From Trichoplax sp. H2 (taxonomy: Eukaryota): 64,000 bases of DNA. Each line of letters begins with the position of its first letter. The first letter of the stretch is position 1. The translations under genes were made by a program, and so were the position numbers. The notes under the pieces were generated by a model. The model saw only the letters and a program-made list of their open reading frames with translations, did not search any database and was not told the DNA's origin. Of the stretch, positions 1 to 64,000 are shown piece by piece. The DNA lies in assembly GCA_003344405.1 (NCBI GenBank), contig NOWV01000011.1, positions 1-64,000 of the forward strand. Reading direction: 5' to 3'.

Positions 1-398
1 GCTAACATTTTATCAAGGTAGTCGAATGGAAACTTTATTGGCAATCGTCTGTTAGGAAATAAATGAAAGTCTTTGATTAATATCTTTTTGATTATCTCGT
101 AATCGGAGACAAGGGTTAATCGTTCAGTACCATAGAATAAGCCGACTACTTTTCCGTACTTTTTAGTGTAATACATATGAGCTAGATGTTGACCGCCTAG
201 TCGAGCAATTTCGGGTATATTGCCTAGAATAGGCCATGGTTTAGGTCCAGGTATGCCTAATTTGTCGAAATGTTGTAGTATAATGATATATTTGTAGTAG
301 AAGATGTAGATAATTAAAGCAGCAAATATAGCTACTAGAACTGCAGTAGAATGTATCTGCCAAATATCTTGTACACAGTTCAATAGATTAGATAGCAT
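1..398 (-). CDS. Cytochrome P450, clan 3 (CYP3/CYP5-like), N-terminal 132 codons; runs off the window edge
   Basis: Manual translation from ATG at 398: MLSNLLNCVQDIWQIHSTAVLVAIFAALIIYIFYYKYIIILQHFDKLGIPGPKPWPILGNIPEIARLGGQHLAHMYYTKKYGKVVGLFYGTERLTLVSDYEIIKKILIKDFHLFPNRR. It shows a signal-anchor helix, the Pro-rich hinge (LGIPGPKPWPILGN), KKYGKV and IKxILIKDFxxFxNRR, all typical of clan-3 P450s. Not in the ORF track because it is truncated. Confidence 0.9.
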   Translation of the reverse strand, partial: MLSNLLNCVQDIWQIHSTAVLVAIFAALIIYIFYYKYIIILQHFDKLGIPGPKPWPILGNIPEIARLGGQHLAHMYYTKKYGKVVGLFYGTERLTLVSDYEIIKKILIKDFHLFPNRRLPIKFPFDYLDKML

Positions 399-2287
399 CG
401 TTGTTGTACTAGTTCTTTCTTTCAGCTTGTAGACTTGTCAAGTATGTACTACCGGTACTTGATGAAAATTCGCATTCAATATACGTCTGGATACAAATTA
501 AACCACGTCTATAGGCTTTAAATAGAAGTGAAAAGCTTTCTTCATTCCAAATAAGAAAGGGAATTCGGTCATTGTCACTATGGCTACTGATGAGATTTGC
601 GCTTGCGTGTAATATAAATTTACTTAAAGAATTAAATTAAATTAATTGGACGTAACTGAAATTATAGTAAAAGATTTATTCCGAGATTGCCTTGAAAACT
701 TAATTTCGATCAATCATCATGACCACCGATCAATTACTGTACTGTATGATTTAAAGTACTGTAGTGGGAAATCTATTCCTTATTAGTAGAATACAGTAAT
801 GAGAAATACTTCTCTCTCTTTATAAAGTAAAAGAAAGACTCGAGTCTTATTCGGTTTACGATGAAAAATTATATATCTAGTAATGAAAGCCTAGTCAATT
901 GTATTGGAGTTGAGTAAATCATTATTGAACTTTTAGGAATCTATATAGTGACTCAACAACTACAAAAATATCTATTAAAAGCACTTTCTATACGTAACTG
1001 AAATGGAAATGAATTTTGAGTGTAATAATAGTGATTGAGTAAATAATAATACAGTATTTTAAAATTTATTTATCTAGTAGTAAGACTGGATAATAAAATA
1101 ACAAATTAGATAAATAAATTTGCGAAAGAAATGAATCCCGAAAAATTCAATGAAGATTAGTAAAGCAAAAGACTTTACTATAGTTTATAACACGTTCATA
1201 AGAAGCAAAAATTGCATTATGTTAAATTTCTGATTTGATGTCACGGCCAATAGTAAGTCTAATTTACACAATATTGTAATATAAGATAAGATAAGGCAAG
1301 GCATAACATCTATCGAACTTCAGACTTAAATAAACTCTCAACGTTAAATACACAGACAGAATGAAAATAGGATATTTACATGCACATTGAAAAACATTGA
1401 TAGATTAAAATGAAAATATATCGATATCGTCACTTCGGTAATTGCATTGTAAGACGGTAAGTAAAAGCCACAAGGTACATTATTTACAGAGATTACAATC
1501 CAACATAAGAAGTTTCATTGTCGATTAAACACTTAAAAATCAGAATAATTGGATATTTGTAGGTCGGTAGTTTTCCTATAGTACCTTGCATAAAAGTATT
1601 TTGCTCCGTAGGTTAATACTATAATACAAATCATATAATTACATTATCGACAATATCGGATGATCAATATTCAAAATAATGATATCAATTACGATATGAA
1701 AAACGATAAGATTGCTTAATGAATATTATAACATTACAACCAGCTTAACATCGAACTATATTAGAAATAATATTAAAATTCATTCTTATTATAGCATACA
1801 GTACGTGCAGGACATGCAGAATATGAAAAGAATTGTCCAAGCACTACTAAGGGTAAATTTATAAAATCGGAAACAATTCATTAATAGACTAACTCGTCAG
1901 TGCTAACAAAATAGTATAAAATCAATAAAGCGGTTGATGATATTTACTCCATCTTTTATGTATATAGCATATTAATAAGGTTATCTATAAATAATATAGA
2001 AGAAACACTAATGTCACATTCCAACTTCGCTACAATACTCCAATCCTATACCAACTTCCGCATTTATAAATTCATCTGCAGTTTTAGTTATTTCGCTTGC
2101 AGATGAATATGATAGCGTTCTTACAAACAATTAATATATGTTGAGTTGTATTGCATAAAATTTCAGGCTCTAATCATTTAAAAATTGTTGTAGACGAAAG
2201 TATAGCATCATTACAAAATAGATAAGGAGAATAAATCCATTTTTTCGGCTATTTAATTCGCAAAAATATTAATTTCGAAGTTTTTAG

Positions 2288-5200
2288 CTAGTAATAGACA
2301 TTATCTCTAATCCCATAACCATTTCTAAGGCGTTGTGTAGCTCGACTACCAGTATTCTTAGTATTTCTCCGAAAAGCAGCATGAGATGTTTTGCTTTGTC
2401 TACTTGTTGCCAGGAATGCATTCTTAGCATCTAAAACAATTTTACTGAACTCATTACTACTGTTAAGATCATATTTGCTATCCTGATAATTAATATTGCC
2501 CTTTGTGCCATTTGAAAAGTGTACGTTGTTGGGATGATTTACGTGGCGTGTATCACGTACACTTTGTCGACGATTCTTTGCATGCTTTTCACCAAACTTC
2601 ATAAATTGACTCGAAACCTTCATTTTGTTATGGTAGTCTATGATATACTTTGGAAATAGGCTCTTCTCATCGAATCGCCTCTTAATTTCATCTGTATAGC
2701 GTAAAATAAGGAGGAAAGTTGTAAAAGTAGGTTGGATCGAATGACTCAGTCCTTTCTATCAAATGTACTCTACGTACTGCTATTCTACGATTAAGCTGGA
2801 CTGGGCTAATGTCAAATTAGATGTATAATGCAAATATGTTGGAATAATATCTCCACTTCATAGAAGCTATTACACATCTATCATGCTTTAATATATATAT
2901 ATTACCAAATTATTAGATTACATCCGTAATTTATACCTTCTTGAAGTGGTATTTCTGGCAAAGTGAATTCACTGGAATCATTGCTCTTTTCACCAAAATA
3001 CTTCAATGGATTCTGTACAAAATCAGGCTTATGCAAAGTACCGACTCGATTTAAAGTGGGGCAATCTAGATACTGTCATTACAGAAAATAGTTAATAAAC
3101 AATGTTGAGTTCAATTACTTTAGGGATTAATTTAATTTATATGCATGTATCATAAACAATTAACCGTAAATAAGCGAGCTGTCACTTTGGCGCCAGCAGA
3201 CTTTTCACTCTGTAAAAATTGTATATTTTTAATTGGATGTGGTTGGCGTCTTTCGCGTCTTTGCGATCTACACCTTTGCACTGTTTTACCTGTCAAATAA
3301 TAATCTCCAATAAATTAGCTTAATATAAACGATCACTCTATATAATATCTTAGTGATATCATTATCTTTATATCATGCTAATTTTTTTAACCTAAAATTG
3401 TTGTATCCCAAGCATCGCCTTGATAATCTAAATCTTGATCTTCTTTCGATAATACAGATGCATCATCATCAAATATTTCTGGTACAGGCATAATAACTGA
3501 TTTGCTAGAGGATATTGAAGGTAAATCCAACGAGGTACTGGCGTCAGTATTGGGTTTTGCCTGATTGATAATTGAAAATTAATTTGTATTTAGAAGAAAA
3601 TTGAACTATTTAAAGATCATAGGATAGTGAATAACTCCACAATTGCAAGAAAACTGAAACGAGGTAACAATACTGATCCAGTCAATTAACACATAAATTA
3701 GAATCAATTCTAGTCCCTTTTTTGATTAGTCTATGCTGCTATTGATCGTTATCATCAAGCTTTTAATATTACTAAAAAAGAAGAAGTACTATTGGAGGAT
3801 ATTTCTGAAAATTCTAGGTGAATGAAATAATATTTACAACCGAACATAAACTATTTACTTTGATATATGAAGTTATATAAGGTGCCTTGCACTAGATTCT
3901 AGATAAATATGTATATATTTCAACATCATTAGAAAACAGATAAAAATCCTCTTGTCCGTGAATTAGCGAGCTATATTACAATTATTGGTAATGCTTACTT
4001 CATCATCTTTATCGTCGTCTGCATTGATTTCTTCCTGTTCTTCATCTGCTAATTCACGATATGTTCCTAATGACCAAACAGTTTCCTATACGATATTTAT
4101 ACATTTAAAATATTTACAATAATTATTATTTGATGCAACATCAAGAGAGTACAAAAGTTTTATAAACCAAACCAAATATTATTTGCCAGAGAATTTATCT
4201 TTGTACACTCTACATGCCATTCAAACTGAAAGGATAATTGATCAATTTCGTACATACTTGGCCAAACATTCCTATGTAGGTACCTTCTACATCCCATAAA
4301 GCTATACCACAGTCAGCAGAAGAGGTTAAGACATAGACGCGACGAGAATGGGCAAATAATTCAATACTACTGATGGTATCAACGTGAGGTTGAAATGAAC
4401 ATTTCATAGCTAATTTGTGTTAGAAAAATATAGAGTAAATAATTTGTATTCAAGCATGTAATAAAGGAAGTAATCCCTTAATATACGCTATTCATTCTGC
4501 ACAACTTACGTGGAGGCTCTGTCGTAAATCCTTGTTTGCCAGTGCAATAATTGGCAATATTCCAAATCTTAATCATTCCATCGAGATCACCAGTAGCCAA
4601 GTAATGATTAGAAGGATCTATCCCCATGTTGGCAATTTTTGCTATTTTCACAAAAGTTAAAGATTATGTAAGATTCTAACTTTCAAAATCACAGATTCAT
4701 AATTCTAGGTTAAAAATTGAGTAAATGAATTATAGAAAGAAATACAAACCATGTGGATGTGAAATAAATTCCCCTCGTAAATCGGCAGTCGAAGATGACC
4801 AGAACCGAACCTGTAAAATTTCATAGTTATCACTTATATTAAACTTATTTGAGTATTTAAATTCTTCGACATATACGAGACGGAATTTTACAGCCTAACA
4901 AGATTGTGCAAGTGCCAAATTTTAATATTATTACCCAAGAATAACGTCCGCAAGAGACTAGATCAGCGCCTTCGGTACCAACGCGCTTTTCCAAAAAGGA
5001 CAATTTAGCAATAGCAAATTCCGAAATTTCATCCTATGAAATGTTTCTATAGTTACTATGTGCATTGCGAATTTGTTACTACGATAATATCGGGCTCTGA
5101 TACGCTGTATATAATTTGAAGTTTCACTTAACAGTATCACAGTAATGTTGCTTTATGATTACTCCAACTTATACAATTAAGAAAATCGCCTACTCTTCAT

Positions 5201-8200
5201 GGTTAGCATGGATTAAATACCTCATCATCTTCAGTAACTTTAGCTAAAAATTCTTCATATGCAGTTTTAGAATGGACCGGTTCACCCTGAGCAGTATCCA
5301 GAACCATACCCGCGTTCTACATTTCATAAAGTTTAAATTTAAAAACCTTAGCGAACTCATATCTGGATGCTCGTTGTAAGGAACAAAAATCGCGTATTAG
5401 TTACCGTTATTGCTTTTTCCTTATCTAACTGAACTTTCCTCTGCTGCAGTAGTTTGATCGTATTCGCACGACGTCTGATATTGATTTTCTTACACCGCTG
5501 ACGTAAATGTTTAACAAAATTTTCGCTATTTGCATTCCATATAATAATCTCTCCATCATAACTTGCGGTCGCCATTAGACTAGGAGGGCAATAGGCACAA
5601 ACCAAAATATCATCTGAATGTTCCTGTAGAATTATTTCAAGAACAATATTATGAAAAACTGGATATTTGTATTGCACACTAATTTAGGTGATATTAGAAT
5701 GAAGTTAGATAGCTATCACGTATTGGTGATTTGACACAATTATACATGATATTTTTTACTCTTTGATATAAATATGGTATTATGTACAGTTTTTGTATTA
5801 ATTTGTGCTATTTCGTGTTAACTTCATGAGAATATTTCAGTAAAACCACGCCCTTCGAGCTCATGTTATATTGATAACCTTTATCATTTATTTTTCGTAT
5901 GTAGTTTTCAATATTTTAAATTATATATTAGCTACCGTAACATATTCGGATGGAAGTAATCATTTAGTGTATAAAGGAGTAGTATTAAAAGGTCAATCAT
6001 TTATATATTTAATCACAACTGTATCATTTAAATTAATTAAAAGTATTAGTAATTCCTGGTGCAACCTGAGTTCTAGGTTTAGGCGTATTAATTTACCTGG
6101 CCTCCTCTCCAGTCAGATGGTTCGACATAGTAAGAAAACATTTGGTTACTCCTGAAGACCGTAATATATCTATGAAATGATGAGAGAGAAATACCAATTA
6201 TACAGCATATACTATACGCTTACATGCAATTATAGCTGATATTCTACATCGTATCTTACCTACATATTATTTATTTGTAATTTTTTTATATCATTTCGAA
6301 TCAAATTCTCATTAAAATGATATCTACCTTTCCCATCCGATAACAATAGTTTTACGTGGCATAACTTGAATTTGGCTAACATCGATTGGTGATCCGTTGG
6401 CTGGTACCAGTAGATTTGAACATTGTCCATTGAAATCCCAAACTTTAATTATGCCATCAACACTAGCTGTCAATATTTTCATGGAATATTGATCGAGTGT
6501 CATAGCGGTCACTTCGGCATCATGGGTGCTAGTGAATTGTTTTACACGTTGCCCATTATCTAGGCGCCATATATTAATATCGCCATCATGGCACACGCTT
6601 ATAACCTATGCAATGGTGCAAAAATAAATGGAAAATTCTATTATTACTGTCTATGAGCAGTCACAAGAAGGTATAGAAATCATATATAGCAGCTAATAAC
6701 ATTAACAACTTAATTTGGGGGTATACCTAAAGATATAGAAAGATAATCATAACGCTAAGTCAAATATCACTATCGCATTTCTGATACTAGGCAAAGGAAC
6801 AGGCTTAAAATTAGGTTTGTTCTATTTACCTGGTTATATTTGGCACAATATGTGGCTCGAATAACGGGTTTGTTATGACTCATTACTCGATCTTTCAGCT
6901 CGATTTTAACTTCCATTACGGAAAACTATTTTTACGAAATTTAAAGAAAAAAGGTTAAAAATTTGGGCTACATATCTTAAGTAAAATAAAATTTCATTAC
7001 ATAGTAAAAAATTTTGTAACCAAGTAAATATGAAAAGCTATAAATAAGAATATTTACCTGATTATTAAATGCAGAATATAGACGATGGCGCACTTCATCA
7101 TAGTACAATGTGCTTTGAACTGGACCCAGGTTATAAATCAATTATTTATAAGTAATCTGTTAGCTCTGATATTACCCTTTAATAATTCTTATGTCCGCAA
7201 TCATTTAAAGCTAGGTATACCTTCAGGTCCTTTTGGAAATACACCAGTCAATCTTTGTATGCAAATTTGCAATTGGGTATCCCAAATACGAAGTACCTTC
7301 AAGTAAATACAAGAACTCATCTTCAATGACTTCACTGCTTGATATGTATGTATGCATAGCTGTAAATAATAACTTATCTACGCTAATGCCGTCGAAAATA
7401 CGAAAGAAAGTAAACTACCTAATATTTAGTCATTGAAATATTTTTCAAGCTAATATCAAACTATTAGTGTAACATCCTAAATATTCAAGTCTACCTTATC
7501 CTTCGAAAGGCTAATCAATTGACCTTTTGAACAGTTGAAAATTACATGTACTACGCTTGCCATGTGCCCAACTAGTAACTAAATTATAACAAAGAGTATA
7601 ATAATTAGCCGATTGTTAGCTACATTCCAAAATAGAATAGTATGAACAACTTTTTCTATTACTACGAAAGTACAATTACAGTGGCATAATCATACCCCAA
7701 CAGGTTTTGATATAACATAGGGGTTCCATAAACAGACTTGATAATTAACACCCGCTGTAGCTATAGTAACAAATCAGGAATCAGACATGAAATGATAAAT
7801 AAGTAAAACTGTAAGAACAATCATGAAAGCAGATCACGACAATTTTGTTTTAAGGGATTGTTTTAAAGCTTATACCGATCAGATTCAAGTCGGAACTATA
7901 GTCAAAGGAATTGACGCCTTGTGATATATGAAATGCAGTTCTAATAAAGAAAATAACACAAAAATGTTATTCCTACATATGGACATATGGATTAATAGTA
8001 ACCACGTTACAAAACAAAATTACCAACACTATTATCCATAAATAAAACTATAGTATTAAGAATTGGTTTATTAAAAAGTTACTTACGTCCTCATAACAGA
8101 ACTTGATTTCTCAATCCAGCCCAAAACTAATGAATTCTTCTCCGTGGTAGCACATGATATGAAACAGTCTAAATGCTCTGCGTATTTAACTGCGTTAAAA

Positions 8201-11200
8201 AATGTAATAGTTAGAAAACGATAAGTAAGGCTGATCTAGCTTAGTAAGTGATAGTTCTAAAATATTGTATGAATATGAATTTCATTGATAAACTCAATAC
8301 AACGATCTCAAAATAGAGCGATAGTAAATTGGTTACCTTGCCTAACCCAATCATCATGGCCATGATGATGGACTAATCTTACATTTTTAAATACACCTTT
8401 CTTAATTTCCTTCAGTGTTAATTGGAGGCATGGATCTTAATATATATGCGATTAAACCAAATTACAGATTGTTTTATTTTAATAGGAATAAACGGTACTA
8501 TTTTATTCTGATAAAGAATTGGCAATCGTCAAATTTCAACGTACAATCTTAAATAAAATAGCGATTATCATACGGAAGCATTTTAAAATCAATTAGCGTT
8601 TATTCCAACGAAAAACAAGAATCATCTTACCTTGCTGTTGATTTCCTGGTTGAGAAGGTCGGTCAAATAGTGAAATTGAAGCAGATGAAAAGACAACTGC
8701 GTTAATCATACCGGAAACATCTCCCCACGCTAGTATAAGATCATCATTATTAAATCGACTATTCCTGAAATAGGCAAACAACGAATTATAATCGATTTCA
8801 ATGAGGATTCTACATATTTATAGACTCTAAACCAACCAAAAATCCAAACATAACGGAATATGATCCAAGCCTTGGATAACATAAACGCAGCTAAAATCTG
8901 ACTTGGGATTTAAATCATAAATACCTAAAAATAATTATTTAAGTGTAAGTAACAAGACCTAGAATAGGTGATCAACCATACGTTACCTAGCATTTATAGA
9001 GTTTGTTTTTGAGATACTAGACAAACTACAGCTATATATAATAAGGATTAATAATAATAATAACCTATTTCTTTGCTAGTAAAGGCTATTGCAATTTTAT
9101 TAACTTTGTGCATTGGAACATAATGTATCACCCATAAATCCTTAGATTTAACTGCACTGGGTAGTTGAACCTATCGTCGTTAGAAATTAAATGACACCAA
9201 AGCAGTTCAGATTAGAAGATCTTAAGTGCTGCATTAAATATGTAACGCTAGTTAGCTACGTATTGAAAACAGATAATGTTCATTAAGAAATTGATTACCT
9301 TAAAGCTACGATGCATTTTATTATTAAGTTCCCACATACACAAGTGTCCTTCCTATTTATACGTAGAACCACCATTATAACAAAAAATTTTTTAACTAAT
9401 TACCAATAACCTCAAAGTCTACCAAGCCTTTTAGAACTTAATTGGATCGGTAATCGTAATAATTTATTACTTACCCTGCTAATAGTAATGTAGCGATGAG
9501 GATTACGTAACGCATCTATTCTTACGATAGTATCACGATGAGGGCTATGTAAAATGTACAGTCAACAAAAATCAGGCTATATTACAATTTTGAAAAAGTA
9601 CACACGTAGAAGCCATGATTACTTAAGAAATAGGAACATATATGTAATTATTGTTATTAAATTGAATAATCTACTAATACTTACGTCCAGATATGTTTAT
9701 TTTCTTTCCATTGTGGAATCTACACCGAATTAACATGATTAAATAGTAGGTAGGATAAGTTAGCAATTCTGAAAGAGTTTCGTTAATATAAATTTCGAAG
9801 TTCTTTTTTAGGCGATTAATCATCTGATCTTGATATATAAAGTAACTTGAAGTTCATGTATAATAATGAGTAAATCACATTCAAGTTGTAATATAGTCCT
9901 GTTGATAACTACAAAAATTTTTATGCTGTACAATGTACATAGTAGGTATTGCAAGTGCTTTTATTTACCTGAGCAACCTTAATCTTATCATCCTTTTCAT
10001 AGCATTGTAGTAATATATGTGAACATAACTTATCCTATATAAGAAATTATAAAATGAAAATTTAGTCTTATATAGATTCGAAAAAATTACGTCGCGTTAA
10101 TTCAGTTATCCCATATGGTAGCATCACTGGTTTATTCTGATCCTTTACAGTAAGATTATTTTTACATATTTTATTTCGTAATTACCCAATCAATATAGCC
10201 TTCATTAGTGGCGTCTATTTTTTGAAAGAGTTCTTCGTACTATTGGCATAAAAGCGAAAACTTTCTTAGTCGTCTTATGAAACATTTACTACTTTGCTAT
10301 ATCCTAAGTTGTAATGCCCATTTTCAATTGCCAAAAGAGTCAAAAAATAATCAAACACTATAAAAATGGTAACAAAATTTAAATATATCTATAAATTTTC
10401 AAACGTATAAAAAACACTTATAACCTCCGTTTGTGAGCCTTTATCCTTAAGCACCACGTTCATGACATGACAAAATTGATTCACATTTAGGCGTAATTGC
10501 CTCTTAATGCCATCTTCAGTATTAATCTAAATTATTATCAACAAGAATAAACTATCAATACTTCAAATATAATGAATATAATTTCTGACCAAAAAAGTAG
10601 TCAGCTTAGATATATCATAACTAATGATAGCCACCCAACACATTTCTGATCATGGTGGCTTATATGAAAAGAAAATAACATGCGCGCATTAAAATTTTAT
10701 TAGTTAGCTATAAGGCATGGATCATTGATTAGTCGTAATTTCCCCATTTCAAGTAAATATACATATATTTGGAGATAGTAACATCGACATTACAAGAATA
10801 ATTACAACACTAACTGATTTAGTTACAATACGCATAAATGTTATTCATCGATTGGGATCACTTAGTCCAGATCACTACAATTTACTATATTAATAAGTCC
10901 TATATTCTTGTTGGATTTAATCGTAAACTTTTAAGTAATCAACAAAATAAGCCCGGGAGTTATTGGTCGTGGTTACTAAATAGCGATCATGTTGTATTAT
11001 CTTATATAATTCTACAGAGTATTCGAATAGAGTAATAAACAATAAAAATTTTTAGTAACGTGTTTAGAGCTATAGTATTCCACTAATCTTTTCAAATACC
11101 ATACAAACTCTTACATACTTGTATAATGACGGTCATTTAATTCTTACTAGTTAATTATTACTGTTTCGTGTATTGGTATAGTGCATTACAAGGCATGCGA

Positions 11201-14056
11201 GCATTGCTCTACAATTCGTTAATAAGCTTAGCATATACAAATACAAACGTACTGTATATTATTATAAACATATTGTAGTGATGACTAATAAGTCTATTAT
11301 ATACGAGTACAAATGTACTATGTATTATTACATATATAGTATATTGTACGTACCGATTCTATTCTAATGCGTAGCATCATTTATTTTGACGAAAAAGCAT
11401 TTTAACCACTTTAACTAATTGTTATCATTTGTAATCATTGCTAGTTTGATTAAATATGGCATTTATTGCTGTAATGTATATTAAAACGGAATATTTATGA
11501 TGTAAGTCAAAATATTAACAATATAAAAGCAATATTATAGCAAAAACTGTAATGTTCAATCATCAAATCGTCAAGATAAGATTGACTTGTAATACTGTAT
11601 CAAGCCAATTTTATTTACACCTACCTTTACTCGATAAAAATTAAACATTGTTATTAAGATAGATTCATTTCTCTTACTAATTCAATATTTCACTGTGTGA
11701 ATAATCACCTTTGTTCTAGTCATTAACTCAATTACGTCAATTCTCTATTAATCTACTGTGCTAAATGCCTAGAACATAAATGGTGAATGTTTGTTTTTTG
11801 TCGTTATGCTGTAGAATTGACCATCTATACTATGATGCACGTATAATATTATCACGACAATAAAAAGCAAGTAATTATTACAATTGGCTGCTTATGCTAG
11901 TAATTAGAATACCGTTAGAGCTGCTTCGATTAATTCTAAATCATGTGTATGCAAGCGATTTTCTAATTTGGTCTTGAAGGCCTGCTGCTGTCTCGATTTC
12001 CTTTAATAAAAGATTTAGCATCAATTAAAATCGAAGATTAACTCTAAAACTAACTAATGTTTGGCTTTTCATATCGTAGTTACATGTAAAAATAATAAAA
12101 ATATTACAAGAAATTATACGATTTTGCCCTGTTGTCATTTTAATTTAGTGCAATTAATGAAAACATATGTAATTTATTTTAGAATTAGTCAAATGATATC
12201 CCTTACAAATAAAAAAAGACTATAATAATTATTATTATCCTAGCAAACCTATAAGGTACAGTAGATTAGCTTGTATGCGAGTATACATCCTATCCACCTT
12301 GATTTATAGTACGTATTTCACAAAATCAGCACGTTAAAGGATTGTTATGGTTTCTGTACATTAATTTCGTACATAAATCCATTTATCTACTCTAGAATAC
12401 TAAATTAAATTACCGTATATTATTCATGAAAAAATTAAACTGAGATCAACTTTTGTATTTTCGTGATTATCATTATTATGAAACCATTGTATACGAAAAA
12501 TTGCAATCTACAATATACTGTTGAATTAGTAGAATTTTGCCCCTTTAAATTTAACCTATCGTAATCTCGACAGCATTCTATTCATACTATAGCTTAACGT
12601 TTTTGATGCAATGATTCTCTACTGTAATGAAACAGTATGTTTCCCAAGAGAAGTGAATGATTTGATTTAAAAAGAGCGCAATGTAATGCCTCAACTATAT
12701 TTTCACCGGTAAAATGAATTTTAAGCTATTGTGGCTAATAAACAAACTAATAAACCAATAAATGACTAATAAACATGCGGTGACTGAAGTTTAGTGCACC
12801 TTAAATTAACATTAGTTAAATTTTGTTGAAATAAGATTCTGGGGGTAGTCTTCCACGTTATAAAACAACGTTCGTACGTAAAGTAGGTATCATTTTAGTA
12901 ATTGTAAAAGCATTTGGATGCATTTAGCTAGTTCAGATCCGGCTGGTATTAGCTATTTCAAAGTTAAAAAGCATTCTAGTAAACTAAACATTCGAAAGCC
13001 TTTCAAAGTTCTTGTAAACGATTATATTAAGGATTCAACATTGAAGTATTAAAATTTAAAGCTAATAATCCACATGTCAGACTCATTGAAATTTGAAAAT
13101 ATGTATGATCACGCTCGATTTCATGTGCGATAGTAGTGATAACATCATATGTAGAATGATTTCTTTTCCACATAATTTGTACAGTAGACATGTAGTGCTA
13201 ACACAGTCATTTTTAACTATATCCGACCAACCCCGATGATTGCCTACTGGACCCTAATGCAATAGTATAACGAATGTAAATTAAACCTTGTAGTGTAATT
13301 CCAAGTGCAATCTTTTCAACGTATTGATAGTATCACATTAAAAAGCCTAAGATTTAAGTGAGAAATATTTTCCCTCTACTATATCTTCACAACTAAATCA
13401 CTATGATATGAATGTGTAAGTACCATCATTGATGTGTAATAAATGCTATATCAATCTTTAGCGATTTTATATACCATGGCTATGTTACTATACAAATATT
13501 AGATGTTGAATTTAATATAACTTGTTATAACATCCTATCATACTTTTAATTGGCGAATAAGATTTTAACTTTAATTTCCTTTCTATGTGTACAACGTCGT
13601 GTTCACTAGTAGGGGCTAAGAATTACTGCATTCAAAAAAAAGTGCTGGAAATAATTGAAGATAGTGTAGTAAAATATAGAATAGATTAATTTTTTTAGAC
13701 AGTATATAATTTGTTTTATGCTAGTTGAAAGTCAGTCTGTCTTAATTTGTGAATTATTATCGTGGTATACTGTACACGTATACCTTTATCATGCACGATA
13801 GTTGAAGTAGTTGTGTTAAACTTACTATAACTATCGATTAAAGTATGATTGAAAAAGAAATTGAAATATGTTAAAGTTACAAATTATTTTCATGCCTTTA
13901 TACAACGTCCTGCTGGATAAAAGGGTTACACACTTTTAATTGTAGTTAATCACGGTCGATGTCCTATTACCGCAGTAGACCTTACCTGCGTCCTTTATTA
14001 TTATTAGCTGCGCTGATTCGAATATGTTCCGTTAACGTCAAGAGAGAATCTGCCAT
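2288..14056 (-). CDS. WDR49: WDR49/CFAP337 (WDY-like) EF-hand + WD40 repeat protein, multi-exon (more than 25 exons)
   Basis: Exon 1 MADSLLTLTEHIRISAANNNKGR (ATG 14056, GTAAG donor 13985) splices in phase to 11913-12000 (KSRQQQAFKTKLENRLHTHDLELIEAALT). It continues with EF-hand-like YEELFQKIDATNEGYIDW, then WD40 exons (HDAEVTAMTLD..ILTASVDGIIKVWDFNG; HSDDILVCAYCPPSLMATASYDGEIIIWN; GADLVSCGRYSWVRFW; VLTSSADCGIALWD). Last exon 2288-2691 ends in TAG. Domain order matches WDR49/WDR64. Confidence 0.8.
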
Positions 14057-16893
14057 CTTGACGCCTTTTACTATAGGCGTACATTCGATAGGAAAGTTTT
14101 CAGGAAAAAAGTTAAAATTAATCGTCTGTTGGATATTTACGCTAGTAGTCAATCGTGAAAAAAAAGTCAATTGCCACCGAGTGGACGTAGCAAAGGCTAA
14201 ATCTAAATCAAAGTCTTTATCAATTTTTAATAGATTACTTAGTATAGGAAGTACTCGACACTCCTTGATTCTAATATAGCAACCAGATAAGTCTGTGTAC
14301 ATGAATTGAAATAAAAGCGTTACTAAGAGGAAAGTAGAATAAATTACTCGACGTCACAATCGACTTGAAAGTAACAATAACAGATATTGTTCAAAGTAGC
14401 ACCATGGCATCGATTATCCTCTCTAACTTGCCCTTGATTGGGTAAAAATGCTTAAACAATTTTAGAATATTATTGTCTTAAACTAAGGACTCGAGCAATG
14501 AGAATGCAGTTGCAATACACTACTTCGTTGTTATTCACTGTTTATGAGCTATGCAAAGTCACATGAAATTATTAAAACTAATGCTCCTGCTGTTGGATTT
14601 TGTCTATATTAAAATTCCATCATTTTCGATAGGAATAGCGTATTATGATGCTTGTCTCTTCGTGAAATTGCTACTATAGAATAGTAGTACTCTAACAGTA
14701 TATCGGTCAACAAATTATAGTAACTGGCTATTGTAAACAAACGTCCACACATAAACTTTATATTCGATTTTTCTTCATTATTTCTGCTATTACTTTATTT
14801 TTAATGCGAACTGTTCTATTTTCATAACTGATGCATGGTCTATTAGCACATTATTTAGCAAGCCATACCGCAGACCACTAGTGTAGTTTACACTAGATCA
14901 TAGTCAATTTACTACTGCATGCTCAATTGTTCATACGCGTATATGGAGAACTGACTTCCATTTGTCTTCTGTTATTATGGCATAAAGGAATTTAGTCACA
15001 GTATATCATCTAAAACTGTATTACAAATGATATAATAGGTTAGTCTATAATGAAACTAATTAAGTTAAAGTTTTATTATCTAGAGTTTGTTTTATAGTTA
15101 TCCTATCGACATACTAATTCACGCCCTTTCATCTCATACTTTCACGTCTCGTAAAATGAATAGCATACTACTCTTATACGGAATAAAACATTGTTTCTGT
15201 GTATATTATAGGCTAAGTCAAAATGACTAGGCTTATCATGTATATGTTGAGGGATTAAGATTTTTAGTAATCTAGTAATAAATGCGTATAATAATGAGCT
15301 CAAATTTGTCAGTCCACATTTTGGAATAAGAAAATGAGATTTCACAAAATTTTAGCAGGGCACAACTCTTCCTTACTGTTATACCTATAGTTCTGTTGTA
15401 CTTTTCAGAATCTTACAAAAAAGCATATCGCAACACTTACATAGCAGGATAATTTTGAATTTTAAATCGAAATGGAAATTATTAACTTACTACTATATAA
15501 AAAAGAGGGAAAATTAAATCAATTTTAACGCCATGTTCACAATTACTCATTCTACGATTATAAGCATGGGTTACTATAAATTAGGAAATGAGTCAATACT
15601 ACTGCAGCCTATAATATTAAAATGAAGATAGCTGTAGTCTATCTCATTTTTATTAATAACCTACCGTTAGGGAGTTTTAAGAAAAATTCAGTGTAGCACA
15701 ATAAGAATTTCAATAGTAAGCTCAGCACAGAGTAAAATAAATTAGGCCAAATGATAGTTTTATTCGTCTCACAAGGTATTTTGTAAATATCCTATCCATA
15801 TGAAATAATGTAGCGTAATGGATACAGCATAAAATTAAGTTAGCTCATTTAACGCAATACTGTACAAATAAATTTCTGTTCATATTATTCAATAAAAAAC
15901 AAATAATTGTCAAAAATTATGGCAGCTAACCATTGCAATAATCCAATAAGATTAGATACATAAATTAAAAGTTTAACAAATCTGCGTCCAGGTTTATCAT
16001 AATTGTGATTCGTATTCCGTATTTAGTAGTATGTATTCGTATACCGTATACAGACATAAAGATACACTGTAAAATAAAATTCATTGAAAAATGATATTAA
16101 AACTGCTATTTTTCTTAATCACCGACATAAAGTAAATAGGGATAGACTAAAGTTATCGACTGATTTAATCCTATTTTCATATCATATCAACACACAATTA
16201 AGCAATATTTGCACCTTATTAGCTGTCGACGTGGTTAAATATATTAAAAAAATTAAGATTACAAAATCCATTATAAAGAAATAACGATACAGATAACGAT
16301 TCGTGCCGTAAATCTGTTAAGGGATCAGACTGACGTACATCCTTTATTTATAAAGCAGTAGTTAATAATCCTCAGGAATTATAGAGTAGTAGTTAATGAA
16401 TGTACTGTATTTAAATGGCAAAAGAATTTATATTGATTAAAGCAACTAACTCAAGATCGATGGTTTAGCTATCTAATTGAACAGATACTAGGTTGGATTG
16501 TAAATGAAATTTGCAATACATGAATTTGAACGGATATGATTTCAAATGATTTGCTATTAGCTGAAAGTTGAATAAAATTTTTAAATAAAAAATCCCTCTG
16601 AGAGTATAAGACGTATTGAATCATTTGCAGCTATACACACACATATCGTAATTTCTCAGGGGCGGTATGCTAAAACCATCTGTTTAGTTTCATACAACGT
16701 AAAATAAATTCACCAAAGTACCATACCATATAACAGTATTAATAGGATATCATGATAAAGAAATATAGGCTAAACTATCCAATCAAGATTTTTGATCCAA
16801 ACATGGTATTACGTTATCTAAATAAGGTAATTACAAATATTAATATAGACTTTTAAAGAGTCACTAACGACTCGTACAATAAATCTCCAATGG

Positions 16894-18633
16894 TCACTTT
16901 GATGCTAATAACTCGTTCATATCTAGTTCGTAGGCTTGATTTTCCTCAATTCGAATGCAATCTGGAGTGTCAGGTTGCCTGAATGTAGGATGGTTGATTA
17001 CTTGAGCCTTTGCTGGATCAGAGTCAGTGATTATCTCGTAAACAGGGTCGGCTCTTAAAGCTTCATCGATAGGAAACCCTAACTTATTCAATCTTCTAAT
17101 TGCCTTTTCCATATAGTGGCGACCTATGATGCTATAGGTGCTTCTAGCTTTTTGCACCACGTCTTTGTATAAATCGCAGGCTAACCTTTCGTCGTTTACC
17201 ATGCCTAAAGCATTCTCGTGCATCCGACCAATATGATAATCTGACCAAGTGGTAGTTCTCTTATTAATTTTCGATGAAAAAAATTGATTTGCCTGTACTG
17301 CCCGGAAGCACTGATTTCCTTTGTTTTGATCACGCATATCAGTCAATTTGCCTCCGAAGTACAACTTTCCCAGCCTATAGTATGCATAGCTTGCAGCATC
17401 ATGATCGCTAGAATCCGCAACAGTGTTATAGTATTGTATTGCTATCGTAATATCAGAGTTTGGAAGCCTATCTTTTTCTACTAACTTGGCGAGACGACAC
17501 ATTGCCATGCTGTAATTCATTTTAGCAGCAATTGCATAATGATGTGCGGCGATCACGAAGTCTTTTTCAACGCCGATACCTTTTTCGTACATAAATCCTA
17601 GTAAAAAATTACCTAATATTTTTCCATCATGATTTTCATAATCAACCGCTGTGACCGCTTTCTCAAAAAGTTCTATCGCTAGTGTAAAATTTTGTCGAAT
17701 CCCTCCTAAGCCATGATAATGTAGTTGACCCAATAAACATAAAGTATCTGCATAAGGGAATCTTGACGACATACCTAAGTAGTTAAAGGCTACGTTATAG
17801 TTATCATCAAGGTCGTCATTTGATGCTTTGGAATAAAAAGCTTGATAACCTAATAAAAATTGAGCACGGGCGTGACCATTTTCAGCAGCCTGAATTAAAT
17901 ATTGTCGGGCTTCCTCAGCTTGCTTACCTATCAGGTTACCGACATGATGAATAATATTGGCAATGTTATAATAGCCGCTGGGATTACCCATATCCCCGGC
18001 TTTTTTAAAGTAATTAGCAGCAGCTTGATATTGCTCTACATCCTTATTCTCATTCAATATCCACAACAAATAGCCATACTCATTGTATAATGTTGGTCTA
18101 TCTTCAATAATTCTATCACGATTGCTTTCAATCAGGCGTTTCTTCGAATGCTTTAATTTCATAATTTCTTTCTTCCATAAAGTCGAGTTTGATATCCTGT
18201 GTTTGAGTTCCTTGTGGGCTGGTGAACTGCATATATCTTTGGATGCTGAATTAACGTACATGGGCACTTTTAATCGTACCAGTTGTTTATCAGAAACGGC
18301 TTTGATCCATAATGCTTTCTGTGATGAAGACTTGCTAACAAATAATTGATAGAGGAGGTATTGCGCGGTAGGATGTTGCTGTTTAGCGGAACGTTGATAG
18401 TATTGAAAGCACTTTTTTAAATCTCTCTTATTCATACCGTATCCATGATGGTAGTAATATCCTAACAACAAATTGGCGTGAGGGTCATCGGTTTGTTCGG
18501 ATAACTCTAAGTTGCGCTTGATAGCATCTTCGTACAAATGATGTAGTATAGATGTGGAAATAAATTGATTTAGGTTTCGACTTTCATCGGGCACAGGATC
18601 GCGCATTTTATAAACTGCCGAAGAATTGCCCAT
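16894..18633 (-). CDS. Sel1-like repeat (SLR) protein, paralog 1, intronless CDS, 579 aa
   Basis: Multiple SLR consensus units (LGYYYHHGYGMNKRDLKKCFQYYQRSA; LGQLHYHGLGGIRQNFTLAIELFEKA; LGFMYEKGIGVEKDFVIAAHHYAIAA). Starts MGNSSA. Polypyrimidine/CAG acceptor at 18767 and candidate GTAAGT donor at 18943 suggest a 5'UTR intron. Confidence 0.9.
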   Translation of the reverse strand: MGNSSAVYKMRDPVPDESRNLNQFISTSILHHLYEDAIKRNLELSEQTDDPHANLLLGYYYHHGYGMNKRDLKKCFQYYQRSAKQQHPTAQYLLYQLFVSKSSSQKALWIKAVSDKQLVRLKVPMYVNSASKDICSSPAHKELKHRISNSTLWKKEIMKLKHSKKRLIESNRDRIIEDRPTLYNEYGYLLWILNENKDVEQYQAAANYFKKAGDMGNPSGYYNIANIIHHVGNLIGKQAEEARQYLIQAAENGHARAQFLLGYQAFYSKASNDDLDDNYNVAFNYLGMSSRFPYADTLCLLGQLHYHGLGGIRQNFTLAIELFEKAVTAVDYENHDGKILGNFLLGFMYEKGIGVEKDFVIAAHHYAIAAKMNYSMAMCRLAKLVEKDRLPNSDITIAIQYYNTVADSSDHDAASYAYYRLGKLYFGGKLTDMRDQNKGNQCFRAVQANQFFSSKINKRTTTWSDYHIGRMHENALGMVNDERLACDLYKDVVQKARSTYSIIGRHYMEKAIRRLNKLGFPIDEALRADPVYEIITDSDPAKAQVINHPTFRQPDTPDCIRIEENQAYELDMNELLASK

Positions 18634-19324
18634 AATAATAACTTGATATCGATGGTGGTGAAGAGATGAACTATCAGCAGGCCTTACAATAATGGTGTGG
18701 TTAATACAGCTGAAGTATTACCTATATAATGGCTACCAATATGCGATTAGGATATTTCAATGTTAACTGAAAGAAAAAAAAAATAAGAGTACTTGTTATT
18801 TTCATATAGAAGATAATAATGTCAAACGTAGACTCTATCGATGGAAGTGTTTCAGTGCTAACAATCAGTGGACAATTTGAACATCATCCTAAGTTATATT
18901 ATTGACTACAATGGCACTCCATATTAGACTTCAAACAACTTACTACGTCGTAAGACAACTGTAGCACCGCATTTTAATGATAAAATATGAACACGAAATG
19001 CTTCAATCTATATTGAATGAATGATCAGTTGGAGGATTAACCAATTACAAAAGGTGGATCATCTCCGGACCATTGAATGATTTGACACGCTTTCAATCGT
19101 TGGCCTAATGTTGGTATAGCATACCGGCAGATTTACACGATGGTCCAATTCATTAGTTTTGATTTCTTAGGCTATTATTTAGGCCTGCAAACTGGCGCTG
19201 TAATTGAATCGGATATTTAGGTCTACTGAATTGAACTCTTCTCGCCTTATTGGATCAGACTGCCGCCACCATTGATCGGCATCGCCTTAATAATTTTTTT
19301 TCAGGAGATTGCAAAGCTGCAACA

Positions 19325-20700
19325 CCTACAGTTCCTGCTGGTACAGTGTAAAGTACTGTACAGGGCAGGACAATCATCATACTGTACAGTACTGTATAGT
19401 ACAGTGCACAGTACAGTACGGTACACTGTACACGACGTTGCAGTACTGTACTGTACTGTACTGTACTGTAGGTAACGAAAGTAGGAAAATACTGTACAGA
19501 CTATCACTATTCTGGAAAATTGCGTTTTAGTAGCAATCTACTGAACAATGCAGTACGGTATACTGTAGTTTATGACACAGCGCTCAGAGCTCATCCCCAT
19601 CAACGATGATTGATTGATTTTAGACCAGTATTTATCAAATACTGTTGTTTCAGTGCTGCCACTGCTTTGCTAGGCATCAGTGGGTTGTATATGGGTCTAA
19701 CTACCAGAGTGGCCTCCTATTCTATCGTCAACCTACTTAGTTTGAACCTATTGATTTACATTGAGTGTACAGAGGTGAAAGGAAAGCCCCTAAAACTGTA
19801 TAGAACCTCTTTTCTTTTCACCGCTACAGTCCTATCCTCTTTGTCACCCTGTACTGTACAGACTGTACTGTACACTGTACAATACAGTACTGTACAGCCT
19901 TGGTACAGAATAGTCAAGTTAATGTACACTGTACAGGTGCAGTACAGTACTACAAGACATCGACCTTCCGAAAGGGCTGTATAGAACCTACAGTATTTTC
20001 TTTTCACCTCTACAGTCCTATCCTCTTTGTCAGCGTGCGCTACTGTACAGTACACTGTACACTGTACAATACAACCTTGGTAGTACAGTACAGTACTGTA
20101 CTGTACAGTACAGAATAGTCAAGTTAAAGTACTACTGTACACTGTACAGTACTACAAGACGTCGACAGTAATGACTCCAAAACTCTGGTGCAGTACTGTA
20201 CTGTACAGTACTACAAGACGTCGGCCTTCCGTAATGACTCCAAAACTCTGGTCCATGACTATTTCTACAGTACTGTACACTGTACTGTACAGTCCATTTC
20301 ATTTCTACTACAGTACAGTACAGTACAGTATAGTGTAGTGTACAGGATTGGAGTACTAATGAATTTATATTGACCATTAATACAGCCTAGGTACAGAAGA
20401 GTCAAGTTAAAGTACTATAGGTGTACTATTACAAGACGTCGACCTTCCAGTAATGACTCCAAAATTCTGGTCTACTGTACAGTACAGTATGACTACAGTA
20501 TTTCTAATGAACTGTACACTGTACTGTACAGTGTACAGTCCATTTCATTTCTACTGTACTACAGTACAGTACAGTACAGGATTGGAGTACTGTACAGTAC
20601 AGTACAGTACAGTACAGTACTTAGACCTGACGTCTGTACTGTACTGTAATTCACGGTAACTCGTGTCTACAGTACAGTACAGTAAACTGCCTACGTCATT
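19325..20700. repeat. Dense mixed-orientation (TACAG/TACTG)n island superimposed on locally duplicated ~180-280 bp segments
   Basis: Backbone motifs recur: AGTCAAGTTAA at about 19912, 20117 and 20400; GTAATGACTCCAAAA at about 20168, 20231 and 20450; AGTCCATTTCATTTCTAC at about 20291 and 20537. Each copy carries different pentamer insertions. Confidence 0.9.
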
Positions 20701-23700
20701 ACTCAAGTTGTGCATTACTGAATTTACAGTACATACTGTTCTGTATATCTCAAGTACGGTGCTGTAAAGGCATAAATTGAGCAAATACTGATGCAAAATG
20801 AAGTCAAAAATTCTCAAATTGAATTCGATGACTGTCATAACAAAATAGTATTATATTATAACTATAATTTATGGATTACAAAGCGCCATGTTCATTTTCG
20901 ATAAGTATGAATCAGTCAAATTCCAACAATAGCACGGTATTCAAGAGCCACAGTAGCATGCGATATTTACTGTACTGTACTGTATATTCCAAGCGTTAAG
21001 CAGTTAATCATAAGTAAACTATCCTATTACGCAGATCGACGCACCGCACTATTAACTAATACTGTATACATACGTTTAAACCAAGCATTACAGACGACCA
21101 ATTACAGACCAGTTATAAATGTCATGCTAGAATTAATATTTTCTTCACTAATGTATACGAGCTAGCATCCAAGCATTGGTGTCCCTATGGCCGCTTTTAA
21201 TTTAAATACGTCAGGTAGATTTATAATTGCACATACGATAAATTAGCACTGTAGAACATAGTTGAAATAGAAACTAATTAAATAGACATTATATACGCAA
21301 TATGATATATATTGAAGTAGAATAAACATAGTCTACGCAAACGAATACTCCTATTCTTAAAGTGTCCTTCAATCCTTTACAGTGATCCCACACCTTTATA
21401 ATTTAGAAATATTGATAGTTGTACCCTAATTGATAGAATTTGCATATTGATCATTGGTATATAAGTACCAAACTTTTATTGAGACAGTAATCATCTCCAA
21501 CGGAAGTTGCCTTGCTAGTATTAAATAAATAAAGTAAATAATTCTTGCCATAAAGGTTGAAATTCATTTTAGTTTATAATATTGCCTACAACATATACCC
21601 TATCGTAAATGCAGCATCGTTTTTTAACTATAGCTTCGATCATAACTTTTCCATTTTTTTTTTATTCTTCTCATACTTATAATCTATTGACTAACTTTGC
21701 ATATGTTTCGAACAAGAAATAATTAACAATACAAACTGTAGCCCATTTTATTAATTTGGCTAAGTTCCTTCGAATACAAGTATACAACACTTTGTATCGC
21801 ATGACAGCTGTGTATTGATGTTAGTCTCTATTGATGATTTATTCTATAATATTTTATTCTAGCAAAGAAACATATTTACATAATAGAATAATCAGTTATT
21901 GATTTAACAATAGCCTCTGTAGTTAGTATAAAATCTGCAAGAATGGCCCTAAAATTATAATTTGATTATTAAACATTTGTATAGTCTTTCTACCGTTTCA
22001 GATTTTAATAACAACATTCAATAAGTCCTCAGGCTCGAAATCAACTTACGGTAGATAAGTAGCTTACAAAACATCCTTCACATTATTTTAATGCAGTATG
22101 TAAAAGCAGAGAACAGCGAATAGATTGCCTCATGCTACTACAGTATAAAGGCATTTCGTCACACAAACAAGACAATACTATATTTTCATTTATTATAGCT
22201 ACTAACACACTGCACTCAACATTTTTACCACTGTTCAAATACCGTATAACGTAAACACCAAATGCCTATAATAATATAATCGATTATCTTCTAAAGAGCT
22301 AACCATCTAGCAATCCTATTTTAACCACTACGATATAATTTCGACTTTATTGTTGGGATTAGGGTAAAAGATTACTGCTAATAACTTAGAATAAAATGCA
22401 CAACCTATCTAGGATTTCAACTATACCGCCATAATCCAAGATTTAACGGGTATTTCAGTAGCTATACACTAAATCAGCAAGATTGAATTTATTCGACTTA
22501 ACACAATTATAGTCAAATCGATTATGATATTTCGTTCCGGTTTTTTTTATTTATTACTCTTTTTTCTTATTCTTGTCCGTATGCTCATGAGATATTCGAT
22601 CATGACTTATTACAAAGTAATAAATTTTCCTGTTAGTGACATCAACCTTTTATACCATGTACTTGTAGGTAGAATTAATCCGATAAATATATCCATTCAT
22701 TGAATGATCAAAGTATGAAATAGGTTACAAGATTATCCTTGTTTAGGAAATGAATAAGTAAAATATCTTCTTGACTTTACTGTACCGTGTAAATTGACTT
22801 TATTTAGCTTACTATTGTAGTATTCTGCTTAAAGCAAAGTTACGCTATCATACAATTAATCAACCTATGCATTCATACATAGGTATATATCAAATCGATG
22901 CTAATAGATGTTAACCCTTACTTCGATACTGCAGATGTCAACATAAACATTCTTTGAATCACCTTGATATTTATTCCATGCTTAATTCATGTCAAGAAAT
23001 ACAGTCTTGCTTATATTATAATCAGATTATTTTACAGTAAAGACATCTTGAATAATGATTAAACTACTAATGGTAATGGACAAAGAAATTTTGACTCTAT
23101 TACTTATTGCTATGCTCCTCACCTTGTAATTTTCGTCCTCAGGGTAAAAGTTTACAATAGAATCTGATGAAGCTGGGAGTGGATAATTATGATTCTTTCT
23201 TTTATTAAGCAACCTGAGACTGATAGCGTTAGATCTCTAGCAAAATTGATAATAATAAACAAATGTTAAACACTCTATAGTAATTAGTTTTAACTCGTAT
23301 TAAACGTAGAGATTACCTGATCAGCTATTACTTTCGCGTTACGAAAGTGAAGTTTTCTATATAAAGATTTCTTACAATTACAGTACTGTATAACATAATA
23401 AATTTATAGCGTTTTTACCTATTACTGTAGTACTCTAGTGTAATTGTCCTTAAGGTAATGATATTTACAGATCCAATAATAATTCTCATTTTATTTCCAC
23501 TAAAAGAGAGGTATCAATGTGATGTGGTATAGTATATATATATACGCATACGTAAACTCGGATACACTAAAATTTTCTACCCTTTGTAAGTCATGGTATG
23601 TTGATGGCAACATCATGAAAGAATCAATACTCAAATAAATATGCATTATTTCTCAAGTAAACCAGATTTCTTTATAACTTTATTGGGAAAACTGACAACA

Positions 23701-26418
23701 TTTCGCTACCATTATAATGATCTTTCGTGATACGAATCAAATTTGCATGGGTATGCTATTGAAAAGAACATGGTCTATCCTTTTGTTGTTACAGCATTGT
23801 TTACAAAAAACCCATAATTTATCTGACGTGCTAGAATAAAATTTTATATAAGTAAATTTAATACCCAAATTTTGCTCATTTTTGGATACGCTCTCTATCT
23901 TCCTGTTAATTTAGTTTAGGAGAGAGTTATTCCAATATCGTCGGAAAACTATAGCGTATGCAATCAATCTTAATTGGTTGGCTTTAATGCTGTCAAAAAA
24001 GATAGCGCATACTTTAGTTACGACAATACTTATGAACTACTAGTAGATAATTATTGTCCAGTTTGCAGAGAATTTGCACCAAGATGTGTGCCAATCCATT
24101 CAGTACGAAATCATATACGATTATACATTTATTATAGCGACATACTCTGAGATGATATCCCTTTCTTCTTTGGCTGCACGGTGACCGGAAATCATGACCT
24201 GGATCATTAAAATATTTTAATTCGGTGTATAGTTACCATAAAGGAGTTATTTTCAGTTGGCCATAACTGCAAACTGATACCGTATCGTACTGTTGAAGTA
24301 CGCTTTTTTTATATACTTATTAATTATGCATACAGTACATAGGTCCATTAGAAATCTAACGTATTTACACAGTACAATTTTAGTACCCAATTCAATGATG
24401 GCAAAAGAGATCTATTCAATTTTCTTGTAAAGGTATATTACTGTACAAAAGGAATTGTTAAGGTTGTTTTACAATCAATAATGCTTTAGCTAGTAACAAG
24501 ATATAGAGTGATACGAGTACGTATATCCCTTGAAAGCAACTTCTATGTTATTTGTCTCTACTCATATAGTACACTATAGAAAATTTGAAGCTAGATGATG
24601 TTAGGTATTCGAGAGAAATGATGCAACTATAACTCTACAGTATATCCCAGTTCTAGTAGGCAATATCCTAGCACTCTAACAGCGTATCAAAACATATGGT
24701 CAACTACAGTACACTATAGACCAAGCTATCCGAAACTTTTGATATCACAGTAATTTAAAATAACAACAACGGAAAATTTTTAATGATAAATTACAATAAA
24801 AGGACACGTTCCAAAATGTTAAAATGCAATTTGTGTAGATGACCTTTATTTTCTATCATAATAGCAGAATATGATTACATATGTCGTTATCGAGATTTAT
24901 AATTACTACAACAAATTTTAAATTTATAAAGATACAAGAACATCGGGGCGATCAATAAGTATATAAGTTACGATATATAACTGCTAATTACATCATCCTT
25001 TGTAAAGTAGATACTCGCAGTAAGTGAAAACCATTATCATTGTAAATGCAGATAACACCGATTTTTAAGAAAACATAAGTCGCGTCGAGGCCAAAATAAT
25101 TTTAAATTGAATGATAAAGAATGTTAGTCTATTATATGATGATAAATTTTTATATTTAAATTTTTACCGTCTACTCAACAACGACATTTTTTTTCAGATA
25201 CTAAAAAGAGATACTGTAGTAGTTGTTAATAATTCAGAATTTGATATTTACGCACACGTAACTCTGAAATTGTTACAGGATGATCTACGAGTGGGTTAGA
25301 ATTTCAACACACCATCATTTCACAACGTTACAACAAAATGTTACAAGCTAATATTCAATGAGCCAAGATAGATGAAGAAGTACGAATTATCAAGTCATAA
25401 CTTTAAAAAATACTAACCTCGACTTGACGGTAGAAAATTGTTTTAATCATTGAATACTATACACTCAAAGGCAGTTAAAATTCACGATGATCGTACAAAT
25501 TCTCAAGTAGATCCCACTATGCATACATAATGTGATAACAACACCAATATGATATAGGCCCGCTTGTTTTCAGCGAAAGCGCATATCTACATTGTTTATT
25601 ATTAAAGTATCGTGTTAGTTTGTAATAGTCAAGTTTAACTGCAACTGATCGACAGCATGCCGATTCTGGCAATAGTCTAGCGGACGAAGTCAAGTCTTGT
25701 ATTGACCGCTAATAAGGGCGATGTTCATTAATTATCAACTTAGCCATCTTAAACTGTATAGACATTGTTACGGTATGTAATCGTTGTGATTTTTAGATCC
25801 TCCGAGATACAAGTACTATTAAAAATTGGATGCCTAACGTGTTACCTTGAGGGGTAACAAATTAAATACCAAATAAAATTATCAACGTGTAATTAAATCT
25901 CTTGCAAGTAGATTTCAATCAATAAGAGTGATAATTAAATCCACGTATGACAGCATCATACAAATTAGCAATTTTATAATTTTGATAAGAAATTAAAATT
26001 GTCCAATCCTGTGAGTTATAACTAAATAAAGAAGAAAACTGCATTACAGGCTAGTCATCGTTTCTAAGTGTAACAAGATTGATGTGTAGAGTAGATTTGA
26101 TTGAAATAATCAATTGAAATGGGGTAACGGCACCAGAACTAAAATTAACAGTTAAAGTCATGTCACATCTTGTAATGTACTAAAAAATAACAAAACTAAT
26201 AACTTAAATTAACATTAAACATCTTCAGTTTCCCTTTCATTTACTGATTAACGATAAGTGTGTTTTCAGTAACAAAAAATGTCCTATCATCACTCTTGTA
26301 TTATTAATTTTTGTAGTTATTAATTTAACCTATATTAGTGCTCGGTAAGTCTTAACTTTAAGTTGAAATCTATTTCATTGAAATTCTAATCACACCTCAT
26401 TTGATAGACTTGATTGAG

Positions 26419-28182
26419 TTATTCTTGACTGTCCAAGTGTATATCTTCATTGATTGAATTTTCTTCGATGGATTTTTCTTCGGCAGACGATTTTTCTTCT
26501 GCGGACGATTTATCTTCTGCGGACGATTTATCTTCGGCGGACGATTTATCTTCGGCTGGCAAGTTATCTTCGATTAACTCCTCTTCTTCAATTATAACGC
26601 TGGTAACATTGATAGCTTGCAAACTGATCAATTTAGCATATTTTTTCTTCGCTTTTTCACCGTAATGCTTCTCGCTAATGCTATAGGTTCCCATAGAGAT
26701 GTTGACGGCCTCACGATAGAATTTGATGGCGTGATTAACGTCCATCATGACACCATATCCATTCTCGTACATAATACCCAAATGGTATAACTGGCACACA
26801 GTTTTTACGTCATGAATTTTGGATAAATAGAAGTAATTGGCTTGTGATTTAACAAAGTAGCGTCTCGCCTTTTCAGGATCATACAGATTAGCATATTGAG
26901 GATTGTTGTAAATTTTACCCAAGCGATAAGATGAATAAATAGCACCATCTAAAATTTCCGATTCTGATGCAGTCTGATATAATTGTAAAGCAACGCTGAT
27001 ATCGGCCATTGTGACTTTACTTTTTTCGACTAGTTTTGCCAGGCGACAAAGCGACGGAGAAAATTTCATCTTTGCCGCACTAGCATAACAGTGACATGCC
27101 ACGTTATAATCAACTTGTACTCCAAGGCCTTTTTCATACATGTAGCCCAAACAAAAAAGAGCCTTGGGTTTGCCATTACCGTCTTCATAATCGACTGATG
27201 ATGCTGCTTGCTCTAAATACTGATTGGCCAAAGTAAAGTCTTGTTCGATCTCGCCTTTACCTAAAATGTACATCTTACCTAGACAATATAAGGTGGATGC
27301 AAAAGCATATCTTGCTGATGACAGATATAACTGATGTGCTCTTTCGATGGCCTCATCCTTACCCACTTCATCACTATCATAAAAATTACGGGCTAGAATC
27401 AGTTCGGCTCTTGGATGTTGTTGTTTTGCTGCTTTCTCAAAGTATTCTTTTACCCGTTCACTATCTTTCTCGACACCAAAACCATGGTAATACATTAAGT
27501 AGCCAATATTCCAATAACCGGCAGGGTTGCCTAATTTTGCAGCTTTCTCAAAGTAGCTTTTGGCATCTTGAGATACAGTCGATTCACCTTTGATATTCAA
27601 TCTAAGCATAACATAACCTAATTCGTTGTAGGCTTTAGCCAATTCTAAATCTTCTTCGTCGTGATTTTTTTTACTTGCTTGAGCCACTTGCTTAAGATAG
27701 CGATTTTTCAATTTAATTAATTCCTCTTGCCATGCCTGAGATGCTTTAAACGTTTCTCGTAAGTCAATGTGTGCCTTGGAATAAAATGCATCTTGAGCAG
27801 CCGATGCTACATATGCCTTGACTTTCATGGCTACCAAATCCTTTTCTTTGAGGAATTTGACATGGGATGAATTTTTCTCTTCACTACCGTACAATTGGCA
27901 TATATAATACATAGCAGTTGGATGATCAGCCTCTGCAGCTAACTGATAATATTGAAAAGCTTTTTCTAAGTCGACCTGTGTATTGCCAGTACCGTGATGA
28001 TAGATGTATCCCAATTGAAAATTAGAATGCGGGTCATTACTTTCTTGCGATTGTTGTAAACAACGATGCATGGTGTTGCTAACCATTCGCTGTTGCAATT
28101 GCGGCATTACAAATTGATCTAAAATACTAAAATCATCGATGAACGGTTCCTTAACATCGTACTTGCTGGTATAACCCCCCAT
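26419..28182 (-). CDS. Sel1-like repeat protein, paralog 2, intronless CDS, 587 aa
   Basis: Collinear with paralog 1 (QLGYIYHHGTG..DLEKAFQYYQLAA; YNELGY; GNPAGYWNIG; LGYMYEKGLGV). Starts MGGYTSK. Probable 5'UTR intron 28185-28339 (GTAAGC donor, (CT)n/poly-T tract, AG 2 nt before ATG). Confidence 0.9.
   Translation of the reverse strand: MGGYTSKYDVKEPFIDDFSILDQFVMPQLQQRMVSNTMHRCLQQSQESNDPHSNFQLGYIYHHGTGNTQVDLEKAFQYYQLAAEADHPTAMYYICQLYGSEEKNSSHVKFLKEKDLVAMKVKAYVASAAQDAFYSKAHIDLRETFKASQAWQEELIKLKNRYLKQVAQASKKNHDEEDLELAKAYNELGYVMLRLNIKGESTVSQDAKSYFEKAAKLGNPAGYWNIGYLMYYHGFGVEKDSERVKEYFEKAAKQQHPRAELILARNFYDSDEVGKDEAIERAHQLYLSSARYAFASTLYCLGKMYILGKGEIEQDFTLANQYLEQAASSVDYEDGNGKPKALFCLGYMYEKGLGVQVDYNVACHCYASAAKMKFSPSLCRLAKLVEKSKVTMADISVALQLYQTASESEILDGAIYSSYRLGKIYNNPQYANLYDPEKARRYFVKSQANYFYLSKIHDVKTVCQLYHLGIMYENGYGVMMDVNHAIKFYREAVNISMGTYSISEKHYGEKAKKKYAKLISLQAINVTSVIIEEEELIEDNLPAEDKSSAEDKSSAEDKSSAEEKSSAEEKSIEENSINEDIHLDSQE
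26471..26556 (-). repeat. Coding 18-bp tandem repeat, about 5 copies, encoding (AE[D/E]KSS)n
   Basis: GCGGACGATTTATCTTCT-type units on the + strand; protein PAEDKSSAEDKSSAEDKSSAEEKSSAEEKS. Confidence 0.9.
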
Positions 28183-29171
28183 TGCTTAAGATTTCCAAGG
28201 AGAGAGAGAGAGAGAAAAAAAAAATCAACGTATCAAAATTAGATTATTCTACGGCTGTCAAGCAGTCGAAAGAGTTGATAGTAATAAGATATTCATTTTT
28301 TATCACGTTATAATTACATTGATTATGATGATCGCTTACCGTCTCAATTACGCTAAACCTTTACGATCAAAAAAAAAAGAAGTGGCTTTGTTTTCTCTCA
28401 AGATTGAAAGAAATGGTTGAAGATCGTTGTTATTCTGCCAATAAATAGATATTGATGTATTATGCGTATGGCACAGACTCATTTTGTAGCATCATAGTAC
28501 AGTTCAAATATACCCAAAATGATGTTGGAAATTGTTATTTTGAAAAACTGAGAAAGGGTAAACAGTCCATAACAAAATTACTCGTTCTAGCTAGAGGACT
28601 GTTGAAGCGCTAATTCGCTCCCTGTACAGTACAGTACAAGATTTGTCTTGTACGCCTCAAAACGAGTAAATGTTGCATGCCATACAAGCATTTCAATACA
28701 TAATTTACCTACTCACCTTTCAATAACGTTGCAATGAGGCAGAATTACAATTTCAGCAACGTTTAAGTTAGGCTTATTGACTGTACGCGTTAAGATAATC
28801 TAAACTAACTAATAACGATGACAATCGACGCCCAAATCCAACGACTGTAGTCGATTTTGCCAAGTTGCAATTGATTTTATATATACAGTAGTGGAAAGCG
28901 CTGGATGGGCAACGACACGCTGGATGCTAACTTACTTTTATACTTTACTCTAGTACGACGACTCATTCACAAGACTGTCCAGAACTACCCAATCAGCCAG
29001 CATTGGATGAGATTTTCACTGGTTGGAGACTTGCTGCAAGGCTTTACTAATCAGACTACTACTAAAGTATTCCATGCTAGTGTACTCTTTTTAGGCACAC
29101 TGGTTTAAAGGGGGGGGGGTAGCTTTCCTTATTGTTCTCACCACACTCGTTGTTGTCGCATGGGACTATAG

Positions 29172-29270
29172 TAGTACAGTACAGTACTGTACAGTAGACC
29201 TTGTACAGTACAGTGTACAGTACAGTACAGTACTGTAGATGTCCTAGTCGAAGTACTGTACACTGTACAG
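29172..29270. repeat. Mixed-orientation TACAG/TACTG cluster
   Basis: tagtacagtacagtactgtacagta...tgtacagtacagtgtacagtacagtacagtactgta...tactgtacactgtacag. Confidence 0.85.
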
Positions 29271-32200
29271 TCTGAGAATTATTTTCCATGACACCACTTC
29301 GTTCAAAAATCAACATTGTATTCCGTTAAAATTCTTGTAGGATAATATTGATATACACCCATGGAAGGATATCTCCACAACATCCAATTGATCTAGTTTG
29401 GGCTTGATTGAACGTCTACAATTCTCGATCTTTTCAGCGGTGGCATCCAAATCAAACTGTACAGTACTAGACCGTTGACCATGGTACGCGCTACACTTTC
29501 AGTACAGGACTCACTTCTACGATCCCTACTGTACGTCAAGTTTGACTGTACTGCATACTGAGGGATACGAGTTCATACTTTCTGTACTATTGCCGATTTT
29601 GCACATCTTTCTCTATTATAGATTGCCAGATTGACAAGTTCAAAGCGGTCTGAGCAATTTTTTTTTTTTAGCCACTTTGTCATTGTTTATCTTTATAATA
29701 AACAATATATTGTATTATTATTACTGTATTTAGAAGGGGAGTTTATTTGTACAGTCCTTGTACTGCAGTAGGAGACTTCTAAATGGGTTGAAGACCAGAC
29801 CAGGCCAAAGATCGATACATCTGCTCCATGTGCGGTCACGATAATCCACCACTGTCATACAGTGAAAAGGATTTTGACAGAACGAGCCGCAATATGGCCC
29901 TTTCTACTCTACCTTACTATAAAAAGTCACTCTAATTATTGATTCATTTTATTTTATGGTAATCAGCAACTCACAAGACAAAATCCCGGTCTACGTGCAG
30001 TCGTGGACAGTAAAAATAAATAACATGCAGTAATCCGCTTGTTACTGGTTATTACGGCACTACGTTTCCGAAATTATAGAGTTAAAGAACGTATTGTTGC
30101 TCACACTGTTGCAGTGGTACAGTATACTGATTGTCAGCCTTTTAGAAGGGTAGTTTTTAGGCGTTATAGTAGCAGTACTACATTCTTACTCGATCTTTCG
30201 ACAGGTTAACGTAGTAATTTGTACATGCAACTCAAAGTAAGTACTTTACGACGTAAAATTGTCAGCAAGTAGTCCGTAACACCACTGATTAACAGGGGTA
30301 GAGAGGTTTCGGCCAAGTAAACGAAAAATTCATGTTTCAAGTCAAGTGATAAGCCGACTTTGCTTAAATTGAATCTTTTTAATCAGATTTTAATGTACTG
30401 TACAGCAGAATCAATGGACAGTATCAGTAGTATGGAAAGTTAAAACTTTGAAGTACTGCTCAAACTGGATAGTATCCTATCAGAGATTGATAGAAGTCCA
30501 TGACATTGCAGTATTGTTAATTGTGAATACGTACGCGTAGACGGTATACAATATGCGCCAGACAGTTTTGGTCTTTTAACATTTTAAAAGTTATTACACG
30601 TGTATAGAGTGCAGTACAGTGATCCAAGCGCCATGAAAAAGAAAAATATAAAAGGAAAATCAACGATCCCATAAATTTGCCAAATTTTCTCAAAGGAGAA
30701 AAATATACTTTGATTCTCTAACAAATATCATACCGTGCGGGTGCATACTGTATATATCGCAGTAAAGTACGAAAGCAAATACAGTAATAATAACAATTTA
30801 TATACAGTAATATAAATACAGTACACCCCCTATTTTACTGACGTAAACAGATCGCTCAAATCCTTAATAAGCAACTTAGCAGGTTTCGTAAACTGCCAAC
30901 TACAAACGCCAAAAATCCTTCTTGAACTTTCAATGATACACAAAAGTGTTTTTACGATCTTTGAACAAGTTACATACTGCACTGTATGAAAGTGACGGCG
31001 ATTACTTTACATCATAAGCGATTAATGCCGCCCCCCCCTCCGCAAAAAAAAAAAATGGATAAAAACACTGCAGTTCTGTATTTAGCAGGACTAAATGAAC
31101 ACCTATGCCTCAATCAATCAACTCAAAAGTTGGAGACTCATGTTGATGCTTTCGAGCTCTACAACGATTAAAAGCCATTTGGAAACACTGTAGTTATATG
31201 GAATTACTAGGAAGGACTATTAATCGCTATGTATTGATAACATTTAGTTTAAACGACAATATACGTATTTAATGAAATCGTCTGCAAGCCAGTGTACTTA
31301 TTCTCCTATTATACAATAGTTACTATAGCACTGTAAAATTTGCAGGTCGATTAGTTGTTAAGATAACTTAGAAATACATCAATTTCGAAGAGAACTACAC
31401 TATGACCCTGGATTTCATTGTCAACTCAAAAATTATATAGTGTAAAGAAATAAATATATACATACAGTAAATATCACCATGGTTCATAAAGTGAGGTGAC
31501 AGTCTATGAGACCTGATGTAGTACTCAACAGTAAGATAGGAAGACCTTCAAATTTAAGTGCTTAGTCAATTAGACATGGTAGCAAATTATTAAGCTTTCA
31601 GAAATTATCCTTTATGAACATTGAAGCATACCTAGCATGCGCTATGCATTAGTGATGATGATATGCATTTACTTCAATAAATCTGTTACTATAGCAGTCA
31701 AAGCTTGTATTCGCGTTTGGTACAGTTAGCATACCACAATAGCGTTAGTCTCAATTAAAGTTTTAAATTCAAGGTAAGCTTTAGTAGAAATCATTACTTA
31801 ATGGCGTAGTAAATTTTTTTTGATTTACTAAAACGATTGATTGCTTCCCTCATAAAGGGCTAAATGTAACAGCTATATAGCAAACCCTTGCTACTCAACC
31901 GTTACATCCTATACATAGAGTAAAAAATGGCGGGGCTGTCAATAAAGTAGATTGTATACTCGTAAGTAACCTTTAAATTCCTTTATCTCACACTTCTTTT
32001 ATAGACCTTGAAGAAATTGAAGGGTTAACTTGACACAACTATGTCAGCGCCTACACCACTTCCATTGAAAGACAATACTGTACTGTAGTAACCGGGTTAG
32101 TATAGATCAGCAATGCATTACAAAGATAGACCTCGTTTGGCAATAAACAAGTTGGAAAGTCATTAAATGAAATTTTATACGAAATCTTAGATAAACAAAA

Positions 32201-33920
32201 ACAACATTCCATACATATAAGACAATGTAATATATATTCCATAGAATCTATTATAGATCAATCGATTATCAAGTATAATATACGTATATGCATATATGGG
32301 ATATATATTTATATGCATATACTGTACTTCGCATATATAAAAAAGATAGATAAGGCATAAATACAATCAATACATATCGAGGACACAATACCGTATACCA
32401 GAACGTAGAATATGTATTAGCACTGAAACATATACAGCATAATGATAGATAGCTAATCAACGGAATTTTAATACGAATTTTATGAATGACTCCACAATAT
32501 ATCATACTGGTCGATATATTGAGAAACTAAAAATGTAGCTGTAGGAGTACCTGATCAATAAGCTAAAATGTAGAGGCTATAGCAGCCAAAATAAAACCAT
32601 GCTACAGACTATAAGAATTACATACAGTTTACCTTTATAAAGTAAAATTAAAGTAATAATATGCATAGATTATAAAGAATGCATTTATCCCCTCGCAGTC
32701 TTTAGACTGTAATTATAAGCCATATAAACCCAAATAAATCAGTCGTCTACTACTACTACTACTAAGCAATATACTACCAACATCAGAATACAAGTACTAT
32801 CCCAATTTGCAACAGTGATCCAATCAGAATAATATGTTCATTAGACAAAAAATATATTTATCCAAAATGAATATAGTTCGAAAGGATTATTAATTTTCAT
32901 CATTGCAACGAAAAATTTTTCTCTTATATATGAATATATATGACAACGAAGTATATACGCTGAAGTGCTATCTTATATAGGATGGGTGATAATGAATTAA
33001 AGCTAGCAATAATGCGATAAGATAGTAGAACGAAGATCACCCTGATCCGACATTGCTATCGTAGCAGCTCCAATCTTTATAAATACCGACAGGAATAGCA
33101 GTAGTAATTTTACTATCAAAGCATATGCGCGTAATACAGTATTGAGAAGCAGGCAGCTCGCTTATTTGCACTTTTATAGTACTGTAAGTCATTCGAGTAT
33201 AAACGAGTGCTATAGCTAAAAATAGCTAAATACGGGGAAGATAATGATGCCGTTAATAAATTCCTGATCTAAAATTTCACAGCTTAGTAGTGTAAACATT
33301 ACCTATAGAATTATAACCATCAATTTCACCTTGTATGGTATCAATGAACGATAATGAGATTAGCTACCGGTAACCACATAATTGAAACGTCTTGTATCTG
33401 CCGTGTAGTGTACCGCAAGGAACAGAAGCAGTTTCGAGACGTTATGAGACAAAACGTAAATAATTTCATTAATCGTACACATGATCACAGTACAGTCAAT
33501 AAAACGCAGATATTAATTATTCCAAGATGATTTAAAAAAATGGGTTAAGGTGTTTTAATTGTAGATGCATATCAAGTCGATATTTACGCTATAAAATAGT
33601 CGCATGCTAAAGCAAAGACTACTATAATAGGATTTTAGTAGTCTTGGCTGAAGGCACCGGTAACAATTTAAAATGCGACTGTACCGTACTGTATAAACGA
33701 TAATGATGAATATAATTAAAAAAAAGTGCCCAAAATTAGCCTTGGCATGATTATTTATTAATCCAATCTCAAGACTAGCATAACTCGTAATTAAAATAAG
33801 AACTATCTCAGTTGCTTTACCTACTTTTCGCTATTTGTTACATCTTGTTGTATGTTTTGTAGTGTTTAGGAGTACCTTTAGCATGATGAATAATGTCCCT
33901 TGTCAACATGACGCAAGCTG

Positions 33921-35594
33921 TTACTGTTGCTCATCATCCGATGCATTGGTAATTTCTGCTTGTTCCAAATTTTCCTTGATATGGTGTTCTATATTTTCTT
34001 CTTCATTCGCTTCCTCAGCATCGGCTGTCCCTCGAAATGCTAATCTATCAAAACATTTCTGTGCCTTACCGCCATTATACCTCTCAAACATATTGTAACT
34101 CTGTTTCGATAATTCAGCGGCTTTTTGGTAGTACTTTATTGCCAATTCTCTATTTGGAGAAACACCTAATCCCTTTTCGTACATTACCCCACTTCGATAC
34201 AATTGACCAACTACCGCCGTATCTTGAATTTTGACAGCATATAACTGATTGGCTTGAGCGGCGCGAAGATAGCTGGTCGCTTTAGCTCGATCGTAAAAGC
34301 CACTGTCTGGGATACCATAAATTTTACCAAGTCGATAAAGAGCATAACAAACAGCAAAATCATCATCAGAATCTACAGCTGCTTGATATAACTCGACGGC
34401 AGTATAAAGGTCGGAAGTTTTCAACTTTCTCTTTTCTACTAATTTGGCAAGCCTGCAATAAGCTACATAGTATTCCTTTTTAGCCGATAAAGCGTAGTGA
34501 TGCGCTGCTTTATTGTAGTCACACTCGACACCATGGCCTTTCTCGTACATATAGCCTAGAACGTAGTTGGACCATGCGTTTCCTCTGCCGGTAGTAAAAT
34601 CAGTAGCAACAGCAGCTCGTTCAAAATAATCACGAGCTTTCTCATAATCTTGCTTGACACCTCCCCTTCCATACAAGAAAAATTCTCCTATGAAATACAA
34701 AATCTCAGCAAAGCCATACTGTGAAGCTGAGAGGAACAAGTCGAGAGCATTTTCCAATTCATCGTTACGACTTTCAAGATAGGAAAAGTGATAATTATTG
34801 GCGACGATATACAATGCTCGAGGATGGCCATCATGAGCAGCTTTCTTGTAATATTCCAATTTTTTGGATTCATCTTTATCGACACCGAAACCATTGTAAT
34901 AGAGCCATCCACCGATATTGAAGTAACCAGCTGGATTGCCAAGTTCAGCAGCACGCTTGAAAAAATCAAAGGCTTTTCTAAATACTGCTTGATCCTCATT
35001 AGCGTTCAAGCGTACGGCTAAGTAGCCTAATTCGTTATAAATACGAGCTAATTCTTCTTTGGATGATTGATTGGAATTTTTGACGATATTCCGATAACTA
35101 CTGAATATCTCCTTAATTTCACGCCTCCAAACGGGAGAATAAACGTAGTGATAACCTAATTCTTCGTGAGCCATGGAATAATAGGGATCTTGGGCTGCAG
35201 ATCGAATATAATAACGTGCCTTCATGTTAATTAACTTCTTTTCGTTCATGAGCTTGACACAATCCTGGCTATTTTTACGTTTATCACTACCGAACAATTT
35301 ACAAATCATATACATGGCTGTAGGATGTTCTTGTTCAATTGCTTTCTCGTAATATTGATACGCCTTTTCTAAATCTTTGTTGCATTTGTAGCCTAAGCCG
35401 TGATGGTAAAAATTACCCAGTTGGTAATTGGCGTGGGCATCGTTGTTTTCTTCCGCTTGTTGCATGTAGTCCAGGGTTGCATTATCATACATTTCGAATA
35501 ATAATTGATTGGATACAAATTGATCCAGCAAGTAGGAAGTATCATGAGATGAGTCGTTTACTTTATATCGGCCTTTGGAAGAGGTAGCGCCCAT
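33921..35594 (-). CDS. Sel1-like repeat protein, paralog 3, intronless CDS, 557 aa from the ATG
   Basis: The track ORF starts at a GTG (35621). The first ATG (35594) gives MGATSSKGRY, which aligns with the starts of paralogs 1 and 2. Same SLR units (QLGNFYHHGLG..DLEKAYQYYEKA; YNELGY; GNPAGYFNIG; LGYMYEKGHGV) and an acidic tail. Confidence 0.9.
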   Translation of the reverse strand: MGATSSKGRYKVNDSSHDTSYLLDQFVSNQLLFEMYDNATLDYMQQAEENNDAHANYQLGNFYHHGLGYKCNKDLEKAYQYYEKAIEQEHPTAMYMICKLFGSDKRKNSQDCVKLMNEKKLINMKARYYIRSAAQDPYYSMAHEELGYHYVYSPVWRREIKEIFSSYRNIVKNSNQSSKEELARIYNELGYLAVRLNANEDQAVFRKAFDFFKRAAELGNPAGYFNIGGWLYYNGFGVDKDESKKLEYYKKAAHDGHPRALYIVANNYHFSYLESRNDELENALDLFLSASQYGFAEILYFIGEFFLYGRGGVKQDYEKARDYFERAAVATDFTTGRGNAWSNYVLGYMYEKGHGVECDYNKAAHHYALSAKKEYYVAYCRLAKLVEKRKLKTSDLYTAVELYQAAVDSDDDFAVCYALYRLGKIYGIPDSGFYDRAKATSYLRAAQANQLYAVKIQDTAVVGQLYRSGVMYEKGLGVSPNRELAIKYYQKAAELSKQSYNMFERYNGGKAQKCFDRLAFRGTADAEEANEEENIEHHIKENLEQAEITNASDDEQQ

Positions 35595-36427
35595 TTTGAC
35601 TTTTTCTCTCTCTTGGTCCACTTGATTGTTTCTTGACAGTACCCCCTAGTACCTCAGTAGAATAAAAACTACTACGATAGAGTAATCGATGCAAGTATTA
35701 ACTACGATAGTAGCGAGGCGAATTTTAAATAGCCTTTTCTATCTCCTATCAAGTAAGTGTAGTCCACGGTGGTACGCGTAAAACGATGGCTTGTAACGAT
35801 CAGGGACTACTCCAGAATCGACAAAAGACAGCACAGGGAGTAAAACTCGATCTACTGTCTATTATTAGACTGTACAGTATAATTAATAAATTTCTTCTTG
35901 GCTTTATCTACGTGTAATAGTAACGCTATCTAGTATTGCTCTGCTAGATAATGAGAATAGTACTAGATAATGAGAATAGAGCGATAGGCGAGAACGCTGT
36001 GTGTATGAATAAGTCAGTCCAATGATGTAATCTGTATCTGACTAGGCCACCCCCCTCCCCATACAATACATACTGATCGATGAATAACATGAAGCATTGG
36101 ACACCAGTGATAAGAGAGTACTGTACACTGTACACTGTACTGTACACTCTTTTTTATCCCGCAATGAATGCTGTGGCAAATGCATGCCTATTCTATTGTT
36201 CTATTCCTAGCAATGCACCAGTAGCAACCCTTGGATTGATATTAAAACAGGAGTAGGACCACATAATCCACTCAATCAGTCCACATGAATTACCAATACA
36301 ATTCTTATATGATTATTCTTATAAATTGATTTATTTTATTTGTTATTCATTATTCATTATAATAATTAATCATTATTATCCACGACAGTAACAAATATCA
36401 CGAACTTAGTTTTGTCCAGTCCCCATG

Positions 36428-37171
36428 CAGTCAATCAACATGGACGCCCATCGTAGTGGGTACAGCGTTTAGGCTAGGTTTTACGCGTTCAGTACGATCG
36501 GGCAAATGAAAGCCGCTAGTGGCCCCACACTACGCGTATCGTATACCTTTAATCCGTGACATAATTTTAATATGTTGCCGAATATCTTCATGCTGTACAT
36601 TGCTTTATTTCTGCGTGAGTGAGTTATTCCACGAGCGTCGAGTGGCCCAACACTACGCGTTATCGTACTACTGTACAGTATATATTTAATCCATGGCAAT
36701 TTGACTGTGTTGCCCAACATCTTCATGTTGTACTGTACATTGCTTATTTCTTAGCGAGTGAGTTATTCCACGAGCCTCTAGTGGCCCAACACGACGCGTA
36801 TCATAGGATCATACTATACATTTAATCGGTGACACTATTTGACTGTGTAGCCCAACATCTTCATGCTGTACATTGCTTACTGTATTTTTTAGTGAGTGAG
36901 TTATTCCACGAGCCTTTATTATAGTCCAGACAAACATCTCTCCGTAAAGAAGTCAAAAAATAAAAAGCACTACAGACTTGTTGAGAAGCCTCTGAAAACA
37001 GCCACGTTAAAAAAATAAAATGGTAGGCTATGATTTCGTAGAAAAGTTCTCAAGCATGGAACTTCCTGTCGAGTGGATACAAACTGTGTAGCAATCGTTT
37101 TATCCTTTTATGCTAGACCAGCCGACCATGACCCACACTTGTGTCCACTAGAGGCTAAACGTTTATGACTG
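36428..37171. mobile_element. Candidate degenerate non-autonomous DNA transposon with CAGTC...GACTG termini
   Basis: Left end CAGTCAATCAACATGGACGCCCATCGTAGTGGGTACA resembles the reverse complement of the right end, CAGTCATAAACGTTTAGCCTCTAGTGGACACA. Right flank is TA; left flank is TG. Internal repeats contain AGCCTCTAGTGG, related to the terminus. Confidence 0.35.
36516..36915. repeat. Three-copy tandem repeat, unit about 123-139 bp
   Basis: Units begin AGTGGCCC at 36518, 36641 and 36780 and end GAGTGAGTTATTCCACGAGC. Much of the length difference comes from TA-anchored insertions. Confidence 0.9.
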
Positions 37172-37389
37172 TACAGAACATATATAGTATACACCACAGA
37201 TACTCATTCATCTCTATAAATAGACAGTACAAGTAGACTGAGTGGATGATGTCGGAAAACTACGTATCATTCTCATTGAGAACTGGCCAACAATGTGGAC
37301 TTCATTAAATGGCCAAATCAGAATCATCCAATTGAATTAATTATATTAAATTAGTATTGGGAATGCATCGTATGGATACCTACTGAACA

Positions 37390-37664
37390 CGAAACCGGAT
37401 AATTTACCGCAGACAATTAACGCATTAAATCAATTTTACGCTGTATAGGATTGAACGCTGTGTGTACTGTAAAATATTCAATCCAACCTCGTAATATCAA
37501 AACAGATACTTTACTGCATTCGATTCATTTCACGGTGGATAGGATTGAACGCTGCAAAGTATTCAACTCATCCTCATAATATCAAATCTACATTGATATT
37601 GTTTCCATCCTGTACTACTACATTGTACGGCGGTAAATTGACCGCGTCAAATTGTCCGAGACCC
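37390..37664. mobile_element. Candidate Mutator-like MITE, 275 bp, with 9-bp target-site duplication
   Basis: Flanking direct repeat TACTGAACA at 37381-37389 and 37665-37673. Imperfect TIRs: CGGATAATTTACCGCAGACAATT versus the reverse complement CGGACAATTTGACGCGGTCAATT. Internal direct repeat starting ATAGGATTGAACGCTG at 37445 and 37539. Confidence 0.55.
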
Positions 37665-40600
37665 TACTGAACAAAACCTACTCATCAGAAAATCAATCAG
37701 TCACATACCGTACTATTAAGTTAATAACACAGCCATGAAAGATTGTAGGTAATCACCAATATGGTCAATTGATATTTAATATTTCTACTATCCACAGATG
37801 ATTCACACGATTTTACTGGTTCTTGTTTCGATAGCGTACAGACTAGTCATAACGAGAGCAGGTTATAACGATCGAAGTGGACAAATCGATTATCATGCAA
37901 GCTTTCATTACCAGACTAATATTTTAATTTAAATCAATTTGAGCTATGCGGTTATTCAAGGACCCTCATCTGTAAAGAATACCTATCATGGATGGATGTG
38001 GGTGGCTAATTCAATAATTCATGATGCGATATCATGAACATACCCTATTATTATTTTTACCTTAACAATATAGAAATTATCCTTGTACTGTAAATTGGAT
38101 AGCGTTCCTCATAAATAGAAATTAAATCTTTCGCCTATAAGCATACCGTCAATCGCAACAGTTACAATGGTTACTGTAATGGACCTGCTCTTATTATCAT
38201 CCTTTCAATACAAATACTAAATTATATTATACAGAAAAAAGCATATTCAGTACATATTTTATAACTCAACACCATAATTTGATTCAATATCTAGTAAGTT
38301 TAAGGGAAGAATACTTCTAATTTTCTCCTTAATCTTCAGCTGTAGTTGTAACTAACTTTTATCATGGACCACGAGATACTTTTTTCGAATTATCTACGGT
38401 CGTAGTCGTTGTCTTTTGCTAGAGTTGCTAATATTAAACTACAACCAAACTTTTCAACTTTCTATAATACTCATAAATAAAACGTTCTACATCTCATATG
38501 GGTCTTTCGTGATATAGTCTATTACTTTAAAAAATAACTTCAACAATTAGAAATATCATCAATACCTGAGTAACAGTGTCATGTAGAATGACTAACGGTG
38601 TAATTTTATACCAGCGAATTATCTTTTCATCAAGGCATATGGAAATTGAAATTTTTCTATTTAAACATGACAATAAGTGAAATTAATTCATTTTTGATTG
38701 GTTACTATGAACAATAAATCTATCCTATAATTCAATTACTCTATTTTAAAATCTTTCTGCCGACCACGATATATTCTAGACTTATTCCTGCAGCATTCTC
38801 AACAGAGGCCAAATTACATTATCATTCACCCAATAAAATATACCTTGTATTTCTCAAAAAGATATTACAAAAATTATAATCGAATTCTACGTCATACTTT
38901 CTAATTCTGTAATCAAAAATAGACTATTATTAAATGCACAAGGAATAGTCTAAGACATTGTCAGAAAAGTTACCTTATAATTCATAACATAAGGGTTATA
39001 TCATGCACTAGTTAAAAGATATCATTTAAAAATTAGATCAATTTTATCTTTGCGGGTATAACTTAAAAAATGTTAGTACTAACTAAACTCATTAATATAT
39101 CTGCTACATGATGATCCTTAAACTTTTGTAATTTTATTTTGACGTATTGCAATTTCTGAAAAGTTGTTGGCTAAATTTGTTACATTTATTCCGTTGTACC
39201 AATATGGCTGCTTAATTACACAATCACCAATGACGACACTATGCATCCTTTTGCTAATCATTAGCAAATCAAACTGCATTTAGGTTATTAGATTAGTCAG
39301 CGCTATAATTAAAACATTATTTAAGGAGACAGCTAAAAAAATAACTACTAGAATGTTTATGGATATGAATCATTTAAAAACCCTGCATTCCTCCAATAAA
39401 AATCATAGCGATATATTCCTTTGCTTTCTGTAATAACTCTGGAGAAATTTATCAACCTTATACGATTTTACTTTTATTGAAAGCAAACCTGCCAATTTTT
39501 GATTAAGTATTCTTATCCAAGTAAGTTGGTACCGATGATTAATAAAAAGATATGATTTAAAGTTTTAAAATATACCAAGAATTCATCTCTTTCTAATCGT
39601 TTGCAGTTGTTTGTAAATATATTAAAACACATACGCTGTCTCATAAAATATTCACTACCTACAAAAATTTTAATCTAAATGCTACAGATATAAAATTCAA
39701 CAATTGCAAGATAACATCTTTATTACACATAAGTAAATCAGATATTCTATATTGTAAAGCGTGCTAAAAATCAAGAATTTAATAAGAAGGTGATTTTCCT
39801 GTATCCTTAATCATACTACTCATATCCGTATATGTAATATTTCGACTTAATCTACCAAAATGCTTCTGCCAGTAATACATTCTAATTCATATACATTATT
39901 CTTAAGGCTATATCTAATTGTAGTGTTTGTAATTCTTAACCATATCAAGCATTCGTTACCGGTAAATAGCTATGCAACTGAAGTTAAATTCTATTACTAT
40001 TTGTAACTAAACTGGAATTATAACAGAATTAAAAATGCAAACGTAAACAAGAATAGTGACTCAATATGCTATTTATAAAATGAAAAAAATATTCAGCAAT
40101 TGCTATCCTATAATTTGATTCATAGTCCTGTTTAATACGTAGCAGTAGTAATTAAAATAGGCATAAAATTGCAAAACAAAGTGTTAAAATCGAAATGAGC
40201 TAAATCGCTTTCCTACCTAAATACCAATTAACCACATTAATTATTGCAAAGATCACCTATAATGCCTAGCTGTGATTGATGCAGTAGTATCAAGTTTTAA
40301 GAAATTTATACGTACTAATCTTTAGTGTAGCTAGAGACCGTGAAACATTTTCAATTGGTACTATATGTAAAAGTAAATTAATTTAAAATTACTACTACAA
40401 GCAACAGCTATGGGAAAAGTTTTATGACCTAAAAGAAATGTTTATTTCACATATCGCAGTAGCTGAATGATAAAGAAATTTAAGTAATTTATAAGCTAGA
40501 CTACTAACAAAGCTTAAAAACTTCATAAATCAAGATTTGAAACAAACTTATATAGGATAATATTTGATAAATTAACCGGAAAAGATAAAATATTATCTTA

Positions 40601-40667
40601 TGTGCGCGTCAGCGAATACTCTAACTTGAACAACATGGAATCATACCTTATATTATCTATATTTCAG

Positions 40668-42803
40668 TTTTACGAATTAAAGACTCATTGAAACATTGCC
40701 ATCAGTTGGGCTATAAGCTAGGGGCAATATTCATTAAGATGGTACAGGTAGTTCATGCCATTTCACGATCGTGGCATTACATCTTATATCGTCTTCGTCC
40801 AAAACGTATAGTAAAATTCAAAATGGGCAAAGTTAAAAAAATTTTGGTTGTATCAAAATCCAATAAAGACTTAGGTATGAAATGTTCTATTTGTACAGCA
40901 AAGAGCGTAAAATCCATTATCCGACATACGTCTTACAGTATGTTGCTCTTACAATGCTATCCAGATTTTACGTATAGATAGTAATTTTGAATATTTTGCC
41001 TATTTAATGGATAAATTTATCTGTAATAAAAACATTGTCAGGATTGACAAGACAAGCAATGTCTCATGTTACGTCTACCAATCTTATTCCATGGAATCGA
41101 CCCACTGTTGACTTTATCAACGTAAGTATCTGATCCATCAAAAAAATAAGATAATACTACTGTATATCAATGACGCAAAGCTATCACAACCGCAAAAACT
41201 AAAAATATCATCCTTTTTTCTAATAAAGAATGTCGCAATTGTTTCTACGGTAAAAGTGGCAAACGAATATTCCAATTTAGGATTTATTAGCTATAATACA
41301 AATGAAATTGAAAAGTGGCTACATCATATCAATATTTTAACGCATATTCAAGAGCATCTACAATGTGAGAATATCATACAGTACATTTGGTCGCATAAGA
41401 CGGAATTGATCAAGTTACCCCAAGCGTTGAACGAACTTTTATGTCATCGCTTGAAATCTAAATTGTTAGTAATTCCCTTTGATAATTAATACACGTTTAT
41501 AAAATATTTACTTTGGTACTGTTTAGATTTAATGTGATGAATATTTACTTGTAGATTTCCAAAAATACATACAGTACAACAGTAATTTGATATAATCCAC
41601 ATGAATAATTGTATCAATTTACAGCTAATTTGGCTAATTGTCGCTATTAGCATTTTACTTATTTTTCTTTATAAGAAATAATTTATTATCCCATAAATAT
41701 TGATTACTTAATATCAATCAAATATAACTTGTTTGGTGCATTTTCTGACTTGACTAGGTTAATTTGCTTTGAAATTTTTGATGAATATATCAAAGTCGAC
41801 GCAGCACGAAACCTATTTCCCCTCTCTCCTAGTACATTATACTATTTAATCCAAGATCTTGCTACAGCTTTTCGACATTTGCATTCCATTGGAATTTCTT
41901 ATGGTCAAGAAATCACTGTGGGATCCTTATTATGGACTAAATCGAGCCAAGTAAATTGCTGTTTACTTTTAATCATATCTTTGTCAAGACTTATTGCATT
42001 TTATCATATATGATGCCGTAAGATAGGGGCTACTCAAATTTATTATTTTCTGATCAAGCTATAAAAATTAAGAGCAGACATACATTGATTAGTCAATTTA
42101 CTGTAGTATTAGAATTTAAAAGTGCCAGCGATTCAATTTGCCTACCTGGTCGATCGCCATTTGTTGACTAATTAAGATATTGTTATCATAATAAATCTTT
42201 AATCATCTATGGAGGATAGTAAAGTCACTATTTACTAATTTATTTTATATCTAGGGAGTTCTGGTTCCATTTTTGTATAATTTTTCAAAATCAAAATTAT
42301 GGAAATTTGCAAAAGATGAAAATGAGCTAGAAGTGAGCCGAAATAATGATATTCGTTACTTCATTGACTTTATGTCAGAACTAATCCAATCTTCTAGCAA
42401 GTATCAAAGTCATTGTACTGACAATGGGAACAAGCCATCATCATCCAATAATGATGAGAACGACTCAATCAACTCTGTAAATATGGAAAATATCCAAAGT
42501 AGCAAAGTAAGCTCCCGTTAGTTTTACAGGCTGTCCTTCAGTAACAGTTGATGTCACTAATCTATTTCAATTATTTATAGCTCTCAGCTTTTCTTCAGCA
42601 ACTTAACGCAAATAGCGGCACGTGGACGTCATTCGACGAAATTCTTGACGCTTTAGGGTACCACATTTACTGAGTTTCTTGAAAATAATTTTGATAGAGT
42701 TCTAAGCATTTAATTTATTTTATTCTATAGCTCTTTTGGTATATGTCATGAAAGCGAATCACTGATCCCACAACCAGAATCAAAGGCTGCAGTCATCCAA
42801 TAG
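40668..42803 (+). CDS. Protein-kinase-fold protein with degenerate catalytic motifs (pseudokinase), about 7 exons; 5' end uncertain (first in-frame ATG 40739)
   Basis: Spliced translation includes CENIIQ (subdomain IV HxNI-like), LICFEIF (hinge), LIQDLATAFRHLHSIGISYGQEITVGSLL (alphaE and catalytic-loop position), PFLYNFSKS (DFG position) and NDIRYF (alphaF DxWS position). Last exon 42731-42803 ends TAG. The splice junctions checked are GT-AG and in phase. Confidence 0.6.
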
Positions 42804-44047
42804 GGCCTTTCCGAGCGTATCTTTTATGTCTTTAAATTACTTACAAAATATTAAATTTCAGTTTAAGAAATATTTTGATCTTCGCTAATTTTTAATAAGA
42901 AATGAATCCCTATAACTGATTAATATCGTACAGTAACATAAAATGCTTATCTAGCTAGGGCATTAGAAGAAAGTTTAAGTTTTGTCAGTTATACCATTAA
43001 CATGGAATGCTAATAAACTCAACGTAAAATATTCATTAAAACATAATGTTCGATAATAGTTTTTATGTCACAACATTCACCATGGTAGTTAACTATAAAT
43101 GGTATAAAAAATATTTGACAATTGGTTATCAAAATTTTAGACTGTTAGTTCAATTATAAAAGATCTTGTATAATATCTGTACATCTCATTATCAAACTTT
43201 AATCCTCAGTCGCAATTAAGTTTTGTAGCTAAGACGTAAAAAGAATAATCCTTCGCATTGGTAATTTTTAGCTGATAGAGTAATACTCTAATCAGTAAAC
43301 ATCTCAAATTGCTACTCATTTACAGTAATTCTTTCAAGCATCACTATTAAATAACTGGAAATTGAGAAATTTGCTCTTTTTAATTTATGATCTTTCATTG
43401 CTATAAATATGTGCAGACATATATATTACTTTACGTTAAGCTAGAAATAATTTGAATACTCTATAATGTAATTGTTTAAGAATTTATTATTAAAACTTTT
43501 TTATATCTGCATAAATTGAGATATCGATCATACAGTATATATGTATAACCATCCTTCTATTCAACAATTACTCTTTAGTATATCGCACTGTTAAGAAATT
43601 GTAAGACTATAAAATAGAAGATAGAATCATTGAATCACGATGATTACATGAATGAAAGAGTAAGTACGTCGTTCGCTCGTAGCTTGCAAACTTAATTTGA
43701 ACTTAAACATCGACAAACGACAAGAAATGCTTCCAGATATTCATTTTAGTATCGATTATAGCGTCAATGATAATTACGGTATAAAACTAAAATATTTTAA
43801 TGAGATACAAACTTAAAATTGACCAACACTACTTTAATTCTAGAACTAGCACAAATGAATGGGATCAAAATTACACTTATATTTAACTAAGGTCATAAAT
43901 CAAACACAAGTGCTTAAAATAAGTTACTTCAACTCATGGTTTCCAGTAGACGATAATTTTTAACTTAAGTTACTGTAACAGAAATCATTTCTTATGGGAC
44001 AATTGTAGCAGATCTTAGTCATGATCTAATAGAAATAGAATCTTTCA

Positions 44048-46022
44048 TTAATTTCTTCGTTGTTTCCGCGAATTTTTTCTTGTACTTCGCCGATCTTGAT
44101 TCGATCTTGTATATAAAGTGATTAAATGCTTATATTATGATTAAAGTCAACAGTTGCTAATAGAAAGCTGTATATCGACAGAAATGGTAAGATAACTGGC
44201 TGTAAGACACATCGAAATAGTCAAATCTGACTTATTTAAATCTATGCCACAAAATCAAACTATAATACATTCAAAGCGCTTTCTGTCCCTTTTTCCCCTC
44301 AAAACTACTAAATACGTATGTACTCGCACTGTACTATTCCAACGTTTAGTAGTCTATCTTGTCCCACATGCAATGGAAAAGATAGGAATAACAGACTAAT
44401 GTGGCAAATCTTTGCACAGAAATGTCGATAAAGGCGATACATTTATTTATGCTCTACCGTTACTATAGACTGTACATCTAGTAGATATGCCTAGTAAACA
44501 TATCTTAATTATCCATAATTAATCATAGTAGCGTTTCTAAGTTGCTATGAATCCAATAATGTCATTTCGCTAATTTTGTCTTACCGTGAAGGCGGCGATT
44601 TTCTATTAAGAGATCTCAATCTACCATCAGTTCTTGTTCGAGACGACGGATACGATCTTAGCCCGTATCCTCCTCTATAATGATCTGTTCTTGCAGCTCT
44701 ATCTTGACAACTACTCCTAAATCGACCATTTCTATCATTTCTGCTACGATGACGTCTAGCAGCATTTACGTTAGGATCCGCGTCGATGCCTGAAATCCGT
44801 TTACGTTTGTTTTCGCTACCCTTATACCACTCTCCTGAAGGAGGTTTAACATCAGGTGATCGTAGCATTTTATCTCTTGAAACAAATCTTGAACTCTTAT
44901 TTTTTTCTTGATCTCGCGCTTTCTTGTACTGTTCTCCTATATCCTGCTCTGCATATCTTTCGCTACCTTTATACCACTCTCCCGAAGAAGGTTTCATATC
45001 AGGCGATCGTAGCAATTCATCCCTTAAAACAAATTTTGCACTTTTTTCTTGATTTTGTGCTTCTTTGTCATGTACTCCTTTATTATTTTCTGCATAGCAA
45101 TGGCGTATTGGGTATGCTTTATGAAGCATATCTGGAAGTTCTATTTCATCAATACGGCTGCCATCAAGATTTATATGATCATCTATTGAATATTCATTCA
45201 CTACTGTAAACTCTTGTCCTTTTCCTTTAATTTCTATCAACGGACTGACCTTATCTTGTGTTGCTTTAGTACTACAATTAAATCAAATAAAAAGATTCAA
45301 ATTATAATTACTGATCTCACTGGCAAAAATCAAGATGTAGCCACCGACATTCATAGTATGATAGCATACCTTTTACTTTTAATCATTCGAGTTTGAACAG
45401 AACGTTGCTTCTCTTGCGGTTGGCTTCTCATAAATAAGACATTGAAGCAGTTACGGCATAAGTGGCTACCAAAGTAACTGAGATGATATTTACTTTCAAA
45501 ATTCACCTCACTTTCATCACAATCTACCATACAAACCCCCAATGCGATCTGAAAAGCAATTTTAGCTTCATTTTCTGTCATCTGTACGCAATCAATGATA
45601 GCTCTTAAAGATTTATCGGTTATTTTACTGACTGGCGTTCCTGCATAACACAGGCGATCAACAATATCACGAAGACAATTTTTGCTACATGCTATAACTT
45701 GTTTACGTAAATTTTCCTTCAGTTTCTTCACTCTCTCGTCTTCAATTTCATTACATTGAGTTAAATTTTTACTTGAAGTAACAGTGTCGGTGATTTGCCT
45801 ACTTAGGGGTAGCTGCTCTCGGCAATTAGAAATGTTGGGATCGACATCGTCCAGTATTAGACTTGAGGTACGGCACAATGTACTAGAACGATTCGTAACT
45901 GCGACTTTAGCGTTTTCCTTGCTATCACAACTTTGGTCACTGGAGTAAGACGGTAATCTGCTTCTACGATCATGTTCGATACATAATTCAAACGGTAGAA
46001 TTTCTGATTCTCGATTACTCAT
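44048..46022 (-). CDS. Uncharacterised protein: Cys cluster, internal duplication, Arg/Ser-rich basic tail; 3 exons recognised
   Basis: Track ORFs 45351-46115 and 44581-45240 join in frame via intron 45272-45369 (AG|GTATGC...TGTAG|T). A GTAAG donor at 44584 splices to exon 44048-44105 (RSNQDRRSTRKNSRKQRRN*). First ATG is at 46022; the frame is open up to an acceptor at 46135, so upstream exons are possible. Confidence 0.65.
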
Positions 46023-47946
46023 TTTGGATTCCTGATAATCGTATGGACTATGAGTAGATATGATACTGTAGATTAATTCTGGCAGTTCTGATGAAGAGAT
46101 TATTCGGAAGGTCACTTTATCCGAATGAGATTGCTAGAAATTTAGATTGAATAAACCAATAAGATCAAGAGGTTATCGTCGATGAGATACAATCCCTTTC
46201 TGCGTATCTAATTTCAATATATGAGTTATTTATTAGGCCCCTAGACAGATATTTTACGTTCGCTATATTTAAAATCAGTCACATTTTGATAGCTTAAGCG
46301 CAAATATGCTCGCAGGTTACTAAAAATAAAGCTACCTTTATGACCCTTTTTGTTTGCTGGTAGCACCAAACACACGAGTTTTAAAATTTTAGTGTCTTTC
46401 TAAGGCTAAATAGACTTTTTCTGCTTTACTTAACTATCCATAAAATTTTGAAATAAGTTAGCTTATTCATAAAAGATTGTAGAATATCGACTATATAAGG
46501 AATACAACCACAGTGAAATTTACTTTGTTTAACTGCAATATAAAGATTGTAGGGTAAAACGATTCTACGAGCAAGATTTATTTTAAGTCGGCTAATCTTA
46601 GAACCATTTTTGTAAGACTGGTTGAATTCGTGTTTTGTAAAAGGATTGTCACTTCGTAAAACCTATCCTGCAAATTTACCTCTTACTAACCATGAATGGA
46701 AGTAAATAATCCATGGCTAAATATAAGTAGTATAAAAATTATTTGCAAGGTCATCTTGAATTAAATAACGGAGAATGCAACTATCAAATAAAGTACGGCA
46801 CACTTTGGGAATTTCATAGCTGTGAGATTTAACATTAAGATTTATATTGAAAATTTTTTCTTTAACGTTATCCTCTTATGGACGTCATAGGATTTTATAG
46901 AGTGAGGCTGAATGAAAGATCTCTACAAAAAATAGTTAGTCATCTAGTCCAACATGTATAACCTTTTCATAGGTGCTTGGAGAGTGATTACCACTTGGTA
47001 AATTATATATCGGGCGATATTTCAAGTTGCTTTTGCTATCATGAATGGCTAATAGTAGGGTGAGAACACATTTAATCTGTCCATTTAAGCGAATATACCG
47101 TACCACTTGGTGCGCTTTAAAGCTTATTATACAGCTACACAATCTTATATACTTGCAACTTTAGGAGTTAATTAATCCTAATACTGCCTTTTCGGTGAAG
47201 ATAATGAAAATTTGAGTTTCTAACCCTACATGTTACAGAAATTTTTCTCCACAACCACGTATGCTAATCTAGTAAAATATTAGAGCGTATTCAATTTATT
47301 CCAAGTAAATGATTGTTAATGAAAGCTCGATAGTCCCAGGAAAGATCTTTATTCTGAGAGAAAATTCTAAGCGCTGAAAGACATGATATCCGATACTCTT
47401 GTGTAACATATTCGTAGACTCGGTTATATCCCCATTCCCATTATAGTAGTGATTGCTAATTTTTTTCTATGTCTGATTTTACTACCTAAAACTACTCTAC
47501 TCCGTCATTTAATTAATCATTCAAGAATAATTCTTGCGAATCAAACTGTACTTCTGTAGAATTCCTTTTAATCTTTGAAAATATCGGTTGTTAGTTACAT
47601 AACACAGCGGTAAGGTTAAAAAGTAGTTAATTCAGCCAAAGTAAAACGTAATTACTGGAAGAACATTCATTCCCAAGATCATGCAGATTGCATGCTACGA
47701 TATGCTCTGATATATTGCAGTATAAGAATATTTCTACTGCAATTTTGATATTACCGTGGCATGGATATTGCTCTATTCAATCTTACCATTGGATAATAAT
47801 CGCTTTCACTTGGTACTTTTAGAGAAGCAGTTATAAATTTATAATAATTCAATACACAGTAGCTTAATTTATTAACTGCAATATTACACAACCTTTCGTT
47901 AAGAAGTAATCTAATGATATCTGGACCAGAATAGCTTTATTGTAGG

Positions 47947-47980
47947 CATGGACTACTAAAAGAAGCCTTAGTAGTCCATG
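47947..47980. other. Perfect 13-bp-stem hairpin in the aminopeptidase 3' flank
   Basis: CATGGACTACTAA-AAGAAGCC-TTAGTAGTCCATG. Confidence 0.85.
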
Positions 47981-48073
47981 TTCTGGGCAATAAAATTCTA
48001 TAAGGCAGCATAACTTTTTAATTACCTAATATAGAGAATAATATTAATCTATCCAGTAGATTGGTTCATTTTT

Positions 48074-51000
48074 TTACAACTTTAATTTTTGCTGTATTTG
48101 ATTAAACCATGTACTAATTGCTCCTTCATATTTTCGACGCCAAGCAATTTTCGTTTCTAACTGATCTATAGCCTTCGGGACTGCATTCTGGCCTGTTCCA
48201 ACATTCGGCGTGCACTTAAAAAATAGTTTGACCTACACAATATCAAGGTATATTTTATTTCTGTTCCAATTGTATATGGAGATCTCGAAATTGCTAGACA
48301 TTACCTCTACTTTTGTATAAGTTTCAAATGCTAAGGAATTAAAATTAGCACTATAAGGTAATGCTATTCTAGTTTACCTTATCCAGTTGAACTTCACTCT
48401 TCATTGGCTTGATAACTTGTGTGATCAGCGTTGCCATACTAAAAGTATCTTGGCCGTATCTATCCATGGACCCCAAATTATAGGATTTACAGTTATACGC
48501 TTTATATCGATATAGAAAGGATATAAGCTCATTATTGCAAAATAAATTATCTCTTACCTTTCAAAGAATAAATTCCAACGCAAAACGACAAAGTTCCAAG
48601 CTAGATCAGTTCCTGCTGGATTTTGTGCAATATAAATCATGGCTTTAAGGGCCTCTGCTGCTTTCACTTTACTTTTATCGATGATAATATTAAGCAATCT
48701 AGATCGTAATGGAAAAAGACACTATAAGGTATCTATTTTAATTTAATTGATCTTCTGGTTATATCGACGCTTAAAGGGTATTGAATATTTTTACTTTAAT
48801 CTTAGCTATTAATGATATTACTTCAAATTACGAGGATTGTAAGATAACTAACTAAATATCAATAACGTTCACTCATTGAGCAATCTTAAATGCCAGTGCA
48901 CGTTTAATTATAGATTAAAATATAGTCTAGACTTATCGGAAGGTATTTACTTCTTTAAAGTGGACTTGTCGGTCGATGAGGCTAACGCACTCATGAGTAT
49001 CCTTCTTTCTGTTGCATCCTTACTGGCATAATAGCGCTGTAACAGCATATTCCAATTGCCGCCATGAGCTATGCCACATCTTAAAATTACTGATTTCAAA
49101 TTTGCTGATATGCTGCGATTATAATATGATGGGAATAGGGTGGTTACACCGAGCGCTACACGACCGCAGTAATTACGAAATTGCACGAATAGGAGTAGGC
49201 TGATATTGTTAACAAATGTTGTTATGAAAGTTCATATCATTCTAGGCCATTTATCCACTTACCTTTTATTGTTATATAGCCATTCCCTGTAAAGGTTGGT
49301 AATATTAAGTATAGTTGAACGATCACCAGCGAAGCAGGCAGTACTCAAGATTTCCGTTCTTAGTAATCTAAACAAAAAGGGCATTATTTGCTGTCGAAGG
49401 ATTAAAGAAGCACCATACAGACTAGTACATAAAGATCAATTAAGGAAAATATAGTCGTTTATTCATTAAGCAGATCAGGATAAATTACTTCTTGTTATTG
49501 CTACCAGTATCCTTCCATCCCAGCTGTCTCAAATTTGACTGCAATAAATACTTCAAGTATTTCTAGATAACAATCAAGCTTATGAAATAGATTGCAATCA
49601 TCCAATATTATAGTATACCTAGTATGTCTATGCCTAACGCTATTTTAAGAATAAGAGTGAAAGGTCTACCTTTCCAATTGTTTGGCTTGATAAATCATTT
49701 ACTGTCGATATTATGTAATCCAGATGAGGAAGTGAGGTAGCAAATGGTACATAATTAGTCTCATTAGCTAAATAACGACTAATCTCTAAAAATATTGAAG
49801 GATTCAAGCTTCCAACTCTATTAATTTCACAAGAATAAGAAGGAGAAGCAACAATATCAAGACTTCGCATTTCATGATTTCAAAGGAGTAAAAATAAAAC
49901 TAATCACTCCCTACTTCGTTAAATAGAATGAATCGTCTAGCAAATTAGCCTTGTTTGGAATTGATAGGCTCTGCAGTTAAACAGAAATCAAATCAAATCG
50001 TCAGTTGCTAGAAAACTGTACTGTATTGTTTTGAATTTCTGGTAATCATTAATTGTGTCTTATTTAATATAATGTAGAAAAGTTATATTCCATTTAATAA
50101 TTATCCATCATGTGAATTATGGTATCATAGTAAGAAAACGAATTATTTCTCTGATGTAATGAAAATATCGTACCTCATGATCACTTTGAATTTGCTCAAT
50201 CAAGCTTTGCCACGTTTTAGCATCATAATTTACTCTAAAATAGCCTGTTTGGTTGCAGTTTGCTTTAACCCATTTTGGAGCGCTGGGTAATTGTAGTGTT
50301 GCTAAACAGGAGATATAAAATATTGACCTTACTTAGGCTATAATAAGATTTTGACTTGAACATACTGTACATACTGTTTGCGCCTGTTCTGTAATTATAA
50401 TCTGCTATTGAAACTAACACATACGTGTATTATAACTAATCGGCAGACAAGGAACTAAATGCCTATGGGCTCATCTCATGGTTACTTTTACTTTTTAAAA
50501 GAAATTGAAGCATCTAATATCTTATGTACAAAGGCAATAACATGTATTAATTATTTCGCCAAGGCTATTATAAGTGCAATTAAGATCAATGATAATCATG
50601 TTCACCTCCGTTCATTCCAATTATTGTTCGATTAACATAGCCATCACTAGTTTCAAAGCAAAATGGTATTAACCATTTGTACCTATCATAATAGTTAAGA
50701 ACATCAGTTAGCTCGTTGCTATTTCAATAATAAACTTGATTTCTATTAGATCTACAATACTGTTAATCTCGTCAAAAAAGCGCATATAGACTGCGATAAT
50801 GTGTATACTTACCGATAAGGTGATGTTTGATTAACTAAGGTTTGCCCGTTTTTATCTTCAAGGAATCTTGTTTGAGATATACTGATTTTATCTTTTTCTA
50901 ATTTTAAAGTTACAAGTGGGTAATTCATTTGGAGCAACCAGGTATTCATAACACTGTTAATATTTTCTCCAGTTACCTGTAAATCAATTTTTAAATAGCC

Positions 51001-54000
51001 TGATTGTTTGATACTAGTAGGATATTAAATTCTTTAATTTGGTACCACATTAATCTTTATTACTAATAATATAGCATAAACTTTAGAGTACCGATGACAT
51101 TGCATTCCAAAGGTTTTGACTCTTAGCATTGCCGTATGCGTAAGCTTTCAGGTAATCCTCAACACCCTTAAAAAATGTTTGTTCTCCAAAATATTCATAG
51201 AGCATACGCAATAATGAAGCGCCCTGTAAAATAAGATCCAAATTACAATATAGATTATGTCCATAATGATGGCGAATAGATCACCAATACTTCTTGCTAT
51301 TGTATTATGACTAGGAAAGTTTATACTCTTGAACGCAAAAATGGTAAAATCCTAGAGTTTTAGTCTAGTATTTATGGGTATCGCCTACGGCACCTTATCG
51401 TATGAAATATGATCGAATAAGGCACCAATTTGATTTGGGTCATTCACTGGTTGATAAACTGGATGAGAACTTGGTAAACTATCGTCGATAATTGCTTTTG
51501 CCATGGTTCTTAGGCTAAACTGTTGATACTACCAATGATAGAGAAAATAATTAAGTTACGCCATATCTCGTGTACAGATAAATTCCGACCAAAACGCAAG
51601 TGAAGTATAAATTTCGAATCATTCAAAAATTTTTTGTATCTTCGTATGCAAGCAAGGCAATTTACATACAACATATAAGATTATATTTTTGAGTATGAAT
51701 TCGTCTAGATTAAATGTCTTTTAAGATTCTTCTACGTGTAGATTCTATTACTGGTTCATAGCTTATAAAAAGTAGTTAGGTTACTATGCAATATTATGCA
51801 GTAAGCCCTAAATAATGGCATGACCCTTTACAAATATTAGTATCTTACTCCCTGGAGTCCAGGTTTGCTATTTCTCATTCCTAGATAGGAAACAAACGTT
51901 GCAAAACCTTCATTCAACCAAACATCGGACCACCAGTCCATCGTTACCAAGTCACCAAACCACTGCAATGTATTAGTGTATAAATGTAACCCAATTTTCA
52001 TTCTTTTCTGAAATTAATTATGTGACTACGACCTATCGGCTTTTAGAAATATTAACTTACCTGATGGGCTACTTCATGAGCCACGGTCTCAACAATATAG
52101 AAATAGTTTGTAGACGTAGCATATTTAAGATTATATAAGAATTGAACCTCGTTGAAAGTAATCAACCCCCAATTTTCCATTCCACCTGAGGAAAAGTCTG
52201 GTATTCCTACTAAATCTGCGAATAATAGAGGAATATAGCTTTTAGTTTCTTCTATGATTACTTATAACATTATTGCTACAAATTGTTTATTGTTATAGCA
52301 AACTTGATTAAATTACATTAACAATCGAAATAATGTATCGTCGAATAACACTAAAACTGGCATGATCATCTGGATAGCTTTTTGTAAATTCATAGTAATA
52401 AAAGATGGATCATTCCGTATTATTAAACACATATTCTATACCATTAGTTTATAAGTTTTAATTACCAAGTTTTGGCAAGGGATATTTGATATTAAATATT
52501 TTGCCATAATATGAAACACAGTCTGCAGCAACCTGGAGAGATAATTGAGTTTCATGTACTTTTTCTTGATGAGTCCATGTTCGAACCTGGTATAGATTTA
52601 AGAACTTTAAAATATAACCAACTGCAGGAACTATCATGTGTATATATATATTTCGTAAAAGTAACATTAATTATATATCTTTGTCAATAACAAATAAAGG
52701 TCTAGTACGAGCAAAGTAATTGTGAAGAAAACTTTGAATAACTGAGAGTGACTTTTAAAGATATAGAAGCGTAATTTCATCTGACTCATGTTATTAAAAG
52801 TGCTCCATATTGGCCAAGTAAATATTTGAAACTAGTTCTAATCAGCAATAAATTTAATAAATTTACTATCTTGTCAGATTTTAGATCTCATGGAATCCAA
52901 TATTCAATCTTGTAGACGTAGTACGTACCAGAATATTATCTTTCGACTTTTTTTCCAAATGCTGGAAATCTGATATTACAAACGCTACGAGATAAGTACT
53001 CATTGGAACTGATTTCTGGAAATGAATGATGGTATTTTGATTTGCAAGAGTAAGATTATTTCGAGCTAGCGTGTTAAATAAGGCATGATAGCCAGGAGGT
53101 ACTACAACTGTTAGCTCAAAACTGGCTTTCATTGCCGGTTCATCAAAGCATGGAAACGCCATTCTAGCATCTGTAGGTTCAAAATCGGTCGTGTATAAGT
53201 ATCTATGTAAAGTAGAGAAGTAAATGTGAGAAAGAGAGTCCATCGTTGATACTTTGGATAGTAAAACCTTGGAAAACCACGCTATATATTATCAAGGTGG
53301 AATATTACAATTATTTAATTGAGTAATTTTTACTAATAGCAAAAGTATTACTAAAAAATGAATACTAAGGTATTATGCAAATGTACAGCAGGATGAAAAA
53401 TTTCTCAATTCTTAATGACTTCCTTCTTTCTTTAGAATAAAAATTAGCTCTATTTCATTACGTCTAGTGAAGGACTACAATGCTATGGCCATCATATTAA
53501 TGGTAATGATAATTCATTTTAATTATTAATTACTGATCTCTTATAGTTTCTTTACAAGGTTATTTTTAATTCTATTACTTCAACCAGATATCTTCAGCTA
53601 TGCTACCGTATATAGAACTATATACAGCCGTCTTCGCTAAAATTTTATAATCAATATTTTCGTGTAGTATCTTGAATAAGAATCACTCAACAGGTGATAT
53701 TCACCATTGCTTCTGTACCGAATAATTCACATATTTATTATTGCTTTTTGCATACCTCTTTTGGCCTGATGCTGTTACATATGTACTACGATAGAAGCCT
53801 CGTAAGCGGTTAGGATAGATGAGTCCACTGAACTGGATGACTAATGTATAATTAGTCGCTGTTACCAATGAACTGTTGACTTGTACATAGTAATAATCGT
53901 TTCGAGGATCCTGTAATGTCCGCTTGACAGTCAATTCGTTTCCAGTTGATTGATCGATAATCCGAATGTCATTAATTTGTAACCCTCTACCATGGAATAA

Positions 54001-54444
54001 GATAAAGTCTGTTTTCTGATGACAATGAAGACTGACTGTTACATTACCTTGATTAATTAGTTTTTGATAGTCTGGTTGTAGATAAAGATGATAATGGATT
54101 GGTTTAATAGTATTTGGCAAACGAACATGGTGATACGGGAATGATGGATGAGTAGATGCTAAAGTTGCTACATATGTGGAATAACTTGATGTTGGTCGGG
54201 TATGTAAGAAAGCACTACAAGAATCGTTTTTATTTTCCGGTATCCCTGTATCGTCGATTGCTAAAAGAGCGATTAAAGCGATCAGAAATCCTATTACCAA
54301 TACTGCAAGAACAGTGAAAATTTGCACTTGTCTCTTCGATTGAGGATACCCACAACAGTTATAGTATTTATGGTGGTCCTCTACAATACTTTCACCTTCT
54401 TCTTTAGTCGGCAATAACTGATATTTTGTTGTTTTATCAGTCAT
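48074..54444 (-). CDS. M1 family type II membrane zinc aminopeptidase (APN/APA/ERAP-like), multi-exon
   Basis: N-terminal TM helix; [78 protein letters not shown] (HEXXH-X18-E); FDHISYDKG (catalytic Tyr); ERAP1-like C-terminal exons. Final exon 48074-48232 ends TAA. Confidence 0.95.
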
Positions 54445-57400
54445 GCTGAGAATGAATAAGCACTAGCTAAGACTTTTTGTAAATCGTATCAACTCTACTT
54501 TAAGATATCCAAGATTAACGTAAAATGGCCAGTTCACAACGTTCCGGGTCGGTCTCGCTAGAAGAGGGTCATTACATCAGAATAATTCATAGTATCAAAG
54601 TACATGTTTACTTCAAGTGAAGATTAGTACAGGTTAGGCAAATAATATAATTTGAACTCTTTTCAAAAGTTAATCAAGCACACAATACTTTCTGTTTACT
54701 TTTCATCGGAATAATGTCAGTTAATTAACCTAATTATTTTAGCCATAAGGCATTGATTATAACTACTGTGTAAATTTATCGTTGATAATAATTCTATTAG
54801 TTAGTGTAAATAAATCAAGTGACGTACTACAACGGATTAAGTAATGGACTGATGAAATTATTTAATAATATCATTACTCCTATGTTAATATGAATTGTAT
54901 CGTATTGATTGATATGTCGTTAGTCACGGAAATAATTCGTATATCTTCGACCACCCAGCGTTACTAAATTTAATAATTACTTGAATATGCTATATTAGGG
55001 TAAATTACAAAGTAGAAAATGTCTGTTGTTACATTGATTTCATTATATTTAATCCACGTAATAAGCAATTACCCAAATAATAGATAGATCTAAATTACGA
55101 GATAGCTTAACAAATTTAGAAAGAAATCAATTCTGGTATGGAGCATCCTACAGTAGTTGCATTACGAAATTATAACGATAACGTTAGTCTAATTGCATGG
55201 AAACTATTAGATGCACAAACATCCTAGCCATATCACAATAACTACATTCAACTAAAATTTACGAGAAACGCCTACAAGATGGATAATGGAATCAATTTGC
55301 TTGACTATGGTAATCAGAATTTAAGTACTGTCAACATCTCTATAGTACCACAGTACATTGGGATGTAACTAAATTCTTATACTCGTATGAGCATCCAAAA
55401 TTTAAGCTTCTGACGTCGCTCTTGTCGATTTATCAATAGCTATAATGCATATCGCGATTCAAAGTTGTGAATCATTAAGCTAATTATAACCACGATTCTA
55501 TCAATATAATTTCCTAATTATTACACAGTAGCGACTCATCATCTGTTGATCAAGCAAGTGATTTTTGTGTTAGCTATGTTGTACAAAATGATGTATTCTT
55601 TTACGATCATGAGCTGTATTGTATATGGAGCATTACATGCTCAAAGTAGTCAGGAAATTAAATCAATTTAAGCTACATAGTAACGTAAGACAGCATACAG
55701 TGTACATATACGATATACTGCATCTACTAGTATCGACAGTATATAATTCCGTCGGCAACCCTTTAGCCATCGATTTGCACTCTTAGTATAGTATCCAGTA
55801 GTAGCTTTTGTAATTATAATTATACGCGTAACTTATCTTTATGGATCTGGTATAAGATATTTCCGTAATCTTATATGGCATGCATTCTAAACGTACCGAG
55901 TGTTAACTTTCTTTATGAGCCCAACTTCAAACCTTCGTAGTACTCAACAATTCATACACTTGCGTCTTATAGTCGTCGGATCAAGTGTTTTTGCCAACGG
56001 TATCGGCGGATTATGGAAATAGATTTAAGACGTTCTAATCCACGTTTTAATGAAGCTTCTGTCACGTTACTTGTATGAAATCAGAGGAGATTTTAATTAT
56101 GGTATGGATCATCATGGTAAATAATGGTTTAGTCGGCATAAATAATGAATTAAATAAATAAACGATCAAATTGAATCAACTATTGCAGTCGAAATACTCG
56201 TAGCAAATACTGCCTTAATTTTGCTCACTTAATAATACATTCGCGCGTATTTCTCTTTTAAAAAGAAACAAATAGTTGGTATTTTGATAGTGTACTTCTG
56301 CACTGCAGCCCAGTAGTTAGTTAGACTAATTATACGTGTATTGTCACCAATTGAAGAATATCATCATTCAGATGTTACAGCTATTACAAGTATCTTTAGG
56401 TATTTCGGCACCCATATTAATTTAATAAACCAATGATATATAATCACTATGCACACCTTATTTTACGTATATAACGAACTATTTATGAATGTAATTGATT
56501 ATTCAACATGATGTTTGATCGCTTAATGTACCTATAGCGTGCAGATTGATACTTTAACTAATTGTCATTTAAACGAGTTAGATATTCGCTCTCTCCTTCT
56601 AGGAAGTCCGCTAGTCCAGTCTTGCGCTACTACTACGGTATAGTATTTAAATATTCGCATGTACCTATTAGTCTAAATGCAATAGTGAAGCATCATTTTG
56701 CATCAATCTTCTTTTTCAACTTGTATGACATACTCACTATCTTTGATGCTATTGTTATTTCGTCTATTTTATATCAACCAGAATTTACCATTATTAATAC
56801 TGTACGTTCTAGAAAGGCAGAACTATTTACAAGAGCAAGAAATGCGAGTTTAACATATAATAGACGGATGGCTATTGAATGGTTAACATTTTAAATTTGA
56901 TGGAATAGCTGTGCCATACTTACTTGGTAGTATTAGGCTTATTAGAGAATTAAATTGCTAACAGCAGCACCCTGTCATATCACTCAAGTCTTAGCACCTA
57001 TATCTCATGCGATACTATTTGTACACTGTACAAATTAGCTAAGCGAGATTTAGTTTGTTACTGTATAACGCTAGTATTTCTATGATAATTGCATTTAATC
57101 ACTGTAAAATTAGGTCGATGGAGTAAGGAAAGAATACAATGAAAATTAAGCCGCTATAGCATAGTAAACGTTTTCTATGCGCTCATCAGTGATGGCATAC
57201 GGTCAACAGGTCAAAGTCGATGGTCGTATACTGTTCATGATTAATTTTTTTTTCAACAACAATGCCTGTATCACGCATCTTATTAGGCCTGTTAAGAGTT
57301 CAATATGATCAGCTATAGAGTAATATTTTACCTAGAGTATCGCTGAGTCGACAACATTGGAAACCAAATTTATCCTCAAAACTATCATTGCATGACAAAC

Positions 57401-58245
57401 AACGGTGATAAAAGTCTACGATTTTCTCTTTTAATAAAACATAGGACGCATTAATGTCTTCACTCATTATTTTACTATAAGAGCTGACTGTAATAGTCGT
57501 AGAGAGCTAGATTCTTCATTTTCCCATGTTTATTAAGCATATGACGCTTTAGTGGCTTTCTATTATAGCCAACTACGATGGAGATTATAGAGTAGAAGTT
57601 GACTAATGTACAGTATGTCATGCAGACGACAGTCATCGCAGTGATAATGCAGGAGCTGAGGAGCATGACTCCTCCGTAATGGCTTTAATCCTTTAGATTA
57701 TTCTATGGAATTGACTATCATAGAGACCTAAATTATTCTTTTATCCTTTTTAAGCGTATAGTATGTATAACCCTTTACGGCTTTACTCCTTGGTTATTAT
57801 ATTAAGCACTACTGTGGAGAGTATAACGCTTTAGTAGTTTTACTCATTGTTTTTTTGATACACAACTGAGTGTGATAGTGGTCCAAATTATTCGTTCTTC
57901 TCTGTTCAGCGTGTTGTAGAGTGCTTTTAATAGCTTTACTGCGTGCATTGATTTCAGCTAATTACAGTAACAATGTGCTTTGAAAGTGTAATAGTAATAC
58001 GAGGTAAGTACTATATGACGCTGGGTAGTTTTGCTTAATAAAGTAGATGCTGGTTGGTATGATTGATTGACTGGGTTGAAAAAAGCCATTCCTCATACTG
58101 TACTGCGATAGCGAACATACGTAGAGCAGAAATGAGTAAAATACAGCCCTGTCCAACACGCGACAAGAACAGCGCTGATGGTGCAGGAGCTGACGAGCAG
58201 GCATCCATCAACTCTGGTTAAGCATGCAGTAGAACGCTTAAACTC

Positions 58246-59193
58246 ATCGCATTTACTGAAGTCAATGCGATCGAATCGATCGATGGCTCCACTAACAAGT
58301 TTTCTTTTCCATGATATAGATTGATTGGGCATTTACTTCAGTAAATGCGATCGAATCGATCGATGGCTCCACTAACCAGTCTTCTTTTCCATGATATAGT
58401 ACTAGATTGATTGGGCATTTACTTCAGTAAATGCGATCGAATCGATCGATGGCTCCACTAACCAGTCTTCTTTCCATGATATAATACTAGATTGATTGGG
58501 TATTTACTTCAGCAAATGCGATCGAATCGATCGGTGGCTCCACTAATCAGTCTTCTTTTCCATGATATAATACTAGATTGATTGGGTATTTACTTGAGTA
58601 AATGCGATCGAATCGATCGGTGGCTCCGCTAACCAGCTTTCTTTTCCATGATATAATACTAGATTGATTGGGCATTTACTTGAGTAAATGCGATCGAATC
58701 GATCGATGGCTCCACTAACCAGCTTTCTTTTCCATGATATAATACTAGATTGATTGGGCATTTACTTGAATAAATGCGATCGAATCGATCGATGGCTCCA
58801 CTAACCAGCTTTCTTTTCCATGATATAATACTAGATTGATTGGGCATTTGCTTGAGTAAATGCGATCGAATCGATCGATGGCTCCACTAACCAGCTTTCT
58901 TTTCCATGATATAATACTAGATTGATTGGGTATTTACTTGAGTAAATGCGATCGAATCGATCGATGGCTCCACTAACCAGCTTTCTTTTCCATGATATAA
59001 TACTAGATTGATTGGGCATTTACTTGAGTAAATGCGATCGAATCGATCGATGGCTCCACTAACCAGCTTTCTTTTTCCCATGATATAATACTAGATTGAT
59101 TGGGCATTTACTTGAGTAAATGCGATCGAATCGATCGATGGCTCCACTAACCAGCTTTCTTTTTCCCTTGATATAATTATAGATCGATTAGGG
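58246..59193. repeat. Tandem satellite, 86-bp unit, 11 copies
   Basis: Consensus GCATTTACTTGAGTAAATGCGATCGAATCGATCGATGGCTCCACTAACCAGCTTTCTTTTCCATGATATAATACTAGATTGATTGG. 11 occurrences of TGCGATCGAATCGATCG counted. Track ORFs recur with an 86-bp period. Confidence 0.97.
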
Positions 59194-59251
59194 AATGGAG
59201 TAAACGTAAGATAAACATACGTTCGTCGAACCCCATGATGCACGATCTAGT

Positions 59252-59410
59252 CAGTACTGTACTGTACAGTACAGTACTGTACACTTCCATGGACTGCTAA
59301 GATACTGTAGATTTACAGTACATATACTGTAGTAGTCCATATTACAGTACAGTACAGTACTGTACAGTACAGCACATAACATCGGATACTGTAGAGTACA
59401 CTGACATGGT
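59252..59410. repeat. Mixed-orientation TACAG/TACTG cluster upstream of WDR7
   Basis: CAGTACTGTACTGTACAGTACAGTACTG (a self-complementary 28-mer) and further runs at 59343-59372. Confidence 0.85.
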
Positions 59411-59873
59411 TTCTATACAGTGTATTGGATACGACTGATGAACGTAGAGATTTGTATGCAATTGCACCAGTCCTTGTGAAAGTGTAGTCCTCGCAAGAAC
59501 GTGATATCACTCGTGACGAAGACTGCGTCTGCTGGTGACATTCTTTTTGCTCAGTACGTTACCCATATATAGGAACGAGCTACAGCCTATCCTACTGTAC
59601 TGTCCTCTACATTACAGTGGTGTTGACTAAGAAATGGATGATGCACTGTACAATGTAAGACAAAGTGTTAGCAAAAGTAGTGTCACTCTTGCCTGCAGTA
59701 CCATCCTCCATTACAGTCTCCCAAAGGGATCGCGTACAGTACGTAGTTGTACTGTAGGACGTATCGTACATATCGTCGCCTCAAATACAAAACAGTCAAC
59801 CGTAAACGAGTCAGCGCTGACGAAGGAATGAAATGCTCAACTAGATGATATTGGATGCTTGCAAATCAAAATA

Positions 59874-62800
59874 ATGTCTTCCATGGCAGTTCCTGTAGCT
59901 TTATGGGGGCCTTCACCTCCAACACACCATATATCATGTATAGCTGTAACACCAGATCAAAGAACGATCGTTACTGGAACACTTGATGGACAAATTGGCC
60001 TTTGGGATTTGCGAACTTTGCAAAATAATACATTGCAGGTTAGATCAATCTTCTTCACTGGCATCATCCGATCACGACCATACTGTACTATATATTGCTT
60101 AACGTTATCTCCTACAGTAGACTCATTTTGTATCAAAAAACACCTAACAGATTGCTTGCTCGTGTCTGCTCCTGGACTACCTTATGGTTGAATAACCACA
60201 TACACTAAATCAGTAATTTGAGCCAATGATTCTGATCAACACTTTCTCTTCTATAGCATCGATATACTGCATCAAGAAATAAATGATAAATAAACGCATT
60301 GTAGACACTTCCCTTCTGCTTTTGATAAATTCATTGAAGCAAAGAAGACGAATGAGATATTCGTAGTAGCAATCATCATCATCACTACGTGGAGTGTCTA
60401 TTTCCCATACTGCGTGTTGTTATTATTTTTGCGCAGAAAAAGAATCTTACTGCTATTGCTTTTCAATGCTAACTAACCAGTAGACAACAATTATCATGTT
60501 AGTAGCATAGAATGAATGAGTTCAGTTGTAATCATGTACGAAATCCATAGACATCATAATGTAATCATGATGATAGTCTTGGACAAGTGTCTTCTACTCA
60601 ATACAAAGGTATTATCAACGGAAAGCACAGTATTGATTGAAGGTAGACGATAGTTTGCATGATCTGTCAATAACTTAAACACATTGGTAGCAACATCAAG
60701 ACCATCCATCTGTCATTGCAATGGAATTGGTGTAATATTGGATAGGCGCATCAAATTAGAAAATTAAATCTTGCGTTACAGACGAGTAGTCCGATAGAAA
60801 TAACGTAATGTTTTTATCTCTTTATATAACTCAATATTGCCGTGTACTCATATGAATTACTACGTATTGGCAAATGGAGATTCTTTTTGTAATATTGTCT
60901 TTTCCAATTGACTTAATTAGCTGGTACCGAAGAATTTAATTTTTGGCCACTCAACTCCTGTCACAGCTTTGGCTATCGCTAATGATAAATGGGAAAAAGC
61001 CAGTATAATCAGTTCTGCTGAAGAAGGGTTAGTTTAGAATACAAATTTATTTTTTTATAAATGCACTGTATATCGAATGTCTACATGTAACTGGATATTT
61101 GTACTACTGTATCTATCATTGCTAAACTTAGATTACATCATGTCATTATTTTTGTCAAAATAATTTCAACTGCATTCATAATGTAGTATTCTAAAAGAGT
61201 TCTTCTTATTGATAACCCAATATTAATTCATTCGTGATGACTGTAATTTGTTATTGGTAATGGCAATTATACAATGCAGTGTTATTGTATATAATTCTAT
61301 TTCTAATGCGTACATTACTTTAGCTTAAGGCTAGATAGAACGACAATCTTATCAATATAATTACTCGTGTATAGCTCTTTGTAACGATTGAAAATTCAAA
61401 AGTAGCTTACATAGTATGCATTCAATGTTTAACTTACTATCTACACTCTACCTAAAATAAAGTATGTAATTGTTATGCTTGTTGATAACCTAATGTACTT
61501 TGAATCCAATCTACTAGAGAAATATGTCTGTGGGATTCTGACGATGGATCTTGTATCCAGTATCAATCCCAACTGCATGGATCCCATACTGAAATCCAGG
61601 TAGAACTTATAATATTACTAGCAATGTAAAGTGGATCCAGTAATTTTATATTATTATTGTCTGAATTTTAGACTTTTCAAATGACATCTGGATTAAAACG
61701 TCTTTGGCGTGTTATTGTTTATGGTCGTTACAGTGATGCTTTCATTCTAGACGCAGCTACACTAGAAGTTGGTGTTAAATTTTAAAATTGATGTACTGTA
61801 TAGTTAAGTTTAATATTAGTATATTTAGTAAGTAATACAAAACTACAGTATCTATCTTTACAATACTGTAAATTGCTTCATAATTGCGATTGCGATCGGA
61901 AATAATAATATCTTCCTTTACTATAATTTATCGCGATGGTTCTTGTCATTATTATTTTATAGTTAATTTACAAACTACAATCCAAAATATCACCTGACTG
62001 GTTATCGGCATTATGTGTTACAAAATCGATTCAAAGTGAAGGTATTTGCAATATCTTAAAGATACGCCTATATTTATTATCAGTGTGAATCTTAATAACC
62101 TACTGAGGATTCGGTCTTAATCGATGGATTAGTCTTGCTGTAGGTATATTATTGATCAATCAATATTATAAAATACTTTCTGTTTCTTTCTACTCCAGGA
62201 AGCACTATAATAGCTGTATGTGCTAATCGTGTTATGAAAATTTGGAATTTAAATGATGAGGTAAACAATGATATTTATCGAGAATAAATGCTACGATAGT
62301 GACGACAACGTCAATGCCATCATGTATTTAACAATACTGTAATCATCAAGCATAAATGTTGAAACCTGTTCAAGATTTTAACCCTATATTTACGAATATA
62401 GCCACAAGATGCATTATTTGAAGCTGAAGCAAAGACTTTGGCAAATGGAGATGTTCACTGTATCCGCTTTAATCAATTCACGAATCGTGCAATGCTATTT
62501 GTTTTCAGCGATTGCTGGCAGGTTCGTTTTTATCAATTCTTAGCAGTATCTATTTTTTCATTCTATTGCTTATGCTAATTTTACAACTACTATCACGCTT
62601 TTATATTGCATTATAACTAATATATGCTATTCTTAGATTTACGACTTAGAAAGCTATCATTTGTTGTACGAAATGAGAGCAAATGATGGTGATTGTTGGA
62701 TCGGAGGAGACTTTGTCGATGTAAACGATGTCTCAATTTGGAGTCAGGTAAGTACGGCATGTAGACTTTAATTTATTATGTCTATTATTACAATATACAA

Positions 62801-64000
62801 TTACAGCTATATTCAGTTGTTAATTGAGAGATTGATTTACCTAGTAATAATTTCGATTTTTTAATTCTGCAAAACAGTCTGGTACCGCATATATTTTCAG
62901 ACTTCCTAAGAAGTTAGTATATACTCATATATATTTTCTTGGAGTATGCTTTATTTTTGTTTTTGCTGGCCTATAATTCTTTCCGTTATAAAAAATGTTT
63001 GAGAGTTTCCTTAAGAATGTACTCTACTTTAAGGTGCTTGCCTGACGCCGAATCTGTCAAAAGCATAAGCAGTGAGGAAAAGGCAGTAACATTACATACA
63101 TTATTGGGATGCTCGTTCGAGGTTTGTTTATTGCCAATAACATATAATGATTATGATTACTTCATGTATTTAATATTAATTTGTATTTCACCCACAAAAT
63201 CCTGATAAATTTTATAACTGGATGAAATAGAATGTATCTAATAAGCCGGTGTTAAATTTCTCGTATGGTTCGCGCGGATCATTTCATAAATTAATAGTCC
63301 AAGGGAATGCTTCTGGAGAGTATGTGATAATACTGTACTATAAATAATTCTAATTCCACGAACTATTCAATACATCTTGAAATAAAAAATTATTTGCATT
63401 ATATGTTAATTCCATTCATAGGATACAAATTTGGAAGTTAAATAGTTTTTCCGATGCAAAAAATTATGTCTCTGATCAAGGTATTAATTAAGTATGATAG
63501 TTACGTTTTCTAGGTATATTAATTGTTGTCCTATCCATACCGATACTTATTGATTGTATACAATGTTTACTATCGCATTTTAGAAATTACACCAATTACC
63601 TCTGCAAGTCTTTCCGATCCATGGAGAAATCCTAATACGAAACCTAATGGAATTTTAGATAACTTGGTACAAATTATTTTAAGTAGTCTTAAAAATTTTA
63701 TATTGATTTAAAATATTCTTATTTCTTTTTACTTAGATGATAAATAGTGAAGATAACGATAAAGGTTGCGATCCATCCGTATCCTCAACATTATTTATAG
63801 CAGATCGTGGAATCCTGATTTGCGGCTGTGATAATGGCGATATCTACGTCACGGATGCCTGTGTAATAACTTTAATGCAGTTCTTAAACTATGGACAATC
63901 TAATGGTATGAATAAAAATAACGAAGCCAAATTTTTTGTTAAATATGTTATTTACAGCTATATCAAAAATTTTTAATTTTTAACAGCTAATAAACCAATA
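59874..64000 (+). CDS. WDR7: WD repeat protein 7 / rabconnectin-3beta, 5' part, multi-exon, truncated by the window end
   Basis: Exon 1 (59874-60038) MSSMAVPVALWGPSPPTHHISCIAVTPDQRTIVTGTLDGQIGLWDL resembles the recalled WDR7 N-terminus (LPIVLWGRKAPTHCIS..IVTGCHDGQICLWDL). Then LIFGHSTPVTALA, EICLWDSDDGSC, LQSKISPDWLSALC, WIGGDFV and LICGCDNGDI. Confidence 0.9.

Follow-up and report, generated by a model that had tools for sequence, protein, structure and literature searches.

Internal eliminated sequences of Paramecium are bounded by TA and have ends that resemble Tc1/mariner termini, and CAGTG is a common terminus within the Tc1 family. Hairpin-forming microsatellites that undergo quasi-palindrome template-switch mutation are characterized by a palindromic core, mismatched hairpins and changes that are confined to the symmetry centre. 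In the model for Sleeping Beauty, insertion duplicates a TA and excision leaves a 3-nt CAG overhang on each side; the overhangs pair with an A:A mismatch, whose repair yields either TACAGTA or TACTGTA (10.1101/659086).

The described repeat was reported by Wang et al. 2010 (Biol Direct 5:18; PMC2871265), according to whom Trichoplax adhaerens has (ACAGT)n as its major microsatellite, amounting to 78% of the pentanucleotide repeats. Of these ACAGT repeats, 54% are located at most 1 kb upstream of a gene, and a transcription factor site was proposed. The same study found 11 mariner/Tc1 fragments in Trichoplax, with three complete ORFs that are single-copy and lack inverted ends, and concluded that there is no active element. 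Among the motifs that emerge from a neural network trained on Micro-C maps of Trichoplax is a repeating ACAGT (10.1101/2024.11.14.623548). According to Kim et al. 2025 (PMC12221973), Mutator DNA transposons are commonly inserted in placozoan promoters, the 2010 census thus being incomplete; mariner, GTAC and ACAGT are not mentioned there. Why (ACAGT)n predominates in Trichoplax has been unexplained since 2010, and no origin for it is proposed in the literature that we found on the motif, on footprints and on placozoan transposons.

We analysed a stretch of 64,000 nt (subsequently designated the window), which is AT-rich (~32% G+C) and exhibits a eukaryotic layout; judged by its repeat motif and this base composition, it is probably placozoan. 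The (ACAGT)n motif class dominates among the simple repeats that TRF detects in the window, and the arrays represent the (ACAGT)n microsatellite, whose predominance in placozoan genomes has been described before. An earlier note on this DNA had read the arrays at 19795-20600 as stacked excision footprints of a Tc1/mariner-type transposon. Whereas the repeat itself is published, this reading is absent from the literature that we found on the motif, on footprints and on placozoan transposons. The window contains 171 TACWGTA heptamers, compared with 15.9±4.2 (largest count 31) in 100 dinucleotide-preserving shuffles. Among the 1069 TA-NNN-TA heptamers of the window, CTG (90) and CAG (81) rank first, followed by TAA (39). 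The longer variants TA-CACTG-TA and TA-CAGTG-TA, which the earlier note had also listed, are real as well: the corresponding 9-mer TACASTGTA, representing 7-bp units, was detected 18 times, while the shuffles contain 0.86±0.88. Parsing of the window for TA, followed by any number of CWG or CASTG units each closed by TA, yielded 123 stretches, i.e. 95 single units and 28 arrays of 2-6 units each. Clustered heptamers make up 113 of the 171, and 61 are located in 19300-21000, where they form a dense cluster (~19326-20984). Minor forms (TACTA, TAGTA, TACATA) are also present beside the arrays. Among the spacers adjoining canonical units, CACTG is enriched 44-fold, CAGTG 17-fold, CA 3.9-fold and C 2.7-fold; enrichment of CA and C matches non-canonical footprints of Sleeping Beauty, and we counted it in favor of an origin by excision. 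The phenomenon extends past 19795-20600, as further arrays are present at 28625-29267, 36119-36144, 36669-36884 and 59255-59369.

Strain contigs from four out of 18 sequencing runs (X1, X2, X5 and X9) were aligned on positions 18800-36500. The depth of array words is ~100-fold that of unique sequence in each of the four runs, and the contigs break at the arrays, which are unbridged. Coverage by X9 is almost nil over 27074-28255, and no contig joins across 27074-28255. The features referred to below are the following:

16897-18717, 26422-28185 and 33924-35645, all minus strand: three intron-less Sel1-repeat ORFs.
19326-20984, no strand: dense cluster of TA-(CWG or CASTG)-TA, 690-2350 bp upstream of the Sel1 ORF 16897-18717 (minus), with short duplicated modules interspersed.
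19327-19331, no strand: site with three alleles, i.e. TA-CAGtt in the window, TA-CAG-TA-CAGtt in X1, X2 and X5, and an 8-bp insertion CCTACACT two bases upstream in X9.
19795-20600, no strand: local duplicate modules (19796-19976 / 19977-20172; 20070-20362 / 20376-20625), which vary from copy to copy mostly in whether units are present (self-BLAST, pairwise alignments).
20494-20500, no strand: filled site TACAGTA; the paralogous empty TA is at 20260-20261 and has identical flanks (tgac / tttcta).
21594-21595, no strand: TA that is polymorphic among runs, TA-CAG-TA in X1 and X5, plain TA in X2, X9 and the window.
28625-29267, no strand: arrays (28625-28636, 29175-29196, 29204-29237, 29254-29267) 445-1080 bp upstream of the Sel1 ORF 26422-28185 (minus).
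36119-36144, no strand: mixed 5-/7-bp array CTG/CACTG/CACTG/CTG, ~525 bp upstream of the Sel1 ORF 33924-35645 (minus).
36669-36884, no strand: units that are each present in only one copy of a 138-bp repeat.
36669-36680: TA-CTG-TA-CAG-TA in copy 2 of the 138-bp repeat.
36731-36737: TGTA-CTGTA-CA in copy 2 of the 138-bp repeat.
36878-36884: gct-TACTGTA-ttt in copy 3 of the 138-bp repeat, compared with gct-TA-ttt in copy 2.
59255-59369, no strand: two five-unit arrays of mixed orientation beside an 86-bp x 11 tandem repeat.

The other genes of the window comprise exons of a cytochrome P450, of WD40 proteins and of an M1 aminopeptidase. A metagenome scan for the orthologous locus retrieved one relative, which has 31% identity and is without arrays. 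For all three Sel1 paralogues, arrays are located 445-690 bp upstream of the start codon, and, apart from the arrays, nothing in the three upstream regions can be aligned between them. None of the 171 TACWGTA is located within the three Sel1 ORFs (5307 bp), although the expectation for the 58 isolated copies was ~5.0 (P=0.007), and we counted this in favor of the footprint reading. The 86-bp x 11 repeat at 58249-59192 has zero units inside, which was counted against it. Most units are confined to a handful of clusters near promoters and are not dispersed over single TAs, which speaks against a reading of the repeat as footprints only.

The empty-versus-filled comparisons of the earlier note were reproduced. 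At 20256-20265 the sequence reads tgac-TA-tttc, while its paralogue at 20490-20504 reads tgac-TACAGTA-tttc (unit at 20494-20500), which is a clean 5-bp difference. For the second pair, ccttgg-TA-cagaatag at 19898-19913 corresponds to ccttgg-TA-G-TA-CAG-TA-CAG-TA-CTG-TA-CTG-TA-CAG-TA-cagaatag at 20075-20118, and a third copy of this site at 20381 reads cctagg-TA-cagaag. The empty copy already has TACAG in this case, and expansion of an existing unit reads equally well. The third pair, caaTAcaAcc at 20067-20076 and caaTA-CAG-TA-CTG-TA-caGcc at 19880-19899, additionally requires an A/G substitution. Within the 138-bp repeat, position 36745 has a clean TA where 36878 has TACTGTA; yet CTGTA is present 10 nt upstream. 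The pair 19808/19989 differs by a unit and one extra substitution. At 36731 and at 19904 (the latter compared with 20081-20110) the starting TA already adjoins CAG or CTG.

Among the 12 of 48 strain indels listed, the 5-bp ones are two, and both are TACAG inserted relative to the window. At 21593, the window reads acaTAtacc, as do X2 and X9, whereas X1 and X5 have acaTACAGTAtacc. TACAG and CTGTA are absent within ~50 bp of this position. This is a canonical footprint change at a lone TA, which segregates among strains and may be a gain or a loss. At 19326, the window has ccTAcagtt, and X1, X2 and X5 have ccTACAGTAcagtt; X9 carries a different 8-bp insertion two bases away. The change at 19326 reads equally as a tandem duplication. 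The two visible TACAG indels thus represent a step from zero to one unit (21593) and a step from one to two units (19326), both outside arrays. Altogether, TA faces TA-CWG-TA without an adjacent copy that could be duplicated in four cases, one of them with the extra substitution, and the direction may be gain or loss; the three further candidate births (19326, 36731, 19904) are ambiguous, as tandem duplication fits them equally well. Clean differences of one unit without an adjacent template, as claimed in the earlier note, are thus seen in the strain difference at 21593, in 20260 versus 20494-20500 and in 36745 versus 36878.

The unit can also be read as GTAC followed by A or T. Neighboring GTAC motifs are spaced by 5 bp in 65 cases, with A as spacer in 35, T in 28, and G and C in one case each (A/T in 63/65). 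A spacing of 6 bp occurs 0 times, and at 7 bp the spacer is ACT in 12 cases, AGT in two and AAT in one; 5- and 7-bp units are intermixed within arrays. In the contigs of the four runs (18800-36500), exchanges between A and T represent 27-36% of the substitutions at A/T sites. The restriction of the centre to A or T is therefore beyond the substitution spectrum of these strains. Point mutation was rejected as source of the orientation flips, since it would have to produce G/C centres in 2/65 cases only while no more than 27-36% of the A/T-site substitutions are A-T exchanges. As G/C centres do not outnumber the flips, orientation is set by a strand-symmetric process and not by substitution.

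Adjacent units have like orientation in 44 pairs and opposite orientation in 22 (p=0.009 against one half), indicating that duplication or slippage clearly contributes to growth of the arrays. Opposite pairs make up 3/9 in two-unit arrays and 19/57 in longer arrays; a switch rate that is independent of array length fits the idea that orientation is fixed when each unit is born. Transitions go from plus to minus in 10 cases and from minus to plus in 12. This distribution led us to reject telomerase-like extension of both break ends, which predicts solely CAG-blocks followed by CTG-blocks. At the right flanks of the 28 arrays, an initial C is present in 15 cases (background 0.21, p=1e-4) and an initial CWG in seven, and at the left flanks a final G is found in 13 cases and a final CWG in seven. 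The arrays are accordingly not cleanly bounded by TA; incomplete units at the edges would be compatible with slippage, with decay of the outermost units or with a bias towards TAs next to an existing CAG. The 58 isolated TACWGTA (no other within 60 bp) have outer flanks near background, with G before in 14 and C after in 18 cases. Outside the clusters, the heptamers exceed the product of their half-sites, i.e. 24 versus 16.9 for CAG (1.4-fold, p=0.03) and 34 versus 20.8 for CTG (1.6-fold, p=0.0006). An excess of isolated heptamers of only 1.4-1.6 fold is evidence against a pure stack of footprints.

The earlier note had postulated an element with CAG(TG) ends, and a CAG-ended, TA-flanked element was not found within the window, the best inverted ends of the type TA-CAG...CTG-TA matching at 17/24 positions among pairs within 6 kb. 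There are 49 ORFs that reach 80 aa, and Pfam detected no transposase domain in the 30 of them that were scanned; the other 19 overlap arrays or run antisense to Sel1 genes. The domains present in those 30 ORFs are limited to P450, WD40, Sel1 and peptidase M1/ERAP1, apart from one match to DUF5125 below the cutoff. Further candidates were discarded. The 1.3-kb pair at 55694-57030 shares only 11 letters, which are of the array type, and has no ORF above 110 aa. The Tc1-style 2+2 scar TACATGTA has four matches and the full 3+3 scar TACAGCTGTA has 0 matches, in both cases without a signal. A transposon that duplicates a 5-bp target and leaves both copies upon excision was likewise dismissed, as the change at 21593 does not duplicate flanking sequence.

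Taken together, the interpretation of the arrays as excision footprints stands in part. In its favor are the identity of the motif, the A/T centre, the unit sizes of 5 and 7 bp and the change of TA to TA-CWG-TA without an adjacent copy, while the missing element in the window, the 44:22 ratio, the partial edges and the clustering oppose it. Since TACWGTA is exactly the canonical pair of Sleeping Beauty footprints (10.1101/659086) and occurs 171 times versus 15.9±4.2, its abundance was counted for this interpretation, and so were the mariner/Tc1 fragments of Trichoplax (PMC2871265) along with Mutator in placozoan promoters (PMC12221973). Counted against it was that the 2010 survey concluded on no active element and described the intact ORFs as single-copy and without inverted ends (PMC2871265). 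The reading that we favor, as close to an even call, is that footprints of the Tc1/mariner type seed the arrays and that slippage or duplication enlarges them. A transposon as the maker, its re-insertion near or in earlier footprints and the nature of its termini are inferred.

In this scenario, units would be born as the scars of a cut-and-paste element that resembles Tc1/mariner, inserts at TA, has CAG(TG) termini and is excised again. TA would be duplicated upon each insertion, and each excision would leave three end bases, whose A:A mismatch may be repaired to CAG or CTG. Occasionally a remnant of 5 nt might be left, in which case the CAGTG overhang would pair with a central G:G mismatch and give rise to CAGTG or CACTG. 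Once a few units are together, tandem duplication or slippage as well as local segmental duplication would enlarge and copy them, and these processes would account for the like-oriented runs and the clustering. The location of the arrays could result from an insertion preference for promoters or from local hopping. It is a tentative proposal, which we regard as possible, if doubtful, that a Tc1/mariner-type element of low copy number, active until recently or even now, or a transposase of such descent hopped through placozoan promoters so often that its locally multiplied scars became the commonest microsatellite.

As the main rival, the arrays could be a purely endogenous palindromic microsatellite that is prone to hairpins. 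Template switching would flip its units, and its likeness to footprints would be a coincidence. Single strands of (GTACW)n would fold with single W:W mismatches, slipped hairpins would favor expansion, template switching within or between strands would turn A units into T units, and 2-bp duplications would convert 5-bp to 7-bp units. The earlier note had argued that slippage cannot explain switching of orientation; this argument fails, because GTAC is a palindrome and quasi-palindrome template switching was overlooked. Indeed, single strands of 30-34 nt from the arrays are predicted to fold at -5.2 to -10.6 kcal/mol with mismatched stems, but these energies are not clearly beyond those of shuffles (z -0.07 to -2.2). 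The prevalence of like-oriented neighbors (44:22), the partial units at array edges, the higher-order periods of 10, 12, 14, 17 and 22 that TRF detects, and several events that are plain duplications from one to two units (19326, 36731) are all expected from such a microsatellite, as is a window in which the domain search (30/49 ORFs) and the end scan detected no transposon, in a lineage poor in transposable elements (PMC2871265). However, it leaves unexplained where a unit at a lone TA comes from, as seen for the 21593 polymorphism and at 20494, and mixed two-unit arrays (3/9) are too short for a hairpin and yet switch as often as long ones. In addition, the dominant pentamer would have to be exactly the canonical footprint by chance, among ~100 pentamer classes. 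Such a hairpin-prone repeat accounts for all but the lone-TA births and the mixed two-unit arrays, and we consider it a serious possibility without believing it to be probable.

A promoter element under selection, i.e. a repeat kept and multiplied for factor binding or chromatin shape, would render the origin irrelevant and the likeness accidental. This would agree with arrays 445-690 bp upstream of all three Sel1 paralogues, whose upstream regions are otherwise unalignable, with the 54% of ACAGT repeats at most 1 kb upstream of genes (PMC2871265) and with the ACAGT motif derived from the Trichoplax Micro-C network (10.1101/2024.11.14.623548). But an insertion bias would give the same preference for promoters, selection explains neither units at a lone TA nor the A/T-only centre, and copy number and orientation vary freely between recent local duplicates, suggesting weak constraint on the exact form. 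We therefore judge a selected element to be unlikely. Another enzyme-driven process at TA is improbable to us as well, whether end-joining insertions templated by arrays elsewhere or a domesticated nuclease derived from a transposase. Ectopic templates do abound, given the ~100-fold depth of array words, the three alleles at 19324-19328 suggest a break-prone spot, and Trichoplax is reported to have three intact mariner/Tc1 ORFs that are single-copy and lack inverted ends (PMC2871265). However, cleavage at a single Tc1-type end would produce complementary overhangs, which would re-ligate without adding 5 bp. Insertions of exactly one TA-bounded unit have, to our knowledge, no precedent in such a process. 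The seeding of arrays by excision footprints, to which we return, is partly supported: its case rests on a few births without an adjacent copy and on motif identity, and it is opposed by the missing element and by ordinary repeat growth.

If footprints did seed the arrays, a genome regarded as nearly transposon-free would have experienced heavy cut-and-paste activity in the past or present, and footprints of transposons would number tens of thousands in an animal genome that is famous for its near lack of such elements. A motif linked to promoters and chromatin contacts would then be a by-product of transposition, providing a mutational and not an adaptive explanation. We know of no earlier case in which excision scars have built a microsatellite family. 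Public assemblies and resequencing data of placozoans allow this idea to be tested directly; should it fail, an unusually clean palindromic microsatellite with switching orientation would still be left.

In comparison with known systems, the locus shares with the internal eliminated sequences of Paramecium the signature of TA and a CAG-like end derived from Tc1/mariner relatives, but those sequences are still present and are precisely removed during development, and they are not tandem scars. Quasi-palindrome and hairpin systems, in turn, differ in that they do not give rise to units at lone TAs. With the Trichoplax (ACAGT)n repeat the arrays agree in sequence, TACAG and CTGTA being rotations or the complement of ACAGT, in dominance within the window and in location at most 1 kb upstream of genes (PMC2871265). 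That study treats ACAGT as one motif; the two orientations, the 7-bp units and the anchoring at TA are not described in it, nor does it mention footprint, excision, palindrome or slippage. With footprints of Sleeping Beauty and Tc1-like elements the locus has in common the identical 7-bp sequences, both centres in similar numbers (CAG 81, CTG 90), TA on both sides, "empty" alleles with a single TA and the minor forms TACTA, TAGTA and TACATA. The 7-bp CACTG/CAGTG units lie outside the eight footprints given in 10.1101/659086. Moreover, the footprints known so far occur singly where a donor element used to be, whereas the units of this locus are arranged in tandem stacks of up to six.

At 19324-19328, comparison of the window with contigs of the four sequencing runs detected three alleles at one TA, i.e. 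no insertion, +TACAG and +CCTACACT. This site is possibly a break-prone spot. Tandem repeats and a short repeated module adjoin arrays of TACWG units (TACAG or TACTG, candidate excision footprints of a Tc1/mariner-type element) or contain such units, and three genes lie downstream of such arrays:

19948-19969, 20150-20171, 20209-20230, 20427-20448: four copies of module tactacaagacgtcgaccttcc
36511-36918: 138-bp unit, 2.7 copies, about 78% identity
58249-59192: 86-bp unit containing gcgatcgaatcgatcgatgg, 11 copies, 95% matches
16897-18717, 26422-28185, 33924-35645, minus strand: intron-less Sel1-repeat ORFs in tandem (ORF and domain scan)

Copies of the 138-bp repeat are distinguished by private insertions of TACWG units, and a second variable spot, located after 'atcgTA', is common to them. 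The 86-bp repeat directly adjoins TACWG arrays and carries none within its 11 copies. All four copies of module tactacaagacgtcgaccttcc adjoin arrays; an inverted stretch resembling this module is present near 20620-20648. A run of ten G (29111-29120) precedes the arrays at 29175 by about 55 bp.

As a candidate for an element with inverted ends, we considered TACAGTGTACA and its reverse complement TGTACACTGTA, which are separated by 1.3 kb at 55694-57030 and are both adjoined by TA. However, this pair probably arose by chance, since no ORF >110 aa is present between the two sequences and their similarity does not extend past about 13 nt.

The three Sel1-repeat ORFs, which possibly represent a family of foreign origin, encode proteins of 574-607 aa that all start with MG and share 38-44% identity. 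Within the second ORF, an 18-bp coding repeat (5.7 copies, 26471-26572) encodes a C-terminal stretch of AEDKSS/AEEKSS repeats. In protein searches, the sole named relative detected was a bacterial SEL1-like protein (25% identity). A relative without a name, at 83%, is present as well.
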